From: Minisyncoccota bacterium
Lineage (GTDB): Bacteria > Patescibacteriota > Minisyncoccia > Phycocordibacterales > UBA9973
Length of the DNA: 64,000 nt
Direction of reading: 5' to 3'
NCBI GenBank assembly: GCA_041650615.1
Contig: JBAZKU010000001.1
Span: 319,277 to 383,276, forward strand
In this document: in pieces, positions 1 to 64,000 of the stretch
Layout: the number at the start of each line of letters is the position of its first letter
Position numbering within the stretch: the stretch's first letter is position 1
Notes under the pieces: generated by a model
Told to the model about the DNA's origin: nothing
The model's input: the letters and a program-made list of their open reading frames with translations, nothing else
Databases searched by the model: none
Made by a program: the position numbers and the translations under genes

Positions 1-337
1 CGAGATCTTTTTCATCCACCGCATGGATGAGCGCATACTGCCCTATTTCTTTTAAATACATTTGAATGGAATCATGAATGGTTGATTTATTTAAATCTTT
101 ATCAGTAATATCGGCATCCAGATTCAGTAAATTACCACCTTCCAAGACATCAATTCCAGCCACGGCAAATTTTTCATAAAGCTCATCAAGGAAAAAAATA
201 TTATTCTCAATATCCGGAAAAGTTTTTAGGATTTCATCATAGGTAATAAATCCTCTTTTGCGTCCTTTTTCTACTAATTCATTTGAAAGACGGGCAAATT
301 CTTCCGCCCTTTTTTCTAATACGGTTAGTTTTTTCAC
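1..337 (-). CDS. rpoD: RNA polymerase sigma-70 factor RpoD, N-terminal part only (gene runs off window start; probable GTG start at 335-337)
   Basis: Minus-strand translation of 1-337 gives VKKLTVLEKRAEEFARLSNELVEKGRKRGFITYDEILKTFPDIENNIFFLDELYEKFAVAGIDV...DSIQMYLKEIGQYALI, matching sigma-70 regions 1.1/1.2 (cf. B. subtilis SigA GKKRGVLTYEEI... DPVRMYLKEIG). AAAGG SD-like sequence precedes the GTG. Lies downstream of dnaG (classic dnaG-rpoD arrangement). Not in ORF track because truncated. Confidence 0.8.
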   Translation of the reverse strand, partial: MKKLTVLEKRAEEFARLSNELVEKGRKRGFITYDEILKTFPDIENNIFFLDELYEKFAVAGIDVLEGGNLLNLDADITDKDLNKSTIHDSIQMYLKEIGQYALIHAVDEKDL

Positions 338-476
338 AGCCTTTGTTTTCAAGGGTTTTTTAGTTTTTCTGAATATCTTTCTTTTCCTTGTTATTTTTTT
401 TATAACTTTCTTTCGAGCTTTTTTAAACTTGGATTTTATTATTCTCTTTTTTGATTTTTTGGTTTTCATATTTTTA

Positions 477-2189
477 TTAACGACCGCAAATATTTTTAAT
501 TTCTTCTATTTTTTTTCCTATCTCATTTATTCTTTTAAAAATTTCTGCTTTCCCCTTTTTATCTTTGCAGTTCTGATATTCTATTGTTTTTTTAAAACGT
601 TCCTCCTTTAAATATTCTTCTTCAATATTCCACAGCATTTCGTTTACATCTTTTTCCAAATTTTCACTGTTTGAATAAAACTCTTCCGCCTCGTAAATTA
701 AATCTTCTTTTATATTCTTATAAATTTCTTTCACTTTGTCCAATCTTTTAAAGATTAATTCAGGGTCTATGGTTTTATTCTTCAGGCCTTCTTGCCAAAA
801 AGCTATACCCAAGAGCCTGCGTTCAATCGAGTCTTTTCTGACTTTTTTCTCAACATTTTCTATGGCATTTTTAGTTTCTTCTATTTCAGATTTTAACTCG
901 GATTTAACTTTTCTCAAATCCTCTATCAAAACATTTTCGGCTATTCCAGACTTATCGCTAATAAGCGTAATAAAATGTGATTTTTCTATAGAACTTTCAA
1001 GGGCGTCAACATACGGCAATATTTTTTCTTTTATTTCCCTTCCGGCCTTACGCATATCTTCTTTATAATTTTTTAAAACTCTATCCAAAAGAAATTCTAT
1101 TATATGTTTTGAATTGCGGATGGCCATACGCCAGGCGTCCTTTCCACTCTTGGAAATTAAATCCGCCGGATCAATTCCTTCCGGCATGGAAACAACTTTT
1201 GCATCCATTCCCAGAGAAAGAGCGATTTTGCCGGCACGTGAAGATGCGTTAAATCCCGCCTTGTCTGCGTCAAAAGCAAGAACAATATTACCTGAAAGAC
1301 GACGTAGTAATCCCAAATTTGAAACAACATTTTCTTTTGAAACCGTAGAATCTGAAAGCGCGGTTCCCGAAGTCGCAACGGTATTTCTAAATCCGGCTTG
1401 ATGGGATAAAATCAAATCCATCTGCCCTTCAACTAGAATGGAAAAATTGTTTTTACGAATTGAATCTTTTGCTTTATCTAATCCATAAAGAACAGCAGAT
1501 TTGCTGAAAATCGGAGTATCGGGGCTATTTAAATATTTCGCAGATTTTCCATCATCTTCAAATATTCTGCCGGAAAAAGCGATGACACGACCACTGGAAT
1601 CGGAAATTGGGAACATTATTCGACCGCGAAATCTGTCATAATATCCCTTTTCTGTTTTTTTGACTAGACCGGCTTTTTCCAATTCTCCATCAGTAAAACC
1701 CATTTTTTGGAGATGGGAATAAAGTTCGCGCCAATCATTTTTCGCAAATCCGATTCTGAAATCTTTTATTGTTTTATCTTCTATTCCTCTTTCTTTCAAA
1801 TATACAAGAATTTTATTTTCAGCCTTTAAATTGTTTTCAAAAAATTCAGCGGATTTTTCCATAGCCCTATATAATTTTTCTTTCTCTCCTCCTTTTTCTT
1901 TACTGTATTCGGTTAATTTTACTCCCGCCCTTTCCGCTAAGATTTTTAACGCGCCCTTAAAGTCCAATCCTTCAAATTCTTCTATAAAAGTAAAAATATC
2001 TCCTTTAGCTCCGCAACCAAAACAATAATAACTGCCCCGATCCGGAGACACGAAAAAGGACGGCGTTTTTTCGTTGTGAAATGGGCATCTGGCTTTAAGA
2101 TTCGCACCTGCCCTGTCTAACTTTATGTAGGAAGAGACTACTTCTTCAATTGAAAGCCTCTCCTTAATTTGTTGAACTGGAGAGTTCAT
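477..2189 (-). CDS. dnaG: DNA primase DnaG
   Basis: Zn-ribbon CPFHNEKTPSFFVSPDRGSYYCFGCGAKGD at N-terminus; TOPRIM region (ILVEGQMDLI...AFDADKAG) typical of DnaG. Confidence 0.9.
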   Translation of the reverse strand: MNSPVQQIKERLSIEEVVSSYIKLDRAGANLKARCPFHNEKTPSFFVSPDRGSYYCFGCGAKGDIFTFIEEFEGLDFKGALKILAERAGVKLTEYSKEKGGEKEKLYRAMEKSAEFFENNLKAENKILVYLKERGIEDKTIKDFRIGFAKNDWRELYSHLQKMGFTDGELEKAGLVKKTEKGYYDRFRGRIMFPISDSSGRVIAFSGRIFEDDGKSAKYLNSPDTPIFSKSAVLYGLDKAKDSIRKNNFSILVEGQMDLILSHQAGFRNTVATSGTALSDSTVSKENVVSNLGLLRRLSGNIVLAFDADKAGFNASSRAGKIALSLGMDAKVVSMPEGIDPADLISKSGKDAWRMAIRNSKHIIEFLLDRVLKNYKEDMRKAGREIKEKILPYVDALESSIEKSHFITLISDKSGIAENVLIEDLRKVKSELKSEIEETKNAIENVEKKVRKDSIERRLLGIAFWQEGLKNKTIDPELIFKRLDKVKEIYKNIKEDLIYEAEEFYSNSENLEKDVNEMLWNIEEEYLKEERFKKTIEYQNCKDKKGKAEIFKRINEIGKKIEEIKNICGR

Positions 2190-2195
2190 AAAATT

Positions 2196-5100
2196 TTATT
2201 CTTCCTCTGGCAAGATTACCCTACTTTTAAATCCGGTTCCTGCCGGAATTAATCGCCCAATGATAACATTTTCTTTCAATCCTCTTAGAGAATCAATTCC
2301 ACCCTTAACCGCATTTTCTATGAGCACGCGATTAGTGTTTTGGAAGGATGCGGCTGAAAGCCAGCTCTTAGTGCGAAGAGATACTTCAGTAATACCAAGC
2401 ACTATTGTTTCCGCTTTTGCTTCTTTTTGATTTATCTTGGCAACCCTGCTGTTTTCTTCAATGAATGCGGTATTTTCCACAATATCACCGACAGAAAAAT
2501 TGGTTTCGCCAGCGTCTTTTATTTTTCTTCGGGAAAACATCTGGCGAATAATTATTTCTGTGTGTTTTCTGGAAATTGAAGCGCTTTGCAATTCATAAAC
2601 TTTATTTATTTCCCTAATTATATATTCTTCAACCAATTCTTTGGTTCCAAGCTTGAATATCTCGGCAATATCCGCTGATCCATCGGTTAGAAGCTCGCCC
2701 TTTTTTACTTTTTGACCAACTTTTACTATCGGCGTCCTGCGAAATGGTATAACATATTCAATTTCTTTTGATTTGTTATTGGTATCTTTGGAGTCAGAAA
2801 GCACTTTGATTGTTTTTTCTTTTCCCTCTTTGTCTTTTATTTCAAAGACTTCCCCCTCTGTCTCAGAAATTATTGCCGGATTTTTTGGAATGCGTCTTTC
2901 AAAAATTTCCTCAATACGAGGCAAACCTGTGGTTATGTCCGTTCCTGCAACACCTCCGGCATGGAAAGTACGAAGAGTAAGCTGAGTTCCCGGCTCTCCG
3001 ATAGCTTGGGCCGCAATAATACCCACTGCTTCTCCTAAATCAACAAGGCGGTTTCGTCCGAGGTCCAACCCATAGCACATTTGACAAATACCATGAGTAG
3101 TGCGACAGGTTAAAGGAGATCGAACAAACACTTCTTCAAAACCCATTCCTTCAATATTCTGTGCTTCTTCCTTGGTAATCAAAAATCCTTTTTTATAAAT
3201 TACTTTTCCATTTTTATCTTTAAGATCTGCTGCTAAGACACGCCCGCGAATATTTTTTGAAAGTGGAATTTCAATTCCAGAAATATTTTCTCTTCTTACC
3301 ATTTTACCCTCTTTCGTGCCACAATCCTCCTCAGTAATAACCACATCTTGCGCCACATCCACCAGTCTGCGGGTCAAATATCCCGCTTTGGCGGTATTTA
3401 GGGCAGTATCTGAAGCACCCTTGCGGGCTCCATGAGTGGTAACGAAATATTCAATCGGAGAAAGTCCTTCATGATAACAAGGAATAACGGGAAACTCTAA
3501 TACCTTACCTTGGTTGTTTTGAATAAGCCCTTTCATTCCAATCATTTGACTTAAACTGGTCATATCTCCTCTTGCCTTTGAAGTAAATAAATCATAGGTA
3601 GAACCATTTTTATCAAGAGTGCTTGGTAGAACTTTTTCCAATTCTTTCTTTGCTTGAGTCCAAATTTCTATAATTTTCTGATATCTTTCTTCTTCAGAAA
3701 GAAGACCTTCGTTCCATTCTGATATTATTTTCTCTTCCAGTTTTCTACTATTTGCTACAATCTTTTCTTTTTCAACCGGAACTTTAACATTCTCCATACC
3801 CCACGTTGTGCCAGAAAATGTTGAATATTTGAAACCGAAATCTTTTATTTTATCCAAAATAGGAGGAGTATCATCCACGCCATAATGCACGATAAGTTCA
3901 TCCACAAGCGAAGATAATCTTTTTTGGGTCATTTCGTCGCTGACATAAGAAAAATCATTCGGTAAAACACTATTAAAAAGAAGCTTGCCGACAGAAGTGT
4001 CAAAAATTCCTCCGCCAAATTTTTTATATTTATGATTGTCCGTTGCTAAAACTTTTATTTTTGCTCTAAGAGATATGATCCCATATTCATAAGCGGTTAT
4101 AGCTGTATTCGGACTTGAAAAATATTTTCCTTCGCCTAGCTCGCCGTCAACAGATTTTGTCATCCAGTAAGATCCGAGCACTATATCTTTGCTGGGATGC
4201 ACTATCGGATCGCCATTTTGAGGTTTAAGCAAATTTTTGTTCGCGGCCATCAGCTCTTTGGCTTCCGATTGAGCTTCTTCTAAAAGAGGAACGTAAACTG
4301 CCATTTGGTCTCCATCAAAGTCGGCGTTAAAGGCCTGACAAACCAGCGGGTGTACTTCTATGGCATTTCCTTCAATAAGAATAGGGTTAAAAGCCTGAAT
4401 ACCCAAGCGGTGAAGTGTAGGAGCGCGGTTTAGAAGAACATATTTCCCTTTAATCACTTCTTCCAGCATTGCCCAAACTTCCGGCGTACGTTCTTCTATG
4501 AGCTTATTTGCTCCACGAATATTAAAGGCTAATTCAGCTTGTAAAATCTTAGAAATTACAAATGGCCTGAAAAGTTCCAAAGCCATATGTTTCGGCAATC
4601 CGCACTGGTTAAGTCGAAGTTCAGGTCCTACTACGATAACCGAGCGGCCTGAATAGTCTACACGTTTACCAAGTAAGTTTTGACGAAATAAGCCTTGTTT
4701 GGATTTTAAATTATCTGATAGAGATTTGAGAGGACGCTTTTGGGACTGGCTCATTGCAGCACTGTCGTTTTGTTTGGCAATAGAATTATCTATAAGCGCA
4801 TCCACTGCTTCTTGAATAATTCTTTTTTCGTTTCGCAATATTACATCCGGCGCATTTATTTCCTTTAATTTTTTCAAACGATTGTTTCTATTTATCACTC
4901 TGCGATAAAGATCATTTAAATCTGATGTCGCATGACGTCCTCCATCAAGCGCTACCATTGGACGCAGTACCGGAGGAATAACTGGAATAACGGTCAAAAA
5001 CATCCATTCTGGTCGGATTCCAGCATAAGTCATAGCGCGAATAAGAGAAAGTCTTTTTTGTAATTTTTCTTTTTCTATTATGCTTGCCTTCTCAATCATT

Positions 5101-5807
5101 TTTTCGGTGAGAACTTTCAACTTATTTAAGTCAAGATTTTTGAAAATAGAGTAAATGGCCTCAGCGCCTATATTCGCTTCAAAACAAGTGCCATATTTCA
5201 ATGAGTAATGATGGAAAGAAATTTCATTAAAAACTTTTCCCTCGTAAATTTCTAAAATTTCTTTTTTAGTGTTGGAAAACAAATCTTTTAATTTCTCGCG
5301 AGTTTCATCATCGGCTACGTTTTTTAATTTGGCTTTGTATTCTTTTTCTAAATTCTGGATAATTATTTCTCTTTCATTTTCATGAACTTTAGTAATGATG
5401 TATCCAGCAAAATAAATTACCTTTTCAAGATCAGATACTGAAATATTGAGCAAGATGCTCATTCGAGACGGCACTCCGCGCAAAAACCAAATATGGGCAA
5501 CAGGAGTGGAAAGCTCAATATGCCCCATTCTTTCTCTTCTCACTATGGAACGAGTTACTTCCACTCCGCATTTTTCGCAGATAATATCTTTATAACGAAT
5601 CCGGCGGTATTTTCCGCAATAACATTCGTAATCTTTTTCCGGTCCGAATATTTTTTCGTCGAAAAGACCTCCGCGCTCAGATCGGCCGGTACGGTAATTT
5701 ATAGTCTCAGGTTTGGTAACTTCCCCATAAGACCACTCCTTTATTTGCTCGGGTGATGCAAGCTTGAGCGAAATGTAATCAAAATCAGTTTTATTTAAAG
5801 TTTTCAT
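2196..5807 (-). CDS. rpoC: DNA-directed RNA polymerase subunit beta' (RpoC)
   Basis: 1203 aa; Zn-finger CYCGKYRRIRYKDIICEKCGVEV, catalytic NADFDGD motif, overall collinear with RpoC. Confidence 0.97.
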   Translation of the reverse strand: MKTLNKTDFDYISLKLASPEQIKEWSYGEVTKPETINYRTGRSERGGLFDEKIFGPEKDYECYCGKYRRIRYKDIICEKCGVEVTRSIVRRERMGHIELSTPVAHIWFLRGVPSRMSILLNISVSDLEKVIYFAGYIITKVHENEREIIIQNLEKEYKAKLKNVADDETREKLKDLFSNTKKEILEIYEGKVFNEISFHHYSLKYGTCFEANIGAEAIYSIFKNLDLNKLKVLTEKMIEKASIIEKEKLQKRLSLIRAMTYAGIRPEWMFLTVIPVIPPVLRPMVALDGGRHATSDLNDLYRRVINRNNRLKKLKEINAPDVILRNEKRIIQEAVDALIDNSIAKQNDSAAMSQSQKRPLKSLSDNLKSKQGLFRQNLLGKRVDYSGRSVIVVGPELRLNQCGLPKHMALELFRPFVISKILQAELAFNIRGANKLIEERTPEVWAMLEEVIKGKYVLLNRAPTLHRLGIQAFNPILIEGNAIEVHPLVCQAFNADFDGDQMAVYVPLLEEAQSEAKELMAANKNLLKPQNGDPIVHPSKDIVLGSYWMTKSVDGELGEGKYFSSPNTAITAYEYGIISLRAKIKVLATDNHKYKKFGGGIFDTSVGKLLFNSVLPNDFSYVSDEMTQKRLSSLVDELIVHYGVDDTPPILDKIKDFGFKYSTFSGTTWGMENVKVPVEKEKIVANSRKLEEKIISEWNEGLLSEEERYQKIIEIWTQAKKELEKVLPSTLDKNGSTYDLFTSKARGDMTSLSQMIGMKGLIQNNQGKVLEFPVIPCYHEGLSPIEYFVTTHGARKGASDTALNTAKAGYLTRRLVDVAQDVVITEEDCGTKEGKMVRRENISGIEIPLSKNIRGRVLAADLKDKNGKVIYKKGFLITKEEAQNIEGMGFEEVFVRSPLTCRTTHGICQMCYGLDLGRNRLVDLGEAVGIIAAQAIGEPGTQLTLRTFHAGGVAGTDITTGLPRIEEIFERRIPKNPAIISETEGEVFEIKDKEGKEKTIKVLSDSKDTNNKSKEIEYVIPFRRTPIVKVGQKVKKGELLTDGSADIAEIFKLGTKELVEEYIIREINKVYELQSASISRKHTEIIIRQMFSRRKIKDAGETNFSVGDIVENTAFIEENSRVAKINQKEAKAETIVLGITEVSLRTKSWLSAASFQNTNRVLIENAVKGGIDSLRGLKENVIIGRLIPAGTGFKSRVILPEEE

Positions 5808-8800
5808 ATTTTTTCAAATTAACATCAAGCGCAAGTCCCCTCAAATAATTGAGCAACACATTAAATGATGCTGGAGAATTTGGCGGTTTAATGACTTCAT
5901 TTTTAATAATGGAATCAAAAGTCTGAGAACGACCTAATATGTCATCAGATTTAATGGTAAGCATTTCTCGTAATGTATATGCCGCGCCATATCCTTCCAA
6001 TGCCCAAACCTCCATTTCTCCAAATCTCTGTCCTCCGCCCTGGGCTTTTCCTCCCAATGGCTGTTGGGTAATGAGAGAGTAGGGTCCAATAGAACGCATA
6101 TGAATTTTATCTTCCACCATATGATGGAGTTTCAACATATACATATAACCAACGGCAATATCTTGGTTAAAAGCTTCTCCTGTGCGCCCATCAAAAAGTT
6201 TTAATTTGCCATTATCCGGAAACCCAGCCTTTTTTAATTCTTCTCTTATTTCTTCGTGACTTGCCCCTAAAAATGGAGGGACAATAGCTTGATAGCTAAG
6301 TGTATTCGCCGCCATTCCAAGATGCATTTCTAAAATTTGTCCCAAATTCATACGAGAAGGAACTCCTAATGGAGAAAGTATTATATCAACTGGCGTGCCA
6401 TCAGCCGTATAAGGCATATCTTCTTCCGGAAGAATTCTCGAAATAACTCCCTTGTTTCCGTGTCGGCCAGAAAGTTTGTCCCCGACTGAAATATTTCTAA
6501 TTTGAGCGACTTCAATTACAATTTTCTTTATGATCCCCGCTTCAAGCGTGTGCCCTAAATCGCGGGAGAAAATTTTAACACCAATGATACGTCCGCGTTT
6601 TCCATGCTCCATGCGAAGCGATGTGTCTTTAACATCACGCGCTTTTTCAGCAAAGATGGAACGGAGTAATCGCTCTTCCGGAGTAAGTTCCGTCTCGCCT
6701 TTAGGTGTAATCTTGCCAATCAAAATATCATTTTCCCTGACTTCCGCTCCAATACGAACAATACCATCTTCGTCCAAATCTTTAAGTTTCAATTCTCCGA
6801 CATTTGGTATGTCACGAGTGGTAATCTCCGGTCCAAGTTTGGTATCACGAACCGTACAAACGAATTCCTCAACATAAACACTGGTAAATTTACTCTTTTT
6901 GACAAGACGTTCGGAAATAATTATAGCGTCTTCATAGTTTGATCCAGACCAAGATAGAAAAGCCACAAAAACATTTTGTCCGATTGAAATTTGACCATCT
7001 ACGGTGCTTGTTGTGTCAGCCAATATATCCCCCTTCTTCACTTTTTGACCGACAGAAACCGCAGGACGCTGATGAAAGGCGGAAAAATTATTATTTCTTA
7101 AAAAATTGACCAGCGTGTAGGTTTTTTCGGACTTTCCTTTAATTATTATTTTTTTTGCATCTAAATAAGAAACAACACCATCTTCCAGGGCAATAACCAT
7201 TCTGCCACAATCTCGAGAGGCCAGCGCCTCAACACCTGTCGCCACTAATGGCGCTTCGGGAAGTACGCAAGGCACTGCCTGTTTTTGCATGTTGCTTCCC
7301 ATCAAGGCACGGTTGGCATCATCATGCTCTAAGAAAGGAATCATGGAGGTTGCTATAGAAAAAGCTTGATTGGCAGCAACATCGATAAAATCAACTTGTT
7401 CGCGAGAAATTGTTCCTGCTTCCGTTTTTACTCTGGCCGCCACTCTTTCTTCTGTTATTTTTCCATTTTCATTATAAGAAATTCCCGCATGCGCAATATT
7501 ATATTTTTCTTCTTCTAGTGCATTTAAATATTGAACTTCTCCGGTAATTTTACCATTTTTTACCTTTATATACGGAGTTTCAATAATCCCAAAATCATTT
7601 ATTTTCGCATAAGTGGAAAGATGCAAAATAAGTCCGATATTCGGACCTTCCGGAGTATGAATCGGACAAACTCTTCCATAGTGAGAAGGGTGCACATCTC
7701 GAACTTCCAATCCAGCGCGCTCACGAGTGAGTCCGCCGGGACCTAAAGCGGATAATGTGCGTAAATGTTCCATTTCACAAAGCACATTTTCTTGCGCCAT
7801 AAATTGTGAAAGTTGGTTAGTAGTAAAAAATTCTTTAATACGAGCTTGCAACGGACGCTGATTGATAATATGAATCGGCATAGCGGTATCAATATCAATA
7901 ATGGACATTCTGTCCTGAATATTTCTTTTAATTTGCATCATGCCGGTACGCACTTTTTGCTGAAGCATTTCTCCGACAAACCGAACGCGCCTTTGACCCA
8001 AATGATCTATATCATCAGACTTGGCTCCCGGAGTATTATTTAACAAAATAATATTTGCAATTACTGTCATTAAATCTTCCTTGGAAATAGTTCGACGAGC
8101 AAGTTCTTCTTCTTCCAGAGACTTATCAAAACGTTTATTGAATCTATATCGTCCGACCGGAGAAAGATCATATCTTTCAGGGGTGAATAAGGAATTAATA
8201 AACTCCTTGGCATTTTCAGCTGTAGCCATATCCCCGTCTCTTAGACGCTTATATATTTCAACATATGCATCATTTAATGTTTTAGCTACATCTTTTATCA
8301 AACATGCTTCTAAAGCTTCCTTATAAATAGGATTTTTTTCAAACGCTTTTAACATCATTTCATCGGTGTCATAACCCATTACACGCAATAGCGCGGTAGC
8401 AGGAAATTTCCTTTTTTTGTCTATTCTTATGTAAATGGCCCCATCCGATTCCGATTCCACTTCAATCCAAACCCCGCGAGCCGGGATAATTTTTGCGCCG
8501 AAATATCTTTTGCCTTTGTTTTCAGATTCAGTAAAGAAAACTCCAAAACTTCTGGCAAGCTGTGGTACTATAACACGTTCTACTCCATTTATAATAAAGC
8601 TTCCATGCGGAGTCATAAGCGGAATTTCAGACATAAAAATTTCTTGCTCTTTAACAGTGCCTAAAATTTTATTCGTTAATTTTACACGAGTCTTTAAAAG
8701 CCCTTGATACGAAAGCTTATTTATTTTGGCATCATTCTCTTCGCAATTGGGTTCACTGAGAGAGAAAGATGTAAATTCAAGTTCAAACTTTTTTCCGGAG

Positions 8801-8976
8801 TAATCTATGATTGGAGAAAATTCTTTAAAGATTTCTTTAATACCCTCTTCCACGAGCCATTTGTAAGATTTGGTCTGGGCTTCTATTAGATTGGGAAATT
8901 CTATTAAAAGATTTTTATATCTTGAAAAATACTTCTTGGGATGTTTTTCTGTTTGCATGATTGATTTTCTAAACAA
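5791..8976 (-). CDS. rpoB: DNA-directed RNA polymerase subunit beta (RpoB), compact form
   Basis: 1061 aa with RpoB hallmark segments (GPGGLTRERAGLEVRDVHPSHYGRVCPIHTPEGPNIGL; C-terminal GGQRFGEMEVWALEGYGAAY). Overlaps rpoC start by 17 nt. Confidence 0.97.
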   Translation of the reverse strand: MFRKSIMQTEKHPKKYFSRYKNLLIEFPNLIEAQTKSYKWLVEEGIKEIFKEFSPIIDYSGKKFELEFTSFSLSEPNCEENDAKINKLSYQGLLKTRVKLTNKILGTVKEQEIFMSEIPLMTPHGSFIINGVERVIVPQLARSFGVFFTESENKGKRYFGAKIIPARGVWIEVESESDGAIYIRIDKKRKFPATALLRVMGYDTDEMMLKAFEKNPIYKEALEACLIKDVAKTLNDAYVEIYKRLRDGDMATAENAKEFINSLFTPERYDLSPVGRYRFNKRFDKSLEEEELARRTISKEDLMTVIANIILLNNTPGAKSDDIDHLGQRRVRFVGEMLQQKVRTGMMQIKRNIQDRMSIIDIDTAMPIHIINQRPLQARIKEFFTTNQLSQFMAQENVLCEMEHLRTLSALGPGGLTRERAGLEVRDVHPSHYGRVCPIHTPEGPNIGLILHLSTYAKINDFGIIETPYIKVKNGKITGEVQYLNALEEEKYNIAHAGISYNENGKITEERVAARVKTEAGTISREQVDFIDVAANQAFSIATSMIPFLEHDDANRALMGSNMQKQAVPCVLPEAPLVATGVEALASRDCGRMVIALEDGVVSYLDAKKIIIKGKSEKTYTLVNFLRNNNFSAFHQRPAVSVGQKVKKGDILADTTSTVDGQISIGQNVFVAFLSWSGSNYEDAIIISERLVKKSKFTSVYVEEFVCTVRDTKLGPEITTRDIPNVGELKLKDLDEDGIVRIGAEVRENDILIGKITPKGETELTPEERLLRSIFAEKARDVKDTSLRMEHGKRGRIIGVKIFSRDLGHTLEAGIIKKIVIEVAQIRNISVGDKLSGRHGNKGVISRILPEEDMPYTADGTPVDIILSPLGVPSRMNLGQILEMHLGMAANTLSYQAIVPPFLGASHEEIREELKKAGFPDNGKLKLFDGRTGEAFNQDIAVGYMYMLKLHHMVEDKIHMRSIGPYSLITQQPLGGKAQGGGQRFGEMEVWALEGYGAAYTLREMLTIKSDDILGRSQTFDSIIKNEVIKPPNSPASFNVLLNYLRGLALDVNLKKYENFK

Positions 8977-9091
8977 AACAAAAAGAGAAATGCTCTATTC
9001 GGCCTCTTAAAAAAATTATTTAGATATTGATGATTAAGCTCTATTAATACAAACGAGATTCATCCAAAACTCAATCTATCTCTTATACGCG

Positions 9092-9120
9092 AGTATACCC
9101 CCACACCTATTTTTTGTCAA
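9092..9120 (-). promoter_or_regulatory. sigma-70-like promoter upstream of rpoB (TTGACA-N17-TATACT on minus strand)
   Basis: Minus strand reads TTGACAaaaaataggtgtgggggTATACT; located ~115 nt upstream of the rpoB start codon. Confidence 0.4.
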
Positions 9121-9137
9121 CTATTTGTTGGGGATTA

Positions 9138-9167
9138 TAAAAAAACCCCTGCGCTATTTTGCAGGGG
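9138..9167 (-). terminator. Rho-independent terminator after the receiver-like gene
   Basis: Stem CCCCTGC/GCAGGGG (9146-9152 / 9161-9167) with 8-nt loop, followed on the minus strand by a run of 8 U (plus-strand A run 9138-9145). Confidence 0.55.
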
Positions 9168-9185
9168 TTATGGATAGAAACCGAA

Positions 9186-9509
9186 TTACTTCAATAATTT
9201 TTTAATGCGTTTTTCCAGATTTTTTTCCGAAAAATTTTTTTCATTTAGAAAAGGTATTTTTGAAACTCTTAATCTGAAAAACAACAAAACTTTAACGCGC
9301 GCTCTATGCAACTTTAGGGCCCACTCAAACCCATCATCTATCCTTTGCAAAGAGGCACTGCATATGACTAAATTAAAACCCGAATTGTACTTATCTTGTG
9401 CAATTTTTAAACTGGAATGATGGACAACTTTATGCCCAAGACCCTTAAGACAATTCATGACTTTTTTTACCAATTTCCTGTCGTTTTCCACATATAAAAT
9501 TCGCGACAT
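9186..9509 (-). CDS. Single-domain CheY-like receiver protein lacking the phospho-acceptor Asp (pseudo-receiver)
   Basis: 107 aa; alignment to CheY: RILYVENDRKLV (DD pocket degenerated to ND), NLVICSASL where D57 should be, conserved Lys in SKIPF (=KPF). Own promoter and terminator. Confidence 0.55.
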   Translation of the reverse strand: MSRILYVENDRKLVKKVMNCLKGLGHKVVHHSSLKIAQDKYNSGFNLVICSASLQRIDDGFEWALKLHRARVKVLLFFRLRVSKIPFLNEKNFSEKNLEKRIKKLLK

Positions 9510-9559
9510 AAATCCTCCGTATTATTGGTGACAAAAAGAACAACCCTCATTTGCAATAT

Positions 9560-9588
9560 ATTGTATCGTACTCTATTTATTTTGTCAA
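9560..9588 (-). promoter_or_regulatory. Near-consensus sigma-70 promoter (TTGACA-N17-TACAAT) for the receiver-like gene
   Basis: Plus strand tgtcaa at 9583-9588 and attgta at 9560-9565, exact 17-nt spacer; ~45 nt upstream of the start codon at 9509. Confidence 0.5.
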
Positions 9589-9660
9589 ATTATACATGGG
9601 GATTATTTCCCCCTTTTCCACACCAGTAGTAAAGCAAGGCACACTACGGGGCAGGCTCTT

Positions 9661-10323
9661 CTATTTTTTACTGGACTTTTTCCAATTTTCAATAAATTTA
9701 TGATTCCCTGATAGTAGTACTTTAGGAACTTTATAACTTTTCCTTTTATAAACTAATTTTTCCGGGCGAGTATAAACTTCGCTTGTAGACACTCGTTCTT
9801 CTTCTAGAGATTCATATTTACCTAAAACTCCGGGAATTTGACGAGAAACACAGTCTACCAAAATCATCGCCGGGATTTCCCCGCCTGTTAGCACATAATC
9901 TCCTATTGATAATTTTTTAGTCTTAAGAATTTTATCCACTCGGGCATCTATTCCTTCATATCGTCCGCAAATTAAAATAATATCCGTATATTTTTTTGAT
10001 ATTTTTTTAGCAAAGGCGGTTGTAAATTTTTCGGCGCTTGGAATGAAATTAATAATCAATATTTTTTTGTTTTTGCCCTTCGCTACACTCAGGACTTTCG
10101 CCACTGCTGAAAGCAGTGGCTCAGCTCTCATCACCATTCCTGGACCCCCGCCATAAGGTTTATCATCTACTGGCCTGTAATTATTTTTAGGTGCCTTAAT
10201 AAAATCCCGAGGATTGTAAAATTTTACCGAAACAAGCTTATTCTTTACTGCCCGCCCAATAATAGACTCATTTAAATATGAGCTGAAAATATCCGGGAAA
10301 ATTGTAATAATATGGAAACGCAT
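9661..10323 (-). CDS. trmD: tRNA (guanine37-N1)-methyltransferase TrmD
   Basis: MRFHIITIFPDIF...GGPGMVM...GRYEGIDAR...VLTGGE motifs of SPOUT TrmD. Confidence 0.93.
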   Translation of the reverse strand: MRFHIITIFPDIFSSYLNESIIGRAVKNKLVSVKFYNPRDFIKAPKNNYRPVDDKPYGGGPGMVMRAEPLLSAVAKVLSVAKGKNKKILIINFIPSAEKFTTAFAKKISKKYTDIILICGRYEGIDARVDKILKTKKLSIGDYVLTGGEIPAMILVDCVSRQIPGVLGKYESLEEERVSTSEVYTRPEKLVYKRKSYKVPKVLLSGNHKFIENWKKSSKK

Positions 10324-10341
10324 ATAGGGTTAATAATACAT

Positions 10342-10426
10342 AAAAAAGGGCGAATACAAAAGTTTTCGCAGAGAGCAACTGGATTCTTTTTTGCTCGCCA
10401 GAAAATTTTTGTATTCGCCCTTTTTT
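10342..10426. promoter_or_regulatory. Large perfect inverted repeat (20-bp arms, 45-nt structured spacer) between the KH-domain gene and trmD; terminator/attenuator-like
   Basis: AAAAAAGGGCGAATACAAAA (10342-10361) and TTTTGTATTCGCCCTTTTTT (10407-10426); on the mRNA strand the 3' arm is followed by a U-run ending 16 nt before the trmD AUG; loop has its own small stem (GCGAGCAA/TTGCTC). Confidence 0.45.
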
Positions 10427-10433
10427 AAAAAAA

Positions 10434-10757
10434 CTAAATCCCCTTTAAATCTTCCATCGCTTGGTCAACAGTCTTTGTTGAACTTGGAGTACTTGCAGGC
10501 CTTGTGCTTCCTTCCGGTTCGTTGATTTTCAAGTTTACACGGGCATTATTTTTCATACCTATGATTCGTAACAGAGTACGAATAGCTTTTGCCGTGTTCC
10601 CCATTCTTCCAATAATCTTGCCCATATCGGCAGGATTTACGGTAAGACTGATGAGTACACCCATTTCATCAACAGTACGATCGAGTTTTACATCGTTCGG
10701 ATTGTCTACTAGCGCCTTTACTACATATTCCAGAAATACTTTATCAGCGTCTTGCAT
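10434..10757 (-). CDS. KH-domain RNA-binding protein (YlqC/UPF0109 family)
   Basis: GKIIGRMGNTAKAIRTLL KH-type GxxG-like core; classic position between rpsP and trmD. Confidence 0.75.
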   Translation of the reverse strand: MQDADKVFLEYVVKALVDNPNDVKLDRTVDEMGVLISLTVNPADMGKIIGRMGNTAKAIRTLLRIIGMKNNARVNLKINEPEGSTRPASTPSSTKTVDQAMEDLKGI

Positions 10758-10845
10758 ATGTGTTCAGAAATATTTTATTTTTAAATGTTTGGCAGCGTTA
10801 CGACCTTAAGAAATTATTTTCACTGCTTGCTGTAATTATACAAAA

Positions 10846-11154
10846 TTATTTTTTAGCTTTCAACTCCTTCCTTTTCTGTGTTGGCTTTTTCTTCGGCAAT
10901 ACATTTACTTTCTTACCTTCTATAGCTTTTTGATGTACCATAAAATTATGCATTGTGTCGGAAAGTTTCGCTCCTTTAGAAACCCAATATTTTATTCTAT
11001 CAACTTCAAACTTTGTTTCCCCCGCTTTTGGATTATAAGTACCGACTATTTCCAAAAATTTTCCGCTTTTGGTGCTGTTTTTTGAATCAGTCAAAACCGC
11101 CCGGAACGATGGGTCATTCTTTCTGCCAATTCTTTGTAATCTTATTTTTAACAT
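10846..11154 (-). CDS. rpsP: 30S ribosomal protein S16
   Basis: MLKIRLQRIGRKNDPSFRAV...GTYNPKAGETKFEVDRIKYWVSKGAKLSDTM matches bS16. Confidence 0.93.
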   Translation of the reverse strand: MLKIRLQRIGRKNDPSFRAVLTDSKNSTKSGKFLEIVGTYNPKAGETKFEVDRIKYWVSKGAKLSDTMHNFMVHQKAIEGKKVNVLPKKKPTQKRKELKAKK

Positions 11155-11216
11155 ATTGCTATACTAGCATAAAAATTTTAAAAGGCAAACACGAAAAATT
11201 ATGTTATATTAAAAGA

Positions 11217-13172
11217 GTGAAAAAGGAAGCAAAAAAAATCCCCAAAAAAATTCAAGGTATTATTTCTATTTCTTCCAAAGGTACTGGATATGTAAAGGTT
11301 CTAGATGAAGAGAGTCGCCTCCTCGGTGACCTGTCGGAGAGGCAGGATGTAGAAATTGATTTTAGACATTTAAATACGGCTCTTCACGGCGATACGGTTG
11401 AAATTATATTACATTCAAAAGGAAAAGGCCGTCTAACAGCTGAAGTATCAAAAATAATTTCGCGAGCAAAGGTTGGTTTTTCTGGAGTTTTGGAAAAAGA
11501 AGACGGCATATTCTTTTTGAAACCGGACGATACAAAAATGTATACGGATATTTTAATATCCCCTATAATGTTAAATGGGGCAAAAGCCGGACAAAAAGTT
11601 TATGCGGAAATAATATCTTGGAAAGACCCACTCAAAGCACCGGAAGGTAAAGTGATAAAAATTTTGGGCAAACCGGGCGACAATAATGCTGAAATGTATG
11701 CTATAGCGCTAGAGAAAGGTTTTGATAGCGACCTGCCAAGAAAAGTGGAAGAAGAAGCACAAAAAATTAAAGCTCTTGGTGTTAAAGATGAAGACTTTGC
11801 GGGAAGACGCGATTTTAGAAAAACTCTTACTTTTACTATTGATCCGGAGAATGCAAAAGATTTTGATGATGCTATTTCATTTAAAGAAATTGAAAAAGAT
11901 AAATATGAAATAGGTATCCACATAGCCGATGTAACACATTATGTAAAAATCGGAAGTGAGCTTGATAAGGAAGCAAAAAAACGAGGAACCTCAGTATATT
12001 TGGTCGACAGAACAATATCAATGCTTCCGGAAATTCTTTCCAACGATTTATGTTCCCTCTTGCCCCATAAAGACAGACTTTCTATGAGTGCGGTTTTTGT
12101 GTTAGATAAAAACGCAAAGGTTTTAAAAGAATGGTATGGACGCACAGTGATAAATTCTAAGAAGAGATTTACTTATGAGGAAGCGGAAGAATCTATTAAA
12201 AAAAGTTCGGCGCCATTTCACAAAGAACTTTCTATTTTGAACAATTTGGCAAAAAAATTAACCAGAGAAAGATTCGCGAATGGTGCAATTTCGCTTGACC
12301 AAGAAGAAGTAAAATTTATTTTGGATAAAAGTGGAATACCGATAAAAGTAATAAAAAAGGAACGAGGTGATTCAAACAGATTGATTGAAGAATTTATGCT
12401 TTTGGCAAATAAAAAAGTCGCGGAAACAATTTCAAAAGGCATAAAAAATGAAAAGGGTGTATTTGTTTATCGTATACATGACAGCCCAAGCAAGGAAAAA
12501 ATGACCGACTTGGCATTTTTCCTAAGAAGTTTAGGACATAAGGTATCCTTGGTGGATGGAATCATTCCAACTTATGAAATAAACAATCTTTTAAAAAGCT
12601 TGTCGGGTAAAAATGAAGAAGACACAGTCCAACGCGCAGTAGTGCGTTCTATGGCAAAAGCTATTTATTCTACAAAAAATATAGGGCATTATGGTTTGGC
12701 TTTTGAATATTATGCCCATTTTACTTCCCCCATCAGACGATATCCAGACATAGTGGTACACAGACTTTTGACTGATTATTTAAAAGGATTAAAAGTAGGC
12801 AAGGAAAAATTAAGTATTTATGAGGAAATTTCCAGAAAATCATCAGAGCGAGAAAAATATGCGGCAGATGCTGAAAGAGCTTCCATTAAATATAAACAGG
12901 TTGAGTATATGTCTTTCCGTGTCGGGAAAATTTTTAGAGGAATTGTGAGTGGAATAACCGAATGGGGCATTTATGTGGAAGAAGAAGAAACAAAGTGCGA
13001 GGGACTCGTGCGTGTGCGGGATATGAAAGATGATTTTTATGTTTTTAATGAAAAAAAATTGGAATTGGTTGGGAAAAAAAGAAAGAAAAAATACCGTTTG
13101 GGTGATCGTGTTAAAATAAAAGTAAAAAATGTTGATTTGGAAAGAAAAACAATAGATTACGTATTGAATTGA
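11217..13172 (+). CDS. rnr: Ribonuclease R (RNB family 3'-5' exoribonuclease, cold-shock + RNB + S1 domains)
   Basis: RNB catalytic region (DDAISF...GIHIADVTHYV; HYGLAFEYYAHFTSPIRRYPD) and C-terminal S1-like/basic tail. Track ORF (11013..) overlaps rpsP on the opposite strand, so the start was moved to in-frame GTG at 11217 (ORF track evidently renders GTG/TTG starts as M); exact start uncertain. Confidence 0.85.
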   Translation: MKKEAKKIPKKIQGIISISSKGTGYVKVLDEESRLLGDLSERQDVEIDFRHLNTALHGDTVEIILHSKGKGRLTAEVSKIISRAKVGFSGVLEKEDGIFFLKPDDTKMYTDILISPIMLNGAKAGQKVYAEIISWKDPLKAPEGKVIKILGKPGDNNAEMYAIALEKGFDSDLPRKVEEEAQKIKALGVKDEDFAGRRDFRKTLTFTIDPENAKDFDDAISFKEIEKDKYEIGIHIADVTHYVKIGSELDKEAKKRGTSVYLVDRTISMLPEILSNDLCSLLPHKDRLSMSAVFVLDKNAKVLKEWYGRTVINSKKRFTYEEAEESIKKSSAPFHKELSILNNLAKKLTRERFANGAISLDQEEVKFILDKSGIPIKVIKKERGDSNRLIEEFMLLANKKVAETISKGIKNEKGVFVYRIHDSPSKEKMTDLAFFLRSLGHKVSLVDGIIPTYEINNLLKSLSGKNEEDTVQRAVVRSMAKAIYSTKNIGHYGLAFEYYAHFTSPIRRYPDIVVHRLLTDYLKGLKVGKEKLSIYEEISRKSSEREKYAADAERASIKYKQVEYMSFRVGKIFRGIVSGITEWGIYVEEEETKCEGLVRVRDMKDDFYVFNEKKLELVGKKRKKKYRLGDRVKIKVKNVDLERKTIDYVLN

Positions 13173-13173
13173 C

Positions 13174-15054
13174 ATGAAGGATATTATCAGACTAAAAATT
13201 AAATTCGGATTTTGGATAACATCTGCCATTATTATTGGTATATTTTTTTCTTCTCTTCTATTAAAAGGCGTTTCGTACAAACAAACAGAATCACAAAAAA
13301 GTGCTGCCATAGTGATAGAATCTTTGGCTTCAGAAGAAACAACGCCTCAATATTTTTATTTCACCAAGGATCCAAGTCAAAAACCTAAGGTCGGGGCAGG
13401 AGCATACCTAGTCGGTGACCTAGATACAGGAGAAATTATTTTGACAAAAAATGAAGATAGGCAATTCCCAATTGCCTCGGTTTCCAAGCTTATGACAGCA
13501 ACTCTTGCAACAGAATTAATGAAACCGGATGATATAGCTTCAGTTTCTAAAAAGGCGCTAAGTACTTATGGAGAAAATGGTAATTTAAAATTGGGAGAAA
13601 AAATAAAAATTTCAGATCTTATTTATCCCCTACTCTTAGAATCAAGCAATGATGCGGGAGAAGTAATAGCTGAATATTTCGGCAGAGATATTTTTATAAA
13701 AAAAATGAATCAAATGGCTCTTAAGTTGGAATTGTCTAAAACCACTTTTGAAGACCCAAGCGGACTTTCTATAAAAAATCAATCAACCGTTTTTGACATG
13801 TTTAAATTAGCGGGATACATAAATCAAAAAAACCCGGGGTTACTTAAAATTACGACAGAAAAAAGTTACTCTAATAAAAAACATATTTGGTTTAGCAATA
13901 ATCAATTTCTCCACGAAGATGGTTATTTGGGCGGGAAAAGCGGATACACAGACCCCGCTCTGCAAACAGTTGTTTCCCTTTTTTCCATTCCCTTGGGAGA
14001 ATCCGGGGCACGTAATATAGCCATTACTCTTTTGCAAAGCAAAGACCGTTACAAGGATGTGGAAAGCATTTTAAAATATTTGAATAAAAATATATATTAT
14101 GGAGGAGAAACCGACGCTAATACTGCCTGGGTAAAAGAAAGAACCGATATCCCTTTTTATGACCAAGATTTTGTCGCTCTTTCTTTTGGCGGGGATATGA
14201 TGCTTGACCGCGGAGTAGAAAGTTCCGTAAATAAAAACTTTAATGGAGATTATTCAATTCTTTTTGAAAAACTTGGAATCTTAAAAAAATCGGATATTGC
14301 TTTTGCTAATCTAGAGGGTCCGGCCTCCGACACGGGTAAAGATATGCGTAATCTATATTCGTTTAGAATGAGCCCTTCCGTTATCCCCGCCTTAAAAGGA
14401 GCGGGATTATCTATAGTTTCGGTTTCCAATAATCATGCCGGAGACTGGGGACGAGATGCCTATAGCGATACATTAGCAAATTTAAAAGAAAATGAAATTT
14501 TATACACAGGAGGAGGAATAAATGAAAGTGAAGCCGAACAACCGATTGTTATTGAAAAATATGGAATGAAAATAGGATATTTAGGGTTTTCGGATGTAGG
14601 ACCAAATTGGATGAAAGCAACAGGGAATGAAGCCGGAGTACTTCTTGCAAGCAATCCTCGCTTTGACGAAATAGTGCAAAATGCTTCCAAACAAGTTGAT
14701 TATTTAGTGGTAACGTTTCATTTTGGAGAAGAATATCAAACCGAACATAATGCCAGACAAGAATATCTGGCGCATAAAGCGATAGATGCCGGCGCGAAAA
14801 TTATAATCGGCACGCATCCACACGTAGTGGAAGATACGGAAGTTTATAAAAATGGTTTTATCGCTTATTCTTTGGGCAACCTTATTTTTGACCAGGGCTT
14901 TTCGCAAAATACCATGCAAGGCATGCTTCTGGAAATTAAATTAAACAGAGATGGAAGTATGTCTATAAAGAAAAATACCGTTAAATTAAACAAATTTTTC
15001 CAGCCAGATAAAATAATTTTAGGTAAAGAGGAAAAAGTGGTTTTTGAGAAATAA
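13174..15054 (+). CDS. Fusion: membrane-anchored S11 D-Ala-D-Ala carboxypeptidase (PBP5-like) + CapA/PgsA-family metallophosphatase domain
   Basis: N-terminal TM; SxxK (SVSKLMT), SxN (ESSNDAG), KSG (KSGYTDP) motifs of DD-carboxypeptidase; C-terminal half has CapA motifs (GGDMMLDRGV, FANLEGP, SVSNNHAGDWG, HFGEEYQ, GTHPHVVED, SLGNLIFDQ). Confidence 0.75.
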   Translation: MKDIIRLKIKFGFWITSAIIIGIFFSSLLLKGVSYKQTESQKSAAIVIESLASEETTPQYFYFTKDPSQKPKVGAGAYLVGDLDTGEIILTKNEDRQFPIASVSKLMTATLATELMKPDDIASVSKKALSTYGENGNLKLGEKIKISDLIYPLLLESSNDAGEVIAEYFGRDIFIKKMNQMALKLELSKTTFEDPSGLSIKNQSTVFDMFKLAGYINQKNPGLLKITTEKSYSNKKHIWFSNNQFLHEDGYLGGKSGYTDPALQTVVSLFSIPLGESGARNIAITLLQSKDRYKDVESILKYLNKNIYYGGETDANTAWVKERTDIPFYDQDFVALSFGGDMMLDRGVESSVNKNFNGDYSILFEKLGILKKSDIAFANLEGPASDTGKDMRNLYSFRMSPSVIPALKGAGLSIVSVSNNHAGDWGRDAYSDTLANLKENEILYTGGGINESEAEQPIVIEKYGMKIGYLGFSDVGPNWMKATGNEAGVLLASNPRFDEIVQNASKQVDYLVVTFHFGEEYQTEHNARQEYLAHKAIDAGAKIIIGTHPHVVEDTEVYKNGFIAYSLGNLIFDQGFSQNTMQGMLLEIKLNRDGSMSIKKNTVKLNKFFQPDKIILGKEEKVVFEK

Positions 15055-15060
15055 AAAAGC
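15041..15060. repeat. Left copy of 19-20-bp direct repeat TTTTTGAGAAATAAAAAAGC (right copy at 16121..16139)
   Basis: Identical except one A in the A-run; the two copies bracket a 1.06-kb segment with two minus-strand genes; left copy is the last codons + stop of the CapA-fusion gene. Confidence 0.6.
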
Positions 15061-15102
15061 CACACAACTTTAGTTATGCGACTTTCCATATAAAAAAGAA
15101 AA

Positions 15103-15522
15103 TTAACAATATCTTTCGGATCCAACACAAAGACAAAGAACTAAACAAAATATAAACACCACAACAACATCAAGAGCAACTATCACGGAAAGTACCACAC
15201 ATAACATCTTTATACCAATCATTATAATACCAGTTGCAGGCCATTGTAGGGACATAATTCCTGTAAGAATACTTACCCAACCGATAATTCCGATAATTCC
15301 AGCAATTAAGATTAGCAATTGTTCATAGGAATTATCAAATGAATTTTTTAAAAACCCCTTAATAATTAAAACAATTATTGTTAGTACCCCTGATACAGCT
15401 ATCATTCCAGAAGTATAATTTTGATTTAATTCACCAATAATGCTGATTAAACAAACAACAAGAATAACAATGAATACTGCAAAAAAACGAAAAAGGGATG
15501 TTTCCATGACATATCTCCTCAA
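15103..15522 (-). CDS. Small polytopic membrane protein, unknown function
   Basis: 139 aa, about four hydrophobic helices, no recognisable motif. Confidence 0.4.
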   Translation of the reverse strand: MRRYVMETSLFRFFAVFIVILVVCLISIIGELNQNYTSGMIAVSGVLTIIVLIIKGFLKNSFDNSYEQLLILIAGIIGIIGWVSILTGIMSLQWPATGIIMIGIKMLCVVLSVIVALDVVVVFIFCLVLCLCVGSERYC

Positions 15523-15637
15523 TTAATATTTAATTGTGAAAAACAAATTTTGTTTTAATTTTCTTATATTATATATCCATTTTACAAAAAAGTCAACAAA
15601 TTACACATATACGCCATGGCGTAAATGGGGATACGAG

Positions 15638-16018
15638 TTAAGGTTTTTTTACATAAGATTTGGCTAATTTAAATGTCTTGAAGTTATCCCCTATTTTTAT
15701 TTCTTTTAGATAATCCAAAAAATCTTTTGGCAACGGAGAAGGTCCAACCCAGACACTTTTTTGAATCATTATATAGCCGAACTTTATTAGGTGTCTTCGT
15801 AGCCAATCACGTTCTTTCTTTTGCTGTTCCGGGATATCATACATTAAAATTAAGTTCTTAGAAGAATTTTTCTTAAAAGGCGAAGAAAAAGTAATATGAT
15901 AAAAATTTCTTTTTCTGTTTTCTTTTTTTGTTCTATTTTTCCTCCCTTCTAAGAAGATTGGAATACCTAAAGAATTTACTCTTACTCCTTTATAAAATAA
16001 TTTTCTTTTCGAACTCAT
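15638..16018 (-). CDS. Cas2/VapD-superfamily small endoribonuclease-like protein with a basic N-terminal extension (orphan; no Cas1 or CRISPR array in window)
   Basis: LILMYDIPEQQKKERDWLRRHLIKFGYIMIQKSVWVG...DNFKTFKL fits the Cas2/VapD pattern (hhhhYDhx7Rx2Lx3Lx3Gx2hQxSVax; cf. Cas2 LVLVTYDV...RLRKVAKVCQNYGQRVQNSVFEC and VapD LAFDL...LRQELELLGFEWTQGSVYV). ~45-aa Lys/Arg-rich N-terminal extension. Confidence 0.45.
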   Translation of the reverse strand: MSSKRKLFYKGVRVNSLGIPIFLEGRKNRTKKENRKRNFYHITFSSPFKKNSSKNLILMYDIPEQQKKERDWLRRHLIKFGYIMIQKSVWVGPSPLPKDFLDYLKEIKIGDNFKTFKLAKSYVKKP

Positions 16019-16036
16019 ATATAAATGATATCACTA

Positions 16037-16068
16037 TATACACATATACGCTATAGCGTATATGTGTA
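16037..16068. promoter_or_regulatory. Perfect 32-bp palindrome ATACACATATACGC-TATA-GCGTATATGTGTAT in the promoter region of the Cas2/VapD-like gene (putative operator)
   Basis: 14-bp arms around TATA, 19-50 nt upstream of the start codon; a degenerate copy (ACACATATACGCcatgGCGTAaATGgGg) lies just downstream of the gene at 15602-15628. Confidence 0.5.
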
Positions 16069-16120
16069 TTATCACACTAAAGTGATTTATTTACTAAAAT
16101 AGGCAAAGAAAAGAAAATTA

Positions 16121-16139
16121 TTTTTGAGAAATAAAAAGC
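16121..16139. repeat. Right copy of the 19-bp direct repeat TTTTTGAGAAATAAAAAGC
   Basis: See 15041..15060; 35 nt beyond the smc stop codon. Confidence 0.6.
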
Positions 16140-16173
16140 TCCCTGACAAGGGTGGGGGTTGTATTTTAAAAAA

Positions 16174-18411
16174 TTATTTGGCAATTGCGGCGGCTTCGTC
16201 AAGTTTTACTGAGAGAAGTTTTGAAGCACCGTCGTTGCCGATAGTGACACCATATAGGATACCGGCGCGGGACATTGTTTCCCTGTTATGGGTAACAACG
16301 ATGAGCTGTGAATGACGAGAAAGTTTTTCTAACATATCTCCGTATTTACGAGAATTAGCTTCATCAAGTGCTGCATCTGTCTCATCTAGAACCAAAAAGG
16401 GCGGAGGGTTTACTTGGGACATGGCAAAAAGAAGAGCAATAGAGGTAAGAGACCTTTCTCCTCCCGAGAGCGCTTTGAGTTCCTTTACTTTTTTATGCGG
16501 AAGCGAAACATTGATTTCAATACCCTGTTCAGGGACAATTTCCTCCTCATCTTCCATATTTTCTTCCAAATCTCCTTCTTCTCCTTCTTTTTTCTGTTTA
16601 TTTTCAGTTATAACAGAAAGATACCCTGTTCCCCCGCCGAACATTAATGAAAAGAATTTTCCAAATTCCACGTTTATTTTTTCAACGCCTTCTTTAAACT
16701 CCATATCTATTTTCTCTTTCAAGTCGGCTATAAGTTTGCGGAGTGATTCTATGCTTGTTACCAAATCTTCCATTTCTTTCGCTAGAAAATTATCCCTTTC
16801 TGAAACTTCTTCAAATTCTTTAATCAGCTCAGACCCCCCGCCTAGGCCGACATCTTCCAGTTTCATTTTGATGCGTTCAATTTTTTTTCTTAGTTCTTCT
16901 TGCGTATTTCTATCTATTGACCCGTTTATTTCGAAATTTTTATAAGATAAGATTTCACTGCCAATAAGCACTGAACCTTCTTTTATTTCATTTTCATACG
17001 CTTCCACCTCTTTTGACAAATTTTCTTCCTTTACGGCTATAAGCCCCAGAGAAGAGGATAATTCTTGTTGTCTGACTCTAAAATTAAATTTTTCCTTCTC
17101 CCTGGAGTGTAAAATTTCGTTTTCCTGATTTATTTCCTTTTTCAATATTTCTATTTTTTCAATAATTTTCTTTTCTTCGTTTTCAATATTCTGCATTTCA
17201 GCCAAAATCTTTTGTTTTTCTATCTTTAAATTCTCTAATTCTTCGTTTGTAGAAAGTTTTTCTGTTTTATAAGAATAATGATTAAATTTATTTAAAATAT
17301 CTTTTATTCTAAAAAGAATAATTTTAATTTCCGCTGCATTTTCTTCTATTATTGCTTCTTCTATCTCGTTATTAATCTCGTTAAAAATTTCTTTTATTTC
17401 TTCTGGATTTTGGATTGCAATTTCTGGTGCTTTCTTACTTCTGCGCTCTTCCATCTCTATCATTCCTTCTATTCTTCCTAATTTACGCTCTATCTCACTT
17501 CTAATTGCGCGAATTTCACCGATTTTTTTCTCAAATATTTTTAATTCTTTTTCTTTTTCACTTTCTTCCTTTTTATTTATTTCTTCGACGCTGGAAATCT
17601 TCTCTTTAATATTTTCCAATTCCGCAGAAATTTTATTTTTTTCCAAAAATAAGCTTGATTGTTCCTTTTCCAAATAAACACTTTCCTTCTTCAAATATTC
17701 CCTATAAAGAGATAATAAGGTCGCTTGCATTTCTTTTGCTTTTTCAAATTTATCTACCTGTTTCTTAAGGAAATTCAAATGGGGGGCATTTTCCCGGCGT
17801 AAAAGCGAGACTTCCTTCATATTATTGGTTGTTTTTTCCAATTTGCGTCCGGCTTCTTTAATTTTGTATTGATAAATTTTAAGGCCGAGAGCATCTTCCA
17901 CCATTTCCCTTCTGTCTTTTGGCGACGCATTCAAAATCCTATCCGCTTCGCCTTGTGAAATAATATGATGCCCAGAAGAACCGATATTAACCGACGATAA
18001 AAGATTGTTGATATCTTTTAATCTTACTTCCGAACCGTTTAAAATATATTTATTCAATCCGTCAGAATAAACTTCGCGGGAAATTGAGATGATATCGTAA
18101 TTCAGATTAATATCTTCGCCTCCCTCATTAGAGAGCTTGAAAACCTTATCAGAATTATCAAAATATATGGTAACGGTCGCGCGCGAGCTTTTTGGCAGAT
18201 TTTTGGATCCTTTAAAAATTAAATCGGAACCTAAGCTTCCCCGCATTGATTTCATTGATTGTTCGCCCAAAACAAAACGAAGCGCTTCTACCACATTTGA
18301 CTTACCAGACCCGTTGGGGCCCACAATAGAAACAATGGGATTTTGGAATTCCAAAATTGTTTTTTTATAAAAAGATTTAAAGCCGTTTATTTCAAGATTT
18401 TTAAGTCGCAT
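16174..18411 (-). CDS. smc: Compact SMC-family chromosome segregation ATPase (745 aa)
   Basis: N-terminus MRLKNLEINGFKSFYKKTILEFQNPIVSIVGPNGSGKSNVVEALRFVLGEQS (Walker A) and C-terminus LSGGERSLTSIALLFAMSQ...LVLDETDAALDEAN (signature + Walker B) with Glu/Lys-rich coiled coil between; no obvious canonical hinge domain. Confidence 0.85.
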   Translation of the reverse strand: MRLKNLEINGFKSFYKKTILEFQNPIVSIVGPNGSGKSNVVEALRFVLGEQSMKSMRGSLGSDLIFKGSKNLPKSSRATVTIYFDNSDKVFKLSNEGGEDINLNYDIISISREVYSDGLNKYILNGSEVRLKDINNLLSSVNIGSSGHHIISQGEADRILNASPKDRREMVEDALGLKIYQYKIKEAGRKLEKTTNNMKEVSLLRRENAPHLNFLKKQVDKFEKAKEMQATLLSLYREYLKKESVYLEKEQSSLFLEKNKISAELENIKEKISSVEEINKKEESEKEKELKIFEKKIGEIRAIRSEIERKLGRIEGMIEMEERRSKKAPEIAIQNPEEIKEIFNEINNEIEEAIIEENAAEIKIILFRIKDILNKFNHYSYKTEKLSTNEELENLKIEKQKILAEMQNIENEEKKIIEKIEILKKEINQENEILHSREKEKFNFRVRQQELSSSLGLIAVKEENLSKEVEAYENEIKEGSVLIGSEILSYKNFEINGSIDRNTQEELRKKIERIKMKLEDVGLGGGSELIKEFEEVSERDNFLAKEMEDLVTSIESLRKLIADLKEKIDMEFKEGVEKINVEFGKFFSLMFGGGTGYLSVITENKQKKEGEEGDLEENMEDEEEIVPEQGIEINVSLPHKKVKELKALSGGERSLTSIALLFAMSQVNPPPFLVLDETDAALDEANSRKYGDMLEKLSRHSQLIVVTHNRETMSRAGILYGVTIGNDGASKLLSVKLDEAAAIAK

Positions 18412-18412
18412 A

Positions 18413-19108
18413 TTATTCCATCCAATTTTTTATTCTTAATGCCATTTCGGCTGCTTTCTGTTCCGCTTCCTGTTTTGACTTACCTTTGCCTTCGGCAACC
18501 AAACTGGAACCAAAAAAGATACCTACAGTAAAGTGCTTATCATGATCAGGGCCTGACTCGTGCAAAACTTTATAAGCGGGTGTAACTCCGACGAATTCTT
18601 GCACTTTTTCCTGCACTAAACTTTTTGCGTCACGCCAAAGCTTCTTAGAAACAATTTCTTCCGTATGAGGCAAAAGAGTGGCAATTACAAATTTATTTAC
18701 AACATTATATCCTTGGTCTAAATAAACCGCTCCGATATATGCTTCAAAAGTATTAGCTAAAATATATTGCCTTGCCTTGCCATTATCTTTCCCTTCGCCT
18801 TTGGATAAAAGTAAATAATCATTCATTCCGATTTTTAGGGCAACTTCGGAAATAATAATGGCGTTTACTAAAGCTGAACGAATAGCGGTTAATTCTCCTT
18901 CCGTGTAGTTCGGATATTTTTTATAAAGAAAGTCAGTGACGATAAGTTCAAGCACGGCATCACCTAAGAATTCCAAGCGTTCATTGTGTGAAAGACGAGA
19001 ACCCGGGTTTTCATTTATATAAGAACGGTGAATAAAAGCCTGCTTGAGCAGATTTTTATCCTTAAAAACTATTTTTGTATTTTTTTCAAAATCCGAAAAA
19101 TTAATCAT
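18413..19108 (-). CDS. rnc: Ribonuclease III
   Basis: RNase III signature ERLEFLGDAVLELIV, C-terminal dsRBD. Confidence 0.92.
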   Translation of the reverse strand: MINFSDFEKNTKIVFKDKNLLKQAFIHRSYINENPGSRLSHNERLEFLGDAVLELIVTDFLYKKYPNYTEGELTAIRSALVNAIIISEVALKIGMNDYLLLSKGEGKDNGKARQYILANTFEAYIGAVYLDQGYNVVNKFVIATLLPHTEEIVSKKLWRDAKSLVQEKVQEFVGVTPAYKVLHESGPDHDKHFTVGIFFGSSLVAEGKGKSKQEAEQKAAEMALRIKNWME

Positions 19109-19109
19109 T

Positions 19110-20030
19110 TTATTTTTTTGAAATTATCTCAATAGCTTTGGTAATAAGCGGAATAATATCGTTATAAATACGAAGCTCCGGCAACTCTTTAAGCTGAAAC
19201 CAGCGAGCGTTATCCAAGCCCCCGGAGGCTCCGAGCTGGAGTTTTTGGTACTTGCTTTCTGCTAAGAAATATATAACTTTCTTTAAAGTCTTACCATTTT
19301 CCGGATGGGTCGCTACGTATTCGTTTTCTCCGATTTTTTCTCTTATGGAAATATCCAGGCCGATTTCTTCTTTTATTTTTTTAATTGTACTTTCTTCCAC
19401 ATTTTCCCCATTTTCTATTCTGCCTTTGGATAGAGTCCAATAACCAAAAACATCATGCACTAGCGCAAAAAAAATATCACTTCCTTTTTTTGCATAGACC
19501 AACGCTCCTCCCAGCTTTTCAATCGGCAATTTTGTAATATCCAAAGGTTCTTCCGCTTTTTTCTTTTTACTTATTTGTTCCTTGCCAGGTTCGCCGATTT
19601 CTTTATAGACTGCGCCTAATACACCATTTACGAATTTGCCGGAGTTTTCCCCGCCGAAAGTTTTAGCTAATTCTATCGCCTCATTAATGGCTACTTTCGG
19701 AGGCACTTGACTCCTGTCACCGAAAAGAAGCTCAGTCAATCCAATTCTTAAAATATTTCTATCTACTATGGAAATTTTATCTAATGGCCAATCGGGCGCG
19801 GCCTTTTTTATTATTTCATCAACTACTTTACTTTTTTTTAATACTTCTTCGGTTAAGGAAAAGACAAAAACATCGTCCTCCAGTCCAGGAGCGAATTCTT
19901 TAAGATTCCTATTGAGAGCTTCTTTTGTTTTTTCACTATTCCAAACTTTGCCTTTTTCTTCGGCAGTCATAAAATCCCACTCAAAAAGCGTTTGAAGTAC
20001 TATTGATCTTGAAAGGTGCCTATTTGCCAT
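19110..20030 (-). CDS. nusB: Fusion protein: NusB antitermination factor (N-terminal) + Nudix hydrolase (C-terminal)
   Basis: [29 protein letters not shown] nearly identical to E. coli Nus[30 protein letters not shown]; C-terminal ~150 aa carries a Nudix box [23 protein letters not shown] (Gx5Ex7[RK]EuxEExGu). Confidence 0.8.
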
Positions 20031-20056
20031 AAATTAATGAACGATGGCGGTAGAGT

Positions 20057-20284
20057 TTATTTAGCTTCCGCCTTTTTTGCTTTTTCTTTTTTCTGTTTCT
20101 TTTCCATCTTTTTAACCAAATCCAACACTTTCATTCCGCGATAAAATCCGCAAGACGAGCAAACTGTGTGACGTTTCTTGAGATTTTTGCAATTTTCGCA
20201 CTTAACAAAATTCGTACTCATCAATGCATGATGGGAACGCCTATTTTTCGTATGCGACTTTGTATGTCTCATTCGTACTACCAT
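20057..20284 (-). CDS. rpmF: 50S ribosomal protein L32 (probable start at internal Met, MRHTKSHTK..., 20272)
   Basis: RHTKSHTKNRRSHHAL...CENCKNLKKRHTVCSSCGFYRG matches bL32 (KRRTSKSRRDKRRAH...CPNCG...HRVCPSCGYY). Confidence 0.85.
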   Translation of the reverse strand: MVVRMRHTKSHTKNRRSHHALMSTNFVKCENCKNLKKRHTVCSSCGFYRGMKVLDLVKKMEKKQKKEKAKKAEAK

Positions 20285-20365
20285 AATGTATCTTATACTA
20301 GCACATTAAAGCTAAAAAGCAAAACAGTTTTTGCGAAATAATAAAATATGATATTATGAAGATAT

Positions 20366-22159
20366 ATGGCAGAAACTGATAAATTGCATAATTTAAGGCA
20401 TTCTTTGGCTCATCTTTTGTCAGCTGCTGTCTTAGAAATGTATCCAGATACGAAAAATACTATCGGTCCTTCTATAGAGGACGGATTTTATTATGATTTT
20501 GAATTCAAAAACCCTATTTCAGATAAAGATTTGCCTAAAATAGAGAAAAAAATGAAAGAAATCTTGAAATCTTGGAAAGAGTTTCAAGGTGAAGAAAAAA
20601 CAGAAAAAGAAGCAAAGGAATATTTTAATAAGAATGAATATAAAAAAGAACTTATAGATGAAATTACTGAAAAAGGAGAAAAAATAACATTTTATACTTG
20701 TGGGACATTTACTGATTTGTGTCGTGGCGGACATTTGGAAAATCCGAGTAAAGAAATAAAACCGGATTCATTCAAACTGGACCGCGTAGCTGGAGCTTAC
20801 TGGCGCGGGAATGAAAAAAACAAAATGCTTACCCGTATTTATGGCCTTGCTTTTGAAACAAAAAAAGATTTGGAGGAATATATTAAAAAAAGAGAAGAAG
20901 CTAAAAAAAGAGACCATAGAAAACTCGGCAAAGAGTTTGATCTTTTCCATATTGATGAAATGGTTGGACTAGGACTTCCCTTGTGGCATCCAAAAGGTGC
21001 GCTACTTTGGAGAATTATTGAAGATTTTTGGTATAAAAAACATTTAGAAAACGGTTACGATTTAGTCAGAAGTCCACACATAGGAAATAAAGTACTTTGG
21101 GAAACTTCAGGTCATTGGGGTTTCTATAATAGTTCAATGTATCCCCCTTTGGAAGTTGGACAAACCCTTGAGGAAAGACAGGATAATAAAAAAGTGGAAA
21201 TTTCTGAAGAATATCTTCTAAAACCAATGAATTGTCCCTTTCATGTTCAAATTTTTAAAAACAATCCTAAATCATATAGAGAGCTCCCTTTGCGCTGGGC
21301 AGAATGCGGTACTGTTTATCGATTTGAGAAGAAAGGCGAACTTTCTGGCCTTACTCGTGTTAGAGGTTTTACTCAAGACGATGCTCATATTATTTGTCGG
21401 GCAGATCAAGTAGAGGACGAACTTAAAAAAGTTATAGATTTTATCTTATTTATGTATAAATCTTTTGGATTTGATATTGATAAAATTAAAGTATATTTAT
21501 CTGTCAGAGACCCGCAAAATGCAAAATATACTGGAACTGATGATGGTTGGAAATTTACAGAAAGCATTTTAGAAAAAGTAGCAAAAGAGAAAAAATTAAA
21601 CTATCAAAAAGATATCGGGGGAGCAGTATTTTATGGGCCGAAACTTGATTTTAAAATACAAGATGCACTCGGCAGAGAGTGGCAATGCTCAACTCTTCAG
21701 TTCGATTTCAATCTACCGGAAAGATTTGAGATGGTATTTACCAACAATGAAGGCAAGGAGGAAAAACCATACATGCTTCATCGCGCCCTGTTTGGCTCTT
21801 TTGAAAGATTCATTGGCCTTCTTGTTGAACATTATGCTGGAGCTTTTCCTTTATGGCTTTCTCCTGTGCAAGTAAAAGTTATTCCGGTGCGCGCAAATCA
21901 TAGTAAATATGCAAAAAAAGTTTTTGAATTATTAAAAGAAAACAATATTCGCGCAGAATTAGATGATGCTGATTTAAATTTAGGCACAAGAGTCCGTAAT
22001 GCAAAAAATAATAAAATCCCATATTGGATTGTTATAGGGGATAAAGAAATAGAAGCCAATAAAATAACTTTGGAATCTCGCGACAATGGACAACTTGGAC
22101 AAATGTCAGAAGAAGAACTTATTAAAAAATTATCAGAAGAAATTAAAAGTAAAAAATAG
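20366..22159 (+). CDS. thrS: Threonyl-tRNA synthetase (no N-terminal TGS domain)
   Basis: Class II aaRS motifs (FHIDEMVGLGLPLWHPKGA; GTVYRFEKKGELSGLTRVRGFTQDDAHI) and C-terminal anticodon-binding domain; starts at the editing-domain HSLAHLL region. Confidence 0.95.
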   Translation: MAETDKLHNLRHSLAHLLSAAVLEMYPDTKNTIGPSIEDGFYYDFEFKNPISDKDLPKIEKKMKEILKSWKEFQGEEKTEKEAKEYFNKNEYKKELIDEITEKGEKITFYTCGTFTDLCRGGHLENPSKEIKPDSFKLDRVAGAYWRGNEKNKMLTRIYGLAFETKKDLEEYIKKREEAKKRDHRKLGKEFDLFHIDEMVGLGLPLWHPKGALLWRIIEDFWYKKHLENGYDLVRSPHIGNKVLWETSGHWGFYNSSMYPPLEVGQTLEERQDNKKVEISEEYLLKPMNCPFHVQIFKNNPKSYRELPLRWAECGTVYRFEKKGELSGLTRVRGFTQDDAHIICRADQVEDELKKVIDFILFMYKSFGFDIDKIKVYLSVRDPQNAKYTGTDDGWKFTESILEKVAKEKKLNYQKDIGGAVFYGPKLDFKIQDALGREWQCSTLQFDFNLPERFEMVFTNNEGKEEKPYMLHRALFGSFERFIGLLVEHYAGAFPLWLSPVQVKVIPVRANHSKYAKKVFELLKENNIRAELDDADLNLGTRVRNAKNNKIPYWIVIGDKEIEANKITLESRDNGQLGQMSEEELIKKLSEEIKSKK

Positions 22160-22162
22160 TTT

Positions 22163-24235
<2,073 letters not shown>

Positions 24236-24316
24236 TTAAATCTAACTTAAAAACAAAAGCAAAACAGATTTTTGCTTAGTATATTATAGCAAAAAACAAC
24301 CCGGAAAACCAGCATT

Positions 24317-26233
24317 TTAGCGTATTTGCCAACTTGAATTTTCGCTTATTTTATGGCCTATTTTAGCCATAATTTCGTTTACCTCATCGTCTTTTAAAGT
24401 TCTTTCATAAGACTGGAAAACGAGCCTAAAAGCATATGAAGTTTTTCCATTTTTTGTGAACGAATCAAATATATACGGCTCTTGAATTAAAAGTTTTGTT
24501 CCATTATCTTTTAAAATTTTTCCCAATTTTTTAGGATCTTCTCCTTCCGGCATCCACACAGCAACGTCGCGAGAGATAAATGGATAAATAGACCAAGGTT
24601 TGAATTTCATCGGCAGAATCTTTTTTTCAGGTCCTCGGTTCCCTGGGTCCCCTACCCCAGCCAGACCATTCAAAAAAGTTTCTGCCGATTTCATGTCCTG
24701 AAAAAATTCATCAAGTGTCATTTCTTTTATTCCTTTCTTGTCGCCATAGGCAATATGCATCTCTTCCCCGCTTTTTTTGAAAATAGTTCCAATTTCAAAA
24801 ATTTTTACATCATTCATTTCAAGCAATGGCGCGTTGAGTTGATTTAATTTCAAGCTTTCTTCTAACCCATCGGCTAAATTTGTTCTCAAAAACTTTTTAT
24901 CCGAGGCGGAAGCAAGCACTTCCACTTCTCCTTTGTCTCTGAAACTATAAGTCATTACTTCTGAATATCCTTCATTTAAAAGTTTATTGCGAACCCAAAG
25001 GATTTTATAAAAATCTTCATTTATTTTTGGGGTCCATTTTATTTCAGGCCCGCCTGCATCGTTATGCGAAGCATTTCGGGCAGGTAATTCTCCCTTAATT
25101 CTGTCATAGCCTAAAATTCTAATTACTTCTTCGGATAAATCATGCGGGCCGGTGATATCAAGACGCGACAATGGCACTAAAATTTTAAACCTGCCTGCGC
25201 AGGCAGGTTCGCCATTTTCTTCTTCATATTCAAAATTTAATTTTTCCCACACATTTTCAATTTCTTTTTTTGAAAAAGAAGTGCCTAAACGTTTATTTAT
25301 ATATTCTACCGACACAAAAACAGTATTTTGTTTTGGCTTTACCGGATAAATATCCACAACTTCTTCTACATCCCCTCCTGTTAAATCAACAATTAAATTT
25401 GTCATTTCCTCCATAGTTTGCCCACAGAGGTCGGGAGTTATTTCATTCTCGTATCTTTTTACTGCATCGGTTAGAATCCCGATTTTTTGGGAAGTCTTTC
25501 TGGTAGAAATAGGATTGAAATTGGCAACTTCTATAACTATATTTTTTGTATTATTTTTTACTTCTGCTTTTATTCCTCCTTTTATTCCAGCAATAGCCAA
25601 TGGATCTTTTTCATCAGCTATTATTAAAACTGATTCATCTAAGATAACTTCTTTTTTATCAAGAGTAGTGATTTTTTCTCCTTTTTGGGCATTTCGAACT
25701 ATTATTTTTTCACTCTCCAATTTATCTAAATCAAAACAATGAATTGGCTGGCCCAAATCAAACATCACAAAATTAGCAGCATCCACAAGATTATTTATTG
25801 ATTTTTGTCCTATTACTTCCAATTTTTCTTTTAGCCAATCCGGACTTTCCCCAACTTTTACATTTCTGACAATTCGCCCCATGTAACGCAAGCATTTGTC
25901 GTCTTTTATTTCTATTTCCAGTTTCGAGTCAATGTGGCTTTTCGAATGGTCTGGCCGGGGCTGGGGCCCCGGAGATCCGAGGACCTGAGAAAAACCACTT
26001 GGCGAAGAAATTGGGAGATTAAAAATCGCCGAAATTTCTTTAGCAATTCCAAAATGCGAAAGACAGTCGTGGGCTCTGTCCGGCAAGACTTTAATTTCAA
26101 AAACAGTATCTTTTCCTACTTTTTCTATTTCCTCTACTTCAAAAGAATGAAAAACAATACCCTCGGCGATTTTCTCCGGTTTCGGCAATTTTTCTTTAAA
26201 ATAATTTTGTAGCCAATTGTAAGATATTTTCAT
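24317..26233 (-). CDS. pheT: Phenylalanyl-tRNA synthetase beta subunit (shortened form) carrying an in-frame insert
   Basis: MKISYNWLQNYFK... tRNA-binding N-terminus, B3/4 and B5 regions; ~29-aa low-complexity insertion SSPSGFSQVLGSPGPQPRPDHSKSHIDSK encoded by a GC-rich element. Confidence 0.9.
   Translation of the reverse strand: MKISYNWLQNYFKEKLPKPEKIAEGIVFHSFEVEEIEKVGKDTVFEIKVLPDRAHDCLSHFGIAKEISAIFNLPISSPSGFSQVLGSPGPQPRPDHSKSHIDSKLEIEIKDDKCLRYMGRIVRNVKVGESPDWLKEKLEVIGQKSINNLVDAANFVMFDLGQPIHCFDLDKLESEKIIVRNAQKGEKITTLDKKEVILDESVLIIADEKDPLAIAGIKGGIKAEVKNNTKNIVIEVANFNPISTRKTSQKIGILTDAVKRYENEITPDLCGQTMEEMTNLIVDLTGGDVEEVVDIYPVKPKQNTVFVSVEYINKRLGTSFSKKEIENVWEKLNFEYEEENGEPACAGRFKILVPLSRLDITGPHDLSEEVIRILGYDRIKGELPARNASHNDAGGPEIKWTPKINEDFYKILWVRNKLLNEGYSEVMTYSFRDKGEVEVLASASDKKFLRTNLADGLEESLKLNQLNAPLLEMNDVKIFEIGTIFKKSGEEMHIAYGDKKGIKEMTLDEFFQDMKSAETFLNGLAGVGDPGNRGPEKKILPMKFKPWSIYPFISRDVAVWMPEGEDPKKLGKILKDNGTKLLIQEPYIFDSFTKNGKTSYAFRLVFQSYERTLKDDEVNEIMAKIGHKISENSSWQIR
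25918..26014. mobile_element. GC-rich palindromic in-frame insertion element inside pheT (copy 1 of 2)
   Basis: Core GGTCTGGCCGGGGCTGGGGCCCCGGAGATCCGAGGACCT (25949-25987) identical, except a 1-nt indel, to a segment inside ligA; imperfect terminal inverted repeats CCAGTTTCGAGTCAATGTGGC / GCCACTTGGCGAAGAAATTGG; translated through in frame. Confidence 0.55.
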
Positions 26234-26241
26234 ATTTAAAA

Positions 26242-26952
26242 TTAAAACTGGTTAAATCTTAAATCGCCTTGATAAGCCGGGCGGATGTCCGGCATACCAT
26301 ATTTAATAACCATTAATCTTTCAAGCCCCGGACCAAAAGCAAAACCTTGATATTTTTCGGGGTCAATTCCGCAGTTTTTCAAAACATTCGGATGCACCAT
26401 CCCCGCTCCGCCCATTTCCAGCCACTTGCCGTTAAATTTCAAATCAAATTCAATGGACGGTTCGGTAAAAGGAAAAAAACTCGGACGAAATCTGAGATCT
26501 GTATCATCACCCAGTATTTTTTTATAAAAATGAGAAAGAACTCCTTTTAAATGAGCCATATTGACGTCTTCTCCGATCATTAACCCTTCAATTTGATAAA
26601 ATTGCATTTCGTGGGTCGCATCCGTCGCCTCATTGCGAAAACATTTCCCTGGAACAACAATAGCAAAAGGCGGTTTACCGCCGGACTTAATAAGATTTTC
26701 CATATAGCGAATCTGCACGGAAGAAGTATGGGTTCTTAGAACTTTTCCCTCTTCTCCTTTGATATAAAAAGTGTCTTGCATTTCACGAGCCGGATGATCT
26801 TTGGGAACATTCAGTGCATCAAAATTATGCCAAATATCTTCAAGTTCCGGGCCAGTTGCTACTTCAAAACCCAAGTCGGTAAAAATTTTTACGGCTTGAT
26901 TTATGATTATTGAAAGTGGATGTTCTCTGCCTTTGTTATTGTCTTTATCCAT
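26242..26952 (-). CDS. pheS: Phenylalanyl-tRNA synthetase alpha subunit (catalytic core only)
   Basis: Class II motifs (HPAREMQDTFYI; FRNEATDATHEMQFYQIEGL; GGAGMVHPNVL). Confidence 0.9.
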   Translation of the reverse strand: MDKDNNKGREHPLSIIINQAVKIFTDLGFEVATGPELEDIWHNFDALNVPKDHPAREMQDTFYIKGEEGKVLRTHTSSVQIRYMENLIKSGGKPPFAIVVPGKCFRNEATDATHEMQFYQIEGLMIGEDVNMAHLKGVLSHFYKKILGDDTDLRFRPSFFPFTEPSIEFDLKFNGKWLEMGGAGMVHPNVLKNCGIDPEKYQGFAFGPGLERLMVIKYGMPDIRPAYQGDLRFNQF

Positions 26953-27111
26953 TAAGAAAAATATATCATAAAAATGAGCTTTTTTCCAATATTTGCTATA
27001 CTTTATAAATGCGAAAAACTTACTGGATTTTAATCATTTTGATAATTTTCTTTGCTGTTTTGGGCCTTATTTTAGGTTGGTTAGATAATGGTCCCCAAAT
27101 GTTATCCTAGA

Positions 27112-30093
27112 TTATTTCATCATTTCCCTAAGTGAACAAAATTCACAATCTTTTTTGCTACATCGGGTATTCCAAAAAGATAAGTTTAAAATTTCATCTG
27201 CCACTTGTTTTATTTTTTCTACAAGCGTCTCAGTATCTCCTTTTGAAATTTCAAAAATTTCCTTGTGAAATTTTTCTTTTTCGTCCGGTTCAATAAAATC
27301 AATAATGCCGGATTGCATTTTTAATTTTCCATTTTCAAATCTATCCAAGAGAATTTTATAAAAAACCAACTGCCTAAAATAGTTGCCGTCGGCATTTTTG
27401 GTTTTTCCCTCTAATTCGTTTCTGGTTTTTGGTTTGCCTGTTTTGTAATCAACTACATTGACTATATTTCCGTCTATAAATTCAATCTTGTCCAAAACTC
27501 CGGTGAGCCTGATATTATCATCCAGTATAATTCCATTAATGCGAAATTCCGTCCAAATATTTTCATTCCAACTTTTATTGTATGCATCATACCATAGAGA
27601 AAGCGCCTTTTTTCCTTTTTCTAACAATTCCACAGCATCGCGCTCCCGCAGCCCCGACCTATTCAAATATCCCTCAAAACTTTCTAGGAGAAATTCTTTG
27701 CCGGTTTCTTCTTCTTTCATTCTATTGAAAAAATCATGCAGCGCCCCGTGTATTGCAGTACCGTATGATTGGGGTTTGGTCGGCGCGGAAGGAATGCGGA
27801 TAAGATTTTGGTAAAAATATTTCCACGGACATTCAAGATAGTTATTCAAGGCGGTCGGCGAGAATCCTTGTGTAACAAAAAGTTCGCGAATAAAATTTTT
27901 GTCTTTCAAACTGCTGGATTCTTCTAATTCTGTTTCAAAATTTATTTTTCTGTTTTCTTGATATTCTTTCTCATAAGTATTTGTATCGCGTATTTCTATA
28001 AATTCCGGCTTTAATTCTCCCAAGAAGGAACTTGGCAAAAGTTCTTTTCCATCTTCTCCTGTCTTGGAATAAGTGATATTAATCCCCTTTTTGGCTCGAG
28101 TTAGGGCGACATAAAATAACCTTCTTTCATCCGCATTATCATCCGCTAATTCAACTTTTTTATCAGTAAGCATATAAACTCTAGGTAAAAGTTTTAATTT
28201 ATCCAGAGAGCGTTTGTCGCCAAAGTGTCCACTATAAGCTTTTATAATATAAACATATTCAAATTCAAGCCCTTTGGCGCGATGCACCGTCATTAATCGA
28301 ACTACTCCTTTGTTTTTGTGCATTCTTTTCTTCTTTATAAAAAGATTGTGCTTTTTTACTGTTTCAATATAAATGAAAAAATCTTCCAGATTCGCATCCG
28401 GCTTTCTCAAAACCAAATTTTTTGCTTCATCAAAAAAAGAATTTATAGAATCAAATTTGCGTTCTGTCTCCGGGCTCTCCAACATTGATTTAAGGAGTTC
28501 TGACTCCCTGACTACCGTTTCAAAAATAGAAAGAAGGTCGCTGTTTTTTGATTTCTTGACCCAGTCGGAAAGTTTTCTAAAAGCGTCATTCATAGCTTCC
28601 GTATTTTGCAATTCCAAATCCTTAAAAGAATTAAGCTTGGCAAGCATATCAAAAAGCGTATATTTTTTCTTTAAACTGGCGCTTTTTATGAGTTTATAAA
28701 CATCTAAAGGTTCAACATTTAAAAGATCTATATGTAAAAATTCCGCCACTGCCCTATCATCGCCAAAATTATTTATGGCTCGAAGAATGGTCATAAGTTT
28801 TTTCACATCGGCATCCGAAAATAAATCCAAATCTGATTCAATTTGGTGTGGAATACCGACTTTTTTCATCAAATTTGAAACAGCAAAGGCGTCTTCATTA
28901 TTTCTGTAAAGCACGGCTATTTCTTCCGGTGCTATTCCGTCAGATATTTTTCTTTTAATGTCATGCGCTATAAAATATGTCTCGCTTTCCGGCGTTTCAA
29001 AAGGATAAATAAATATTTTTTCAAATTTATGTTTTGTATTGGATTTTAATGGAGAAGAATCTGGCATTAAACCGTGGGTAGAGTCCAAAATGCCTTGCGT
29101 GGAACGATAATTTTCCGAAAGAGTTATTAGTTTGGCATTTTTATAAAGGTTTTTAAAATAAAGAAAGTTTTCAAGAGAAGCTCCTTGAAATCTGAAAATT
29201 GCCTGTTTTTCGTCCCCCACTACGAAAAGATTGGGTTCCGGCGCATGATATGAAGCCAGAAGTTCTATAATTTTATTTTGTGCATTATTTGTGTCTTGAT
29301 GTTCATCAACCAAAATATATTGATGTTCTTCCTGTAAAACTTGAAGCAAGAATTTGCTTTTCCCTATTGCTTTTAATACTTCCATAATCATGTCCGAAAA
29401 ATCGTAAAACTTGTTTTTCAAAAGTTCATCTTGATAATCTTTATAAATATCAGACAGCTCTTTATTTTTTTCTATTATTTTTCCAAGTTTTTGATATTCC
29501 CCCTTCATTTTTCCTTTATATGCGCCTTTTTCATGATAAAGATCGGGGATTTTCTTAAAATTAGTTTCCTCTTCTTTTACCAGCTTTCCAAATTCTTCCG
29601 GTAATAAACCTTCCCTTTTTAAAGTAGCAACCCCCGATGAAATATCTTTGGTGTAAAGATATGGGTCACCATAGGGACGCAAAATTTTTAATGAAGTAGA
29701 ATCAATCAAAGATTCAATAATAGAAATCTGGTCCACTTCTCCTATTGGACGCGAACCGATAATTCGAGGAAATTCTTCCGGGTATTTTCTTATAATACTC
29801 TCGGCAAATGAATGAAAGGTGCTGATAATTACTTGATATGCGCGCGAACCGATAATTTCGGAAAGTTTTCGTCGCATATTTATAGAAGCGGCCTCGGTGA
29901 AAGTAAGCGCCAAAATATTTTCCGGCCTGGTATCGGTTTTTTTTAGAATATTAGCGATTCTAAGTGTGAGAATTGTGGTTTTCCCGGTTCCCGGCCCTGC
30001 CACAACCATTACCGGACCATCTATGGCATCTACGGCTTCTTTTTGGGCCTTGTTTAGCTTTTTATATTCTTCTGCAAATATTCCTTCAGTCAT
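27112..30093 (-). CDS. UvrD/PcrA-family SF1 helicase fused to a C-terminal RecB/Cas4-like PD-(D/E)xK nuclease with Cys4 (Fe-S) cluster
   Basis: Walker A AGPGTGKTT, helicase motifs (LVDEHQDTN, TVHRAKGLEF); C-terminus has IDGN...VVDYKTGKP (D..DxK), RQLVFY (QxxxY) and Cys residues ECPW + CSKKDCEFC. Confidence 0.85.
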   Translation of the reverse strand: MTEGIFAEEYKKLNKAQKEAVDAIDGPVMVVAGPGTGKTTILTLRIANILKKTDTRPENILALTFTEAASINMRRKLSEIIGSRAYQVIISTFHSFAESIIRKYPEEFPRIIGSRPIGEVDQISIIESLIDSTSLKILRPYGDPYLYTKDISSGVATLKREGLLPEEFGKLVKEEETNFKKIPDLYHEKGAYKGKMKGEYQKLGKIIEKNKELSDIYKDYQDELLKNKFYDFSDMIMEVLKAIGKSKFLLQVLQEEHQYILVDEHQDTNNAQNKIIELLASYHAPEPNLFVVGDEKQAIFRFQGASLENFLYFKNLYKNAKLITLSENYRSTQGILDSTHGLMPDSSPLKSNTKHKFEKIFIYPFETPESETYFIAHDIKRKISDGIAPEEIAVLYRNNEDAFAVSNLMKKVGIPHQIESDLDLFSDADVKKLMTILRAINNFGDDRAVAEFLHIDLLNVEPLDVYKLIKSASLKKKYTLFDMLAKLNSFKDLELQNTEAMNDAFRKLSDWVKKSKNSDLLSIFETVVRESELLKSMLESPETERKFDSINSFFDEAKNLVLRKPDANLEDFFIYIETVKKHNLFIKKKRMHKNKGVVRLMTVHRAKGLEFEYVYIIKAYSGHFGDKRSLDKLKLLPRVYMLTDKKVELADDNADERRLFYVALTRAKKGINITYSKTGEDGKELLPSSFLGELKPEFIEIRDTNTYEKEYQENRKINFETELEESSSLKDKNFIRELFVTQGFSPTALNNYLECPWKYFYQNLIRIPSAPTKPQSYGTAIHGALHDFFNRMKEEETGKEFLLESFEGYLNRSGLRERDAVELLEKGKKALSLWYDAYNKSWNENIWTEFRINGIILDDNIRLTGVLDKIEFIDGNIVNVVDYKTGKPKTRNELEGKTKNADGNYFRQLVFYKILLDRFENGKLKMQSGIIDFIEPDEKEKFHKEIFEISKGDTETLVEKIKQVADEILNLSFWNTRCSKKDCEFCSLREMMK

Positions 30094-30296
30094 AGTAATA
30101 TTATACTCTATAAAAAATAAAGACCAAAAAACAGAAATCCCCGTTAAGAATAATTTTTAGAAAGCCTTGCGCAGGAGTTTAGAAAATAAAAATGGTGTTC
30201 CATTTATTATTTTCTTGAACGACGAGCAGTTCGCTGGCGAAGCTTCGCCAGATAGATTGCTTTATAAAAATTGATTCTTCATGGAGATTTTATCTC

Positions 30297-30695
30297 TTAT
30301 TCAGTAGTTTTTCCGTCAAATTCAGGACCGTTGGCTTCTGCTTCTGCTTTTGTGGCTCGCACTATGCCGTCTTTATGATGAGCCGGAGAATAGATTGTAT
30401 AAAGTTTTAAATCTTCCGAACCGGAGGTATTAATAATGTTGTGCTGTGCCCCAGCCGGAACTACAATAACTGACCCATCGCCAAGAATATATTCATTTCC
30501 ATCTATTAAGCATTTACCCTCTCCTTTTTCAAAACGGAAAAATTGGTCATTGTCTGTATGAATTTCAGTACCAATTTCTTCATTGGGCTTGAGACTCATC
30601 AGAACCAACTGGCTATGTTTCCCGGTGTATAAAACTTTGCGAAAATTTTTATTTTCCAAAGTTTCTTTTTCTATATTTGCATTAAATCCTTTCAT
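30297..30695 (-). CDS. Cupin-domain protein
   Basis: Conserved cupin beta-barrel motifs (G-x5-H-x-D ... G-x5-P-x-G-x2-H-x3-N: HTDNDQFFRFEKGEGKCLIDG...VVPAGAQHNIIN). Confidence 0.65.
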   Translation of the reverse strand: MKGFNANIEKETLENKNFRKVLYTGKHSQLVLMSLKPNEEIGTEIHTDNDQFFRFEKGEGKCLIDGNEYILGDGSVIVVPAGAQHNIINTSGSEDLKLYTIYSPAHHKDGIVRATKAEAEANGPEFDGKTTE

Positions 30696-30990
30696 CCTGC
30701 TTAGAAGCAGGTCGCGGTCTTAATTTTTTAATAAGATACGCTCCCACTATAAATTAATATTTATAATATATTATTCCCCGGTAAAAACTGTGACCGCGGC
30801 TTCTAACGGGATTTCATATTCAACTCTCGACTTGTTATAAGTTTAGCACAAATAATTTTAATCCCTTATCTAATCAAGTGCTTAAGAGGCAAAATAACAT
30901 TAAATAATGAGAATATTAACCTAATCAAGCAAAAAATGTTTAATAGGGTTGCCACTGTATCACGACACAGTAGCTGTTTTATTCTGAACA

Positions 30991-31017
30991 AAAAAAACGG
31001 GCACCCGCCCGGTTTTT
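30991..31017. terminator. Bidirectional Rho-independent terminator (CGGGC-ACCC-GCCCG flanked by A7 and T5)
   Basis: aaaaaaaCGGGCacccGCCCGgttttt; on the minus strand lies directly after the 31034..31429 gene. Confidence 0.5.
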
Positions 31018-31033
31018 CCGATACCACGCTCCC

Positions 31034-31429
31034 CTACTTTATTGCCACCTTACTCACCAGCAATTCCAAAAGATTTTTGACTTCTTCCTGCGCCTTGGTT
31101 TCAGTTTTGCTGTCAACAAATTTCTGCCACTGGTTAAAAATTTCTTCGTCGCCTAAATTCCTGACAGCGGTTTCCAGTTTTAATCTTGTGTCAAAACTAA
31201 CCTCGCTGTCCGCCTTCAAAACTTCGCCAATGAAAAGCTTGGTAAATTCCAAAACTTTTTCATTGGTTGTTTGAGTTTGTAAAGCGGCTTGGGTTTGGCG
31301 AAGTTCCCTGATAACTGAAAAATACTTGACGCCCAAAAAAATATTGGCGGCAAGCAGAATCAGAATAATGATTAAGGTTGTTTTTGGTTTGTTCACCCTG
31401 TTAGAAATTGAAGGTGTTTGTAATTCCAT
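31034..31429 (-). CDS. Small single-pass membrane protein, unknown function
   Basis: 131 aa, N-terminal TM (LIIILILLAANIFLGV) followed by predicted helical/charged region. Confidence 0.5.
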   Translation of the reverse strand: MELQTPSISNRVNKPKTTLIIILILLAANIFLGVKYFSVIRELRQTQAALQTQTTNEKVLEFTKLFIGEVLKADSEVSFDTRLKLETAVRNLGDEEIFNQWQKFVDSKTETKAQEEVKNLLELLVSKVAIK

Positions 31430-31475
31430 ATTGTTTGTTTATTTCCTTGTTAAAATTTGTAATTTCTAACGGGGT

Positions 31476-33557
31476 TCATAGATTTTTGGACCTCACTAAT
31501 CGCTCCCTAATTTTATCACGATAAAAGTTATAGAGCAATAAAATTATAATGACAGCTAATAAAATCGTTTTCCAATCAACGATGTTCAGCCACCAATACT
31601 TGGTCTTGAGTTCAATATTGACATGGACGCCGCTGCCTTCTTTGACTTGAAATGGCTTACCGTCATAAATGAGATACCCGGGGGTTTCTGCCTTAAGATA
31701 ATAGTAGCCCTCGGGAACCAAAAACGAATAAGTGCCCCTAACATCGGTGATTTGAGGATTCTCCTGTTGATACTCTTTGGCCGGCCACATTTCATATTGT
31801 TTGGTTTCGGGATTCAGCCAGTAGAGAGACACGATGGCACCAGGGATACGGGTTTCTTTGTCGCCGTTCCGCTCATAAATATACCCTTCGGGGTCAACCA
31901 CAGTGGTCAAGCGGATTTCTTTCATTCCGAGTTCTGGGTCGTCAAAATCCATAACCGTTATGATCTCGTACTCGCCGGCAACAACAGGCACATCGATTTC
32001 TGCCGTATAGATGCCATCACCGTCTGGATCGGTATATTCAAATTCCAGCAATACTAGTTTTTCTTCAACCCTAACGGGCTGATCCTGGGTCTTGGCAAAA
32101 GCGGGGTTGGCGAAGATCACGGACGCCAGTAAAGAATTCAACGGAACGTCCACAGAGGTCGCTTGGCTAGCTCTTGCCTTAAAAACCACATATCCCTTGA
32201 CGCTCTTAACGGGTTTATCAGGCTTCATTACTAACTGCAGTGGTTTGCCGGAAACAGTGGTGATCTTCTGTTGAGGTTTCCCTTTATCAGAAATGGAAAG
32301 ATCAATGTTAAAATCAATCAGTTCGCCGCCGGTTTTGGCAAAGACAATTTCTGTCGGTAATTGCTGTTTAATCGCCGGCGATAATTCAACCACTGGAACG
32401 CCTTGGGGAAGAGCAAACTTACCGGGTTCAACTTTAGCTATCGGCAAGCCGGCGCGTTCTGTCAGCCCGGGCAAAGTCAATTTGACCGTTTTCAGCTTAG
32501 CAACATCGGTAATCTTGCTGATGCCGACTTCTTCAAGAATTTTCTCAAGTTCTGGAAACTTTTGAGCAAGATTCCTGATCTCCTTGGGCAAGGGCGCCAA
32601 AACGAATTCTCTGATTGGTTCGCTTGGTAAGAGTTGCCATTTACCCTGAAAAGCTAAAGGTGTTTCTTTAGACACTAATTCTTCAATTGGAATTTCTGGC
32701 GGTTTGGTTTCTTCCTCTAATTTTGGCTTAAATATTTCTGGGATTTTTTTGATTATTCCCGGTATCTGCTCAATAATTAATTTCTCTAATTTTGTTTTTT
32801 CCTTTATTCCCAATTTCTCATTAATAAAATCAAAATCTTCCTGACTAAATAGAGAAGGATATTTTTCCATTATTTGAAGGGCATATTGATAATTACCCAT
32901 CTCAATAAGATTTGAAACTTGACTTTGAATTCCGCCGCCTCCGCTGCCTCCGCCGGAAGAACAACTTTGACTTAAGATCGGACTACCGCCGCTACAGCCG
33001 GAAGGAGATGCAGAAATAATAGCCCTAGTTTGCTGTCCTCCCGAACAGCTACTCCAATCGGAATACGTCCAAGAAGTGCAAACTCTCGCGCTTTGCGGTT
33101 GCCAATCGGTTTTAACTTTGTAATCCCCGTCAAAAATTATCCAGCCGATATTTTCACCCAAAGCCGAGCCGGTAAATTCGCCAGAAGAATTGATAATTAC
33201 TCCTCCATTGGTCGGATTAAATTTTATCCAACCAGTATTTTCTGACCAAGTATAGCCAGACAAATTTCCTTCGCCATCATTTGTAATGTCGCCCAGATAT
33301 ACCCAGCCAATATTTTCACTCAGGGCGTAACCAGACAATCCAGAATCCGTAACATGAACATCACAATTATCACAGCCAAAATTAAACCAGCCGATATTTT
33401 CTCCCCAAGCGTATTTGTAGCCTTCATTATTTGGGTCAATGGTGCCATCGGTAGACGAGGCCAAGGTGGACTTATTAAAAAATGCAAAAAATCCACTTAT
33501 GAGAAGCATTAAAAATAAAACATAAATTAAATTTTTGGTCGGTATCTTCTTATCCAT
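31476..33557 (-). CDS. Large cell-surface protein with N-terminal signal/TM, four GENIGW-type repeats, Cys/Gly-rich linker and C-terminal TM anchor
   Basis: Repeats YAWGENIGWFNFG / YALSENIGWVYLG / YTWSENTGWIKFN / SALGENIGWIIFDG; CSGGQQ...CSGGSP...CSSGGGSGGGG; C-terminal hydrophobic WKTILLAVIIILLLYNFY. Confidence 0.6.
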   Translation of the reverse strand: MDKKIPTKNLIYVLFLMLLISGFFAFFNKSTLASSTDGTIDPNNEGYKYAWGENIGWFNFGCDNCDVHVTDSGLSGYALSENIGWVYLGDITNDGEGNLSGYTWSENTGWIKFNPTNGGVIINSSGEFTGSALGENIGWIIFDGDYKVKTDWQPQSARVCTSWTYSDWSSCSGGQQTRAIISASPSGCSGGSPILSQSCSSGGGSGGGGIQSQVSNLIEMGNYQYALQIMEKYPSLFSQEDFDFINEKLGIKEKTKLEKLIIEQIPGIIKKIPEIFKPKLEEETKPPEIPIEELVSKETPLAFQGKWQLLPSEPIREFVLAPLPKEIRNLAQKFPELEKILEEVGISKITDVAKLKTVKLTLPGLTERAGLPIAKVEPGKFALPQGVPVVELSPAIKQQLPTEIVFAKTGGELIDFNIDLSISDKGKPQQKITTVSGKPLQLVMKPDKPVKSVKGYVVFKARASQATSVDVPLNSLLASVIFANPAFAKTQDQPVRVEEKLVLLEFEYTDPDGDGIYTAEIDVPVVAGEYEIITVMDFDDPELGMKEIRLTTVVDPEGYIYERNGDKETRIPGAIVSLYWLNPETKQYEMWPAKEYQQENPQITDVRGTYSFLVPEGYYYLKAETPGYLIYDGKPFQVKEGSGVHVNIELKTKYWWLNIVDWKTILLAVIIILLLYNFYRDKIRERLVRSKNL

Positions 33558-33695
33558 AAATGCCTATGAATAATTTTATCATAGAATCATTCTGTAACAA
33601 ACCGCAATCTAGCACGCGAACACAACACCTACCAGAAGTGTTACGTGCAGAGCAAAAATAACGTGTTCGGTTACTATTCCTTTCTTTTATGAAAG

Positions 33696-35432
33696 TTACG
33701 GGCGGAAGACGACACGGAACCCGGTGCTATACGTGACATTATTGCTATTGGAGTACGAGCAAGCGTGCCAACCGGCTACCCGTGCAGTACTGTTTAAGCG
33801 CAACTCTGAAAGCCATTCATAAGTATTTACATTGGCAGTAATAACATTGTCTGTTCGACCAATTTGATTACCATAATTTCCATAAGTTATTGAATTTGTG
33901 CCGTTGCCACAAACACCGAAGAAATCGTTAAAAGTTGGCAAGCGTGTCCCTTTCCACTCTAACAACACTTTCGGGGTTAGAGGTCCGTTGTAACAAGTTT
34001 CATAATCTGTCCCGTCGCAAGTTGCGTCTGGTGCGGTATATCCAAAGGCCTCTACCGCTGCACTAGTTAAAAGATTGCGGATACCATCTTTGCAATCAGC
34101 AATCGCCAGAGCGACACTAGCATCATTTCCATAGTCACTGCGTTCTACGACTGTCCCGCTTAAAGAGGTATTAAGCGTTCCCACGCCATCACCGTCAGTA
34201 TCGCCAGAGCATCCGTAATTGCCAAGGAAAGTATTGTCGTTCGCGGTCGCATTATTCCAGAATTTTGTACCAGCTGGGTCGCGACCATTAGTCCCGCTGT
34301 CAGTTTGAACACAAATAGGATCGTCGCTAGTCCCGTCGTAATTACTATCTGCTATCCATGCCCAGCCAGCGGTTGTGCAAACAGATTGATTTAATCCAGA
34401 AATACCAGAAGGAGTATTGGGGTAGGGAGAAAGAGTCCCTGTAGAATCAACACCGAACGCTGTCCCATAACGAACATTGTTTATACTAAGGTTCGTGGCA
34501 TTAAAAGTGCCTCCGCCTGATCCGTCGCCCTCATTGCCGGCCGTAGTTAATACTTGCGCAGGATCATCATTATCACCATAAAGCCACCCCGCAACCAAAT
34601 TACCGATAATTCCAAATATATTAACATCATTTGCAATGTTCTCCGCAACCAAATCAGGGTCCCCAGTCAAAGTGCCTGCCCCCCAATAACCAGCGACGAC
34701 TTCCTGATCCGTTGAACTGGCAGTTAAATTAAAATCGCCGTTGTTAGTCATTGTGCCAGTAGCAGTGGCACCGTTAATCCATACTATTTTGCCAGATAAT
34801 ACATCCGCAACCGTTATATCGTCAGCATCTGTTATACACCATCTATTAGTTCCATCCCCGTCACCATCATAAGTATTAGAAACCAAATTCCCCGTACCAT
34901 CAAAAGTCGCGGTATTGCAAGCAAGATTAAGAGTTCCAGCGTCTAATGTCCAATCGCCCGTTAAATTAGCGGTTTTGCCATTGAATAAATCAGCTACAAC
35001 TGCTGTGCCCTCGCCTTCAGGAGTTAATGTGCCGGTTACTCCAAGATAAGTCGTGTCTTTTTTAACTTGATCAGAGGAAATCAAACCAGCCAAAGTATTG
35101 TAAATCTCTGTTAGGGTATGCCCCGTACCTGCCAATGCATCGGAGAAAGTAAAATCATGGTCTCCTTCATCGCCCGGATCAGTGTTATTAATTATAAAGT
35201 TATAAATCTCAGAAAGCGTATAAAATTTGCCGGACGGTTCACCCGCACCGCTTGGCGGAGTAATTGTGCCAGCATGAACAACTCCGTAAATTACCAAAAC
35301 AGAAATTAAAACAGTAAGCCCGCCTTTGACAGCGTTGAAAAATCGCGGGCTTTTATTCGGGCTCTTGATATTAAAATTTTTTGATTCGCTAGTGGAAACA
35401 TTATGGATTACCCATTGATCTTTTTTTCTCAT
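33696..35432 (-). CDS. Secreted/surface Gly-Thr-Asp-rich protein with N-terminal signal anchor
   Basis: 578 aa; TM LTVLISVLVIYGVV then low-complexity G/T/D/N-rich sequence with scattered Cys pairs; no recognisable catalytic motif. Confidence 0.5.
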   Translation of the reverse strand: MRKKDQWVIHNVSTSESKNFNIKSPNKSPRFFNAVKGGLTVLISVLVIYGVVHAGTITPPSGAGEPSGKFYTLSEIYNFIINNTDPGDEGDHDFTFSDALAGTGHTLTEIYNTLAGLISSDQVKKDTTYLGVTGTLTPEGEGTAVVADLFNGKTANLTGDWTLDAGTLNLACNTATFDGTGNLVSNTYDGDGDGTNRWCITDADDITVADVLSGKIVWINGATATGTMTNNGDFNLTASSTDQEVVAGYWGAGTLTGDPDLVAENIANDVNIFGIIGNLVAGWLYGDNDDPAQVLTTAGNEGDGSGGGTFNATNLSINNVRYGTAFGVDSTGTLSPYPNTPSGISGLNQSVCTTAGWAWIADSNYDGTSDDPICVQTDSGTNGRDPAGTKFWNNATANDNTFLGNYGCSGDTDGDGVGTLNTSLSGTVVERSDYGNDASVALAIADCKDGIRNLLTSAAVEAFGYTAPDATCDGTDYETCYNGPLTPKVLLEWKGTRLPTFNDFFGVCGNGTNSITYGNYGNQIGRTDNVITANVNTYEWLSELRLNSTARVAGWHACSYSNSNNVTYSTGFRVVFRP

Positions 35433-35582
35433 ATTTTTTACCCTTTAATTTTGCCACAAATTAATCGGATTAGTTTTTGAACTTGGGCTTCAAATCAAGT
35501 TGACTATTTACTCGACCTTATCGTTAATATTATAACACAATTCCAACACATCCGCATTTTCAAATCGCGAAGTTACTATCTG

Positions 35583-35667
35583 CGGAGGCGGAGAGATTCG
35601 AACTCTCGGTGGATTGCTCCACATACGCTTTCCAAGCGTACGCACTAGACCGCTATGCGACGCCTCC
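35583..35667 (-). tRNA. tRNA-Ser (anticodon GGA), type II with long variable arm
   Basis: Minus-strand read: acceptor GGAGGCG/CGCCTCC, D-stem GCA/TGC, anticodon stem TACGC/GCGTA with loop TTGGAAA (GGA), 16-nt variable arm, T-arm GAGAG-TTCGAAT-CTCTC, discriminator G; CCA not encoded. Confidence 0.85.
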
Positions 35668-35682
35668 GTATTTTAAATTATA

Positions 35683-36216
35683 CTAAACTTTTACCCCTAA
35701 AGGATAAGTACTTTCTTTAAGTGTAAAAATTTGTGAAGACGCAAGCCATTTGTTTAGGAATGGACTTAAGGTAAGCGCAAAACCGATGTTCCCTGCCAAG
35801 TGAAGCGCAGTAAAGGGAATTTGCATAATGAGAGTGTTCAACATACTCTGCCCAAACATCGGAGCAAATAAGACTCCGGTTACTAGGTCATAAATTATGG
35901 TTGCAAAAAAAGAAAACATAGCAAAATTTAAAACTGATGCTTGAAATTTTTTGAAATAGAAAAAAGAAGCCATTCCGATAAGCCCATAAGTAATGGCTGT
36001 AATCCAAGTCCAGGCCCCAAAATGAGTTAGGGTATCATATATAACAATACTCAGAAAACCGAAAAGAAAGCCAAGGATAGCCCCATATTTGCGTCCTAGG
36101 GGCATAATAGAAGCCATTATCGGTTCCACATTGGGCGCTCTTAAGGGAATTAACCTAAACAATAAGCACCCAACAAACACTATAAAAATTTTAAATTTAC
36201 TTCTCATGAACCCCAA
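35683..36216 (-). CDS. Polytopic membrane protein (possibly ECF-transporter S-component-like), unknown substrate
   Basis: 177 aa, 5-6 hydrophobic helices; weak family assignment only. Confidence 0.45.
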   Translation of the reverse strand: MGFMRSKFKIFIVFVGCLLFRLIPLRAPNVEPIMASIMPLGRKYGAILGFLFGFLSIVIYDTLTHFGAWTWITAITYGLIGMASFFYFKKFQASVLNFAMFSFFATIIYDLVTGVLFAPMFGQSMLNTLIMQIPFTALHLAGNIGFALTLSPFLNKWLASSQIFTLKESTYPLGVKV

Positions 36217-36328
36217 TTATAAACTAATAAAATAAGAAATCAATTTTTATAATGCACACATAAAATTCTGCTGAATTTTTGCTCTGCTCGGCTCGTCAGC
36301 CTGCGCAAGGCATTCTAAAAATTATTTC

Positions 36329-38950
<2,622 letters not shown>

Positions 38951-38963
<13 letters not shown>

Positions 38964-39544
38964 TTAAATAAATTTTCTGAAAAAACAATGCTATAAGATC
39001 CGGATCCCTGAGTCCATGAAACAGTTGAAGAAATCTTTATTTCATTTGCGCTTACTGTGGTTGCTTGTATCGTACGAGTAAAACCAGAATAAACACCGCT
39101 TGAATTAGTATTATAGTTTCCGTTATTTACATATAATTTGCATTGATTAATGTGTGTAGAACACAGAAAGATAGAAGCTGGGTTAGTCAAAGAAACCGAA
39201 GTGTCAAAACCGCAGCTGTTACCGGCACTACATGGAGATAATTTGGCTATAAAAGAATTCCAGGTAAGCGAAGTGGTGCCTGTGTATAAAACATAACTGT
39301 CCCGCATATTCCTAACATATTCAATGCCCTCCTGTGCCAAATACGAAGCTATTATTTTTGTTTTGGCATAGTTTGTATTGGAAATTCCACTGCCTAAAAT
39401 AGTCATTAAAGCTACAATGGATACAGAAAAAATTGAAATAGCAACAAGTGTTTCAACTAAAGTAAAACCGCCCCCCTTTGGGGTCACACCAAATTTTGGT
39501 GTGCGGGTAAACCCTTTATTGTTTTGTTTAAAATACTTTTTCAT
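38951..39544 (-). CDS. Pseudopilin (prepilin-type N-terminal cleavage/methylation domain) with palindromic insert in leader
   Basis: KGF-TRTPKFGVTPKGGGF-TLVETLVAISIF: canonical GFTLVE preceded by a 15-aa duplication-like insert encoded by a palindrome. Confidence 0.7.
39462..39514. mobile_element. In-frame palindromic insert at the G-F-T codons of pseudopilin 38951..39544 with flanking GTAAAACC/GTAAACCC direct repeats
   Basis: Palindrome CACACCAAA-T-TTTGGTGTG (39485-39503); repeats at 39462-69 and 39507-14 (mRNA sense GGGTTTAC / GGTTTTAC). Confidence 0.55.
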
Positions 39545-39550
39545 ATTATT

Positions 39551-40195
39551 TTAAAGCACAACATCTACTGTTCGTTGCGATATTGAAGTTTGTAGTGAAA
39601 AAGGCGTAACAACGTTTTTATAAGTTATGGTTCCGATTAATCTGATTATTATAAACGGTTGCCGCGTATCGCCCAACGGAGGTTCAGCCCCAACTACCGA
39701 AAAGCTGGAAACTAGGTCAATTTTGATTTCGGGAGGGGTAAGCACTGTAAAAGTTCCAGAAGCTCCGCCAGAAACAGATTTTTGAATACTGCCGTCAGAG
39801 AGTATTACATATACCCATTGGTCTCCAAGAGTAGTTTTGAAAGAAATTCCTGCTCCAGTAGCGCAACTATGGGGATTGGAAGCGGTAACATCACCATCAT
39901 CTATGCAGTGATAATCATATCCTGTTCGTAAATTTTTTGACATATCTTCCATAATAAAACTTAAATTATCTATAATGGAACGCATGTTTTGAGATTTCGC
40001 GTGAAGCAAACTGGCATTCAAGAGAGTGCCTACTCCAATCATAATAACTATCAAAAAAAGAGAAATAGCTATCATGGTTTCTATTATGGTAAACCCACAC
40101 ACTAACTTTTTTTTACTTTTAAAAGTTAGTGTGTGGGTAAACCCCCTACTTTTAGTATTAACTTTTTTAAAAAATTTTCTCATATTTTTTTTCAT
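39551..40195 (-). CDS. Pseudopilin with palindromic insert in leader
   Basis: RGF-THTLTFKSKKKLVCGF-TIIETMIAISLF: GFTIIE motif preceded by 16-aa insert. Confidence 0.7.
   Translation of the reverse strand: MKKNMRKFFKKVNTKSRGFTHTLTFKSKKKLVCGFTIIETMIAISLFLIVIMIGVGTLLNASLLHAKSQNMRSIIDNLSFIMEDMSKNLRTGYDYHCIDDGDVTASNPHSCATGAGISFKTTLGDQWVYVILSDGSIQKSVSGGASGTFTVLTPPEIKIDLVSSFSVVGAEPPLGDTRQPFIIIRLIGTITYKNVVTPFSLQTSISQRTVDVVL
40088..40144. mobile_element. In-frame palindromic insert (48 bp incl. one repeat copy) at the G-F-T codons of pseudopilin 39551..40195, flanked by 9-bp direct repeat GGTAAACCC
   Basis: Perfect 17-bp inverted repeat CCCACACACTAACTTTT / AAAAGTTAGTGTGTGGG with 10-nt spacer; direct repeats 40088-96 and 40136-44. 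Confidence 0.6.
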
Positions 40196-40231
40196 ACCTG
40201 TCCCGTACTGAGCTTCGCTCTAGTATTGGGG

Positions 40232-40855
40232 CTAATTTATCTGAATTCTTCCCGAAGGATATACTCGGATATATGCTTTTATTAATGAAGGGGAAGAAAT
40301 AGTAATTTGCATATAATCAAAACCGACCAATAGTGAACCATTGGATTTAAAAACTGCGCCGGAATCTGGTCTCTTGAAAGTGATAGATATTGGATTTGTA
40401 ATCAAATAAGGAATGGAGCTTGCATAACCTTCTATCTGCGATATGTAATTCCCTTTTGTTATACTTATACTATTTAAACATTCTCCGACACAAGCAGAAT
40501 CTTCAAAAGAATTATCATTATTGAGGTCCGTAAAATAAATAAAATTTTTATTACTGGAAGGATTAAAATAAACCCCATAGGCCGGTTTCCATGGATCTAC
40601 TGTGGGAAGTTTGCCGGATGGAAGCAACTCGCCGGACAAAGCTGATTTTTGCGCCTCAACAATCCTTAAGGCAATATCATTAGCTAACACTCTTATATCC
40701 ACTTTCTCTTCAAACTTATCATAATTAAAAAGAACAATGGAAGTCATTATGGAAAAAATACTTAGAACCACTATGAGTTCCACGTAAGTCATGCCTGCTT
40801 GCCGGCAGATAAACTTTTGTTTTTTTTTGTTTATATTTTTATATAATTGAAACAT
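40232..40855 (-). CDS. Pseudopilin (GMTYVEL prepilin motif), no insert
   Basis: QAGMTYVELIVVLSIFSIMTSIVLF N-terminal class III signal peptide-like helix. Confidence 0.65.
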   Translation of the reverse strand: MFQLYKNINKKKQKFICRQAGMTYVELIVVLSIFSIMTSIVLFNYDKFEEKVDIRVLANDIALRIVEAQKSALSGELLPSGKLPTVDPWKPAYGVYFNPSSNKNFIYFTDLNNDNSFEDSACVGECLNSISITKGNYISQIEGYASSIPYLITNPISITFKRPDSGAVFKSNGSLLVGFDYMQITISSPSLIKAYIRVYPSGRIQIN

Positions 40856-40861
40856 TTTTTA

Positions 40862-41653
40862 TTAGAAACCAGTCGGGAAAAGATGCAATTCAAAAAGAAA
40901 TGCAATCAATACACCAAGAACTAAAAATGGAGCAAATGAAATTTCACTTTTCATTCCATACTTTTTTGAAAAAACGATAAGGAGAAATCCTATTATCGCC
41001 CCCGACCAAAAAGCCATTACTGCACCTGAAAGAATTCTATTAAATCCGAGGAGCCATCCCAACCCTAAAGCTAATTTAGCATCCCCAAGACCCATCCAAG
41101 TGCCGGAAGACACAAGCCAAATAAGCGCAAAGGGCAGAGCTAATAGTATCCCCGACAAAAATTCTAAAATGGATGGAAGATGAATATAAAATCCATATTC
41201 CGTAAAGAAAAACAGTCCAATAAAAGCTACAATACCAAAAATAAGAGATAAGATGTCAGGAATTACTTTATGTTTGAAATCATAAACCGCAATAACCAAG
41301 AGAAGAGAAAACATCACGGCATAATAGGCGTAAGAAACGGAAAACACAAGCGTGTTTATGAAAAAAACATCTTGAAACTTTAAAAATAACCCCGCAAAAA
41401 TCAATCCTGATATAAGTTCCACTATCGGATATTGAATAGAGATTTTGGTTTTGCAATTTTTGCATCTTCCTCTTAGGGCAAAAAAACTAATTAGAGGAAT
41501 AAGTTCATACCAACAAAGTTTGTTTTGGCAAGTCATACATCCGCTTCTTCCACCGAAAGAGCGTGCTGTATTAAATCTGAATATGACAACATTTAAAAAA
41601 CTTCCGATAATAAGACCAAAAATAAAGAAAACAATTGTTAGAAAAAAAGTCAT
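40862..41653 (-). CDS. pilD: Prepilin peptidase PilD (A24 family aspartic peptidase/N-methyltransferase)
   Basis: N-terminal TM + Zn-binding CxxC...CxxC (CMTCQNKL...CKNCKTKI), polytopic body with conserved Asp-containing helices. Confidence 0.9.
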   Translation of the reverse strand: MTFFLTIVFFIFGLIIGSFLNVVIFRFNTARSFGGRSGCMTCQNKLCWYELIPLISFFALRGRCKNCKTKISIQYPIVELISGLIFAGLFLKFQDVFFINTLVFSVSYAYYAVMFSLLLVIAVYDFKHKVIPDILSLIFGIVAFIGLFFFTEYGFYIHLPSILEFLSGILLALPFALIWLVSSGTWMGLGDAKLALGLGWLLGFNRILSGAVMAFWSGAIIGFLLIVFSKKYGMKSEISFAPFLVLGVLIAFLFELHLFPTGF

Positions 41654-41656
41654 ATT

Positions 41657-42160
41657 TTATGGACAAGCATAGCTAGAACCCGCCAAAACAGCAGTAACCT
41701 GTTTTGAAGCCCCAGTGGAATCAACGCACCAAGCGACAATAGAACCAGAAGCAGAAGCCTTGAGCGGAACAAAGGCTGCCCAAGCACTTGCGTTATCGTG
41801 ACATTGCGCAGTATTCCATGTGCTTGCTGTAGCATCTGCGTATGTTGTAACGCTTCCGTCATAAGTATTTTCAGCGGCATTTACCATAGTGCCAATAACA
41901 TTAGAACCTGAAGTAGCACAAACTCCTTCATATGTTCCAGTAGCACTATTGAGGTAAAAAACCTCTGCTTGTGCGCGGGCATTGGCTAAATTGGATTTTA
42001 TATTCGCATCAGAACCTTTTGACCTGGCACTGTTGAGTGAAGCTAAAACCACACTTGCCAAAATACCGATTATGGCAACTACGACCAAAAGTTCAATTAA
42101 TGTAAAACCGGACACTTTACTTGAAAGCGTGTGGTTAAAACCTTTTTTAAATAAATTCAT
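41657..42160 (-). CDS. Type IV pilin paralog 2 with 11-codon palindromic insert splitting the GFTLIE motif (likely start MNLFKKGF...; track ORF extends to 42211)
   Basis: MNLFKKGF-NHTLSSKVSGF-TLIELLVVVAIIGILASVVLASLNSAR...; first 8 and following 30+ residues identical to neighbouring pilin 42283..42771 except for the insert. Confidence 0.8.
   Translation of the reverse strand: MNLFKKGFNHTLSSKVSGFTLIELLVVVAIIGILASVVLASLNSARSKGSDANIKSNLANARAQAEVFYLNSATGTYEGVCATSGSNVIGTMVNAAENTYDGSVTTYADATASTWNTAQCHDNASAWAAFVPLKASASGSIVAWCVDSTGASKQVTAVLAGSSYACP
42103..42142. mobile_element. 33-bp in-frame insert in pilin paralog 2, flanked by 7-bp direct repeat TAAAACC (mRNA sense GGTTTTA)
   Basis: Plus strand TAAAACC-GGACACTTTACTTGAAAGCGTGTGGT-TAAAACC; insert has imperfect inverted ends ACACGCTTT/AAAGTGT; the uninterrupted paralog has a single GGTTTTACA at the same place. 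Confidence 0.65.
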
Positions 42161-42229
42161 AATAAAAAACATGGTTAAACTAATAAAAAGACCTTTAAAT
42201 CTATTAATCAATTATATCAAATATAAAAA

Positions 42230-42260
42230 ACAAAAACCACCCGAAAAAGGTGGTTTTTGT
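42230..42260. terminator. Bidirectional Rho-independent terminator after the major pilin gene
   Basis: aaaaaACCACCcgaaaaaGGTGGTttttt; perfect stem flanked by A and T runs. Confidence 0.6.
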
Positions 42261-42282
42261 TAATAAAAATCAAATTAATAAA

Positions 42283-42771
42283 TTATGGACATGCATAAAC
42301 TCCAGATCCGAGAGATGTTGATTCTTTAGAGGCACCAGTAGAATCCACACACCAGCCCGAACTCGTAGTAGAACCTTTTAATGATACTATGGCTGCCCAA
42401 GCAGTCCCGCTGTCATGACACACTGCAGCAGTTGTAGCCCCTGCAGCGGGGGAAGCGTTATAAACCCAAATGGTTGAGGCAGGAGTTACAGTTGGAGTAC
42501 TAGCAGAATTAAGCTTTTGGGTAGCATTTAAGATTAAAGGATAAACACCGCCTGTAGTAGCAGACTGACATACGTTAGTATATGTCTGTCCTGAGTCATA
42601 GAACAACTCAGCCTGTGCACGAGCATTAGCCATTGCAGATTTTATAGCTGCATCTGTGCCTTTGGTTCTAGCACTGTTCAAGCTAGCTAACACAACGGAA
42701 GCCAAAATACCGATTATGGCAACTACGACCAAAAGTTCAATTAATGTAAAACCTTTTTTAAATAAATTCAT
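42283..42771 (-). CDS. Type IV major pilin (PilA-like), canonical MNLFKKGFTLIELLVVVAIIGILA
   Basis: Class III signal peptide with G-F-T-L-I-E, Cys pair near C-terminus; own promoter region and terminator (monocistronic). Confidence 0.85.
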   Translation of the reverse strand: MNLFKKGFTLIELLVVVAIIGILASVVLASLNSARTKGTDAAIKSAMANARAQAELFYDSGQTYTNVCQSATTGGVYPLILNATQKLNSASTPTVTPASTIWVYNASPAAGATTAAVCHDSGTAWAAIVSLKGSTTSSGWCVDSTGASKESTSLGSGVYACP

Positions 42772-42808
42772 AATTTTTTTTACTAATAATATTTCAGCCC
42801 TAGGCTGA

Positions 42809-42855
42809 TCCGCCTTTAGCGGAAACTAATAATTTTTTCTCCGCCTCTAGCGGAA
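42809..42855. promoter_or_regulatory. Two direct-repeat boxes TCCGCCT(T/C)TAGCGGAA, 31 bp apart, upstream of the major pilin gene
   Basis: 42809-42824 and 42840-42855; only GC-rich motifs in an AT-rich promoter region, ~40-85 nt upstream of the pilin start; candidate transcription-factor sites. Confidence 0.35.
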
Positions 42856-42969
42856 TTTTCGACTTATTCTCAATATCCTACTGTATTATAACTTTTATAA
42901 TCCCATATATGCAAAAAAGTTATCCACATATACAAAACAGGTTTTAAGAGCTAGTTACTTCCCTAATTT

Positions 42970-44178
42970 CTAACTTATTCCCCCTGCAATATTATAAATC
43001 GGCAACAAAATAGAAACTAAGAGAATCCCTACACCTAAACCTAAAACCACAATCATAACCGGTTCAATCAACCCAACCAAGGTGTCAACCGCATCATCAA
43101 CTTCTCGTTTATAAAAATCCGCCAGAGTCTTTAAAATCTCCCCCAGTGAACCTGTCTCTTCCCCAATTTTAATCATTTGTACCATAATGCCCGGAACTTG
43201 CGCTTCATGTCTCCCAAAAGCGATTGAAAAAGGCATACCTGACTTTACCCCTTCTGCCACATCCTTTAAAATTTCCATATAAACTCTACTACCAACAACT
43301 TCGGAAGTAATGTCTATTGACCGAACAATCGGAACACCTGAAGTAAGCATTGTATCCATATTATCCGCTATTCTGGAAAGGTAAAGTTTCCTATAAAGAT
43401 TACCCACTGCCGGTATAGAGAGACGCATTTTATCAAGATATATCTTGCCTTTCTCTGTGGAGGATAATCTCCACAACCATAAACCCAAAAGTACCAAGAA
43501 AATAATAACCAGGAAACCATAATTTACGAAAAAATCCGACATTCCGATAATTATCTGGGTGTAGATTGGCGCTTCTTGCCCTGAATCAAGAATAATAGCC
43601 GAAAGTTTCGGAATGACGACAACAAACATAAGTCCCATAACTACAAAAAATGTAACAATAACAAATATTGGATAAATGAGAGCATTCCTTGTTTTGGAAG
43701 TAAGCGCATATTGGCGGTTTAAATAATTTGCCAAATGGTCGAAGGTTTCATTTAACTTACCGGTTTCTTCTCCCACCTTAACCATATTAACGTAAAAATT
43801 TGAAAAAATATCCGGGTGTTTTGCCAAAGCGCCTGAAATGGAAATTCCGGCTTGGAGATCATCGCCTATTTCTGTAAGTTTTCTTGACAAGATTTTATTT
43901 TCTGTATTAGCGGCAAGCATAGTAAAGGCTTTAAGGGCGGAAACTTGCGCTTCAAATAAAGTTGAAATCTGACGGGAAAGAATAACAATTTCTTTCATCG
44001 GCACTTTTTGAGTAAAAGAAAAAGAAAAAAAAGATTTCTTTTTCCCTTCATCTTGAATGGAGATAATAATAAGCCCCCTCCTTTGAAGCCCGCTTATGGC
44101 TATGTCGCGATTTGGCGCGTCAATTTCTCCTTCTTTACTTATCCCCTTATCATCTACTGCTTTGTATTTGAATAACAT
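42970..44178 (-). CDS. pilC: Type IV pilus assembly platform protein PilC (GspF family)
   Basis: 402 aa, duplicated GspF domains with 3 TM helices. Confidence 0.88.
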   Translation of the reverse strand: MLFKYKAVDDKGISKEGEIDAPNRDIAISGLQRRGLIIISIQDEGKKKSFFSFSFTQKVPMKEIVILSRQISTLFEAQVSALKAFTMLAANTENKILSRKLTEIGDDLQAGISISGALAKHPDIFSNFYVNMVKVGEETGKLNETFDHLANYLNRQYALTSKTRNALIYPIFVIVTFFVVMGLMFVVVIPKLSAIILDSGQEAPIYTQIIIGMSDFFVNYGFLVIIFLVLLGLWLWRLSSTEKGKIYLDKMRLSIPAVGNLYRKLYLSRIADNMDTMLTSGVPIVRSIDITSEVVGSRVYMEILKDVAEGVKSGMPFSIAFGRHEAQVPGIMVQMIKIGEETGSLGEILKTLADFYKREVDDAVDTLVGLIEPVMIVVLGLGVGILLVSILLPIYNIAGGIS

Positions 44179-44185
44179 AAAAAGA

Positions 44186-45244
44186 TTATATCATGCGCTC
44201 AAGACCTTTTGGATTGAGTGAAAATTGATAAGCGCTTTCTATGGTAATTTCTCCGGCGCGAACAAGTTCTGTAAGCGAATGGTTTAAATCTATCATTCCT
44301 GATTCTGCTCCTGTTTCTATTACAACATCAATTTCTTGTGTTCGCTTTTCACGAATCAAGTTGGAAACAGCATTATTATTTAATAATAATTCACAAGCAG
44401 GAATAAGCCCACCGGTAATTCTAGGTATAAGCCTTTGGGAAAAAATACCAAGCAAGCTGGAGGCAAGTTGTAGACGAATTTGATCCTGCTGACTGCCTGG
44501 GAAAGAATCAATAATCCTATCTATTGTTTGCGAAGCATTGTTGGTGTGTAAAGTTGAAAGTACAAGATGTCCGGTTTCGGCGGCGGTTACAGCCGTTGAA
44601 ATCGTTTCAGTGGTACGCATCTCGCCCACCATTATTACATTCACATCTTCTCTAAAAACTGACCTAAGCGCAGTATGAAAATCTTTGGTGTCAATACCGA
44701 CCTCACGCTGGTCAATTATTGATTTATTGGGAGTATAGATGTATTCAATCGGATCTTCAATCGTTATAATGTGGCGCGCTTGTTCATTGTTGATTAAGTT
44801 CACCATAGCTGATAACGTAGTTGACTTACCTTGCCCGACTGGGCCAACTACCAGAAAAAATCCCTGTTTTTTGCGAGCCAATTCCGCAATAATCGGAGGC
44901 AGATGCAGCTCTGAAAGAGATTTGACTTTAGGTACCAATCGAAGGGCAACACTGATTAGACCTTTTTGGAAAAAAGCATTACCTCTAAGGCGCACCTCTC
45001 CTCGAAAATCATAAGAAAAGTCTATTTCTTTGTCTTCTGTAAATTTGCTTAATTTCGTCTTATCCAAAATTTCAGTTAAAATACCAAGTACATCTTCTTT
45101 GTTTAAAACCGAATGCTTTAAGAGAAAAATGAGTTCTCCTGCTACTCGAATAGCCGGAACTTTTCCAACCCCTAAATGCAAATCCGAACCGCCTTCGCGG
45201 ATAACGGTTAAAATAAGTTCTTCAAATTCTTTTTTGTAATCCAT
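44186..45244 (-). CDS. pilT: Twitching-motility retraction ATPase PilT
   Basis: Walker A GPVGQGKSTT, Asp/His boxes, no N-terminal GspE-N domain, 352 aa. Confidence 0.88.
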   Translation of the reverse strand: MDYKKEFEELILTVIREGGSDLHLGVGKVPAIRVAGELIFLLKHSVLNKEDVLGILTEILDKTKLSKFTEDKEIDFSYDFRGEVRLRGNAFFQKGLISVALRLVPKVKSLSELHLPPIIAELARKKQGFFLVVGPVGQGKSTTLSAMVNLINNEQARHIITIEDPIEYIYTPNKSIIDQREVGIDTKDFHTALRSVFREDVNVIMVGEMRTTETISTAVTAAETGHLVLSTLHTNNASQTIDRIIDSFPGSQQDQIRLQLASSLLGIFSQRLIPRITGGLIPACELLLNNNAVSNLIREKRTQEIDVVIETGAESGMIDLNHSLTELVRAGEITIESAYQFSLNPKGLERMI

Positions 45245-45326
45245 CCTGTTATAAATTTACATTAAATTAATAATATTCAATCTATTATACCCCGTTTTTG
45301 ATAATTTCGTTATTTCTAAAAGGATT
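45243..45326 (-). promoter_or_regulatory. Conserved ~85-nt hairpin element immediately 5' of the pilT start codon (copy 1)
   Basis: Arms ATCCTGTTATAAAT (45243-56) / ATTTCTAAAAGGAT (45313-26) with internal CCCCGTTTTTG; strongly similar to element at 48907..48985; 3' arm (mRNA sense) overlaps the AUG. Confidence 0.5.
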
Positions 45327-45426
45327 CATGGTAATTCCCTGTCTACCTCTTAATTATATTACACAACAACCTTTAATAATAGTACTTTGTGGGCAACTTA
45401 TTCAACTTCGGGGTTTAAATAATAAT

Positions 45427-47178
45427 TTACTCATTCTCACTAATGAAATTGAAAACTTCTTTATATGGAATAATGCCATTTATGGCTTTTAACATAGCAT
45501 CTTCTCTCATCAAAAGCATTCCATCTTCACGAGCCACTTTATAAATTTCAGAATCAACTGGATTTTTAAGAATCACTTTCTGCATTTCTTTACCTATTTT
45601 AAACATTTCAAAAATAGCAATACGGCCACGAGTGCCCGATGGGCATTCGGAAGATGGCACTGTATCATACATTTGATCTTTGATCTCAATTTCCTTTTTG
45701 AATTCGTCCGGCAAATCTTTTAGTTCATCTTCGATTTGCAATTTAATACTCGGATCTATGGGGACAAGTCTTCTGGAGGCCGGACAGGTCATTCTGGCCA
45801 AGCGTTGAGCAACAGACAAAATAAGAGTCGGCGCTATAAGATATGGATCAACTCCCATGTCAATTAAGCGAGGAATCGCTCCGATAGCGCTATTTGTGTG
45901 CAGTGTCGATAAAACAAGGTGCCCGGTCAGCGCCGCTTGAATAGCAAGCTGGGCTGTCTCTTTGTCGCGTATCTCTCCAACCATTATCACATCCGGATCC
46001 TGGCGAAGGATAGAGCGCAATCCGGAAGCAAAAGTATATCCAATCTCGGGCATCATTTGAGACTGATTAATGTCGGGCATATGATATTCTACCGGATCTT
46101 CTAGGGAAACGATATTGCTTTTTTCTTTATCAAGTTCATTCATCATTGAATATAGAGTCGTAGATTTTCCAGACCCCGTCGGACCGGTAATCAAAATAAG
46201 TCCATAGGGTTTATCTATTGCTTCTCTAAGCATTTTAAGATTTCTTTTAGATAATCCTAATTGATCCAATGGCTTAACTCCTTTTTCCGAGTCCAAAATA
46301 CGTATCTCCACTTTTTCGCCATAATAAGCAGGCATGGTAGAAACACGAAAATCAATTTTATGTCCATCAAGACTGGTACTGAAAGATCCGTCTTGCGGTT
46401 TTCTTTTTTCATCCAAGCGCAACTTAGCTAAAATTTTTATGCGTGCTACTATCCCGTTGTAAACATTGGACGGTAAGATGATAGCTGTGTAAAGAATACC
46501 ATCCACTCGAAAACGTACTTTAACTTTTTCTCCCGTATTTTCTATATGTATATCTGAAGCATTGCCTTCTATGGCATTACGCAATATAACAGCAACAATT
46601 TTTATAACCGGGGCATCTTCTACTATCTTTGATTCTTCGTTTGCCTTTACATTTTTAATTTCATTATTTAAAGTATTTGCTTCATTTAAACTTTTCGCAT
46701 CTAAGGTTTCATCTTGTTTTAGTTCACCAAGCGCTTCTTCCACCTGAACAGATATCCCTTTATATGTTTCCATAATACTCTTGTAGTCACTGTTTGAAAT
46801 AAGAAAAATTTTAAAAGGAATACCCAGCTTAGCTGAAATAAATTGCAAGGCATCAAGCGCTTGCGTATTTTCTCCATCCAAAATACCAACTTCCAATACT
46901 CCTTCTTTGAATTGAATCGGAGCAAAATGGTAATGTGCGGCCGCATCTTCCGGAATATATTTCAAGGCATCAAAAGATGATTCTTCTGTGCTTATTTTTT
47001 TTATTGGTATTTGCAAATACTCCCCTTTTATCGCAAGTATTTTATCTTCTGGAATACCAAATTCAATAAGAGCTTCATCAATATCTCCGGCATGCTTTTC
47101 CTGGGCAAGATTTTTAATTTCACTTATTTGGCCCTTACTGATTGCGCCCTTTTTAACTAATTCTTCTAAAAAACTCAT
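45427..47178 (-). CDS. pilB: Type IV pilus assembly ATPase PilB (GspE family)
   Basis: N-terminal GspE-N domain, Walker A GPTGSGKSTT, Walker B/His box, 583 aa. Confidence 0.9.
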   Translation of the reverse strand: MSFLEELVKKGAISKGQISEIKNLAQEKHAGDIDEALIEFGIPEDKILAIKGEYLQIPIKKISTEESSFDALKYIPEDAAAHYHFAPIQFKEGVLEVGILDGENTQALDALQFISAKLGIPFKIFLISNSDYKSIMETYKGISVQVEEALGELKQDETLDAKSLNEANTLNNEIKNVKANEESKIVEDAPVIKIVAVILRNAIEGNASDIHIENTGEKVKVRFRVDGILYTAIILPSNVYNGIVARIKILAKLRLDEKRKPQDGSFSTSLDGHKIDFRVSTMPAYYGEKVEIRILDSEKGVKPLDQLGLSKRNLKMLREAIDKPYGLILITGPTGSGKSTTLYSMMNELDKEKSNIVSLEDPVEYHMPDINQSQMMPEIGYTFASGLRSILRQDPDVIMVGEIRDKETAQLAIQAALTGHLVLSTLHTNSAIGAIPRLIDMGVDPYLIAPTLILSVAQRLARMTCPASRRLVPIDPSIKLQIEDELKDLPDEFKKEIEIKDQMYDTVPSSECPSGTRGRIAIFEMFKIGKEMQKVILKNPVDSEIYKVAREDGMLLMREDAMLKAINGIIPYKEVFNFISENE

Positions 47179-47190
47179 AATTAATTTAGT

Positions 47191-47664
47191 TTAAGGAGTT
47201 GAAGGAGTTGAAGGAGTTGAAGGAGTTGAAGGAGTTGAAGGAGTTGAAGGAGTTGAAGGAGTTGAAGGATCGGCCGGTATTGGAAACTCTGAAAGATCTG
47301 CTGAAGAACTTGTAGTCGTAGACGGCGTAAGCACATCAGAACCAATCGGGGCAAAAGGATTTAATCTTCCTTTATCTACTGGAAGAGTAAGTAAAATACT
47401 GGAATCATGTAGATTGATAAAAGATTCATCAGAAAAAATAACATCGTTTAACCCTATATTGTTAACGCTCAATAGCACAGAAAGAAAATTCTGAGCAATT
47501 AAAGAATTTTGGTCTAAAGTTTCTGTACTTGTCGATGTTATATCTCCGGAGGAGGAAATCAAATTCTGTTCTTCTGGTGACTTTTTAATGAAGAAAATAT
47601 AAATCAGAACCAAGATGACCGCAATCGTTGCAAAAATTATTGTGTTTTTTATTTTTGGGGTCAT
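47191..47664 (-). CDS. Membrane-anchored pilus-cluster protein (PilP-like position) ending in (STP)8 repeat
   Basis: N-terminal TM; C-terminus PSTPSTPSTPSTPSTPSTPSTP directly before stop. Confidence 0.5.
   Translation of the reverse strand: MTPKIKNTIIFATIAVILVLIYIFFIKKSPEEQNLISSSGDITSTSTETLDQNSLIAQNFLSVLLSVNNIGLNDVIFSDESFINLHDSSILLTLPVDKGRLNPFAPIGSDVLTPSTTTSSSADLSEFPIPADPSTPSTPSTPSTPSTPSTPSTPSTP
47195..47266. repeat. Perfect tandem repeat, 8 x 9 bp (GGAGTTGAA), encoding (Ser-Thr-Pro)n on the minus strand
   Basis: Eight identical units at the extreme 3' end of CDS 47191..47664. Confidence 0.9.
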
Positions 47665-47665
47665 T

Positions 47666-48262
47666 TTAATTTTTAAGCCAATAAGTTTTAATTGCTAAAT
47701 CGTATTTGTAAGCCTCAGGTAAAGATGGGTTAAGTCCCATACTTGCATTTGAAGAAAATTGGATTGAAGATATATCCACAATTCTTAAATTATTTTCCAA
47801 ATCTTTCAAGAAGTTAATAAAATTATTATAAGTTCCCTGAGTAGAAAATTCCAAATTCCAAATTCCATAATTTTTATTTAAGGAAACTGCTCCTCCGTTT
47901 TGCGCAACTCCTGCCATTTCTGGTGTTGTATCATTGTTACTTGTCGTATCATATTTTATATCTTTTAATGTCATCCCGTAAGGCAACGCTATTTTTTCTA
48001 TTTCAAGAATTAAACGAATATTGTCAACGTTATCGGGTAAAAGTTTCTGGAGCTTAGATAAATCTTCCGGGTCAAATGAATTATATTTTTGGGTTAATCT
48101 GTCGCGTTGCGCTTCAAGAGCCTTAGAATTATCAAGCGCTTCATCGTAAGATGCTATTTGTTCCCTTTCTAAAGAAATACTATTATAAAGCGGACTGGTA
48201 AGTATAAAAAATCCCGCTATGGCAATTCCTATTAAAATGATTGGTAAAATATATTTAAACAT
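47666..48262 (-). CDS. pilO: Type IV pilus assembly protein PilO-like
   Basis: N-terminal TM then coiled-coil and C-terminal domain; position between pilN and pilB side of cluster. Confidence 0.55.
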   Translation of the reverse strand: MFKYILPIILIGIAIAGFFILTSPLYNSISLEREQIASYDEALDNSKALEAQRDRLTQKYNSFDPEDLSKLQKLLPDNVDNIRLILEIEKIALPYGMTLKDIKYDTTSNNDTTPEMAGVAQNGGAVSLNKNYGIWNLEFSTQGTYNNFINFLKDLENNLRIVDISSIQFSSNASMGLNPSLPEAYKYDLAIKTYWLKN

Positions 48263-48264
48263 AA

Positions 48265-48906
48265 TTAATTTAGCGCACTTCCGCTGTCAAGAAGTGTGCC
48301 GGAAAAATCTTCATTTGTGGCATCAAGCACTTTCTTGTAATTAACAAAATTTTGATCGACCGAAAAATTCAGATCAAAGGTGACATTACCTTTTTCATCA
48401 AGCGATAAATTTGAAAAAACAGGATCAATTATATTTTTATTTGTCGCAAAAAGATCTGCCTGAAGCGCAACAGATAAATAGCCTACAGCAATTCCGCTCA
48501 TATCCACTGCTATTTTTTGACTTTTACTATCATCAAAACTATAACTGAACTTGGTATAACTGACGGTTTTCATTGTAATTGCCTGAAGCGCGCTAAAAAT
48601 GGGAGAAACAGAAATATGGTTATTCAAAATTTGGTTTGCTGCATTTAAACGTTTATCTAAAACTTGGAGCTGAACTATTTTTGAAAGTTCAAAACGGCCT
48701 TCTGCTAAATTAAGATCATTTTCCATCTGTGTAATATTTTTCTTTAAAATTCCGTCATAAAAATACAGGGCGCCTGTCGCAATAATTACAGTAAAAAAAA
48801 TGAAAATAGAAACAACGGTAAAAAGACTGGTGGACTGCGATCCTGCCGCTCGCTCGGCTATTATCGGTTTTTTGGGTATAAAAGATGTTTGAAAATTTTG
48901 CTCCAT
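48265..48906 (-). CDS. pilN: Type IV pilus assembly protein PilN-like
   Basis: Short cytoplasmic N-terminus, single TM (LFTVVSIFIFFTVIIATGALYF), periplasmic coiled coil; immediately downstream of pilM. Confidence 0.6.
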   Translation of the reverse strand: MEQNFQTSFIPKKPIIAERAAGSQSTSLFTVVSIFIFFTVIIATGALYFYDGILKKNITQMENDLNLAEGRFELSKIVQLQVLDKRLNAANQILNNHISVSPIFSALQAITMKTVSYTKFSYSFDDSKSQKIAVDMSGIAVGYLSVALQADLFATNKNIIDPVFSNLSLDEKGNVTFDLNFSVDQNFVNYKKVLDATNEDFSGTLLDSGSALN

Positions 48907-48985
48907 CCCGTTAGAAATTTATTCTTAATTAATAATACTTCATTTCAGTATCCCGTTTTTCAATGTTTGCGTTATTTCTAACGGG
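48907..48985 (-). promoter_or_regulatory. Conserved hairpin element immediately 5' of the pilN start codon (copy 2)
   Basis: Perfect 12-bp inverted repeat CCCGTTAGAAAT (48907-18) / ATTTCTAACGGG (48974-85) with internal CCCGTTTTTC; mRNA-sense 3' arm ends exactly at the AUG. Confidence 0.55.
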
Positions 48986-49013
48986 ATCCATTTTGTTTAT
49001 TATATTATCTCAC

Positions 49014-50141
49014 TTATTGCAATTTTCGCAATGCTAAACCTAAAGCAACTGCAAATTCCGGGCCTGTGGTTTCAAGAACTTTCCCTAAAAACTCCGGCGC
49101 GCCAACTTTGGAAAAAGGGTGTCCTATTTCTATTTCTGCCTGAAAATTACTGGATGCCACTTCTTTTAATCCTTTTAGGAGAGATCCGCCGCCTGTAAAT
49201 ACCACCTTGCTAATGGTCTTGTTGTATTTCTTTTCATATCCTAATAATACATTATTCGTTTCTGAAAAGATATAATCAATGTGAACTTTAATGGTATCAG
49301 CCAGGTTTTTTTCAATAGGATTTTCAAAAAGACCGAATTCTTTTTTCATTTCTTCGGCTTTTGGAAACGGAATCCCAAGAGTTTGAGAAATAGAAGAAGA
49401 TATGTCCGCTCCTCCGCGGTTTATAGTGTGGTGGCTTTTTACCATACCAAATTCCACTAGAGAGAGCTTAGTACTTGACGCACCGAAATCTATCAAGAGC
49501 ACTAAGGAAAGTTCGTGTTCAAAATTTGCCCGAATAGAAGAAAAAATTTCAATCTCAAAAAATCCGGCTTCCAGGCTGCAATCTGAAACGATAGAACGAT
49601 ATTTTGAAACTGCATCATTTTGAATTGCTACTACAAGCACCTCCGTTTTTTCCGGCAACATAGCGGGTAAATCTGGATTATTCGCTTCTTCAAATGAAGA
49701 TTCCTTTTTAGGCAGGATAAAATAGTCAAGGGAAACTTCCGTGATGGGTAATGGAATATATTTGCGAGCTTCTGTCGGAATGATTGATGGCACTTCGCTT
49801 TCTTTAACTTGAGATGGAAGTAAAATGGTAAAAATCAGGCTTGATTGAACTGGGATAGAAAAGGCGCAAGAAACTGTCGTTACGCCGGATTGTTTTAAGA
49901 CTTCTTTTAAAGCTTCTACTACTTTTTCAACCGGCAGATTAGTGGTGCGCCCTATTTCCATGTCGGCATAAGGACCAAGAGCGATGGCCCCATAGGTTTC
50001 AAGAACCGCTCTTCCTCCTCTTTTTTTTATTTCAACTACTTTTATAGCAGAAGAACCGATGTCAATACCAACAGCGCTATCACTCTCCCCACCCCTAAAA
50101 AGATTTAAACCTGAAAGAAAGTTTTTAATTGGATTATCCAT
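49014..50141 (-). CDS. pilM: Type IV pilus assembly ATPase-like protein PilM (actin/FtsA fold)
   Basis: GIDIGSSAIKVVEI phosphate-1 motif, ...DFGASSTK..., 375 aa. Confidence 0.85.
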   Translation of the reverse strand: MDNPIKNFLSGLNLFRGGESDSAVGIDIGSSAIKVVEIKKRGGRAVLETYGAIALGPYADMEIGRTTNLPVEKVVEALKEVLKQSGVTTVSCAFSIPVQSSLIFTILLPSQVKESEVPSIIPTEARKYIPLPITEVSLDYFILPKKESSFEEANNPDLPAMLPEKTEVLVVAIQNDAVSKYRSIVSDCSLEAGFFEIEIFSSIRANFEHELSLVLLIDFGASSTKLSLVEFGMVKSHHTINRGGADISSSISQTLGIPFPKAEEMKKEFGLFENPIEKNLADTIKVHIDYIFSETNNVLLGYEKKYNKTISKVVFTGGGSLLKGLKEVASSNFQAEIEIGHPFSKVGAPEFLGKVLETTGPEFAVALGLALRKLQ

Positions 50142-50173
50142 TTTATTGAATTACGCTTATAATTATAACATAT

Positions 50174-50833
50174 ATGCATTTCTTAAACACTATATTAGAC
50201 ATAGTTTTCCCTGTGAATTGCGTTTCGTGTGAGAAAAGGGGTTCGGATTTATGCTTAAAATGCCTTTTAGGCTCTCCAGCCGCAGAACGAGAAAGCGCTA
50301 ATTGGATATTTCCATTATTTGACTATCGTCATTTGCCCATTAAGAAATCAATTTGGCTTTTAAAATACAAGGGTAAAAAAAGACTGGCTGGTATTTTTGC
50401 GGAGATTTTATATGAAAGAATTATAGAAGAACTTTCAGAATTAAGCCTAATGGAAAATTTTCGCCAGCCGGTTTTAATTCCCATTCCCCTCTCTAAAAAA
50501 AGATACAGGGAACGCGGATATAATCAGGCAGAATTAATTTGCAGAGAATTAATAAAAATAAATAATCTGCGCCATGGCGCAGATTTAAAATTAGAGAAAA
50601 ATATTTTAATAAAAATAAAAGAAACGGAACATCAAGCAAATATTAAAGACCGGAAGGATAGATTAAAAAATCTCGCTAATTCTTTTTCGGTAAAAAATTC
50701 CGAGCGGATAAAGGGCAAAAATATAATTTTAATAGACGATGTCACCACTACCGGAGCGACATTGGTTGAAGCCAAAAAAATATTAAAACAATCCGGCGCT
50801 AAAAAAGTAATCGCTTTCACCGTGGCGCATTAA
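50174..50833 (+). CDS. comFC: ComF-family protein (ComFC-like phosphoribosyltransferase domain with N-terminal Cys4 Zn finger)
   Basis: CVSCEKRGSDLCLKCL zinc ribbon; PRTase motif IILIDDVTTTGATL. Confidence 0.8.
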   Translation: MHFLNTILDIVFPVNCVSCEKRGSDLCLKCLLGSPAAERESANWIFPLFDYRHLPIKKSIWLLKYKGKKRLAGIFAEILYERIIEELSELSLMENFRQPVLIPIPLSKKRYRERGYNQAELICRELIKINNLRHGADLKLEKNILIKIKETEHQANIKDRKDRLKNLANSFSVKNSERIKGKNIILIDDVTTTGATLVEAKKILKQSGAKKVIAFTVAH

Positions 50834-50885
50834 AAAAACGGAAGCAAGGCTCCCGTTTTTGTAACACCAAATATTACATAACTAT

Positions 50886-51233
50886 TCATTCATTCATTTT
50901 ATATATTCGGCGGGTTAACACTCCGTACTGAGAACAAAACTCAACCTCAATGCTTTTTTCCTTAAACAAAAATATGGGATCTTTTACGTCCGGAACCCCC
51001 GAATAATAAACTCCGATATTTTTTGGTCCGCAATGCATAAAAATAAACCCTCTTTCTTCATTTCCTGAAGAAAATGTTATGCTCGGATTTTGGAATTTCC
51101 TTCCTAATTCTTTAGGGGGAGAATTTAGAATTTTTATTGTAACAGTAAAATAGTTACCGTTACACAAAAATTTAATAAGGGCATCCCCTATACGGCTCGC
51201 ATTTTGTTTGTCTAGTATCATCGACTTGCTCAT
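50886..51233 (-). CDS. Hypothetical protein
   Basis: 115 aa ORF with no recognisable motif. Confidence 0.35.
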   Translation of the reverse strand: MSKSMILDKQNASRIGDALIKFLCNGNYFTVTIKILNSPPKELGRKFQNPSITFSSGNEERGFIFMHCGPKNIGVYYSGVPDVKDPIFLFKEKSIEVEFCSQYGVLTRRIYKMNE

Positions 51234-51379
51234 TTAGACCTCCTTTAGGACTTTTATATGTCAAAGAAATAATTAATTTACTAATTAGATATTCTAAAGT
51301 TATAGTATATCACCTATCATGCAAATTGTTAAATACGTATAACCTTGCGAAGAAAGTCCTTATAATATAAGATAAAATT

Positions 51380-52132
51380 ATGCGAATAGTCATTAAGGTT
51401 GGTACTCAAGTCATTGCCAGTAAAAATGGCCTCAACCAGAAAAAAATAAGCAAACTTATCAAAGAAATTTCGTCATTATTGAAACGTGGGAATGAAGTTG
51501 TGCTTGTGACTTCCGGCGCTATCGGCGCGGGACTTCCTCAGGTTCCCTTCACCAATCCACACCGAAAAAAAATTGCTGCGGCCATTGGACAGCCTATTTT
51601 AATACACGACTATGTCCATGAAGCCAAGAAATATAAAATTTCAATCGGCCAAATTCTTATTTTGAGTGATGATTTTACTAATCATGAACGTTTCAAGAAT
51701 TTCGTTTTAAATATCAAAGCGATGCTTTCTCATGGTATTTTGCCTATCATAAACGAAAATGATGTTATGAAAACAGAAGATTTGACTATTGGAGATAATG
51801 ACATTCTCAGTGCTAAAGTTGCAACTGGACTTAAGGCGGATAAACTTTTGATTTTAACCAATCAAAAAGGGCTCCACACAAGCAATCCTGATCATAATAA
51901 AAATGCCAGACTTATAAAAAAAGTTACTAAGATCAACTCAAAAATTAAAAATCATTGCTCTCCGGGCAAATCCGATCTGGGTCTGGGGGGAATGCTTTCA
52001 AAAGTTCAAGCAGCAAAATATGCGACCCATCATGGAGTAGAAACGCTAATAGGTAATGGAAATGAAAAGGATATAATTATTTCAGCTTTGGGTAAAAATT
52101 TTTCCGGTACAAGGTTTATAGCCAAAAAATAA
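51380..52132 (+). CDS. proB: Glutamate 5-kinase (ProB, kinase domain only, no PUA)
   Basis: MRIVIKVGTQVIAS...VVLVTSGAIGAG amino-acid kinase fold motifs. Confidence 0.88.
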   Translation: MRIVIKVGTQVIASKNGLNQKKISKLIKEISSLLKRGNEVVLVTSGAIGAGLPQVPFTNPHRKKIAAAIGQPILIHDYVHEAKKYKISIGQILILSDDFTNHERFKNFVLNIKAMLSHGILPIINENDVMKTEDLTIGDNDILSAKVATGLKADKLLILTNQKGLHTSNPDHNKNARLIKKVTKINSKIKNHCSPGKSDLGLGGMLSKVQAAKYATHHGVETLIGNGNEKDIIISALGKNFSGTRFIAKK

Positions 52133-52133
52133 G

Positions 52134-52886
52134 ATGAAAATCAACGTCACAATCATAGGTTTTGGCACAATGGGCAGAGCTATAGCAAAAACACTTTTGA
52201 AGGATTCTTCAATCAAAATTTTTACTATTGATATAGATAAAAAAAACACAAGTGGTATTAAAAAATCCGACTTTATAATATTGGCTGTAAAACCACAAGA
52301 CGCGCAGGAAGCAATTAAGCAATTAATAAAATACGAATTGAATGAAAAAACAATATTAATTTCAATCATGGCTGGTTTTTCCATTAAAAAACTTCTTCGC
52401 TTCTCCGGCCATAAAAAAATTGTAAGAATGATGCCGAACTTAGGCATTTCTGTCGGGGCAGGAATTGCCGTTTGGAAGAAAATAGGTTTATCTAAATCAG
52501 AAACCAAAAAGACAAAAAATTTCATAAATAAAATAACCGAAAATTTTGAAGTAAAAGATGAAAATACTATAAATAAAGTTACAGCCATTTCCGGTAGTGG
52601 TCCGGCCTACTTTTTTCTTTTGGCGGATTGTTTAATTAAAGCTTCAGAAAATCTCGGGTTTACAAAAAATGAAAGCCAAAAACTTATTGAAAAAACTTTT
52701 TTGGCATCTGCTATATTAGGGAAGGATTCTGATTATTCCGCTCTTGTAAAAAAAGTTGCTTCCAAGGGTGGCACAACAGAGGCAGCGCTAAAAATTTTCA
52801 AAAATAAAAATTTTGATAAGATCGTGTCAAAAGCCGTTCTCGCCGCTTATAAAAGAGCTAAGGAAATTTCCCTAAGTCGGACATAG
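52134..52886 (+). CDS. proC: Pyrroline-5-carboxylate reductase (ProC)
   Basis: Rossmann IGFGTMGRAIA; C-terminal dimerisation region SGSGPAYFFLLADCL...GGTTEAAL. Confidence 0.85.
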   Translation: MKINVTIIGFGTMGRAIAKTLLKDSSIKIFTIDIDKKNTSGIKKSDFIILAVKPQDAQEAIKQLIKYELNEKTILISIMAGFSIKKLLRFSGHKKIVRMMPNLGISVGAGIAVWKKIGLSKSETKKTKNFINKITENFEVKDENTINKVTAISGSGPAYFFLLADCLIKASENLGFTKNESQKLIEKTFLASAILGKDSDYSALVKKVASKGGTTEAALKIFKNKNFDKIVSKAVLAAYKRAKEISLSRT

Positions 52887-52913
52887 GGGAATTCCCCTAT
52901 GTCCGACTTAGGG
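52870..52913 (+). promoter_or_regulatory. 44-nt perfect palindrome spanning the proC stop codon and abutting the proA SD
   Basis: CCCTAAGTCGGACATAGGGGAATTCCCCTATGTCCGACTTAGGG; proC TAG at 52884-86 lies in the 5' arm, GGGGAG SD of proA overlaps the 3' arm; no U-run. Confidence 0.6.
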
Positions 52914-52924
52914 GAGAAAATAAT

Positions 52925-54181
52925 ATGAATAAAATTATATTAAAACAACTAAATAATGCAAAAAAAGTTTCAGCATCATTTGGTCTTTTGCCGCACGTTA
53001 AAAGAATTTTAATTCTAAAAAATCTAGCAAAAGAGTTGCGTAAAAATAAAAAATTGATTGTTCAAGCTAATCTGAAAGATCTAAAAAAAATTCCTCAAAA
53101 TAATCCAATGCGCGACCGTCTTCTTTTGAATAATACGCGCATTGAAGGAATGGCAAAAGAAATTGAAAGTTTGATAAAAATGCCAGACCCTGTCGGCAAA
53201 ATTTTTGACTGTCGAAATAGACTTGGACTAAAAATCTGCCGAAAAAAAATACCCATTGGTGTAATTGGAGTCATCTATGAATCACGACCAAATGTAACAA
53301 CTGATGTTGCTGGTATATGTATAAAATCCGGCAATGCGGTACTTTTGAAGGGCGGCGATGAAGCTAGAGAAAGTTATATTGCACTTCATAAAATTATAAG
53401 AAGGGCTTTAGTTTTATCAAAAGTTAGTCCTGAAATGGTTCAATTTATTGATCCCAAAATAAAAAGTTCCGTTTTGGATATAATTTCCGCCAATAATTTT
53501 GTTGATATTGTTATCCCCCGCGGAGGTTCGGGCCTTATAAATTTCGTTAGAAAAAATGCTACCGTGCCGGTAATCGAAACCGGAGCTGGCGTTTGTCACA
53601 CATATGTGGATGAAGAAACAAAACTGGATTTATCCGCTAAAATTATTTTCAATGCCAAAACTCAGCGCCCGAGCGTATGTAATGCGCTAGATACTGCCCT
53701 TATACATAGAAAAATTGCCAAAGAAATTTTGCCTAAAATAGCCAAGCTTCTAGTGAAAAAAAATGTTGAAATTTTTGCGGATACGGAAAGCTTTAAGATT
53801 TTGAAAAGTGCTTATCCAAAAAATCTTTTAAGAATAGCTACGGCATCTGATTTTGGCCGCGAATTTTTAAGCCAGAAAATGTCTATAAAAATAGTTTCGA
53901 ATATTGGTGAAGCGATAAAATTTATCAATGAGTATTCTTCAAAACATTCCGAAGCGATTCTCACCGAAAATAAAAAAAATGCCGACAAGTTTTTAAAAGA
54001 AATAGACGCGGCAGTTGTTTATGTAAATGCTTCCACTAGATTTTCGGATGGCGCCGTTTTTGGACTTGGTTCCGAAATCGGCATTTCTACCGATAAAATT
54101 CATGCTCGCGGCCCAATGGGACCAAATGAAATGACAACTTATAAATGGGTTGTTTCCGGAAAATATAACACTCGCAAATAA
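52925..54181 (+). CDS. proA: Gamma-glutamyl phosphate reductase (ProA)
   Basis: Aldehyde dehydrogenase-family motifs (VIYESRPNVTTD...CIKSGNAVLLKGG; catalytic Cys in PSVCNALDT). Confidence 0.92.
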   Translation: MNKIILKQLNNAKKVSASFGLLPHVKRILILKNLAKELRKNKKLIVQANLKDLKKIPQNNPMRDRLLLNNTRIEGMAKEIESLIKMPDPVGKIFDCRNRLGLKICRKKIPIGVIGVIYESRPNVTTDVAGICIKSGNAVLLKGGDEARESYIALHKIIRRALVLSKVSPEMVQFIDPKIKSSVLDIISANNFVDIVIPRGGSGLINFVRKNATVPVIETGAGVCHTYVDEETKLDLSAKIIFNAKTQRPSVCNALDTALIHRKIAKEILPKIAKLLVKKNVEIFADTESFKILKSAYPKNLLRIATASDFGREFLSQKMSIKIVSNIGEAIKFINEYSSKHSEAILTENKKNADKFLKEIDAAVVYVNASTRFSDGAVFGLGSEIGISTDKIHARGPMGPNEMTTYKWVVSGKYNTRK

Positions 54182-54207
54182 AAAGACTGCTTTACGGGGC
54201 AGTCTTT
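54182..54207 (+). terminator. Rho-independent terminator after proA
   Basis: AAGACTGC-tttacggg-GCAGTCTT followed by TTTT. Confidence 0.6.
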
Positions 54208-54480
54208 TAAAATTATAAAAAATTTTTAATTTACTTTTTCGTCCTCTTCACTTGGTTTAATAAAAAACAACAAGTGTAATGAATACCAAACCGGCATTGA
54301 CAACGCAGTCTTAATAACAAAACCGGCTATCGTTATTATATTGTTCGGATCCATTTTTTGTTTCCTTTCTCTGTTTTAGTTTGTGATTTTTATTTTTAAT
54401 AACAATCTTTCACCAACATACTCCTAAAAACACTATTTGTCAAGAGAGAGATATTTTATAATTTTTGTTATATTAAAGAG

Positions 54481-55668
54481 ATGAAATATTGCAAAGACTG
54501 TGAACCGGCGCAGGAGATACACTGGATAGCATATTTATCTGTAGTGATGAGTTATATAGGTGAGCCTTTTTTTGATTTAATGGAAATGCTTTTCAAAAAC
54601 ACAGCCGAAGCTATCTCTAATAAATCTTCCATCCCCTTTTTAAAAACGATGGTCTTTTTGGGATTTGCGCATTTTTCTAAACACCCAGACAGTAAAGATA
54701 CTTTACGCACAAAATGTTTTTGGGAAGAAGCGGAAAGACGCGGAATAAAAATGGTTGAATTCCATATGGGTCCGATAAGAGACGCTTTTATCGCGGAATA
54801 CAAAGGAAAAAGGATAACTTTTGACGGCTTGCCTCGTCCGGAATCATTGGAATCCGATTCGTTGAAATGGATGGATAATAAAGGAATTATGAAAATAAAA
54901 TTTTTAAAAGAAGGCTTGCCAGTAGCAAAAGGCGGAACAGCTTTCACAAAAAGAAAAGCGCTTGAAATTTTCAATAGCATTAAAAAACCTGTTATAACAA
55001 AACCAAATTTGGGTTCTCGCTCTCGTCATACTCTCATCCATATAGATACCGAAGAAAAACTTGTTTATGGATTTAAAAAAGCTAAAAAACTTTCTCCTTT
55101 AGTAGTAGTAGAAGAAGAGTTGAGAGGCTATCTTTTCCGAGCCACTTTGGTAGGAGGTAAATTAGTAGGTGTTGTAAGACGTGATCAACCGGAAGTCACT
55201 GGAGACGGAATACATACGCTTAAAGAATTAATGGAGGAAGAAAATAAAAGACCGGAACGCAATGGACCAATTTTTCATAAAATTATTATTGATCCGGATG
55301 CGGAGATAGAACTTAAGCGAGAAGGAATTGGAATGAATGATATTCCAAAGAAAGGAAGAATAGTGACTTTTTCCCAAAAAACCAGCCGTGGTATCGGCGG
55401 AACTACTACCGAAGTGACGGATATTATTCATCCAGAAAATATAAAAATGTTAGAAAAGTTAGGAGCCTATTTGAAAGACCCGCTGGTAGGGGTAGATTTT
55501 ATAATAGAAAATATAGCTGAGCCATGGTATACCGAACAGCATTGCGGAATAATTGAATGCAATAGTCTACCTTTTATAGACTTGCATCATTATCCCCTAT
55601 TTGGAAAACCAAACAACGTTGCGGGAAAACTTTGGGACTTGGTCATGCCGGAATCTAAAATAAATTAA
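54481..55668 (+). CDS. ATP-grasp domain protein (RimK/cyanophycin-synthetase-like ligase)
   Basis: PVITKPNLGSRSRHTLI (ATP-grasp B-loop-like), ...GVDFIIEN...IIECNSLP C-terminal ATP-grasp motif; precise substrate unknown. Confidence 0.6.
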   Translation: MKYCKDCEPAQEIHWIAYLSVVMSYIGEPFFDLMEMLFKNTAEAISNKSSIPFLKTMVFLGFAHFSKHPDSKDTLRTKCFWEEAERRGIKMVEFHMGPIRDAFIAEYKGKRITFDGLPRPESLESDSLKWMDNKGIMKIKFLKEGLPVAKGGTAFTKRKALEIFNSIKKPVITKPNLGSRSRHTLIHIDTEEKLVYGFKKAKKLSPLVVVEEELRGYLFRATLVGGKLVGVVRRDQPEVTGDGIHTLKELMEEENKRPERNGPIFHKIIIDPDAEIELKREGIGMNDIPKKGRIVTFSQKTSRGIGGTTTEVTDIIHPENIKMLEKLGAYLKDPLVGVDFIIENIAEPWYTEQHCGIIECNSLPFIDLHHYPLFGKPNNVAGKLWDLVMPESKIN

Positions 55669-55674
55669 TTATAA

Positions 55675-55772
55675 AAAACTAAAATAATACTTTTTTCGGC
55701 ATACGCAATATTAAATTCATGAACCATTGTCAGGTTCGAGTGCGAGCCGTGAAAAAGTATTATTTTAGTTTT
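55675..55772. repeat. Perfect 21-bp inverted repeat (AAAACTAAAATAATACTTTTT / AAAAAGTATTATTTTAGTTTT) with 56-nt structured spacer between convergent genes
   Basis: Arms at 55675-55695 and 55752-55772; right arm overlaps the stop of CDS 55765..56265; MITE-like or complex bidirectional terminator. Confidence 0.5.
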
Positions 55773-56265
55773 TTATTTTCTCTATGGTAATTTCTGATTT
55801 TGGGTCAAAAGCATCGGGGTCCATTTTGAGGTGAGAAATATATTTTTCTTGAACAACAAAATCGCCTAAGAATTTTAAAAAATCCTCTCTTTTACTTGTT
55901 TCTCCTTTTTCTTCCAAATGTTCAAGCGGATGTGCTTCCGGGGTGTATTCAAAATGTCCGCGAACTTCTCCATCTTTATAAACCCGTAAGTGATATTGAT
56001 CTTGAAAGTCTGCCAGCTTTCTCCAACTCAAAACCTGATCCTGATCTACCCAAGCAATAAAATGATTACCAAAACCCCATTCATTATAAAGATGTTCTTT
56101 TAAGCTTTCCAAGGTTTTGCCGGGGGCTAACCATCCAATATGATATTTCTGTCTCCCCTTTTTGTGCCAAATAATTCCAATCCTAAAAAGAAATTTACGA
56201 GCCGGTAAGAAAAAACTATATACAAAGTCCCAGGTTTTTTGTTTTATTTTATCAAAAAAAGTCAT
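55765..56265 (-). CDS. Hypothetical protein
   Basis: 166 aa ORF, Trp/His-rich, no recognisable motif. Confidence 0.35.
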   Translation of the reverse strand: MTFFDKIKQKTWDFVYSFFLPARKFLFRIGIIWHKKGRQKYHIGWLAPGKTLESLKEHLYNEWGFGNHFIAWVDQDQVLSWRKLADFQDQYHLRVYKDGEVRGHFEYTPEAHPLEHLEEKGETSKREDFLKFLGDFVVQEKYISHLKMDPDAFDPKSEITIEKIKN

Positions 56266-56369
56266 GAAATTATGATACCATATATTTTAAACTGACAGAA
56301 TAGATAAAAAATATATACCCTATAGTAGAATTTTTTGCAAAAAATTTCACTACGGGGTATACTGAAACA

Positions 56370-57116
56370 ATGGAAACGCAAAATGAATCAAGTAAATTAT
56401 CAATGTCAGTAGCTATTATCATAGTAGGGGGGTTAATCGCTGGAGCAATATATTTTTCTTCCTCTGCTAAACCATCGGATATAATTGCACCGAAAGGTAA
56501 TGGAATTCCAGTAACAACCTTGGCTCCCGTTGGAGAAGAAGATAGGACACTCGGTAATCCAAAAGCAAAAGTTACTCTCATAATGTATGAAGATTTTCAA
56601 TGTATTTTCTGTGGAGCAATTGCCGGTTCACAACCAAACCTAATCCAATCTTTAAAACAAAGAGATCCAAATTGGACCCCTTTTATATCTGAGGTTATTA
56701 ATAATTATGTAAAAAATGGGGATGTATTGTTTGTTTATAGGGACTGGGCATTTTTGGGACCAGAGTCAATTAGAGCGGCCGAAGCGGCAAGATGCGCCGG
56801 AGATCAAGGAAAATTTTGGGAATATCATGATTATCTTTATTCTCACCAAAATGGAGAAAATCAGGGAGACTTTTCTGATTCTAATTTAAAATCTTTCGCT
56901 GAAAATCTTGGTTTGGATATTATTGTTTTCAATCAATGTCTTGATGAAAATAAATATGCGCAAGCAGTCTCAGACTCTAGGGATGAAGGAACCGCTGCTG
57001 GGGTGAACGGAACACCAAAAGGATTTATTTTAAGAGATGACAAAATTGTCAGCACTATTGATGGAGCAGAATCATTTGCAACAGTAAAACAAAAGATTGA
57101 AACTGCTCTCAAATAG
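56370..57116 (+). CDS. DsbA-like thiol:disulfide oxidoreductase with N-terminal membrane anchor
   Basis: Thioredoxin-fold CxxC (FQCIFCGAI) and C-terminal GVNGTPKGFI typical of DsbA family. Confidence 0.7.
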   Translation: METQNESSKLSMSVAIIIVGGLIAGAIYFSSSAKPSDIIAPKGNGIPVTTLAPVGEEDRTLGNPKAKVTLIMYEDFQCIFCGAIAGSQPNLIQSLKQRDPNWTPFISEVINNYVKNGDVLFVYRDWAFLGPESIRAAEAARCAGDQGKFWEYHDYLYSHQNGENQGDFSDSNLKSFAENLGLDIIVFNQCLDENKYAQAVSDSRDEGTAAGVNGTPKGFILRDDKIVSTIDGAESFATVKQKIETALK

Positions 57117-57118
57117 TT

Positions 57119-57736
57119 ATGGACTCTATATTTAATTTGGATTTACCGATATTAATAAAAACTATTGGTTATTTGGGGGTCTTTTTTATTATCTTTGCCG
57201 AATCCGGATTGTTCTTTGGATTTTTTCTACCCGGAGACTCTTTATTATTTACCGCCGGGTTGCTCGCATCGCAGGGATATTTTGATATCATTATATTAAT
57301 TTTACTCACCACCTTAGGTGCTATCCTTGGCGACCAAATCGGGTATTTATTCGGTAAAAAGGTAGGACAAAAAATTTTCACCCACGATGAGTCTTTTTTT
57401 TTCAAGAAAAAATATATTTCCGATGCAGAAACTTTTTACCAAAAATATGGCAAAAAAACCATTGTCCTTGCCCGCTTTGTCCCTATCGTTCGCACTTTTG
57501 TTCCTATTTTAGCCGGGGTAGGAAATATGCACTACCAAACTTTCGTTTCTTATAATATTGTTGGGGGGGTATTATGGGGGTTGGGTATTCCCCTATTGGG
57601 ATATTTTTTGGGTCAAAAAATTCCAAACGCAGATGTTTATTTATTACCAATAATATTATTAATCATAATTGTTTCCATTCTACCAGGAATTTTTTCTTTT
57701 ATTTGTGGTAAAATAAAGAAATGTATGAGGCAATAA
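57119..57736 (+). CDS. DedA-family membrane protein
   Basis: LPGDSLLFTAGLLAS ... ARFVPIVRTFVPILAGV DedA signature. Confidence 0.85.
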   Translation: MDSIFNLDLPILIKTIGYLGVFFIIFAESGLFFGFFLPGDSLLFTAGLLASQGYFDIIILILLTTLGAILGDQIGYLFGKKVGQKIFTHDESFFFKKKYISDAETFYQKYGKKTIVLARFVPIVRTFVPILAGVGNMHYQTFVSYNIVGGVLWGLGIPLLGYFLGQKIPNADVYLLPIILLIIIVSILPGIFSFICGKIKKCMRQ

Positions 57737-58692
57737 AAAATTTTAATAAACAGTTTTTATTTGAACCTGAAATCAAAAATCGGGAAAATCTGATAAAAAA
57801 ATCCGGTTTTGTTGTTGTGGGAATGGGGGGATCTGCTCTTGCTGTATTATTGTTAAAAACTTGGAAACCTAAACTTGATATCATAGTTCATCGTGATTAT
57901 GGTCTGCCAGAGCTTCCGGCGAGAGAATTAAAAGATAAACTTATTATATTAAGTTCTTATTCTGGTAACACGGAAGAAACAATAGATGCTTTTAGAATAG
58001 CGAAGGAAAATGGGTTGAAAATTGCTGTAATTGCGACTGGCGGCGAATTACTCAAGTTAGCCAAAGAAAATAATGTTCCTTATATAGAATTGCCTAATAC
58101 CGGCATTCAACCTAGATCAGCTCTTGTTTTCTCTATTAAAGCATTTCTGAAATTAATCGGGGAAGAAGATACGCTCAAAGAAATTAGTAAATTAGCTGAA
58201 GATCTTAATCCGATTGATTACGAAAAGAATGGAAAATTGTTAGCCCAAAAATTGAAAAGCTATATTCCCGTTATTTATTCTTCAAATCGTAATTCGTCTC
58301 TTGTATACAATTGGAAAATAAAACTAAATGAAACTGCTAAAATCCCGGCCTTTTATAATATTTTTCCTGAATTAAATCACAATGAAATGACCGGTTTTGA
58401 TATAAAAGATCCTACAAAAGAATTAATAAATAAATTTTATTTCATTATTTTAAAAGATAAAGAAGATAATCAAAAAATTTTAAAAAGAATGGAAATGCTG
58501 GAAAAATTATATAAGGCTCGCAGTTTACAGGTGGAAACAATAGAGCTCAAGGGAAAAAACATTTGGTATAAAATCTTCTCTTCGCTTATTTTAGCTGACT
58601 GGGTAGCTTATTACACCGCTATGGAATACAAGCAAGATCCGGAACAAGTACCAATGGTTGAAGAATTTAAAAAACTCATTTCACCTCACTGA
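57721..58692 (+). CDS. SIS-domain bifunctional phosphoglucose/phosphomannose isomerase family protein
   Basis: Two SIS-like halves (VVVGMGGSALA...; SYSGNTEETIDAFRIAKENGLKIAVIATGG) matching the archaeal-type PGI/PMI family. Confidence 0.7.
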   Translation: MYEAIKNFNKQFLFEPEIKNRENLIKKSGFVVVGMGGSALAVLLLKTWKPKLDIIVHRDYGLPELPARELKDKLIILSSYSGNTEETIDAFRIAKENGLKIAVIATGGELLKLAKENNVPYIELPNTGIQPRSALVFSIKAFLKLIGEEDTLKEISKLAEDLNPIDYEKNGKLLAQKLKSYIPVIYSSNRNSSLVYNWKIKLNETAKIPAFYNIFPELNHNEMTGFDIKDPTKELINKFYFIILKDKEDNQKILKRMEMLEKLYKARSLQVETIELKGKNIWYKIFSSLILADWVAYYTAMEYKQDPEQVPMVEEFKKLISPH

Positions 58693-61383
58693 TTCATTCA
58701 TCTTCGCTTTCGTCTTGTTCCCCACTAGGCCATCAGCTACCAAACCGTTATCTTTCTGCCATTTCTTCACCACCGCAACAGTTTTAGGACCTAATTTGCC
58801 ATCAACCACTAAACCAAGATTCAAGGCTTGATTCAGGAATCTTTGCAATTCTTTCACTGCTTCACCTTTGCTGCCATTCTTTAAGGTAGAGGTACCGAAG
58901 TTGTAAGCCGAAGGTCCTGAACTTGTTGAAGGAGTAGAAGAAGTTGCACTAGCAGTTGTATTAGTCGAGATTGAAGCTGAACTTGCTGTAACCGTATTGC
59001 CTATGCAAGATTGACCGGTAGTAATGCTAAAACCGGTATTTCTATTGTCACAACCTGGAATAGTAGTAGTGGTAGAAGTGGTAACGTTCCCGGCACAAGC
59101 TTGACCGGTGGTGGTGCTGAAACCACTTGTCCTATTATCACAACCTGGAACGGTAGTTGTATTAGTTAAAGTAGTAGTGGTGATATTAGTAATTGGATTG
59201 GTAAAGACTGTAGTGACAGTAGAACTTCCTCCTCCTCCACCACCTCCTCCTCCAGCAGGAGGAACAGTGGTAGCGACAGTATTGGAAACGGTCACTGAAA
59301 GAGCGGTGGAAGTGGTACTGTTCCCAGCTGCATCTCTAGCTACAGCTGTTAAAGAATGAGCACCATTGTTTGAAGCAGTGGTATTCCAAGTGATTGAATA
59401 TGGAGAAGTAAAATCTTCCTCTCCCAGATTAGTTCCATCCAGTTTGAATTGCACTCCGATTACTCCCACATTATCAGAAGCAGTAGCAGAAATAGTTACA
59501 TTACCAGAGACCGAAGCACTGGCTGTTGGAGCGGTGATGGAAATGGTGGGGGAGGTGGTGTCGGAGACAGGAGGTGGAGCGACCACAAATTCAGACTCAT
59601 AAGCACCTATATCAGGAGAGGTTCCATTGTAAAGGAAACTTACTCCTTCTCCATCAGTCCATTGGATTGATTGATTAAGAGTTATCGTATTGCTGTCATA
59701 GTTCACATTGGTAATTCTAAGAGAAGAATCATTGCCCACTTTTATTAAATCTCCTTCAGCAATTCCAAAACCATCTGTAAAATAACTTGCATCGTTTACC
59801 GCGATAGTTGTTCCATTACCGCTACCAATAGTTGTGGCTAAGAAGGCACCAGCATCAACTGCTGGACTTCCCGACTGAAGATGATAATCGGAGGTAAATA
59901 AAGGATTTTGTTCCAGGCTGTAAGTATCCTTGCCACTGGCTGTAATATATTGGGCTAAAGATAAAGAAGAGCCTAGATATTTAATTGCAACCGGTCGGGT
60001 ATTGTAAAACAATTCATTGTCCGAGGTATAATCGGTGCATTCTACTCCAAAATCTTTTGATGAACTTGTATTGGAGAAAATATTGTTTTTAAGATGAAAT
60101 CCGGTTGAGGGACTATAATAATTCGGCTGGTTATACATCGTGGTCAAACATATACTCATATCCGGCCATGAACTGCTTGCACTACCATTATAATTACTAA
60201 GTGTATTGTGAGCCACAGCTACGTCATGAGAATTTCCATAAATACTCATTCCTTTTGAATTATATAAATTTTCAAAATTATTATTGACAACAATGTTGTT
60301 TCTTAATATCACCCTTCTGCTTATACCAACTAATATACCTGTATCATTACCTGCGGTGTAATTATTTTTTACCACAACATTTATTGAATTATCAACCCAG
60401 ATTCCCGTCTCCCCATGAAAAATTTTAGCGTTGTTTTCACTACGATTCCCTTCCACTACAGCTTTGTCTGTTATATCTTCCAACTGTATCCCTGTCGCAC
60501 CGTTATCATGTGTATAGTTATCCTTAATTAAGATACCTGAAACACCACCCGTCCGTATGCCTTGGCATGCATTATCATATATTTCATTCCCTATAACTGT
60601 TATCCTCTTCGCCCAATAAGTTTGGTCTTCGTTGCCAGTGGGAGTACCACCTGAAAAGGTACTATAATCATACGATACCTCAATACCATGGGTGAAGTCG
60701 GTGCCAGAATATGTCCCTTCCACTTGTCTATTCGAATAGATAGTATTGTTCATGATTGTAGTATCATAAACACGGGAATTGATGAATATTCCATGACTTG
60801 TATTATTGTGTGATAAAGAATTTTTTATAGTGACATAGGATACAGGGTTTCCGTTATTTCCATCAGCACTAATGCCCAAGATATTACCATACGCTTCTAT
60901 CCCATCAATAATAATGTTTGATGAACCGTTGTAGATATATATACCGTATAGTTGATTTGTAACTTTAATACCTTTGAACTGCAAATATTGCTTGTTATTC
61001 ACTTGTATGCCATTCCATGGGTCAGCCCTACCATTACCGCTGATTATTACTGATTCATTATTATAATTCTGATATGTTATATAACTTGAAGAAGTTCCGG
61101 AACCTGCAGGGTAAATCTTTCCGGAATATGTTCCTCCCCTAATATTTATAATATCTCCCGGTGAAAAGGCAGGCATTACGCTAAAACTTTTATAAGCAGA
61201 ACCGTCTGAACCTGTACATGTTCTTGAAGCAATAGAATAGGTATTGGTACAATTATCTGAAAGCTGATTATCAACGTAATAGGTTGCTGCACTTGCTCCC
61301 CTGCCAAACAAAAAACTTCCTCCCAGAAAAATAGTGATAAAAAGTAGAGTTTTCAACAAATTTATCTTTTGTTTTTTAAGCAT
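58681..61383 (-). CDS. Secreted right-handed beta-helix (pectate-lyase-like fold) protein with Ig-like region, poly-Gly linker, Cys-motif repeats and C-terminal peptidoglycan-binding domain
   Basis: Signal peptide; repeated NNxI/YxN beta-helix rungs; PPAGGGGGGGGGSS; duplicated PGCDNR(T/N)(S/T)GFSxTTGQxC(A/I)GN; C-terminal PG_binding_1-like GSKGEAVKELQRFLNQALNLGLVVDGKLGPKT. Confidence 0.65.
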   Translation of the reverse strand: MLKKQKINLLKTLLFITIFLGGSFLFGRGASAATYYVDNQLSDNCTNTYSIASRTCTGSDGSAYKSFSVMPAFSPGDIINIRGGTYSGKIYPAGSGTSSSYITYQNYNNESVIISGNGRADPWNGIQVNNKQYLQFKGIKVTNQLYGIYIYNGSSNIIIDGIEAYGNILGISADGNNGNPVSYVTIKNSLSHNNTSHGIFINSRVYDTTIMNNTIYSNRQVEGTYSGTDFTHGIEVSYDYSTFSGGTPTGNEDQTYWAKRITVIGNEIYDNACQGIRTGGVSGILIKDNYTHDNGATGIQLEDITDKAVVEGNRSENNAKIFHGETGIWVDNSINVVVKNNYTAGNDTGILVGISRRVILRNNIVVNNNFENLYNSKGMSIYGNSHDVAVAHNTLSNYNGSASSSWPDMSICLTTMYNQPNYYSPSTGFHLKNNIFSNTSSSKDFGVECTDYTSDNELFYNTRPVAIKYLGSSLSLAQYITASGKDTYSLEQNPLFTSDYHLQSGSPAVDAGAFLATTIGSGNGTTIAVNDASYFTDGFGIAEGDLIKVGNDSSLRITNVNYDSNTITLNQSIQWTDGEGVSFLYNGTSPDIGAYESEFVVAPPPVSDTTSPTISITAPTASASVSGNVTISATASDNVGVIGVQFKLDGTNLGEEDFTSPYSITWNTTASNNGAHSLTAVARDAAGNSTTSTALSVTVSNTVATTVPPAGGGGGGGGGSSTVTTVFTNPITNITTTTLTNTTTVPGCDNRTSGFSTTTGQACAGNVTTSTTTTIPGCDNRNTGFSITTGQSCIGNTVTASSASISTNTTASATSSTPSTSSGPSAYNFGTSTLKNGSKGEAVKELQRFLNQALNLGLVVDGKLGPKTVAVVKKWQKDNGLVADGLVGNKTKAKMNESVR

Positions 61384-61419
61384 AAAACTTGTCTTTTTAG
61401 TATAACATACAGTTTAAAA

Positions 61420-63249
61420 CTATTGAATAATTATCGCATACATTTTTTCTTTCGTTTTGGGACCAACAAGGCCGTCAACAGCTAAGCCATTGGCTTGTTG
61501 CCATATCTTTATAGCAGTAAGTGTCTTGGGACCCAAAATACCATCAATTACAAGATTGAGATTTAATTGAATATTCAAAAATCTTTGTAAATCTTTCACC
61601 ACCTCACCTCTACTGCCATTGCGAAGAGTGGCGGTACCGAAATTGTAAGTTATGGTAGTTATGACAGGATTTCCTAAACATGATTGACCAGTAGTAGTAC
61701 TAAATAAGGCACCGGTTGTACAACCAGAATAGTCAGGAACTACGACAGGTGGAATGTATGTTCCTCCTACGCTACCATTTGAACTGCAAACTGAAGTAGG
61801 AATGTTAGCACTTGCTTCATCGGTTACATTACCAAGAGCATCTTTTATCACTCCGTACCTGGTGTAACGCGTAGCGCAAGTTAAATCTGTTTCAGTCCAG
61901 GAAGGAGTAGCTTGATAGGTATAGGGTCCACCTGAAGTGGTAGCAAAGCCATAGGGAGTGGTATGCAGCCCTACCCCGGCATCGGTCCCAGTAGAAAGAG
62001 TCCAGGCAATGGAAGTTTGAGTAACACTGGAATAGGCCATGGTGGGAGGATTGGGGGTGGGAGGAGTGGAATCGGAAGGTGGCGGTGCCGTAAATATCCA
62101 TCCAGTGTTGTGTCCGCCGTCGATTGAATTTGCTCCCGCATAGAATGTGGCTCCACCAGTGGCATTTGAATAATCAATGTTTAAATAATCACTACTAATT
62201 GTTCCAGTTGGAGCGCTTAAGGTCCAACCAGCTGTATCTGTGCCATTTAAGGTAATCATACTTTCTGCAGTGCCTGTAGTGGTAAAAGAACTTACTGTTT
62301 GAGTGGTGTCATCAGTAAATTGGACAGTTACTCCGGGGTCTGCTTTGAAATCATTGAAGGTGTTAGAGCCTTGAACAATAACCGGACCGCTTCCCGCTCC
62401 GGCAAACCAAATATTGTTGTAAGTTTTCCCTAAATCTGCCCCTTCGCTGTCGGAAAAAAGGAATGTTTTAGAACTTGAAGTCGTATCGGTAAATTTAATC
62501 GTGGAAGTTTCGGAATTAATACTAACCGTTCCACCGTCCCATTCATCTATATACCAAGGAGCGCCATTAGGAGAGTTATCGTCATTTCCGGCTACCGTCC
62601 AAGTTCCGGAACCCATTGCAACTGTAGACAGAAAGGTTGTATCGGAAAAGAAATAAAAATCATTGGCTGTTACGTCATGGTCATTAGTATCAAAAGTGCC
62701 ATACCATTGAGAAAATGATTTCGCAACAACTAAATTGTCTTGAAGTGTCCAACTACCACTGCCAAATAAAGTTAATTCATTAATAGTGGCACCGGCAGTT
62801 GTTATTGTTTTACCTTCATTTACCGCTTCTAAACTTAAAGAAGTATTATTACCAAAAGTTATTCCGCTTTCTAGGGTTAAAGAACCGACGATACTTAGAC
62901 TAGTGGAAGTGCCACTATTTATTGAATAATTATGGCCGGAGCTAGCGGCAAAATCATTACAAACTGCCCCAGTGGTTAAAGTTATGATTCCTCCACTACC
63001 AAAACCGGAATTTGCATCAATAAAACAATCATCCGAATCTATCGGAAGATTTTCTGCAGCGGGAGCTCCTCCTGTTACAGTCGCCCAGTGTTCAGTAGCA
63101 TTAGACCAATCACCAGTTCCACCTACCCAGTATCTATCTGCCGCTTCTGCAGTATTTGCCCAGCCCGTAAGACTTACCCCGATTGTAAAAATAAACACCG
63201 AAAAAATTGGAATTAATTTTATAAATTTATTTAATGTTATCCCTTTCAT
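61420..63249 (-). CDS. Secreted surface protein, paralogous C-terminus (GFSTTTGQSC motif + peptidoglycan-binding domain); start set at internal Met (MKGITLNKF...) because the track ORF overlaps a tRNA
   Basis: Signal peptide IPIFSVFIFTIGVSLTGWANTAEA; C-terminal GSRGEVVKDLQRFLNIQLNLNLVIDGILGPKT PG-binding domain; Pro/Thr-rich and FN3-like middle. Confidence 0.6.
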   Translation of the reverse strand: MKGITLNKFIKLIPIFSVFIFTIGVSLTGWANTAEAADRYWVGGTGDWSNATEHWATVTGGAPAAENLPIDSDDCFIDANSGFGSGGIITLTTGAVCNDFAASSGHNYSINSGTSTSLSIVGSLTLESGITFGNNTSLSLEAVNEGKTITTAGATINELTLFGSGSWTLQDNLVVAKSFSQWYGTFDTNDHDVTANDFYFFSDTTFLSTVAMGSGTWTVAGNDDNSPNGAPWYIDEWDGGTVSINSETSTIKFTDTTSSSKTFLFSDSEGADLGKTYNNIWFAGAGSGPVIVQGSNTFNDFKADPGVTVQFTDDTTQTVSSFTTTGTAESMITLNGTDTAGWTLSAPTGTISSDYLNIDYSNATGGATFYAGANSIDGGHNTGWIFTAPPPSDSTPPTPNPPTMAYSSVTQTSIAWTLSTGTDAGVGLHTTPYGFATTSGGPYTYQATPSWTETDLTCATRYTRYGVIKDALGNVTDEASANIPTSVCSSNGSVGGTYIPPVVVPDYSGCTTGALFSTTTGQSCLGNPVITTITYNFGTATLRNGSRGEVVKDLQRFLNIQLNLNLVIDGILGPKTLTAIKIWQQANGLAVDGLVGPKTKEKMYAIIIQ

Positions 63250-63291
63250 TGCAATTATTATATCAAAAAAAATCAAATGAGTTAAATAAGG

Positions 63292-63380
63292 CGGAGCCGG
63301 GCGGATTCGAACCGCCGAGGGGTTTTGAAGCCCCTGCCTCTTTAGCAAAGAGGTACGTTAGACCGCTCTGACACGGCTCC
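63292..63380 (-). tRNA. tRNA-Ser (anticodon GCT), type II
   Basis: Minus-strand read GGAGCCG...anticodon stem CCTCT/AGAGG loop TTGCTAA, long variable arm CAGGGGCTTCAAAACCCCTC, T-arm GGCGG-TTCGAAT-CCGCC, acceptor CGGCTCC, discriminator G. D-stem pairing is not obvious by eye. Confidence 0.65.
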
Positions 63381-63496
63381 TTTTTATCTAAGTACTCTAG
63401 CATATTCTGCATATTTTTCCATGCGTTTTTTTATTTTTTCTGATATACTTTTTGCATAAATTTGGAGAGATGGATGAGATGAAAAAGTGAATTTAT

Positions 63497-63586
63497 GGAG
63501 AGATGGGTGAGTGGTTTAAACCAACAGTTTACTAAACTGTCGTCCCCTCAAAAGGACCGCGAGTTCGAATCTCGCTCTCTCCGCCA
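63497..63586 (+). tRNA. Type II (Ser-like) tRNA with apparent anticodon ACT (loop TTACTAA); CCA encoded
   Basis: GGAGAGA-TG-GGT-GAGTGGTTTAA-ACC-A-ACAGT-TTACTAA-ACTGT-variable arm(18 nt)-GCGAG-TTCGAAT-CTCGC-TCTCTCC-G-CCA; all stems Watson-Crick; architecture same as E. coli tRNA-Ser. Confidence 0.6.
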
Positions 63587-63605
63587 ATTTTTACATTTAG
63601 AAAAA

Positions 63606-63947
63606 TTATATCCGATCTGTCATAACCAGAGCCCCCCACAATCCCGAAGAATCACCGAGTTCCGCTTTTAATATTTTCGGCAGGGTTCTTATTTTCATAT
63701 CCAGTTTGCCAAAAGCATTTTTTATATCACCCATTTTAAAACTGGTATTTTCATTTAAGAGAGAACCTCCCAGAATAAGCACCTCGGGAGACCAAAATAA
63801 GATAGCGTTATATAATCCGGCCACCAATGTGGGAACCAACCGGGCAAATATTTCACTGCCTACTTTTTCCGGTTTTTCTCCGTATTTTTTTTCAATAGCT
63901 CTTCCAGAAACCAACTCCTCAAATGTTTTATTATTGATAACGTCCAA
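63606..63947 (-). CDS. ROK-family sugar kinase/regulator, C-terminal part (TTG codon at 63945-47; gene may extend upstream beyond it)
   Basis: C-terminal ROK/BadF-type ATPase segment (…ARLVPTLVAGLYNAILFWSPEVLILGGSL…GLWGALVM). Confidence 0.45.
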   Translation of the reverse strand: MDVINNKTFEELVSGRAIEKKYGEKPEKVGSEIFARLVPTLVAGLYNAILFWSPEVLILGGSLLNENTSFKMGDIKNAFGKLDMKIRTLPKILKAELGDSSGLWGALVMTDRI

Positions 63948-64000
63948 TATATGATGACCGGGTTCAAAACCGAAATTATTTTTGGTAATCTCTTCATTCA

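Follow-up and report, generated by a model that had tools for sequence, protein, structure and literature searches.

In-frame palindromic elements in conserved genes of CPR bacteria: a dispersed family probably spread through a folded single DNA strand

Results

Three hairpins with a common core lie within pheT and ligA

The window, our term for the whole 64-kb stretch of DNA analyzed, contains two minus-strand genes that harbor GC-rich palindromic elements: pheT (24317..26233), encoding the 638-aa beta subunit of phenylalanine--tRNA ligase, and ligA (36329..38479), encoding a 716-aa NAD-dependent DNA ligase. Both were assigned through homologs and precomputed Pfam domains, and both open reading frames (ORFs) run through their elements with no stop codon. 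Copy A, a full hairpin element, occupies pheT site 1 (25916..26017, plus strand; covariance-model match 80.0 bits, E 1e-14). It is antisense to pheT, its translation is ISSPSGFSQVLGSPGPQPRPDHSKSHIDSK, and its conserved core (25948..25986, plus strand; GGTCTGGCCGGGGCTGGGGCCCCGGAGATCCGAGGACCT; 77% G+C) proceeds from GGTCTGG through an apical hairpin, CCGGGGCTGGGGCCCCGG, and AGAT to CCGAGGACC(T). Copy C, likewise a full hairpin, is antisense to ligA (37053..37155, plus strand; 61.1 bits), where it adds its 25 translated residues to the zinc-finger loop, between the cysteine pairs; its core is GGTCTGGCCGGGGTTCGGGGCCCCGGAGATCCGAGGACCT (37085-37124, plus strand). The third element, copy B, is diverged and gene-sense, at pheT site 2 (24598..24699, minus strand; 96.9 bits). 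It translates as SAETFLNGLAGVGDPGNRGPEKKILPMK and encodes FLNGLAGVGDPGNRGPEKK (core 24629..24667, minus strand; GGTCTGGCTGGGGTAGGGGACCCAGGGAACCGAGGACCT). Copy B was detected as an inverted repeat with copy A inside the same pheT and confirmed by alignment; the first 38 nt of its core (GGTCTGG...CCGAGGACC) are identical to the pheT site-1 core of another species (L001), and it has orthologs at L004, L037, L089 and L102 and in proteins P0001 and P0006.

These results uphold the central claim of the original prediction, that a palindromic element recurs within protein-coding genes and leaves their frame intact, in the manner of Rickettsia palindromic elements, together with its strikingly GC-rich core (75%–77% G+C, versus 36.6% for the window) and the peptide it gave for pheT, SSPSGFSQVLGSPGPQPRPDHSKSHIDSK. 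Its placement of the ligA core was correct and that of the pheT core off by 1 nt, and it overlooked the inverted third copy. It had the two cores differ by a 1-nt indel alone; these 39- and 40-nt sequences are near-identical, but a substitution separates them as well. The 21-mer that copies A and C have in common matches the window twice, against 0.00 matches expected from 100 shuffles. Searched with a covariance model of the family (85 members), the window yields these three copies and no others; the next-best match scores 20.9 bits.

Each window copy is a 95-100-nt hairpin with the core at its tip, and frame or orientation differs from copy to copy. Folded as single-stranded DNA, positions 25918-26014 of copy A reach -21.2 kcal/mol (z -3.5; equaled by 0 of 200 shuffles), and the hairpins of copy C and copy B (24598-24699) give z scores of -4.3 and -6.3, respectively. 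Inverted repeats are therefore present as predicted, but they are not terminal repeats flanking a core: the conserved part is the center of the hairpin, and the arms are copy specific. All three copies sit inside ORFs and lack a following T run, a configuration unlike that of intrinsic terminators. Rfam at its gathering threshold reports only two tRNAs in the window; with the limit relaxed to E 10, no match around pheT has an E value below 0.3, and none on the element itself has one below 2.9.

Besides copies A and B, pheT holds two more small in-frame palindromes, and ligA holds one unrelated 36-nt in-frame palindrome besides copy C. The second ligA palindrome (37709-37760) was considered as a relative of the family and set aside, because neither the window nor 120 loci hold any further copy of it.

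Members of the family are dispersed across Patescibacteria and preserve reading frame

The original prediction left room for a core confined to its two sites. Instead, a pattern scan with one genome per species located at least 118 further loci in at least 83 species-level genomes, all Patescibacteria, and by these sequence matches the family appears so far only in Paceibacteria/Nomurabacteria-like CPR bacteria. The covariance model recovers 117 copies in 757 kb (100 loci), about 17 of them beyond each locus's bait copy. Viral contigs scanned with the family pattern gave 0 matches and hence no sign of a phage vector. We found no prior description of such palindromic repeats from CPR bacteria, Patescibacteria or Parcubacteria in open-access text, and a family of ~100-nt in-frame hairpins in CPR bacteria is apparently undescribed.

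For family analysis, we placed 140 copies in register, most of them ascertained by an exact 23-nt pattern, which inflates the apparent conservation of the core. The majority (108 of 140; 77%) lie in frame and stop-free within ORFs of 150 codons or more. They occupy all six frame/orientation classes (opp/2, 59 copies; same/0, 22; opp/0, 18; others, 9); the core is thus read in different frames and does not represent one shared functional peptide motif. Every one of the 108 genic copies keeps the frame of its host despite core lengths that range from 25 to 61 nt, and these copies are therefore evidently translated as additional loop residues. Predicted insert peptides include VLGSPGPQPRPDHSK and NGLAGVGDPGNR.

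Among the 32 remaining copies, 30 have a large ORF within ~150 nt, and all of these adjoin the ends of separate ORFs. Ten neighboring proteins, read by eye, include RecA-, FtsK-, UvrC- and SecF-like proteins, and in no case does the element divide a gene in two. Copies are retained downstream of recA in several genomes. Some non-genic copies directly follow stop codons.

Orientation is biased. Relative to local genes, the strand that we call top runs antisense in 74% of the genic copies and in 82% of the non-genic ones (23 versus 5 for the latter), a predominance that does not fit a simple lagging-strand-template model. GC skew, our proxy for the replication strand, follows gene orientation, and effects of replication and transcription are therefore inseparable here.

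A conserved core sits on a covarying stem that appears to fold on one strand

The element is ~75-115 nt long, and its basal stem of ~15-25 bp differs in sequence from copy to copy while the arms remain complementary. The core, on the top strand, reads ..cttttNN-GAAT-GGTCTGG-[apex]-(A/G)GA(A/T)-CCGAGGACC-TGA-N'N'aaaag.. and is asymmetric, with an invariant T.G wobble and purine bulges; GAATGGTCTGG and CCGAGGACCTGA constitute the conserved boxes. At its tip lies an exchangeable apical module of 9-45 nt. Aligning the copies yields no consensus outside columns 22-80 and none for terminal inverted repeats. Apical modules and arms are swapped irrespective of site, and one arm type (SPDAFAQVLGSP..PDHSQKHTGSA; GCCGAGCCTGTATGC...) recurs with the core across many unrelated genes. 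Considered by eye, the loop geometry of the core did not suit a hammerhead, hairpin-ribozyme, kink-turn or loop-E motif.

Pairing is maintained through sequence change. Cells are paired in 90.2% of cases, versus 69.8% after shuffling and 57%–58% when partners are slid by one column, and changes on both sides are seen at 15 of 15 basal pairs. The conserved stem also covaries in diverged copies (GTTC/GAAC, AGTC/GACT), and compensatory changes separate orthologous copies, as between L113 and L049 and between TTAGCT/AGCTAA and TTGGCC/GGCCAA. Imperfect pairs in the basal stem are mostly of the type that pairs when the top strand folds: 91 G.T/T.G against 29 A.C/C.A (p 1e-8, a value that, like our other p-values, is indicative only, given the phylogenetic non-independence of the copies). 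The bias keeps its direction in each class, at 56:19 in antisense, 15:7 in sense and 20:3 in non-genic copies. Judged from these wobble pairs, the top strand appears to be the one that folds.

A strong, compact stem-loop could also be an intron-like element, removed from the mRNA or skipped by the ribosome, in which case the peptides would never be made. Its location in essential genes, including between the zinc-finger cysteine pairs of LigA, would suit such an element, and CPR bacteria are known for insertions in their rRNA genes. Against this, frame is kept and stops are avoided in 108 of 108 genic copies, when about one-third would be expected without translation; most genic copies are antisense, and the mRNA is therefore the complement of the strand bearing the wobble signature; and Rfam supplies no ribozyme or intron match. 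We regard an intron-like element as highly improbable.

Sites are filled, emptied and inverted between orthologs

In pheT, the original prediction took the 97-nt element as an insert at a point where other PheT proteins are short. The site-1 insert is indeed missing from many PheT orthologs, but it partly substitutes for a native 16-aa loop, leaving a net gain of 13 aa rather than a simple addition of 97 nt. In ligA, the comparison is cleaner: the ortholog of L001 lacks exactly 25 aa, corresponding to a filled-only segment of 75 nt, or 25 codons (37071..37145, plus strand), whose boundary an AAA/TTT repeat allows to shift by 3 nt. The unfilled site of L001, CGGAAGTTT-GG-AAACTTCCG, is a palindrome in its own right. 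Copy C is old rather than recent, being shared, with a near-identical core, by LigA orthologs of 64%–83% identity. An AlphaFold2 model of PheT (23 sequences; mean pLDDT 58.5) assigns low confidence to the inserts (residues 78-103 and 520-546); much of the rest of the model is also of low confidence, so it is silent on whether the inserts are surface exposed.

Across the family, we assembled 48 filled/empty pairs, which involve PheS, PheT and LeuRS-, KsgA-, UvrA/B/C/D-, IscS-, TrmD- and HD-domain-like proteins, the likenesses having been read by eye from conserved motifs, outside any family library. Our automatic measure of how far the stem extends beyond the inserted segment is crude, because bulges break it, and manually checked cases alone were used. 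Emptied sites retain footprints, among them RNTGS|LETS in LigA, ASPDTST in a LeuRS-like protein and NAPDS in PheS. At a UvrA-like site, copies occur in both orientations with a common arm motif, GAGCAGAA. Evidence for target-site duplication is confined to an ambiguous 3-nt TTT/AAA in the ligA filled/empty pair; none is evident in the other pairs.

The presence of the same in-frame element at orthologous sites in metagenome-assembled genomes from many independent studies and assemblers, and in independently called proteins of several databases, bears on whether the elements could be artefacts of assembly or binning, with chimeric reads or a GC-rich contaminant joined to an AT-rich genome. The window does come from a metagenome-assembled genome and its GC contrast is sharp; given the recurrence across studies, we consider the chance of an artefact negligible.

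In two cases, L113 at a UvrB-like site and L033 at a UvrC-like site, native coding sequence that is kept in empty orthologs (SASG(N/Q), SGNQS) forms the upstream outer arm. The other arm is an inverted copy of it, in L113 a perfect complement at 15 of 15 positions. Such target-derived arms are few, and the reading can be reversed, to an ancient full hairpin of which relatives deleted one arm. Template switching is an established route by which a single event creates a perfect hairpin (PMC10710096). One could extend this to the family as a whole and dispense with a mobile element, treating the copies as local template-switch hairpins or as products of gene conversion of a functional peptide motif, and the fact that some outer arms are inverted copies of adjacent native sequence speaks for it. 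The dispersed core already contradicts this account: independent origin of a near-identical 38-40-nt sequence in unrelated genes and spacers by the dozen, across at least 83 species, is impossible, the six frame/orientation classes mean that the copies have no peptide in common, and the SPDAFAQVLGSP..PDHSQKHTGSA arm type accompanies the core in unrelated genes. We therefore give it very little credence.

Synonymous positions of the core are conserved

Of five orthologous groups, four have a third-position identity of 0.86-0.98 at identical codons within the element and one has 0.75, as compared with 0.49-0.58 in the remainder of the host gene. Within the pheT site-2 group, 20-22 of the 22 interior nt are identical, and the search pattern placed no constraint on this interior. 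A near-identical core in old copies is not expected for a decaying selfish repeat; it fits host function or ongoing homogenization equally well.

This constraint lends weight to the view that the element is a host-selected, cis-acting structured motif, its core being a putative place where a host protein binds or processes single-stranded DNA or top-sense RNA, with functions in, for example, chromosome organization, replication, repair or RNA processing. Copies would then be held by selection at each site, and the history of insertion would be secondary. Conservation of synonymous core positions where the host gene is saturated agrees with it, as do the one-sided wobble pairs and invariant T.G pair, compensatory change that keeps pairing even at the stem ends, the persistence of copies downstream of recA in several genomes, and an orientation bias that extends outside coding sequence. 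Less easily accommodated are the free gain and loss between close relatives, the emptiness of any given site in many related genomes, positions that resemble permissive protein loops and follow no regular genomic pattern, and the exchange of apical modules and arms regardless of site; nor is an associated protein known. On balance, we think host selection is an unlikely explanation for the family, though the most serious of the competing ones.

Discussion

We propose that the elements constitute an intragenic palindromic repeat family that resembles the Rickettsia palindromic elements (RPEs) and spreads, or once spread, at the level of DNA through its folded top strand; we place the probability of this reading at roughly 60%. 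The element would be, or would have been, spread by a process acting on its folded single-stranded top strand, with a putative trans-acting protein recognizing the conserved core. Survivors would be only those insertions that preserve frame in permissive surface loops. Thereafter, the two arms would evolve in concert, some stems may lengthen by template switching as adjacent native sequence is copied inverted, the center could invert through recombination between the arms, and copies may be lost via deletion across the stem, which would leave short palindromic or one-arm footprints. As to candidate enzymes, a Pfam search of 20 window ORFs returned housekeeping and pilus genes only, with no transposase, integrase, HUH enzyme or reverse transcriptase, and no transposase was evident by eye in ten proteins adjoining clustered copies.

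More speculatively, the element may be a mobile hairpin defined by structure, in which some enzyme would read nothing but the core of the folded top strand and act at the base of any stem, each site's stem being rebuilt or lengthened by template switching from native sequence nearby and the center flipping between two orientations; alternatively, the core could be a domesticated host signal for single-stranded DNA. We offer this elaboration tentatively and consider it unlikely. If true, it would represent a mode of DNA mobility undescribed in bacteria, and loops in core CPR proteins would be continually gained and lost, within essential genes.

In-frame palindromic repeats in essential genes have so far been a curiosity nearly limited to Rickettsia, and their movement has been a puzzle for 25 years. 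The CPR family amounts to another natural experiment, independent of the first and far larger, spanning at least 83 species, in which dozens of conserved proteins have been struck repeatedly at the same loops and filled, empty, flipped and decayed states are available per site; the conservation of the core, the covariation of the stem and the strand specificity of the wobble pairs offer concrete handles. It affects the annotation of CPR genomes, as domain matches (e.g., to the LigA zinc-finger model) are lost at the element, and bears on the heterogeneity of CPR protein lengths and on the origin of new loops in streamlined proteomes.

The original prediction likened the element to RPEs, and as a description of behavior this stands: it is palindromic, dispersed among unrelated genes and frame preserving. 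The ten RPE families, RPE-1 to RPE-10, are ~150 bp long, each with a conserved peptide (Ogata et al. 2000, 2002, as reviewed in PMC10969869). Like them, the CPR elements are short palindromic repeats of small genomes that sit in frame in many unrelated housekeeping genes and give the host protein a loop; neither has a known transposase, and in both the host proteins appear to tolerate the insertions in fold and function. The likeness is one of operation and does not extend to family membership, which by descent is very unlikely because the hosts are Patescibacteria. The CPR elements belong to Paceibacteria rather than Rickettsia, a separation drawn from host and description. They are shorter, at 75-115 nt, and use six frame/orientation classes, whereas an RPE has one conserved peptide in a fixed frame. 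In addition, they are conserved in the central core alone, with a copy-specific stem and a modular apex, occur with the center in both orientations at a single site, and carry strand-specific wobble evidence for a folded single strand.

Bacterial MITEs, or miniature inverted-repeat transposable elements, such as Correia, ERIC, BOX and RUP are similarly small, non-autonomous and hairpin forming, and occasionally produce intragenic in-frame fusions (PMC10969869). MITEs are, however, defined by shared terminal inverted repeats, target-site duplications and kinship with an insertion sequence (PMC10969869). The termini of the CPR element vary from copy to copy, no duplication is visible beyond the ambiguous TTT/AAA, no parent insertion sequence came to light among 20 window ORFs or, by eye, among ten proteins next to clustered copies, and 77% of copies are intragenic; its anatomy is not that of a MITE.

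REPs and REPINs offer another parallel, as imperfect palindromes and putative folded single strands that are read by shape and a few bases, that lack terminal repeats, that lack target duplications (of which the CPR element shows none beyond the ambiguous TTT/AAA), and that show an orientation bias. These sequences are extragenic, carry a conserved 5' tetranucleotide and measure 20-40 nt, or ~100 nt as doublets, and are mobilized by RAYT, an IS200/IS605-like Y1 HUH protein whose gene is flanked by REPs. The CPR element is instead mostly intragenic (77%), no RAYT was seen in 64 kb of the source genome or in stretches of up to 8 kb near other copies, and its predominant strand is at odds with the simple lagging-strand-template rule.

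Integron attC sites provide a further precedent for a hairpin defined by structure, with little sequence conservation, a variable terminal structure of widely differing length and extrahelical bases that mark one strand, and they are recombined as folded single strands. Unlike attC sites, which flank gene cassettes in arrays near an integrase and bear RYYYAAC/GTTRRRY boxes, the CPR elements carry the boxes GAATGGTCTGG/CCGAGGACCTGA inside housekeeping genes and share none of the attC context. Finally, fungal mitochondria have mobile GC clusters and double-hairpin elements, which are GC-rich palindromes of AT-rich genomes that enter protein and rRNA genes, sometimes in frame; they belong to a different genetic system and differ in sequence, and we draw the comparison as an analogy only.

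A GC-rich repeat forms hairpin tips within pheT and ligA

The original prediction, a GC-rich core shared by two genes, was borne out: the repeat is present at 25948-25986 (GGTCTGGCCGGGGCTGGGGCCCCGGAGATCCGAGGACCT; copy A) in pheT, a minus-strand open reading frame (ORF) at 24317-26233, and at 37085-37124 (GGTCTGGCCGGGGTTCGGGGCCCCGGAGATCCGAGGACCT) in ligA, a minus-strand ORF at 36329-38479. Both cores are strikingly GC-rich as claimed (75-77% G+C versus 36.6% for the window), and they have in common a 21-mer with a chance expectation of 0.00. They had been described as identical apart from a 1-nt indel; the indel stands, but a substitution also separates them. A repeat search revealed a further, previously unreported core (copy B, 24629-24667; ~85% identical), inverted relative to copy A within the same pheT gene. 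The window belongs to a metagenome-assembled genome of the Paceibacterota (CPR), and judging from homologues of its PheT the organism falls within Nomurabacteria/Paceibacteria; the window LigA is 100% identical to protein P0121.

Copy A is translated as VLGSPGPQPRPDH, copy B as NGLAGVGDPGNRGPE, and the ligA copy as a third, different peptide (15 residues cited). These represent three different frame and orientation combinations, and thus no common peptide is involved. The inserts could not be placed on an AlphaFold model of PheT because of its low quality. When 95-97-nt stretches were folded as single-stranded DNA (ssDNA), z scores of -3.5 (copy A), -4.3 (ligA copy), and -6.3 (copy B) were obtained, with 0 of 200 shuffles folding as well as any of the three; each core caps a long hairpin. 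Of the imperfect inverted repeats proposed to flank the core, the pairing was recovered, but the arms are specific to each copy (in copy B, ATCGGCAGAA.CTTTTTT ... AAAAAAAG.ATTCTGCCGAT), and neither a terminal repeat consensus among copies nor a clear target duplication was found.

The element is dispersed across Patescibacteria and its structure is supported by covariation

Scanning one genome per species for the pattern GAATGGTCTGG-N(10-40)-CCGAGGACCTGA yielded at least 118 loci, with 83 assemblies among the matches listed, all of them Patescibacteria, extending the core well beyond its two originally noted sites. No copies were found in the viral contigs scanned, and recurrence in MAGs from many studies rules out an artefact. 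A looser regular expression allowed 140 copies to be put in register, and a covariance model, R1, was built from 85 copies. R1 matches exactly three copies in the window (96.9, 80.0, and 61.1 bits; next match, 20.9 bits). Across 757 kb (100 loci) it detected 117 copies, ~17 in addition to those through which the loci had been retrieved, suggesting that copies occur roughly every 20-40 kb. Most copies were ascertained through an exact 23-nt pattern, and the statistics reported here count related copies as independent.

On the top strand, which carries GGTCTGG in the core, the element consists of a distal stem of variable sequence, the motifs cttttNN-GAAT and GGTCTGG, a 9-45-nt apical module (several discrete types, with a hairpin in some and not in others), (A/G)GA(A/T), CCGAGGACC, TGA-N'N'aaaag, and a distal stem complementary to the first. 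Standard pairs account for 90.2% of cells in the 85-copy alignment, versus 69.8% with shuffled partners and 57-58% with partners slid by one column, and 15 of 15 basal pairs have changed on both sides. The conserved GGTC/GACC stem covaries in diverged copies (GTTC/GAAC, AGTC/GACT), and compensatory pairs separate the arms of orthologous copies (loci L113 versus L049; TTAGCT/AGCTAA versus TTGGCC/GGCCAA). The structure is thus supported by covariation.

The basal stem contains 91 G.T pairs versus 29 A.C, a bias seen in non-genic copies (20:3) as well as in those lying antisense (56:19) or sense (15:7) to genes, and the conserved stem includes an invariant T.G pair. Where one strand pairs G.T, the opposite strand has an A.C mismatch; it is therefore the fold of the top strand that is preserved, regardless of host gene direction. 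Since known deamination biases would be expected to reverse the sign among antisense copies, we read the asymmetry as selection, albeit among copies that are not independent.

Genic copies preserve the reading frame

Of the 140 copies, 108 (77%) lie within frames that stay open for 150 codons or more; relative to a window coding density of ~0.93, genic copies are somewhat depleted, though still the majority. All six frame and orientation classes are represented, the dominant one (..QVLGSP..PDHS..) by 59 copies. Insertion without loss of reading frame, a central element of the original prediction, holds for all 108: the frame is broken in none, despite core lengths of 25-61 nt. Among the 32 non-genic copies, the 30 with a large ORF within ~150 nt adjoin the ends of separate ORFs, several lying ~30 nt past a stop codon. 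These frames and positions fit only a reading in which the inserts are translated.

Among genic copies, 74% have the top strand antisense to the host gene, and the same orientation relative to neighboring genes applies to 23 of the 28 non-genic copies that could be scored. The genic bias is partly explained by a pair of TGA triplets in the top strand, which do not account for the non-genic bias. One of the sites ~30 nt past a stop codon, in the spacer directly 3' of a RecA-like gene, contains copies in three different genomes (L025, 6880-7419; L062, 5361-5397; L114, 3651-3687 and 4804-5303), two of which also have copies on both sides of the next small gene. This persistent intergenic site could be relevant to transcript ends.

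Copies are gained, lost, and remodeled at recurrent sites

PheT homologues contain two insertion hot spots, at which some relatives carry related inserts in either orientation and many others carry none; those without the insert retain a native 16-aa loop at site 1. Using tblastn of host proteins among all loci, we obtained 152 filled/empty comparisons, reducing to 48 copies each with a best clean partner. Hosts in this set include PheS and PheT, together with putative LeuRS-, KsgA-, UvrA/B/C/D-, IscS-, and TrmD-like proteins and an HD-domain protein, named by eye from motifs. The same protein loops are repeatedly occupied, with arms, frames, and orientations differing.

The clearest filled/empty case is ligA. 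In L001, a 338-kb contig of a relative, LigA runs from ..KRNTGS directly into LETSVAYYC.., and orthologue alignment shows that the window protein has 25 extra residues at this junction, a difference of 75 nt (37071-37145) between otherwise almost identical flanks. The empty L001 site is itself palindromic (CGGAAGTTT-GG-AAACTTCCG) and would most simply be a deletion footprint retaining the outermost arms. In a survey of 120 LigA homologues, in which the zinc-finger loop measures 24 residues at its shortest, the element occurs in the same frame in many lineages at 64-83% identity, indicating that the ligA copy is old; other homologues carry it flipped or with another arm type, and a few close relatives show the RNTGS-LETS form. 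One-arm remnants were found in a LeuRS-like protein of L039 (ASPDTST) and PheS of L084 (NAPDS). At a UvrA-like site, the arm motif GAGCAGAA is common to copies of both orientations, so the asymmetric centre was probably flipped in place. Copies of the KLENQKQ group retain their arms (14/16) but have a replaced apex (11-14/22); apex identity in the pheT site-2 group is 20-22/22.

Many unrelated genes share, along with the core, one arm type, GCCGAGCCTGTATGCTTTTGCGAAT... (encoding SPDAFAQVLGSP..PDHSQKHTGSA), and arms can therefore travel along with the element. At L113 and L033, the gene-upstream outer arm is native coding sequence, kept as protein with differing codons in empty orthologues, and the second arm, inside the inserted segment, is an inverted copy of it (a perfect complement in L113, 15/15). 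Template switching at hairpins is documented elsewhere (PMC10710096), and these arms match its expected product. In a possible reverse history, an old full hairpin would have lost one arm later in relatives. Stem growth through template switching is a plausible reading of the two loci rather than an established result.

Conservation at the nucleotide level

At same-residue codons of five orthologous sites, third-position identity within the element is 0.86-0.98 in four of the five groups and 0.75 in the fifth, in part due to the exact search pattern, versus 0.49-0.58 in the rest of the host gene. The interior outside the pattern is likewise conserved in the three orthologous groups without apex replacement. 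The first 38 nt of the copy B core, up to CCGAGGACC, recur unchanged in another species, where the core occupies a different site in pheT. Such conservation reflects either direct selection on the core or frequent homogenization or replacement of copies.

Relationship to known elements

No Rfam family matched the element, and the literature searched contained no description of it. Pfam searches of 20 window ORFs identified no transposase, integrase, or reverse transcriptase, and none was evident by eye among ten proteins adjoining clustered copies; as only genome fragments were seen, the missing mobilizing gene carries little weight. Rickettsia palindromic elements (RPEs) are palindromes that housekeeping genes of a reduced genome carry in-frame, and no transposase is known for them (PMC10969869); the element behaves alike in these respects, as first proposed. 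It differs from RPEs in lineage and size, in having a conserved centre and free arms where known families share ends, in using all reading frames, in exchanging a modular apex, in the flip-flopping of its centre, and in the evidence for a strand-specific folded form. The element is thus of an RPE-like kind, but a form for which we found no published description. Its architecture also resembles integron attC sites and REPs, which are recognized as folded single strands, but their testable defining features are lacking: the boxes and context required of attC are absent, and REPs are extragenic whereas the element is mainly intragenic.

Other repeats and inserts

At 37709-37760, the minus-strand ligA gene contains a perfect 36-nt in-frame palindrome, GCGAGGCAAGACCTAACGCGTTAGGTCTTGCCTCGC, encoding 12 residues missing from L001 LigA; with no further copies in the window or 120 loci, it possibly represents another type of in-frame hairpin insert. 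Two small GC-rich palindromic in-frame inserts in pheT (25046-25081 and 25184-25207), missing from PheT orthologues, have the sequences GCCCGAAATGCTTCGCATAACGATGCAGGCGGGCCT (peptide ARNASHNDAGGP) and AACCTGCCTGCGCAGGCAGGTT (peptide EPACAGR). A similar peptide, GGPARNATHSVAGG, at another position of the PheT homologue P0037 hints at a further repeat family.

The zinc-finger loop of further LigA homologues (P0128, P0159, P0160, P0176, P0211, P0227, and P0234; P0130, P0137, P0187, and P0209) carries other recurrent inserts unrelated to the element core, such as ..ISSGLTLPGVPGGTHT(V/I)QK.. or a direct repeat, KRSDLKNSKRSDL; this loop is generally prone to insertion, by several families of inserts. 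Precomputed Pfam annotation reports the zinc finger PF03119 for some LigA homologues and misses it in others. By eye, short uninterrupted loops tend to keep it and insert-bearing loops to lose it, though the window LigA keeps it despite its insert; the element may thus influence automated domain annotation. In L001 (12000-16500), the gene calls for gyrB and thrS are broken into series of short pieces, which looks like long-read assembly indel errors rather than real pseudogenes, and frames in this contig need caution.

Two large minus-strand ORFs without a Pfam match (31476-33557 and 33696-35432; 693 and 578 aa) lie within the most GC-rich part of the window (0.42-0.43 G+C). Long near-perfect AT-rich hairpins with 18-27-bp stems lie between ORFs at 10331-10430, 40091-40140, 52866-52913, and 55676-55775 (for example, CCCTAAGTCGGACATAGGGGAATTCCCCTATGTCCGACTTAGGG); they are unrelated to the GC-rich family and reach 19-21 bits with R1 solely through being hairpins. 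In the type IV pilus gene cluster, a tandem array of ~9 copies of the 9-nt unit AGTTGAAGG (47179-47287; weaker echo at 58906-58960) fills the space separating ORF 45427-47178 from ORF 47191-47664 and extends into the 3' end of the latter. A 90-nt AT-rich sequence occurs twice between type IV pilus genes (45240-45329 and 48902-48991; 71% identical) and could be a regulatory or leader region that is repeated.

Follow-up and report, generated by a model that had tools for sequence, protein, structure and literature searches.

The prepilin genes and their inserts

In the 64-kb window (the whole stretch of DNA that was analysed), ORF calls place all prepilin genes of the locus on the minus strand, together with genes for a prepilin peptidase and a PilC platform protein. 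Five prepilin genes are present, three of which carry inserts:

38951-39544, minus strand: pseudopilin g1 (GFTLVETLVAISIF class), ORF; Pfam N_methyl at residues 25-46, that is, at the downstream G-F
39467-39507, minus strand: g1 hairpin, 41 nt, CCCGCACACCAAA-A-TTTGGTGTG, with an inner CCCC-AAA-GGGG mini-hairpin, then GGCGGT
39508-39511 and 39463-39466: TTTA copies flanking the g1 hairpin
39551-40195, minus strand: pseudopilin g2 (GFTIIETMIAISLF class), ORF; Pfam N_methyl at residues 33-53
40094-40137, minus strand: g2 hairpin, 44 nt, CCCACACACTAACTTTT / AAAAGTTAGTGTGTGGG, an 18-bp perfect stem
40138-40141 and 40090-40093: TTTA copies flanking the g2 hairpin
40232-40855, minus strand: pseudopilin (GMTYVELIVV class), ORF with Pfam N_methyl, without an insert of this family
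40862-41653, minus strand: prepilin peptidase (PilD-type, A24); Pfam A24_N_bact 8e-30, Peptidase_A24 1e-9
41657-42160, minus strand: major-pilin paralog g3, ORF (true ATG at 42160, stop at 41657); Pfam N_methyl at residues 14-39
42107-42135, minus strand: g3 decayed hairpin, 29 nt, ACCACACGCTTT-CAAGT-AAAGTGTCCGGT
42136-42139 and 42103-42106: TTTA copies flanking the g3 hairpin
42283-42771, minus strand: uninterrupted major-pilin tandem paralog g4, ORF reading MNLFKKGFTLIELL, with the flanks of g3
42970-44178, minus strand: PilC platform protein; Pfam T2SSF 9e-60

The N_methyl matches of g1, g3 and g4 lie above the Pfam threshold, and those of g2 and of the pseudopilin at 40232-40855 fall just under it (19.6 and 18.8 bits, respectively, against 21.2). 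The attributes of type IV prepilins with a class III signal peptide are all present, namely, a short basic leader, the motif G|F(M/Y)-T-L-x-E, a hydrophobic helix and an A24 peptidase encoded nearby. Re-reading of the sequence confirmed the central observation of the initial annotation, that three prepilin genes contain in-frame inserts between the G-F and T of the cleavage motif: g1 reads KGF-TRTPKFGVTPKGGGF-TLVE (45 nt), g2 reads RGF-THTLTFKSKKKLVCGF-TIIE (48 nt), and g3 reads MNLFKKGF-NHTLSSKVSGF-TLIELL (33 nt). The uninterrupted tandem paralog to which that annotation pointed does represent the empty site: g4 has a single GGTTTTAC at 42746-42753, and the 28 nt on the 5' side and 46 nt on the 3' side of the g3 insert are identical in the two genes.

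The inserts differ in how well they fold. The view that each is a hairpin holds, by ssDNA folding, for g2 (-18.8 kcal/mol, z = -5.7, 0/200 shuffles equally stable) and g1 (-12.8 kcal/mol, z = -2.2); g3, at -5.2 kcal/mol (z = -1.6), is decayed and not significant alone, and its own statistics do not suffice to place it in the family. Within the 64 kb, CACAC...GTGTG hairpins are confined to the g1-g3 set (three matches, two of them overlapping in g2; 0.64 expected), and there are 12 occurrences of GGKTTTAC where 4.4 would be expected.

The flanking direct repeats agree at 9/9 positions in g2 (GGGTTTACC/GGGTTTACC), 7/8 in g1 (GGGTTTAC/GGTTTTAC) and 7/8 in g3 (GGTTTTAA/GGTTTTAC), and had been taken for an 8-9-bp duplication of GG(G/T)TTTAC(C). 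This has to be revised: the true duplication is the 4-bp TTTA, because 6 of 9 full-length copies of the related element described below are bracketed by perfect 4-nt duplications that differ in sequence. The downstream GG(G) is the 3' G-run of the element itself.

A dispersed family with empty and filled sites

With PilC as the bait, 80 orthologous Nomurabacteria loci were collected. Of the 326 prepilin sites found in 81 Nomurabacteria sequences, about 12 are occupied by inserts of this family; their occurrence is sporadic and patchy, and the closest relatives often lack them. Uninterrupted alleles, which the initial annotation proposed to seek in sister genomes, are indeed found: the class-V orthologs of g1 are filled in the window, L057 and L075, and empty in L064, L065, L063 and others. 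The g1 insert is identical to that in L057 and to that in L075 at 39/40 positions each (39-40 of 40 across the three genomes), whereas the flanks are only ~67-70% identical, a near-identity across three genomes for which functional constraint could be an alternative cause. An insert related to that of g2 is present in the L001 ortholog, and in L018 a g2-type insert resides in a paralog of another class, so that elements of the same type have moved between genes. The major pilins of L017, L145 and L227 contain close relatives of the g3 element. Orthologs of the 40232-40855 pseudopilin in L028, L064 and L079 contain an insert of another kind, accompanied by a duplication of GGGATGAC(A).

The family consensus, CCCCCACACC-loop-GGTGTGGGGG, is widespread in Patescibacteria. 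A metagenome scan recovered at least 120 distinct copies, almost all of which form perfect hairpins with complementary arms; the search pattern required TTTAC on both sides, so target preference in this sample is biased. Among the matches listed, 19 of the 120 lie at prepilin G-F-T sites (a 16% share that reflects this biased sample), 64 are contained in open frames of at least 120 codons on either strand, and ~31 fall in stretches without a spanning reading frame of at least 60 codons. The elements are not, then, particular to pilins: among the matches listed, ~84% of the sampled copies lie between genes or in genes of other kinds. Both orientations are represented among the hairpins, in genes that are unrelated as well as in intergenic DNA; at non-pilin sites, L122 has a simple hairpin near-identical to the g1 element and L186 has the termini of the g2 element. 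In-frame copies interrupt genes for enolase, a MurC-type ligase, RecJ, an aldolase and Mfd, and all five host proteins examined are real genes by Pfam (enolase, Mur ligase, RecJ, FBA-II and Mfd). In viral contigs, which served as the negative control, a looser pattern in which the GTGT arm was not required gave 37 matches, none with pilin context and none with a hairpin except for one doubtful case (L102).

Among the matches listed, two stem positions left free by the search are Watson-Crick paired in 95 of 120 copies, against 7.5 expected, with seven pair types, and compensatory stem changes are seen between pilin copies. Element length plus duplication is divisible by 3 in 19/19 pilin copies versus 53/101 elsewhere, in line with the earlier claim that these elements land on the G-F-T codons and keep the frame; the pilin copies are also less often Watson-Crick paired than the others (9/19 versus 86/101, p = 8e-4) and fold more weakly (p = 2e-7), again among the matches listed. 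Among short copies with an unforced target, L184, L165 and L226 show TTTA/TTTA and others match at 3/4 positions or none, several short copies being without a clean duplication; at a G-Y-T site in L020, the duplication is GGGTACAC (TACA), that is, it follows the local target.

Altogether, the proposal of a tiny mobile hairpin family with target duplication is borne out, and the elements have the hallmarks of MITEs: they are short (29-44 nt in the window) and non-coding, have terminal inverted repeats, are flanked on both sides by TTTA in g1, g2 and g3, exist as dispersed multiple copies with presence/absence polymorphism among paralogs and orthologs, and share the termini CCCCCACACC/GGTGTGGGGG with a ~315-bp coding element found at eight loci.

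A full-length form that encodes a GIY-YIG nuclease

In this full-length form, terminal inverted repeats of 10-21 nt, CCCCCACACC... / ...GGTGTGGGGG, enclose one ORF, which encodes an 84-aa, single-domain GIY-YIG protein (Pfam match to residues 1-71, E 5e-18; the only other Pfam match is the overlapping T5orf172). The ORF is bounded by hairpin termini in L133, L172, L136, L238, L246, L253, L256/L260 and L262; it is the sole ORF between the repeats in eight independent loci, at a fixed distance to both ends, and in L136 a complete hairpin adjoins the gene. Perfect 4-nt direct repeats lie flush with the termini in 6 of 9 full-length copies (TTTA, TTGA twice, TTAT, CCTA and ATAA; chance per match 1/256), and the remaining three have no clean duplication. 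The 4-bp target is variable.

At E<=1e-8, the protein has 641 relatives, the best 120 of which are 74-100% identical to the query; those among the 120 listed that have a named source come from Nomurabacteria, Paceibacterota and other Patescibacteria, with one from Candidatus Subteraquimicrobiales. The nearest PDB entries are the UPF0213 proteins BH0048 and EF2693, together with SLX1, and NCBIfam has no specific model for this protein. A tblastn search of the 64-kb window found neither the GIY-YIG gene nor a full-length element. For the other GIY-YIG genes in these loci (L213, L138, L003 and the second copy in L260), the inverted repeats are different or absent. GIY-YIG enzymes are hydrolytic nucleases, for which we know of no strand-transfer activity.

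Origin of the inserts and alternative explanations

It appears likely (with a probability of roughly 0.75) that the three inserts are miniature, non-autonomous derivatives, consisting of the terminal repeats only, of a Patescibacteria mobile element family that includes the ~315-bp GIY-YIG form. This reading is supported directly by family membership, by the 4-bp duplications, by stem covariation, by the existence of both empty and filled sites, and by the termini that the inserts have in common with the GIY-YIG element. If it is correct, the in-frame hairpins are stripped-down copies of an element that codes for nothing but an 84-residue nuclease, and the host, an ultra-small Nomurabacteria-like bacterium, carries selfish DNA in three of its pilus-subunit genes.

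Under this scenario, loss of the interior would bring together the two terminal repeats into a hairpin of ~25-60 nt, and insertion would duplicate a 4-bp target, which is as a rule AT-rich, with C as the next base and in many cases G as the preceding one. One target of this kind, G|TTTA|C, is present in the codons of the prepilin cleavage site, GGN-TTT-ACN, and the sequence after insertion would read GGN TTTA [CCC...GGG] TTTA CN. The terminal G-run of the element would provide a further Gly codon immediately 5' of the duplicated TTT-AC, and because of this codon an intact G|F-T-L-x-E would be rebuilt beside the hydrophobic helix. Copies without stops whose length plus 4 is divisible by 3 would add only a longer leader peptide, to be removed by PilD, and, being tolerated, could build up in several pilin paralogs. 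Cleavage by PilD is predicted at the downstream site: the Pfam N_methyl match coincides with the downstream G-F in all five prepilins, g1, g2 and g3 included, and the extra residues belong to the removed leader, so nothing suggests the altered PilD processing that had been envisaged. The GIY-YIG nuclease is the putative mobilizing enzyme, although its role as a transposase is conjectural and it could be cargo.

Such a passenger role is the crux of one alternative, in which the hairpins are mobile, the GIY-YIG gene is a passenger or homing-type rider, and a transposase acting in trans (for example, DDE) or host repair performs the insertion. A 4-bp duplication is typical of the staggered double-strand cut and fill-in made by DDE transposases; together with the lack of known strand-transfer chemistry in GIY-YIG enzymes and the GIY-YIG genes that have other repeats or none, this lends the idea some substance. 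We nevertheless regard it as doubtful, given that the GIY-YIG gene is alone between the repeats at constant distances from the ends in eight independent loci, that its product is highly conserved and abundant, that no transposase gene adjoins any full-length copy in the gene tables around them, and that GIY-YIG nucleases of the Ssn family have been shown to recognize their own flanking hairpin repeats (PMC11893778). Selection by the host, with the inserts serving as structured RNA or DNA in pilin expression, recombination or DNA uptake, or as functional leader extensions, might account for the 97-100% identity of the g1 insert in three genomes amid flanks of ~68%, for compensatory changes in the stems, and for the position of the hairpins 25-40 nt past the start codon in several pilus genes; the analogous Neisseria NTS modulate transformation and are concentrated in the vicinity of genes for surface proteins (PMC11893778). 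This seems distinctly unlikely in view of the sparse, patchy occupancy of prepilin sites, the same hairpins lying in either orientation in unrelated genes and between genes, the greater decay of precisely the pilin copies, and flanking duplications that point to insertion events.

The affinity to IS200/IS605-derived (PATE) or REP/RAYT-type ssDNA hairpins inserting 3' of TTAC, which the initial annotation suggested, is very improbable. The target of the pilin copies does end in TTAC, the hairpins are short like REPs, and the Ssn paper notes the resemblance of its own repeats to REP/RAYT (PMC11893778); against this, targets also include TTGA, TTAT, CCTA, ATAA and TACA, the duplications vary in sequence where IS200/IS605 makes none, the domain of the coding partner is GIY-YIG and not Y1_Tnp, and the gene tables around the full-length copies contain no Y1_Tnp or RAYT. 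Hardly credible is an origin without any mobile element, by template switching or slippage at the quasi-palindromic GGGTTTACC with gene conversion, or by assembly artefact, even though GGTTTACC is a near-palindrome and pilin N-terminal coding DNA is highly repeated in a genome. The same hairpin sequences recur at numerous unrelated loci, in unrelated genomes and within flanks that are themselves unrelated, and form the termini of a coding element; identity falls to ~68% immediately beyond the g1 insert, and there is therefore no conversion tract; and the same inserts are present in assemblies that different studies produced independently (the window, L057 and L075; L001 and L139; L144 and L224), which speaks against the artefact once named as a possible refutation.

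Comparison with known systems

Several known systems resemble the present family in part. REP/RAYT and IS200/IS605 (the IS608 target is TTAC) likewise have short hairpins that are recognized as ssDNA, with a short conserved or target motif on the 5' side of the foot, as well as an associated small nuclease gene enclosed by the repeats, but their enzyme is a Y1 HUH transposase, IS200/IS605 insertion to our knowledge leaves no target duplication, and REPs are extragenic whereas the copies described here are often intragenic. The G+C-rich palindromic clusters of yeast mitochondria are also GC-rich mini-hairpins in an AT-rich genome with short AT-rich flanking duplications, and in some cases they interrupt a coding gene (var1) in frame, as here; they differ in belonging to a eukaryote organelle and in sequence, and we know of no encoded nuclease partner for them. 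Rickettsia palindromic elements (RPEs) are selfish palindromes of a small genome that frequently lie in frame in housekeeping genes and, like other in-frame MITEs, extend the protein by a short peptide but do not destroy it (PMC10969869). The likeness is one of behaviour, not membership: RPEs are ~100-150 bp compared to 25-60 nt here, the sequences are presumably unrelated, the review mentions for RPEs no coding element with the same ends (PMC10969869), and insertion at one protein motif that is rebuilt from the element's own end sets the present family apart.

The closest known system is Ssn/NTS, the GIY-YIG ssDNA nucleases with flanking hairpin repeats (Ssn/NTS-SRM; Chenal et al. 2025, Nat Commun, PMC11893778). 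By size, domain and repeat architecture, the 84-aa protein can be likened to Ssn, a single-domain GIY-YIG protein of ~84-94 aa whose gene lies between copies of a 20-50-nt hairpin repeat, further copies of which are scattered through the genome, an arrangement that its authors describe as an IS-like repeat-gene-repeat architecture; hairpin structure is the conserved feature in both (PMC11893778). Here, inverted repeat arms are present on both sides in L133, L172, L136, L238, L246, L253, L256 and L262. By analogy with Ssn nucleases, the GIY-YIG protein probably recognizes the hairpin, or a cruciform, in ssDNA. The hairpin sequences, in contrast, are unrelated: the SRM consensus HGTCWYN(0-2)YYVSBRHN(0-5)WNVSBRGN(0-2)RNCYNB found no match when searched against the window, each of the three inserts and three of the full-length elements. 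The hosts here are Patescibacteria, which the Ssn paper does not mention, and the repeats coincide exactly with the inverted ends of a 315-bp unit that has 4-bp target duplications, the terms 'duplication' and 'target site' being absent from the text of that paper (PMC11893778). Finally, unlike NTS, only 2% of which are intragenic in N. meningitidis (PMC11893778), many copies of the present family lie in frame inside genes.

Hairpin inserts at the prepilin cleavage site

The inserts interrupt genes of a minus-strand type IV pilus cluster in a genome of low GC content (about 36%), whose nearest relatives are Candidatus Nomurabacteria/Paceibacterota MAGs (PilC identity 72-88% across 80 loci).

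Table. Genes of the pilus cluster, in gene order
42970-44178, minus: PilC
42283-42771, minus: major pilin g4, uninterrupted
41657-42160, minus: major pilin g3, 33-nt insert
40862-41653, minus: A24 prepilin peptidase
40232-40855, minus: GMTYVE pseudopilin
39551-40195, minus: pseudopilin g2, 48-nt insert
38951-39544, minus: pseudopilin g1, 45-nt insert
after g1, minus: PilX-like gene

The initial annotation described three prepilins with in-frame inserts between the Gly-Phe and Thr codons, and this observation holds: the inserts of g1, g2 and g3 span 45, 48 and 33 nt, respectively, and g4, the empty paralog, shares identical DNA with g3 over the 28 nt that precede the insert and the 46 nt that follow it. 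Folded as single-stranded DNA, the g2 insert forms a perfect 18-bp stem (about -19 kcal/mol, z = -5.7), the double hairpin of the g1 insert is moderate (z = -2.2) and the g3 insert is decayed (z = -1.6); outside the pilin inserts, there are no CACAC...GTGTG hairpins in the 64-kb window. In all three proteins, the Pfam N_methyl match falls on the downstream Gly-Phe and, judging from this motif match, PilD would process the inserted prepilins at the downstream site. For pilus biology, these genes amount to a natural experiment, in which the class III leader tolerates 11-16 extra residues, a second Gly-Phe included. Just upstream of g4, at 42790-42860, there are also three small GC hairpins (TCCGC-TAGAG-GCGGA, TCCGC-TAAAG-GCGGA and CAGCC-TA-GGCTG).

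Insertion events among Nomurabacteria prepilins

A motif scan for prepilin N-termini in 81 Nomurabacteria sequences gave 349 matches, 326 of which lead into an open frame of 90 codons or more. The leaders in these sequences mostly comprise 5-13 residues, and about a dozen prepilins carry the same kind of insert (comparison loci L001, L017, three times, L018, L020, L049, L057 and L075). The g1 orthologs are empty in L064, L065, L063 and others (AAG GGG TTT ACA) and filled in the window, L057 and L075; the THTLT..KKLVC element of the window g2 is found in a different paralog class in L018; and the repeated flank tracks the local target, reading GGGTACAC at a G-Y-T site in L020. These three patterns show insertion events and not an old protein feature.

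Compensatory stem changes distinguish the copies (CACAC/GTGTG vs CAGAC/GTCTG; TTTT/AAAA vs TTCT/AGAA). The g1 inserts of the window, L057 and L075 are identical at 39-40 of 40 positions, with 67-70% identity in the DNA immediately outside, which means either that one element variant recently entered this site in independent events or that the insert is under strong constraint. A scan of 1.23 Mb for hairpins with exact 7-mer direct repeats was too strict, as drift of the duplications hid most pilin copies, and gave 39 matches against a high background of 16-27 in shuffles.

A 4-bp target duplication and a rebuilt cleavage site

All three window inserts can be parsed as GGN TTTA [CCC...GGG] TTTA CN.

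Table. Elements and flanking TTTA copies in the window prepilin genes
39467-39507, minus: g1 element; TTTA at 39508-39511 and 39463-39466
40094-40137, minus: g2 element; TTTA at 40138-40141 and 40090-40093
42107-42135, minus: g3 element; TTTA at 42136-42139 and 42103-42106

The initial annotation was right in kind in proposing a mobile hairpin with a target duplication, and erred in the length of the duplication, which is 4 bp and not 8-9 bp. The longer reading is ruled out by the termini of non-pilin copies and by the flush 4-bp repeats of the full-length copies described below; the apparent 8-9 bp therefore resolve into a true 4-bp duplication and the terminal G-run of the element, which supplies the downstream GG(G). 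A Tn10-like, symmetric DDE-type hot spot was considered alongside the 8-9-bp reading and likewise set aside, and the flanks do not fit a mariner- or Correia-type TA duplication. The direct repeats flanking a hairpin also bring to mind gene 60- or byp-type translational bypassing, which was rejected because every pilin copy is in frame and stop-free. The IS200/IS605-REP transposase family, to which the elements had initially been compared, fails on both the duplication (4 bp here) and the enzyme family (GIY-YIG here).

Under the 4-bp reading, the terminal G-run of the element mimics the original Gly codon, so that insertion regenerates G|F-T beside the hydrophobic helix, and the old Gly-Phe is absorbed into a longer leader; this regeneration accounts for the survival of pilin insertions. 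The length of the element plus the duplication is divisible by 3 in all 19 pilin copies among the metagenome matches listed, compared with 53 of the 101 copies elsewhere. TTTA is present at 164 of the 326 prepilin sites in the 81 Nomurabacteria sequences.

A hairpin family beyond pilins

Metagenome contigs scanned with the pattern TTTACCCNNACACN{5,35}GTGTNNGGNTTTAC yielded at least 120 distinct copies, nearly all of them perfect hairpins with the consensus CCCCCACACC-loop-GGTGTGGGGG. The two stem positions that the pattern leaves free are Watson-Crick paired in 95 of the 120 listed copies (7.5 expected), with seven pair types represented. As a negative control, a looser pattern without the GTGT arm gave 37 matches in viral contigs, none in a pilin context and none a hairpin save one doubtful, modest case (L102); we treat these matches as chance.

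The elements had been thought to target pilin genes exclusively, and this is not the case: among the matches listed, prepilin G-F-T sites hold 19 of 120 copies, and this 16% is the share in a sample of at least 120 copies with forced TTTAC flanks, not a measured preference. Of the 120 listed copies, 64 lie inside open frames of at least 120 codons, on either strand and in several frames, and about 31 are in stretches without a spanning reading frame of at least 60 codons. The five host proteins examined (enolase, Mur ligase, RecJ, class II aldolase and Mfd) are all real housekeeping proteins, in each of which the hairpin peptide is an in-frame insertion. Only 13 of the 101 non-pilin copies among the matches listed have GG before the left TTTAC.

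Among the listed metagenome copies, those in pilins are the more decayed, with the free positions Watson-Crick paired in 9 of 19, compared with 86 of 101 for the others (p = 8e-4), and with less stable folding per nucleotide (p = 2e-7); the typical change in them, GTGTG to GTGTC, replaces Cys or Trp with Ser. The weaker pairing and folding, together with this substitution, fit old, tolerated insertions that drift under protein-level selection rather than a maintained regulatory hairpin. Insertion into pilins would be frequent because every prepilin gene, of which there are 4-8 per genome, offers G|TTTA|C or a near variant as a harmless landing site. Hairpins nested in or abutting other copies of the same family were also observed (L164 about 1485, L146 4043 and L136 4560-4610), one of which adjoins the right end of a full-length element.

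A GIY-YIG coding partner

Longer units with the same termini came to light when the fetched loci were inspected for unpaired ends. In L133, L172 and L136, such units enclose a small ORF that encodes a GIY-YIG domain (Pfam, E = 5e-18). A protein search recovered 641 relatives at E <= 1e-8; the best 120 of these 641 are mostly 84 residues long, with 74-100% identity to the query, and the named sources among them are Nomurabacteria, Paceibacterota, other Patescibacteria and one Candidatus Subteraquimicrobiales. The contigs of five relatives contributed further independent loci. We found no specific NCBIfam family for the 84-aa nuclease; among proteins of solved structure, UPF0213 proteins and SLX1 are the closest to it.

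Most copies of the unit are 315-318 bp long (285-371 bp overall), with inverted termini of 10-21 nt; in copies with clean ends, 42-46 nt separate the left end from the start of the ORF, and 17-20 nt separate its stop from the right end. Perfect 4-nt direct repeats lie flush with the termini in six of nine full-length copies, each match having a chance of 1/256, and therefore represent a 4-bp target-site duplication; clean duplications are absent in the other three. The repeats vary by copy (TTTA, TTGA at two loci, TTAT, CCTA and ATAA) and are followed by C, with one exception (T after CCTA in L253), and often preceded by G. The short hairpins correspond to the two ends of full-length units, left and right, that of L221 matching the termini of L256 and that of L169 those of L246.

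We infer that the nuclease has a role in mobility. There is no GIY-YIG gene in the 64-kb window. In the spacer after rpoB, at 9093-9115, the sequence GTATACCCCCACACCTATTTTTTG is similar to the left end of full-length elements (cf. L246, L262); it lacks a right end, shows no fold (z -0.4) and has no GIY-YIG gene after it, and may be a relic of such an element. Three independent full-length elements (L172 4528, L246 1772 and L256 2956) abut TTATCCACA(G/T), the DnaA-box consensus, and in two of them, the duplication TTAT/ATAA lies inside that sequence. Other small GIY-YIG genes (L213 2543-2850 and L138 4492-4770) have different 15-nt inverted repeats, TCCAGCCCCACTTTT and ATCCCGTTAGAGAAA, which suggests that these communities harbor several nuclease-hairpin pairs.

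Relation to known systems and implications

The closest described system is Ssn/NTS, in which 94-aa single-domain GIY-YIG nucleases cut ssDNA beside a hairpin repeat, and the Ssn genes are flanked by NTS hairpin repeats in a layout that the authors term IS-like (PMC11893778). That paper describes no target duplications, makes no mention of Patescibacteria and finds NTS to be rare inside genes (2%; PMC11893778). The SRM consensus of the Ssn paper has no match in the window, in its three pilin inserts or in three full-length elements. Rickettsia palindromic elements (RPEs) offer a parallel for the in-frame behavior but are three to five times longer (PMC10969869). Literature searches gave no previous account of these elements, whether in CPR bacteria or in pilin genes.

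The elements combine known kinds, namely, a MITE, Ssn-type hairpin repeats and RPE-like in-frame insertion, and there is a real chance that they mark a new minimal transposon class. To the stronger proposition, that the elements form a new prokaryotic transposon class mobilized by the 84-residue single-domain GIY-YIG protein itself, we assign a probability of roughly one in three (0.35). Should it be true, the unit, about 315 bp long and duplicating 4 bp of target, would be smaller than any other autonomous DNA transposon known; hairpin MITEs would routinely add 8-20 residues to Patescibacteria housekeeping proteins; the prepilin cleavage site would act as a landing pad that repairs itself, as the G-run of the element and the duplicated TTTA re-encode Gly-Phe-Thr; and there would be a mechanism for the multiplication of Ssn-associated hairpin repeats in other bacteria. 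If the 84-aa nuclease suffices, the system would be a minimal transposon and, as a DNA tool, compact and hairpin-guided.

Transposition of hairpin repeats linked to tiny GIY-YIG nucleases was only a hypothesis in the 2025 Ssn paper (PMC11893778). The 4-bp duplications, the empty and filled sites and the stem covariation provide sequence evidence that it really occurs. The findings also tie the doubled pilin cleavage motifs to a general, apparently undescribed process, in which in-frame hairpin mini-elements enter essential genes of ultra-small bacteria. For annotation, such inserts account for part of the numerous insertions in CPR proteins that lack an explanation, and for lengthened pilin leaders.

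Other palindromes and hairpin families

A second palindromic family is unrelated to the first; its copies, about 80-100 nt long with the core AGGTCCTCGG..CCCC..GCCAGACC, occur in both orientations, with relatives in L002 (same ligA site, 95% identical), L059, L076, L009, L027 and L008. The 24611-24687 copy has the 7-nt direct repeat ATGAAAT on its flanks. A third hairpin family begins with (G)CCTG(C/T)CCCG and ends with ..CGGGG.

Table. Window copies of the second and third families
37053-37153: second family, in frame in ligA (DNA ligase)
24611-24687: second family, in frame in pheT (Phe-tRNA synthetase beta)
25939-25994: second family, in frame in pheT
40197-40237: third family
about 9610-9655: third family

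One third-family copy in the window fills the 36-nt spacer immediately upstream of g2. The family is also found in L002, L008, L012, L033, L039, L043, L068 and L076, and further in L001 (13669), L025 (14027), L028 (12965), L065 (13015) and L063 (16308). In other Nomurabacteria, it enters prepilin leaders directly 5' of the Gly codon (K-A-C-P...R-R-G|F), without duplication of Gly-Phe, and once ligA, before G-F-G (L063); in L002, two different pilin genes each hold a copy, the two being nearly identical.

Within ligA, the in-frame segment 37720-37755 is a perfect zero-loop palindrome of 36 nt, GCGAGGCAAGACCTAACG|CGTTAGGTCTTGCCTCGC, which encodes 12 residues. More such palindromes, perfect or near-perfect and 18-44 nt long, are located at 16038-16069, 25188-25209, 30234-30251, 50564-50585, 52870-52913 and 56314-56361; two of them are within coding frames, that of pheT (25188) and that of the 50174-50833 gene (50564).

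At the G-F-T position, L017 (12093), L049 (12789), L026 (4890) and L012 (12593) have inserts of 75-100 nt that fold as three-way junctions, with an outer stem and two inner hairpins; this type occurs in different pilin classes in different genomes, and the L017 and L049 copies differ by several compensatory changes. The GMTYVE pseudopilin of L028 (11265), L064 (11354) and L079 (9475) carries a different insert, GMT-HSMF..HPEYSR-GMT, flanked by duplicated GGGATGAC(A); within this insert, the target recurs in inverted form, GTCATCCC, and could pair with either flank.

Follow-up and report, generated by a model that had tools for sequence, protein, structure and literature searches.

Hairpin Elements at Start Codons in the Window

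The start codons of pilN and pilT are each adjoined by a palindromic element of ~81 bp on the minus strand, which is the mRNA strand. The window, meaning the whole 64,000-nt stretch of DNA analyzed, contains four copies in total: those at pilN and pilT, a third copy, and a variant with a long loop (copy 4). The features are as follows.

30695-30811, minus strand: variant copy 4, long loop, 117 bp; T-CCCGTTAGAAGC(CGCGGTC) ... (GACCGCG)ACCTGCTTCTAAGCAGG-A
31396-31474, minus strand: element copy 3, 79 bp; C-CCCGTTAGAAAT ... ATTTCTAACAGG-G
45240-45243, minus strand: right target-site duplication TGGA at pilT, within pilT codons 1-2
45244-45324, minus strand: element copy 1 (pilT), 81 bp, decayed; T-CCTTTTAGAAAT ... 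ATTTATAACAGG-A; 12 of 14 stem pairs
45325-45329, minus strand: left flank ATGAA at pilT, comprising the uORF ATG (45327-45329) and the left repeat TGAA
48902-48905, minus strand: right target-site duplication TGGA at pilN, bases 2-5 of the pilN coding sequence
48906-48986, minus strand: element copy 2 (pilN), 81 bp; T-CCCGTTAGAAAT, 55-nt loop, ATTTCTAACGGG-A
48987-48990, minus strand: left target-site duplication TGGA at pilN, from comparison of filled and empty sites
48992-49031, minus strand: promoter-like sequence at the end of pilM, TTGCGA-16-GATAAT, a consensus match only

An ungapped comparison of positions 45240-45329 with 48902-48991 gives 71% identity over 90 nt, in agreement with the sequence-only reading, which had placed one element against both starts. 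That reading had also described arms of 12-14 bp with a 3' arm reaching the AUG, and both points hold. The pilN stem is a perfect 14 bp (ATCCCGTTAGAAAT / ATTTCTAACGGGAT, 48974-48987 and 48905-48918), and the pilT stem forms 12 of 14 pairs. The final base of each element is the A of the downstream ATG (A48906 at the pilN start, A45244 at the pilT start). The pilN copy folds at -21.6 kcal/mol (z = -4.1), better than all 200 shuffles. The pilT copy, which has two stem mismatches, folds no better than its shuffles (z = -0.1) and is therefore described as decayed; this decay argues against selection on that hairpin. A covariance model trained on members of the element family assigns 69.9 bits to the pilN copy, 65.8 to copy 3, and 54.2 to the pilT copy (E values of 3.5e-13 to 1.3e-9), and its search of the window returned nothing else credible besides these three canonical copies. 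The pilN and pilT copies are unchanged in two independent assemblies (L001, ENA; L002, JGI) and are thus not assembly artefacts. A Logan contig (L003) spans the pilT copy only and is identical there.

The flanks of both copies contain short direct repeats. At pilN, A48991 and the left TGGA create a duplicated ATG (48989-48991) that opens a 20-codon uORF. At pilT, the left repeat (TGAA) and the right repeat (TGGA) differ by one base. A TATAAT (48999-49004) lies 7 nt upstream of the duplicated ATG at pilN and is also found at the empty sites of relatives. The promoter-like sequence at the end of pilM would thus predate the insertion, in what may be a leaderless-type arrangement.

Copies 3 and 4 were overlooked in the sequence-only reading; both likewise end on start codons. 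Copy 3 is flanked by TGAA (31475-31478 and 31392-31395). Its site is an ATGA stop/start overlap in which the TGA stop of the upstream gene is kept (31476-31478), and the downstream gene, encoding a membrane protein, now starts at a GTG (31394-31396) or at an in-frame ATG in the loop (31427-31429). Copy 4 is flanked by TGAAA (30812-30816 and 30690-30694), folds at -36.6 kcal/mol (z = -3.3), and ends on the ATG of a 132-aa ORF (30297-30695), the product of which we take, from its sequence, to be cupin-like.

Filled and Empty Sites in Related pil Operons

Orthologous pil operons of relatives, in which PilT is 87-93% identical, contain precise empty sites. At pilN, for example, an empty site reads AAACAAAATGGAACAAG, as compared to AAACAAAATGGA[TCCCG...CGGGA]TGGAGC in the window. 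Three sites could be compared in filled and empty form, and each empty site has a single copy of the repeat.

pilN site: empty in L125, ...GTGAGATAATATAATAAACAAAATGGAACAAG; filled in the window, ...AAACAAAATGGA[TCCCG...CGGGA]TGGAGCAAAAT
pilT site: empty in L123, AAAATTATGGATTATAAAAAAG; filled in L122, AAAATTATGGA[TCCCG...CGGGA]TGGATTATAAAAAAG
pilB site: empty in the window, AATTATGAGTTTTTT; filled in L252, AATTATGAG[TCCCG...CGGGA]TGAGTTTTTT

The pilN site is empty in L123/L124, L125, L127, and L251 and filled in L252. The pilT site is empty in L123, L125, L127, L251, and L253, and it holds an intact element in L122 and L252. The element occurs at pilN, pilB, and pilT in L252, and a variant occurs at pilC in L127. 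The sequence-only reading had named absence from orthologous operons, combined with a lack of covariation, as the outcome that would count against its element; the absence is observed, but the stem covaries.

These distributions bear on whether the hairpin is a dedicated cis-regulatory RNA, in which a uORF and a hairpin operator would set pilN and pilT expression. Several features fit such an operator. The stem of the pilN copy is strong (-21.6 kcal/mol), and pairing extends into the start codon by one base; the 5' arm lies within the uORF, so that a translating ribosome would melt the hairpin; and an internal AACGGGRT box could alternatively pair with the 5' arm. However, the same junctions are empty in the relatives listed above (L123/L124, L125, L127, L251, L253; PilT 87-92% identical), the element sits at pilB or pilC elsewhere, and it also precedes unrelated genes in the window and in other phyla, so the control of pilT/pilN stoichiometry that had been suggested is not borne out. 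Moreover, conservation of the uORF peptide is limited to its overlap with the arm, the pilT copy shows decay, and among stem mismatches on the mRNA strand G·U is not in excess (6 G·U versus 9 A·C). At the gathering scores of its families, Rfam 15 returned only tRNAs and SRP RNA for the window and 18 loci from other phyla, and a permissive Rfam scan of the pilN copy gave chance-level matches only (E > 4). We therefore regard a dedicated riboregulator as very improbable.

The pilN and pilT hairpins are instead very probably copies of a non-autonomous, MITE-like mobile DNA element. The small size, terminal inverted repeats, target-site duplication, multiple copies, and insertion polymorphism by which MITEs are recognized are all found here. 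Among the four roles put forward initially, which also included an RNase processing site and an internal promoter, a MITE that brings a start context is the only one to fit the evidence, although the elements may also serve as RNase processing sites. Because the palindrome is mobile, tends to land on start codons, and duplicates them, the hairpins are not a regulator built for the pilus operon. As part of the same reading, the pilN copy, with its perfect arms, would be a young insertion and the pilT copy an older, decaying one.

Terminal Repeats and Distribution of the Family

The arms of the family, Y-CCCGTTAGAAA(N) ... (N)TTTCTAACGGG-R, are terminal inverted repeats of 12-14 bp. Among the matches listed, they recur in Patescibacteria, Planctomycetota, Deltaproteobacteria, Omnitrophota, and other phyla, with several element-bearing contigs per MAG. 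Scans of genomes and of metagenomes gave at least 118 and at least 120 loci, respectively, across many phyla. Arm conservation in this sample arises partly by construction, since both collection scans demanded perfect 11-nt arms. The end pair was left free by the search pattern; it is C:G in 67 and T:A in 37, and thus complementary in 104 of 114 genome matches listed. In alignment A1, the terminal pair is U:A in 25 sequences and C:G in 12, with 0 of 37 unpaired, and the loop-proximal pair shows five pair types and none unpaired. The interiors, which range from 2 to >80 nt (loops of 2-66 nt in the sampled copies), are hypervariable and unrelated. The element, 79-117 bp in the window, has no coding capacity of its own beyond incidental uORFs. 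By eye, a subfamily with GC-rich interiors (L019, L029, L096, L035, L040, L082) seems to keep nested hairpins by compensatory changes, a hint that structure may matter outside the termini as well.

A perfect 4-nt direct repeat flanks 66 of 114 long-loop copies as compared to 7.1 after shuffling, and 78 of 129 short-loop copies as compared to 12.2 expected, among the matches listed. These duplications weigh on two further alternatives. The first is a REP/REPIN-type palindrome whose mobility would depend on a single-copy HUH (RAYT) transposase and not on DDE-type cut-and-paste. Short-loop forms (2-9 nt) are abundant, arrays and doublets occur (L012, L072, L115, L174), and no IS-like partner was found nearby, all of which would suit such a palindrome. 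HUH single-strand transposition, as in IS200/IS605 and REP biology, is not expected to produce flanking duplications of 3-5 bp. Clear duplications of this length are present here, however, and REP sequences are lineage-specific, whereas these arms cross phyla; the REP/REPIN explanation is accordingly highly doubtful. The second alternative, an integron attC-type or other site-specific recombination target, draws on the likeness of the arm cores GTTAGAA and TTCTAAC to GTTRRRY and RYYYAAC. It is almost certainly incorrect, because the order of the arms is reversed on either strand (GTT first, AAC last) relative to 5'-RYYYAAC ... GTTRRRY-3', the flanking duplications vary as in transposition rather than forming a fixed crossover core, and the elements are located at the starts of genes, whereas attC sites follow cassette ORFs.

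Counting against a MITE-like element, 1.79 Mb of element loci, as well as plasmid and phage records, yielded no autonomous IS bounded by these ends, and no convincing long-spaced end pairs occur in the same 1.79 Mb. No recurrent transposase gene is found near copies among the loci examined. Solo arms are almost absent (15, mostly one-mismatch chance matches).

Start Codons, Orientation, and the uORF

Among the matches listed, 43 of 113 long-loop copies (~38%) end exactly where an ORF of 60 codons or more begins. Copies ending in A, which restore an ATG, are enriched at starts (27:15 versus 9:52; Fisher p = 3e-7). In 40 start-codon copies, an internal CGGGR box is found in the sense orientation 19 times and in antisense 0 times. 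When copies away from starts are oriented by this box, the flanking repeat is TAAA in 13 and TTTA in 1, and the base preceding the left repeat is a purine in 41 of 42.

These data allow a mechanism to be proposed for the MITE-like element. A putative transposase would make a staggered cut, usually of 4 bp and sometimes of 3 or 5, at an asymmetric, purine-rich target (R|T-R-R-A, e.g., A|TGAA, A|TGGA, or G|TAAA), with a fixed orientation of insertion. Because the first codon in A-TG-RA is a start and the second encodes Lys, Asn, Asp, or Glu, many insertions would fall on start codons. The left copy of the duplication would retain the old ATG, opening a uORF that reads M-(N/D)-P-V-R-N through the left repeat, and the last base of the element (A or G) would combine with the right copy to rebuild an ATG or GTG for the gene. 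The stem is probably unwound by ribosomes that initiate at the duplicated ATG. Termination could follow in the loop, at the TAA that the right repeat places 4 nt ahead of the gene start, or at an overlapping ATGA, with subsequent reinitiation; the alternative would be to read through and add a short N-terminal extension. Across 63 copies, 15 uORFs end at the arm TAA 4 nt before the gene start and 4 at an overlapping ATGA, and 10 run in frame into the gene, adding ~21-27 residues of the form MNPVRN...ISNG(V/M). The uORFs translated in the sequence-only reading (MDPVRNNANIEKRDTEMKYY and MNPFRNNEIIKNGV, each ending in a stop) are confirmed as reading frames, but the conservation claimed for them extends only to the part overlapping the arm. 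Judged by its sequence, the uORF (MNPVRN...) is an insertion artefact, in which the duplicated ATG and the left arm happen to be in frame.

A function could be added to this explanation if the mobile element had been co-opted as a portable 5' leader, acting through RNase III cleavage at the stem base to give a near-leaderless mRNA, through a stabilizing 5' hairpin, or through gating by a leaderless uORF. In 14 of 34 start-codon copies, as compared to 31 of 190 control ORF starts, a -10-like hexamer precedes the duplicated ATG by 5-9 nt; one such case is TATAAT-N7-ATG at pilN, which the empty sites share. Within the elements, the internal promoter proposed earlier finds no support: -10-like boxes in the loops number 22 sense versus 17 antisense of 37, and a promoter scan of the window copies gave no promoter-like site inside them. 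An SD-like sequence just before the 3' arm occurs in 10 copies versus 2 at the mirrored position, which, together with the A-ended copies at starts and the 19:0 orientation, would be consistent with a leader. Correia repeats offer a precedent as RNase III substrates that are cut at their inverted repeats (review, PMC10969869). A selected function, rather than tolerance, could also account for the strict orientation and for the enrichment of ATG-restoring ends. However, the element is patchy in close relatives, the pilT copy is decaying, and these biases can also arise from target preference and selection against gene-silencing insertions. Co-option as a leader is therefore improbable. Overall, the MITE-like element appears to be mainly selfish DNA, with selection leaving those insertions that keep the downstream gene expressed; any effect on translation would follow from the arrangement of uORF, stem, and start codon.

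Comparison with Known Systems

Like bacterial MITEs (Correia/NEMIS of Neisseria, ERIC, RUP, MITEAba12), the element is small, non-coding, and hairpin-forming, with terminal inverted repeats, target-site duplication, many copies per genome, presence/absence polymorphism, and presumably co-transcription with neighbors. Correia elements, however, duplicate TA and have 26-bp repeats and a conserved interior, whereas the element here uses an R|TRRA target with a 4-bp duplication (3 or 5 in some copies). It further departs from MITEs in its cross-phylum ends, unrelated interiors, single orientation, lack of a parent IS in the loci and records searched, and the placement of ~38% of long-loop copies on start codons. 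A MITE family would not usually pair ends of 11-13 bp that are near-identical in distant phyla with interiors that are unrelated, a point that speaks against this explanation.

T4 gene 60 and the Magnusiomyces mitochondrial "byps" contain a bypass hairpin flanked by matching codons, a pattern resembling ATG GA(T) ... ATG GA(G) here. The element does not belong with them: the take-off codon is not followed by a stop, the matching codon upstream serves for initiation instead of being internal, and most uORFs simply terminate. By analogy with leader-peptide control (ermC) and ATGA reinitiation, it has a short uORF whose translation would melt a start-occluding stem; in 19 of 63 copies the stop overlaps the start or lies 4 nt from it. 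The resemblance would be one of mechanism only. Unlike ermC, the uORF would be an insertion by-product, with no stalling peptide conserved beyond the arm and no evident ligand or antibiotic logic. With REP/REPIN sequences, the element shares short extragenic palindromes, long-hairpin doublets, and the lack of an internal transposase, but it differs in its target-site duplications and cross-phylum arm identity. Rickettsia palindromic elements are read through in frame, adding residues to host proteins (PMC10969869), as would the 10 of 63 start-codon copies that open in frame here. They are, however, ~150 bp, lie inside ORFs, and are confined to Rickettsia, whereas the present elements occupy first codons, mostly with a separate uORF, in many phyla.

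Conclusions

The repeat family to which the element belongs, common to Patescibacteria, Planctomycetota, and other uncultivated phyla, appears to be unreported; a literature search found no publication on it. The pilus operon has no conserved riboregulator at these junctions, and its intergenic hairpins are recent insertions. For annotation, the element yields spurious small ORFs (MNPVRN..., ...ISNGV, ...FLTG), turns annotated ATG starts into GTG, and can extend proteins at the N terminus. Deletions may be a further outcome; the response-regulator gene lost here could have been removed by recombination between two copies, although this is unproven.

A broader view, which we put forward tentatively and consider unlikely, is that these are previously undescribed cross-phylum mobile hairpins that target first codons, often of leaderless genes, with ends evolved to keep the gene expressed whatever the loop length. 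If so, the right repeat would supply the A or G of the new start, with a TAA 4 nt upstream in frame 1, an ATGA overlap in frame 2, and an open fusion in frame 3. The element would then be a portable leader of uORF and start-occluding stem, rewiring translation initiation of many genes in streamlined genomes (CPR), and the leader may be processed or regulated at the RNA level. Its habit of landing on start codons in one orientation provides a natural experiment on how a stable stem over the initiation codon is tolerated by bacteria that make weak use of Shine-Dalgarno sequences or have leaderless mRNAs, and it supplies concrete transposon ends with which to find the enzyme that moves it.

The hairpins of the pil operon

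A minus-strand operon in the window carries the following genes, named by their Pfam labels except for one ORF.

49014-50141, minus strand: pilM
48265-48906, minus strand: pilN
47666-48262, minus strand: pilO
47191-47664, minus strand: unnamed ORF between pilO and pilB
45427-47178, minus strand: pilB
44186-45244, minus strand: pilT
42970-44178, minus strand: pilC

One copy of a ~90-nt repeat occupies each of the operon's two sizeable gaps. A repeat search of the window aligned 45240-45329 with 48902-48991 at 71% identity without gaps, as expected from the sequence-only reading that both gaps hold the same element. Its description of the two hairpins was also right, in that the repeat pair, the stems, and a 3′ arm ending on the ATG were all seen. 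As mRNA, the pilN copy reads AUG GAU CCC GUU AGA AAU ... 55 nt ... AUUUCUAACGGG AUG GAG and folds into a perfect 14 bp stem with an MFE of -21.6 kcal/mol (z = -4.1; 0 of 200 shuffles fold equally well). The pilT copy has two mismatches in its stem and folds no better than shuffles (z = -0.1). At both genes, the 3′ arm is paired as far out as the A of the ATG.

An arm search allowing mismatches revealed two further minus-strand copies, at 31396-31474 (copy 3) and 30695-30811 (copy 4), each ending on a start codon. Single-arm matches in the window (15 versus 11.4 expected) are not above chance alone; copies 3 and 4 were recognised among them as inverted arm pairs. Copy 3 is inserted at an ATGA stop/start overlap, and the downstream start is now GTG. 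Copy 4 is a long-loop variant (-36.6 kcal/mol, z = -3.3). A covariance model built from family members, a check proposed along with that reading, recovered exactly three canonical copies in the window, with minus-strand scores of 54-70 bits and plus-strand scores of 19-40 bits; weak matches at 16929-16998 and 38176-38242 were dismissed on reading the sequence. Both pil copies are identical in the independent assemblies L001 (ENA) and L002 (JGI), and the pilT copy is also identical in L003, a Logan contig that spans only this copy.

Two other repeats lie near these genes. At 47188-47269, within the minus-strand ORF 47191-47664, a 9-nt tandem repeat (AGTTGAAGG, 9.1 copies) encodes the C-terminal (PST)n tail of the small protein between pilO and pilB. 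This protein has 142 aa in the near-identical contig L001 versus 157 aa in the window, and the unaligned allele lengths indicate that repeat number probably varies between strains. Just downstream of pilC, a 155-nt direct repeat (41955-42109 and 42599-42753, 77% identical) lies inside ORFs that are probably paralogous pilin genes, because the matching positions in L001 are called as N_methyl (pilin-like) genes. Relatives have one to four such genes each, with four in contig L125.

Spread and marks of mobility

Occurrence of the element is not limited to the pilus operon. Its ends, the terminal inverted repeats YCCCGTTAGAAA ... TTTCTAACGGGR, were sought in one genome per species with the pattern CCCGTTAGAAAN{36,66}TTTCTAACNGG, which found at least 118 loci with the element, against a chance expectation that we estimate at fewer than 10. 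By record title, the hosts include many Patescibacteria lineages, Deltaproteobacteria, Omnitrophota, Nitrospirae, WOR-3, and KSB1, as well as Pirellulales, Phycisphaerae, and anammox Planctomycetota. When metagenomes were scanned for short-loop forms (0-30 nt), at least 120 loci with at least 129 copies were recovered. Viral contigs gave just 3 matches, and BLAST of plasmids and phages with a synthetic short hairpin gave chance-level matches only. At the gathering threshold, Rfam detected tRNAs and SRP RNA and nothing else in the window and 18 loci of other phyla; a permissive Rfam scan of the pilN copy returned only chance-level matches. Neither the arm sequence nor a fitting description was found in the literature searched.

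Around the element there is an ordered layout, [x2x3x4x5] Y-CCCG ... CGGG-R [x2x3x4x5], and among the copies listed the loops are hypervariable in both length and sequence. The pair adjoining the core is complementary in 104 of the 114 long-loop copies listed (C:G in 67, T:A in 37). In a 37-sequence alignment the same pair is U:A in 25 and C:G in 12, and the loop-proximal pair takes five pair types; neither is ever unpaired. Flanks were left unconstrained by the search pattern. A perfect 4-base direct repeat lies outside the element in 66 of the 114 long-loop copies listed, versus 7.1 expected from shuffling, and in 78 of the 129 short-loop copies listed, versus 12.2 expected. Among the copies listed, TGAA/TTCA, TAAA/TTTA, TGGA/TCCA, and TTGA/TCAA are the most frequent; some duplications are instead 3 bp (L004, L081) or 5 bp long (window copy 4, L051). 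Insertion duplicates 3-5 bp, usually 4, and the inverted-repeat ends covary.

Two subfamilies stand out. One has GC-rich interiors of the form GCCCGC-[GCGC..GCGC]-[GCCC..GGGC]-GCGGGC (L019 972-1037, L029 1796-1863, L096 7009-7074, L035 3732-3794, L040 1150-1215, L082 1617-1682). Its two nested hairpins, kept by eye through compensatory changes between genomes, would form a three-way junction inside the conserved arms, and several copies are flanked by TTGA(C), similar to a -35 box. The other, a very uniform short-loop subfamily, gtaaaC-CCCGTTAGAAAT-TCCAGCGGGGCATT-ATTTCTAACGGG-Gtaaa, is present on many metagenome contigs (L129, L150 with two copies, L153, L157, L170, L176, L196, L207, L222; reversed in L184, L215, L217, L233, L234). 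With the internal box used to orient the copies, the TAAA target points the same way in nearly all of them, suggesting that the subfamily was active recently.

Filled and empty sites in relatives

We compared the pil operons of relatives whose PilT is 87-93% identical.

Occupancy of pil gene starts in the window and in related contigs
pilN start: filled in the window and L252; empty in L123/L124, L125, L127, and L251
pilT start: filled in the window (decayed), L122, and L252; empty in L123, L125, L127, L251, and L253
pilB start: filled in L252; empty in the window and the others examined

Between pilM and pilN, the empty relatives have a gap of 18-33 nt. The empty pilN site of L125 reads ...GTGAGATAATATAATAAACAAAATGGAACAAG, and the filled site of the window reads ...GTGAGATAATATAATAAACAAAATGGA[TCCCG...CGGGA]TGGAGCAAAAT. 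L122 and L252 have an intact pilT copy exactly at the window's site, with an interior close to that of the window's decayed copy. The duplication at the pilB site is TGAG, and the empty site in the window is AATTATGAGTTTT. In L127, a related element with co-varied arms (CCCGTACTAAA / TTTAGTACTGGG) lies on the pilC start. At every empty site the 4-nt repeat is present just once, as is classic for insertion with target-site duplication. The element is polymorphic among relatives, and the comparison of filled and empty sites shows that it is no conserved part of the pil operon. The sequence-only reading had named two things that together would count against it: absence from orthologous pil operons, which was seen in several relatives, and lack of stem covariation, whereas the stem does covary. 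The regulation of pilT and pilN that it proposed is largely replaced as an interpretation, as the element is missing at the same starts in several relatives.

A response-regulator gene (131-133 aa) lies between pilB and pilT in most relatives; the window and L125 are without it. Comparison of window positions 45330-45426 with L122, L123, L127, L251, L252, and L253 shows that the gap upstream of the pilT copy resembles the relatives' intergenic region between pilB and this gene (GTTGYCCACA...ATTAAAGGT...TAATATAATTA). The repeats flanking the pilT copy are unequal (left TGAA, right TGGA). Speculatively, the gene may have been deleted by recombination between two element copies. The relatives' pil junctions also hold other, unrelated small palindromic inserts (L122 2133-2242; L123 7560-7646; L251 7560-7641; L252 5050-5128 and 7563-7640; L253 2518-2616). 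In the L123 insert, GGCATTA (x3) pairs with CTAGAGC (x4) heptamer runs; those of L252 are GC-rich CACCCCG... hairpins, one of which adjoins two extra genes (MtN3_slv-like and DUF559, 5129-5879) between pilB and the response-regulator gene. In these Paceibacteria-like genomes, hairpin inserts of several families appear to accumulate at gene boundaries.

Start codons, target, and the short ORF

The element is enriched on start codons: 43 of 113 long-loop copies listed terminate exactly at the start of an ORF of 60 or more codons, as do 11 of 129 short-loop copies listed, mostly with TAAA targets. Of 40 listed copies that lie unambiguously on start codons, 19 have an internal CGGGR box, which partly repeats the right end, in sense orientation and none has it in antisense; an SD-like sequence precedes the right arm in 10 versus 2 in the mirrored position. 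Listed copies off start codons, oriented by this box, have TAAA 13 times and TTTA once, and a purine precedes the left repeat in 41 of 42. The target is therefore asymmetric, R-T-R-R-A, and the element's orientation to it is fixed; the start-codon bias follows in part from this. Selection seems to act beside target preference; ATG-restoring ends (T:A) stand at 27:15 on start codons versus 9:52 elsewhere among listed copies (p = 3e-7). A -10-like hexamer lies 5-9 nt upstream of the duplicated ATG in 14 of 34 listed copies, versus 31 of 190 control ORF starts. The pilN site has TATAAT-N7-ATG, an arrangement shared by the relatives' empty sites. Such consensus matches suggest that leaderless-type genes frequently host the element.

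A frequent target is A|TGAA or A|TGGA. The original ATG is kept in the left duplication copy, and reading on from it across the left repeat gives M-(N/D)-P-V-R-N; the gene's ATG or GTG is rebuilt from the element's last base (A or G) plus the right duplication copy. What had been taken for a conserved uORF is this duplicated ATG with the left repeat; in the 63 listed start-codon copies that have such an ATG, conservation of the peptide does not extend beyond the arm.

Ends of the uORF in these 63 listed copies
TAA within the right repeat, 4 nt ahead of the gene start: 15
TGA that shares bases with the start codon (ATGA): 4
In-frame N-terminal extension (...ISNGV/M...): 10
Stop codon within the loop, 12-72 nt ahead of the gene start: 34

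In the window copies, the uORF ends within the loop, at distances of 22, 40, and 53 nt ahead of the gene start. A start-codon class without the duplicated ATG has a conserved left flank, AC(C/T/G)TGT (L022 687, L023 22, L032 minus strand, L041 2509, L122 13094 minus strand, and the L127 pilT-pilC gap). Its TGT is able to pair with the gene's AUG via G·U wobbles, and most members (L022, L032, L041, L127) have TATAAA/TATAAT 5-14 nt upstream. Possibly these copies form a subfamily whose left end is longer, or one that provides the transcript start.

Function, mechanism, and classification

Stem mismatches on the mRNA strand comprise 6 G·U and 9 A·C; without a G·U excess, RNA-level selection is unsupported. 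An internal promoter, another proposed role, fares no better: -10-like boxes in loops show no orientation bias (22 sense versus 17 antisense), and promoter and terminator scans found nothing inside the window copies. Gene-60-type bypass was rejected since no stop follows the take-off codon, and an RNA thermometer on stem stability. By analogy with Correia elements, which RNase III is known to process (PMC10969869), the stem may be an RNase III substrate; a stabilising 5′ hairpin is a further candidate role.

No transposase was found among the loci examined. All-against-all clustering of 1,307 ORFs from the 118 loci listed gave no recurrent neighbour; the largest cluster covers 5 loci. Long arm pairs in L085 and L105, considered as an autonomous element, contain ordinary sigma-factor genes. 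Solo arms number only 15 among the loci listed, mostly chance, and the common TAAA/TTTA target accounts for long arm pairs with matching flanks that might have been composites; no convincing long composite element was found among the loci examined.

The element has all testable defining features of a MITE, with no parent IS among the loci examined. Four features set it apart from described MITE families: ends that are identical across phyla while the interiors are unrelated, the R|TRRA target, insertion in one orientation, and frequent placement right on a start codon. Only the copies that are read through in frame resemble RPEs; the element differs from REP/REPIN in having duplications, and from integron attC in its reversed arm order. 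Target-site duplications, inverted-repeat ends, empty sites, and the rebuilt start codon bear out a MITE that brings a start context, one of the originally listed options. We consider it very likely that the pil hairpins arose by insertion of a MITE-like element that is widespread and apparently undescribed. A DDE-type enzyme would make the staggered cut. Ribosomes that begin at the duplicated ATG would open the stem, then either reinitiate or continue reading, so that the downstream gene stays expressed, and selection would keep mainly such expression-preserving insertions. The finding is ordinary as pilus biology, and of moderate interest to the study of mobile elements and to the annotation of genomes from uncultivated phyla.

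Follow-up and report, generated by a model that had tools for sequence, protein, structure and literature searches.

In tRNA-Arg(ACG), the gene encodes an adenosine at the wobble position 34, followed by C35, and TadA then turns the anticodon into ICG. The TadA substrate carries G36, giving the context A34-C35-G36, and I34 reads U, C and A. A naturally unmodified A34 is found in a bacterium with a small AT-rich genome, namely in the tRNA-Thr(AGU) of Mycoplasma, which is reported to read ACU, ACC and ACG (Andachi 1987 and Inagaki 1995, both as cited in PMC11066159). For the anticodon ACU, there is an experimental read-out of the unmodified form from an engineered M. jannaschii tRNA. In E. coli, this orthogonal tRNA read AGU at 9.4% and AGG at 0.36%, AGC and AGA were below detection, and sequencing found the anticodon without inosine (Schmitt et al. 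2024, PMC11066159). It has an artificial tyrosine-type scaffold, unlike a natural serine tRNA, and it competes with the tRNAs of its E. coli host outside its native ribosome context.

The canonical bacterial reader of AGU and AGC is tRNA-Ser(GCU), a class II tRNA with G34 and G73. According to a 2021 review, ANN anticodons in split codon boxes, including the Ser/Arg box, are missing from all life, and split-box A34 anticodons are 'prohibited' even in phages (PMC8007984). Our full-text searches of the searchable literature found no description of a tRNA-Ser(ACU) in Patescibacteria (CPR) or phages, and none is described in a 2026 tRNA-gene census of 95 complete Patescibacteria genomes or in a 2019 viral tRNA census. 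Genome annotations must already hold such genes, so that they are undescribed in the searchable literature only. The gene analysed here is of a known kind, a class II tRNA-Ser, and carries an anticodon that is held forbidden and yet conserved across a major radiation.

The tRNA-Ser(ACU) shares the gene-encoded A34 and C35 with tRNA-Arg(ACG) but has U36, and inosine at its position 34 would misread AGA. Its anticodon is that of the engineered tRNA. The preliminary description had pointed to the unmodified A34 of Mollicutes as a parallel. This is apt as a precedent only in a loose sense, since the Mycoplasma tRNA-Thr serves a four-codon box, where extra reading is harmless, whereas in the split Ser/Arg box the reading of A- or G-ending codons by an ACU tRNA would put Ser for Arg. 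With canonical tRNA-Ser(GCU), it has in common the class II structure, G73 and the sequence of the anticodon arm apart from position 34; it differs in that A34 is expected to read AGU only and, unlike the canonical case, the CPR ACU tRNA coexists with a second, divergent GCU tRNA.

The gene and its family in Patescibacteria

The tRNA-Ser(ACU) gene lies at 63497..63586 on the + strand of the window, i.e. the whole 64-kb stretch of DNA that was analysed (G+C ~36%). The tRNA genes that ARAGORN detects there are three, Ser(act), Ser(gct) and Ser(gga), the last at 35582-35667 on the - strand. It puts the anticodon ACT (A34 C35 U36, 63531..63533, + strand) at tRNA position 35, in the loop TTACTAA (63529-63535). 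The alignment to Rfam RF00005, in which the gene reaches 57.8 bits (gathering score 29), has the identical register. A type-II Ser-like tRNA with anticodon ACU, as first read from the sequence, is thus borne out by both programs, and the proposed check with tRNA software returned tRNA-Ser(act) and no alternative anticodon register.

The predicted fold of the tRNA is a cloverleaf. All pairs are Watson-Crick in the acceptor stem (GGAGAGA/UCUCUCC, 7/7), and the anticodon stem (ACAGU/ACUGU, around the loop UUACUAA) and the T stem (GCGAG/CUCGC, with T loop UUCGAAU) form five of five pairs each; the variable arm has a 4-bp stem, GUCC/GGAC. In the D stem, G13.A23 joins three Watson-Crick pairs, as is usual in tRNA-Ser. 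The cloverleaf had been called perfect in all four stems, which holds for the acceptor, anticodon and T stems but not for the D stem. In the Rfam alignment, U8, A14, G18G19 and the T loop are all kept, and the sequence and its predicted fold show no stem mismatch. The discriminator G at 63583, the CCA encoded at 63584-63586, the UUACUAA loop and the long variable arm are all present in the sequence as initially described. Bacterial Leu and Tyr class II tRNAs, unlike this one, have A73. By its cloverleaf, its paired long variable arm and G73, the gene classifies as a bacterial class II tRNA-Ser, and we infer from these identity elements that it is charged by seryl-tRNA synthetase (SerRS). An independent ENA contig (L005) carries the identical tRNA region, including the duplicate of the 5' end that is discussed below.

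To find related genes, we scanned one genome per species of the GTDB set with a pattern composed of GGAG...UG, the TTACTAA loop, the T loop and CTCC at the spacing of tRNA-Ser. At least 120 records matched, with at least 112 distinct ACU tRNAs beyond the window's own, and ARAGORN labels every listed match as tRNA-Ser(act). Among the matches listed, 92 of the 120 records bear CPR lineage names (Paceibacteria, Nomurabacteria, Magasanikbacteria, Parcubacteria, Saccharibacteria, Levyibacteriota, Adlerbacteria and Minisyncoccia), 19 are titled 'bacterium' and nine 'uncultured Gammaproteobacteria'; no record of the at least 120 listed is titled for any further phylum. The apparent restriction of the ACU tRNA to CPR among these matches could partly be a sampling effect. 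The nine 'uncultured Gammaproteobacteria' MAGs (L091, L096, L099, L134, L153, L155, L168, L187 and L188) belong to one third-party assembly series, and their ACU tRNAs resemble those from Magasanikbacteria MAGs. The Gammaproteobacteria label is probably wrong.

The window's ACU tRNA is 73–97% identical to those of the CPR loci (mean 81%), and the nearest ones among the matches listed (L136, L191, L194, L130) reach 96–97%. The anticodon arm GTTTACTAAAC is invariant in the family, and the window tRNA has it. For a closer look at the structure, the window sequence (row 1) was aligned with the 112 distinct sequences of the scan. Standard pairs occupy 99.9% of the stem cells in this alignment, 15 of the 24 pairs show changes on both sides, with 521 double-change cells, and all four variable-arm pairs covary. 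The covariation score is 0.511, compared with 0.156 after shuffling (0/500) and at most 0.098 with the partners slid. The search pattern had fixed four acceptor pairs and the loop, and the covarying positions were not fixed by it. G31, T32, A40 and C41, which the pattern had also left free, are invariant in all 113 sequences, as is the discriminator G. The alignment shows strong selection for the cloverleaf in this family, and by the same data the window gene is a member of the CPR tRNA-Ser(ACU) family. The comparison with relatives that had been suggested at the outset thus found a conserved gene with covarying stems and not a decaying copy.

The GCU partner, phage tRNAs and ancestry

The partner tRNA-Ser(GCU) lies in divergent orientation at 63290..63380 on the - strand, separated from the ACU tRNA by 116 nt; it was called by ARAGORN and supported by its fold, and it ends in CC, the final A not being encoded. 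It is absent from the Rfam tRNA listing at the gathering score. Its D stem is almost unpaired (U10.U26, C11-G25, A12.C24). Most of 67 distinct CPR GCU tRNAs share this pattern; in the set, the first position is U.U in 55, the second C-G in 62, and the third A.C in 39, A-U in 18 and G-C in 7. This recurrence argues that the weak D stem is a conserved oddity of the CPR GCU tRNA and not a sign of decay.

The two window tRNAs are only 65% identical to each other, and each averages ~80% identity to its own CPR family (60–94% for the GCU partner against CPR GCU tRNAs). They belong to two separately conserved families. A GCU tRNA is found within the same locus (<=8 kb) in 79 of the 120 ACU loci among the matches listed, and within 600 nt in 55 of them. 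Where the listed loci offered at least 1 kb on both sides, the partner lay within 1 kb in 37 of 68. In the commonest layout, which is that of the window, the GCU gene is upstream and on the opposite strand (34 loci among the matches listed); in the second, it is upstream on the same strand (18 loci among the matches listed). The preliminary description had taken the ACU tRNA for an isolated rarity that is redundant with its GCU neighbour. Neither view is upheld by these data, in which the ACU/GCU pair is a conserved arrangement of CPR genomes made of two distinct families.

To see whether A34 is fixed in the family, a 34-nt pattern was built on the D loop and anticodon arm of the ACU tRNA, with any base allowed at position 34. 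In a metagenome scan, this pattern matched 116 G34 and 6 A34 sequences, for the most part ordinary G34 tRNA-Ser(GCU) from other bacteria. This set informs on ancestry, not on the fixation of A34 in CPR, and identity comparisons against it are circular. The identity comparison was therefore redone on viral GCU tRNAs chosen without reference to the anticodon arm. The GT|AC loop context of the ACU tRNA is the commonest among these (44 of 110), and that of the CPR GCU partner is rare (9 of 110). The mean identity to these neutral GCU references is 0.69 for the ACU tRNA and 0.67 for the partner, which is a small difference. The ACU tRNA thus carries a mainstream bacterial tRNA-Ser(GCU) arm with A in place of G34, and we infer that its gene descends from an ordinary GCU gene. 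One of the metagenome contigs (L287, Ga0207705_10000002) holds two G34 tRNA-Ser(GCU) copies ~210 nt apart at 1476-1722; one of them diverges past the start of the T arm and looks like a truncated duplicate, which makes it a further example of partial tRNA-Ser duplication.

We could also find tRNA-Ser(ACU) in phages. A complete count in IMG/VR finds it on 81 viral contigs; the 34 distinct sequences are all intact class II Ser tRNAs with the UUACUAA loop, like the CPR ones. The G34 version of the pattern has at least 120 matches in the same collection, so that phages carry ACU less commonly than GCU but still as a sizeable minority. The viral loci differ from the window in that a GCU tRNA is co-present in only 3 of 81, and in 19 of 81 the ACU tRNA is part of an array of at least five tRNAs. 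The viral ACU tRNAs are at most 78% identical to that of the window, compared with up to 97% for the chromosomal ones of CPR, and the window gene is for this reason not a recent phage acquisition. A near-identity search with two of the viral ACU tRNAs found no match among GenBank phages.

The locus and the partial duplicate of the 5' end

Besides type IV pilus genes, the window holds genes for an NAD-dependent DNA ligase and for large surface proteins that bear peptidoglycan-binding domains. Two adjacent predicted surface proteins of 900 and 609 aa (58681-63249, - strand), both ending in PG_binding_1, precede the tRNA pair. The 900-aa protein also contains a beta-helix, an Ig-like domain, Thr/Ser-rich repeats and a glycine run. 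When the same sample was assembled for ENA, the contigs L001 and L005 both ended inside the gene for this protein, which suggests a repeat-induced assembly break. Contig L005 encodes the neighbouring 609-aa protein and reaches past the end of the window. Outward from the ACU tRNA, the gene order on it is ROK kinase, GH63-like hydrolase, RecG, HTH protein, FtsH and SmpB.

RecG homologues adjoin the ACU tRNA in 24 loci among the matches listed, and the best eight RecG matches are 63–83% identical at the amino acid level, the top ones being in L192 and in the Nomurabacteria MAG L148. These matches put the organism of the window within or close to the Nomurabacteria group, and they show that the locus is chromosomal and orthologous. 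RecG is next to the tRNA in the relatives L148, L192 and L103 (compared region: L005 7653-9644); in the window genome, the GH63-like hydrolase and the ROK kinase intervene. No homologues of these two were found in the 120 CPR loci among the matches listed. The Pfam lists of the flanking genes contain PG-binding surface proteins, PGI, ROK kinase, GH63, RecG, the HTH protein and FtsH, and no integrase domain occurs in the lists of the scanned genes; the scan covered part of the small ORFs.

A repeat search places a partial copy of the tRNA 5' end (TGGAGAGATGGATGAG) at 63463..63478 on the + strand, identical at 15 of 16 positions to 63496-63511. A repeat upstream of the tRNA, as noted earlier, is thus present, but it matches 14 of the tRNA's first 15 nt and not all 15 (15 of 16 if the preceding T is counted), and 18 nt, not 19, lie between the copies. 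The start-to-start spacing is 33. By a rough estimate, the chance of a 14/15 match within ~100 nt is ~4e-6. Within 400 nt of the tRNA, the 13 closest relatives among the matches listed have no second copy of the 5' end.

The spacer between the GCU and ACU genes could be aligned with that of five relatives. The alignment shows conserved blocks, including a TGnTATAYT box, and all five relatives have a gap of 32–36 columns opposite a ~33-nt insertion specific to this genome (63464..63496, + strand, boundaries approximate), which holds the partial copy. The box is located 9–16 nt upstream of the tRNA in L194, L130, L123, L160 and L094. In the window, its counterpart TGATATACT (63441..63449, + strand), by its conservation in relatives a putative extended -10 box for the ACU tRNA, is followed after 14 nt by the partial copy and not by the tRNA itself. 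The partial copy thus sits where the tRNA starts in relatives, with the real tRNA displaced 33 nt downstream. A consensus promoter scan reported no + strand promoter, nor the putative -10 box. The partial copy would then be the scar of a local ~33-nt insertion that lengthens the 5' leader. In the minimum-energy fold of leader plus tRNA, the decoy 5' copy pairs with the 3' acceptor strand, and it is possible that the window gene matures less efficiently than the genes of its relatives.

We rejected a simple tandem duplication, since the sequences that follow the two copies are unlike each other. The preliminary description had suggested a past rearrangement or integration at this tRNA. A rearrangement can be retained in the narrow sense of a ~33-nt insertion specific to this genome and absent from relatives; integration is not supported. 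The attachment repeat of an integrative element usually derives from the 3' part of a tRNA and bounds a kb-scale island. Here, the repeat is the 5' end, the starts of the copies are 33 nt apart with 18 nt between them, and no adjacent integrase was found in the scanned flanks. The duplicate can be regarded as a small insertion of local and minor importance, with nothing that indicates an integrated element. The spacer contains a second window-specific insertion of 13 T-rich nt (GCGTTTTTTTATT, 63422-63434), which is absent from the five aligned relatives. In three of the closest relatives among the matches listed (L136, L191, L148), the GCU-ACU gap is ~475 nt, compared with 50–116 nt otherwise, and the extra sequence resembles the end of a small ORF. 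From these gaps with their apparent small-ORF end, the spacer can be regarded as a hotspot for small insertions.

Proposed decoding of AGU and alternative explanations

In 42 ORFs of the window, AGU outnumbers AGC by 221 to 138 and makes up 62% of AGY, which answers the codon-usage question raised in advance. The share is 68% in the CPR loci and 40% in a G34 set of higher G+C. The AGU share thus tracks G+C; it is consistent with the model of a dedicated AGU reader and no independent proof of it. AGA is the commonest codon of the Arg set in the window (240 of 688). Aligned with solved homologues, the AGA codons of PilB and FtsH fall opposite R (6), K (5), Q (1) and T (1), and opposite serine at 0 of 13 positions. 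Because AGA aligns to Arg or Lys and never to Ser in these two proteins, the genetic code looks standard on the alignments, and a reassignment of AGA was rejected. The AGU codons of PilB and FtsH sit at variable alignment positions and are uninformative on the meaning of AGU. Among the matches listed, ARAGORN finds Arg(gcg) three times in the CPR loci, and neither Arg(acg) nor another A34 tRNA. This fits a report that tRNA-Arg(ACG) is apparently lacking in CPR and Arg(GCG) used instead (Shulgina & Eddy 2021, PMC8629427). The text of that screen of >250,000 genomes names CPR only for Absconditabacteria CGA/CGG and UGA (PMC8629427).

We propose that the gene encodes a functional serine tRNA of a conserved CPR family, with an unmodified A34, specific for AGU and sharing the AGY codons with its GCU partner; we give this reading a probability of about 0.75. 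SerRS reads the long variable arm and the acceptor end, not the anticodon, so that the base at position 34 should make no difference to charging with serine. A34 would stay adenosine, because the TadA context U33-A34-C35-G36 is absent (in the loop UUACUAA, position 36 is U) and CPR are reported to be without tRNA-Arg(ACG). An unmodified ACU would read AGU by Watson-Crick pairing, and AGC, AGA and AGG would be little read. The labour would then be divided, the ACU tRNA taking the more frequent AGU, and the GCU partner AGC plus AGU by wobble. The original view of a Ser-type A34 tRNA that is expected to read AGU is supported as genuine by the sequence comparisons. The loss of TadA may be irrelevant altogether, as the hosts of the phages perhaps have TadA and E. 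coli did not deaminate the ACU anticodon. Against our reading counts that, to our knowledge, AT-rich bacteria other than CPR do not use ACU.

A conversion of A34 to inosine, or another modification, would let the tRNA read AGC and AGA as well, and AGA would be recoded or ambiguous in an alternative code. Since I34 reads U, C and A, and AGA accounts for 240 of 688 codons of the Arg set, any effect would be large. However, in PilB and FtsH, both conserved, 11 of 13 AGA positions align to R or K and none to S, and the loop is without the G36 of the TadA substrate tRNA-Arg(ACG). CPR have also been reported to lack tRNA-Arg(ACG) and the use of inosine, in a genome screen whose text is silent on AGA in CPR (PMC8629427), and in E. 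coli no deamination of an ACU anticodon was seen (PMC11066159). Such a modification is very improbable in our view. Another possibility, that a tRNA-Ser(GCU) gave rise to a sporadic copy with a G34-to-A mutation, or to a decaying pseudogene, without any function, could draw on the statement that A34 outside tRNA-Arg is absent in bacteria (PMC8007984), on the presence of a GCU tRNA only 116 nt away that is able to read both AGY codons, and on the leader duplication, which could disturb maturation. It is hardly credible in view of at least 112 other distinct ACU sequences with 99.9% stem pairing and compensated changes in 15 of 24 pairs. The window copy itself has no broken pair and scores 57.8 bits, and at 65% identity to the neighbouring GCU gene it is no recent copy of it. 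The comparative data largely refute decay.

The phage tRNAs bear on two further explanations. With tRNA-Ser(ACU) on 81 IMG/VR contigs in 34 distinct sequences, and a direct repeat of tRNA sequence at the locus, one could suppose that a phage or mobile element brought in the gene and that the repeated 5' sequence is the scar of an attachment site. This seems quite improbable, however, as the viral tRNAs stay at or below 78% identity while chromosomal CPR ones reach 97%, and as the synteny with the GCU partner and RecG is conserved over CPR genomes. In addition, what is repeated is the tRNA's 5' end, at a spacing of 33 nt and without any cargo in between, relatives have the tRNA but not the repeat, and the Pfam lists of the flanking genes hold no integrase domain. 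Alternatively, the ACU tRNA could be mainly non-decoding, for example in resistance to an anticodon nuclease directed at tRNA-Ser(GCU) or as a serine donor for the cell wall. The phage tRNA sets, with GCU in only 3 of 81 loci, would fit a nuclease-insensitive substitute, and non-canonical roles for 'missing' tRNAs have been the subject of speculation in a review (PMC8007984). The CPR, however, keep a GCU tRNA alongside the ACU one, the T and acceptor stems are ordinary and conserved, and the AGU-rich codon usage is a simpler reason for the gene. Moreover, we know of no anticodon nuclease specific for Ser(GCU). A mainly non-decoding role appears unlikely.

If A34 is indeed unmodified, the functional tRNA-Ser(ACU) would be a case of widespread natural adenosine-wobble decoding confined to one codon. 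The AGY codons would be split between two dedicated tRNAs, of which the GCU one has an almost unpaired D stem. We would put it at even odds that a 'prohibited' split-box A34 tRNA is in routine use in the Patescibacteria as a whole and, independently, in many phages. A natural ACU system, conserved over a major bacterial radiation and present in dozens of phage lineages, would allow tests of A34 modification and of the specificity of A:U wobble pairing on a native ribosome, as well as of the preference for G34 and of anticodon-blind synthetases as a gateway to unusual anticodons. In annotation, ACU genes should be kept and not discarded as errors or pseudogenes, and an AGU-specific reader should enter the codon-adaptation models of CPR and phages.

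Unlike SerRS, the enzymes that charge the tRNAs for Phe, Tyr, His, Asn, Asp, Cys and Ile do not ignore the anticodon. As SerRS ignores it, a change from G34 to A would cost nothing in charging, and this may be why Ser-AGY is the only split-box pyrimidine pair with A34. The ban on ANN anticodons in split boxes would in that case be a contingent outcome and not a law of decoding, escaped only where the synthetase ignores the anticodon. In the larger phage arrays listed with Ser(act), those of the Asn, Asp, Tyr, His, Cys, Phe and Ile tRNAs that are present keep G34. One group of viral ACU tRNAs always adjoins tRNA-Gln(UUG).
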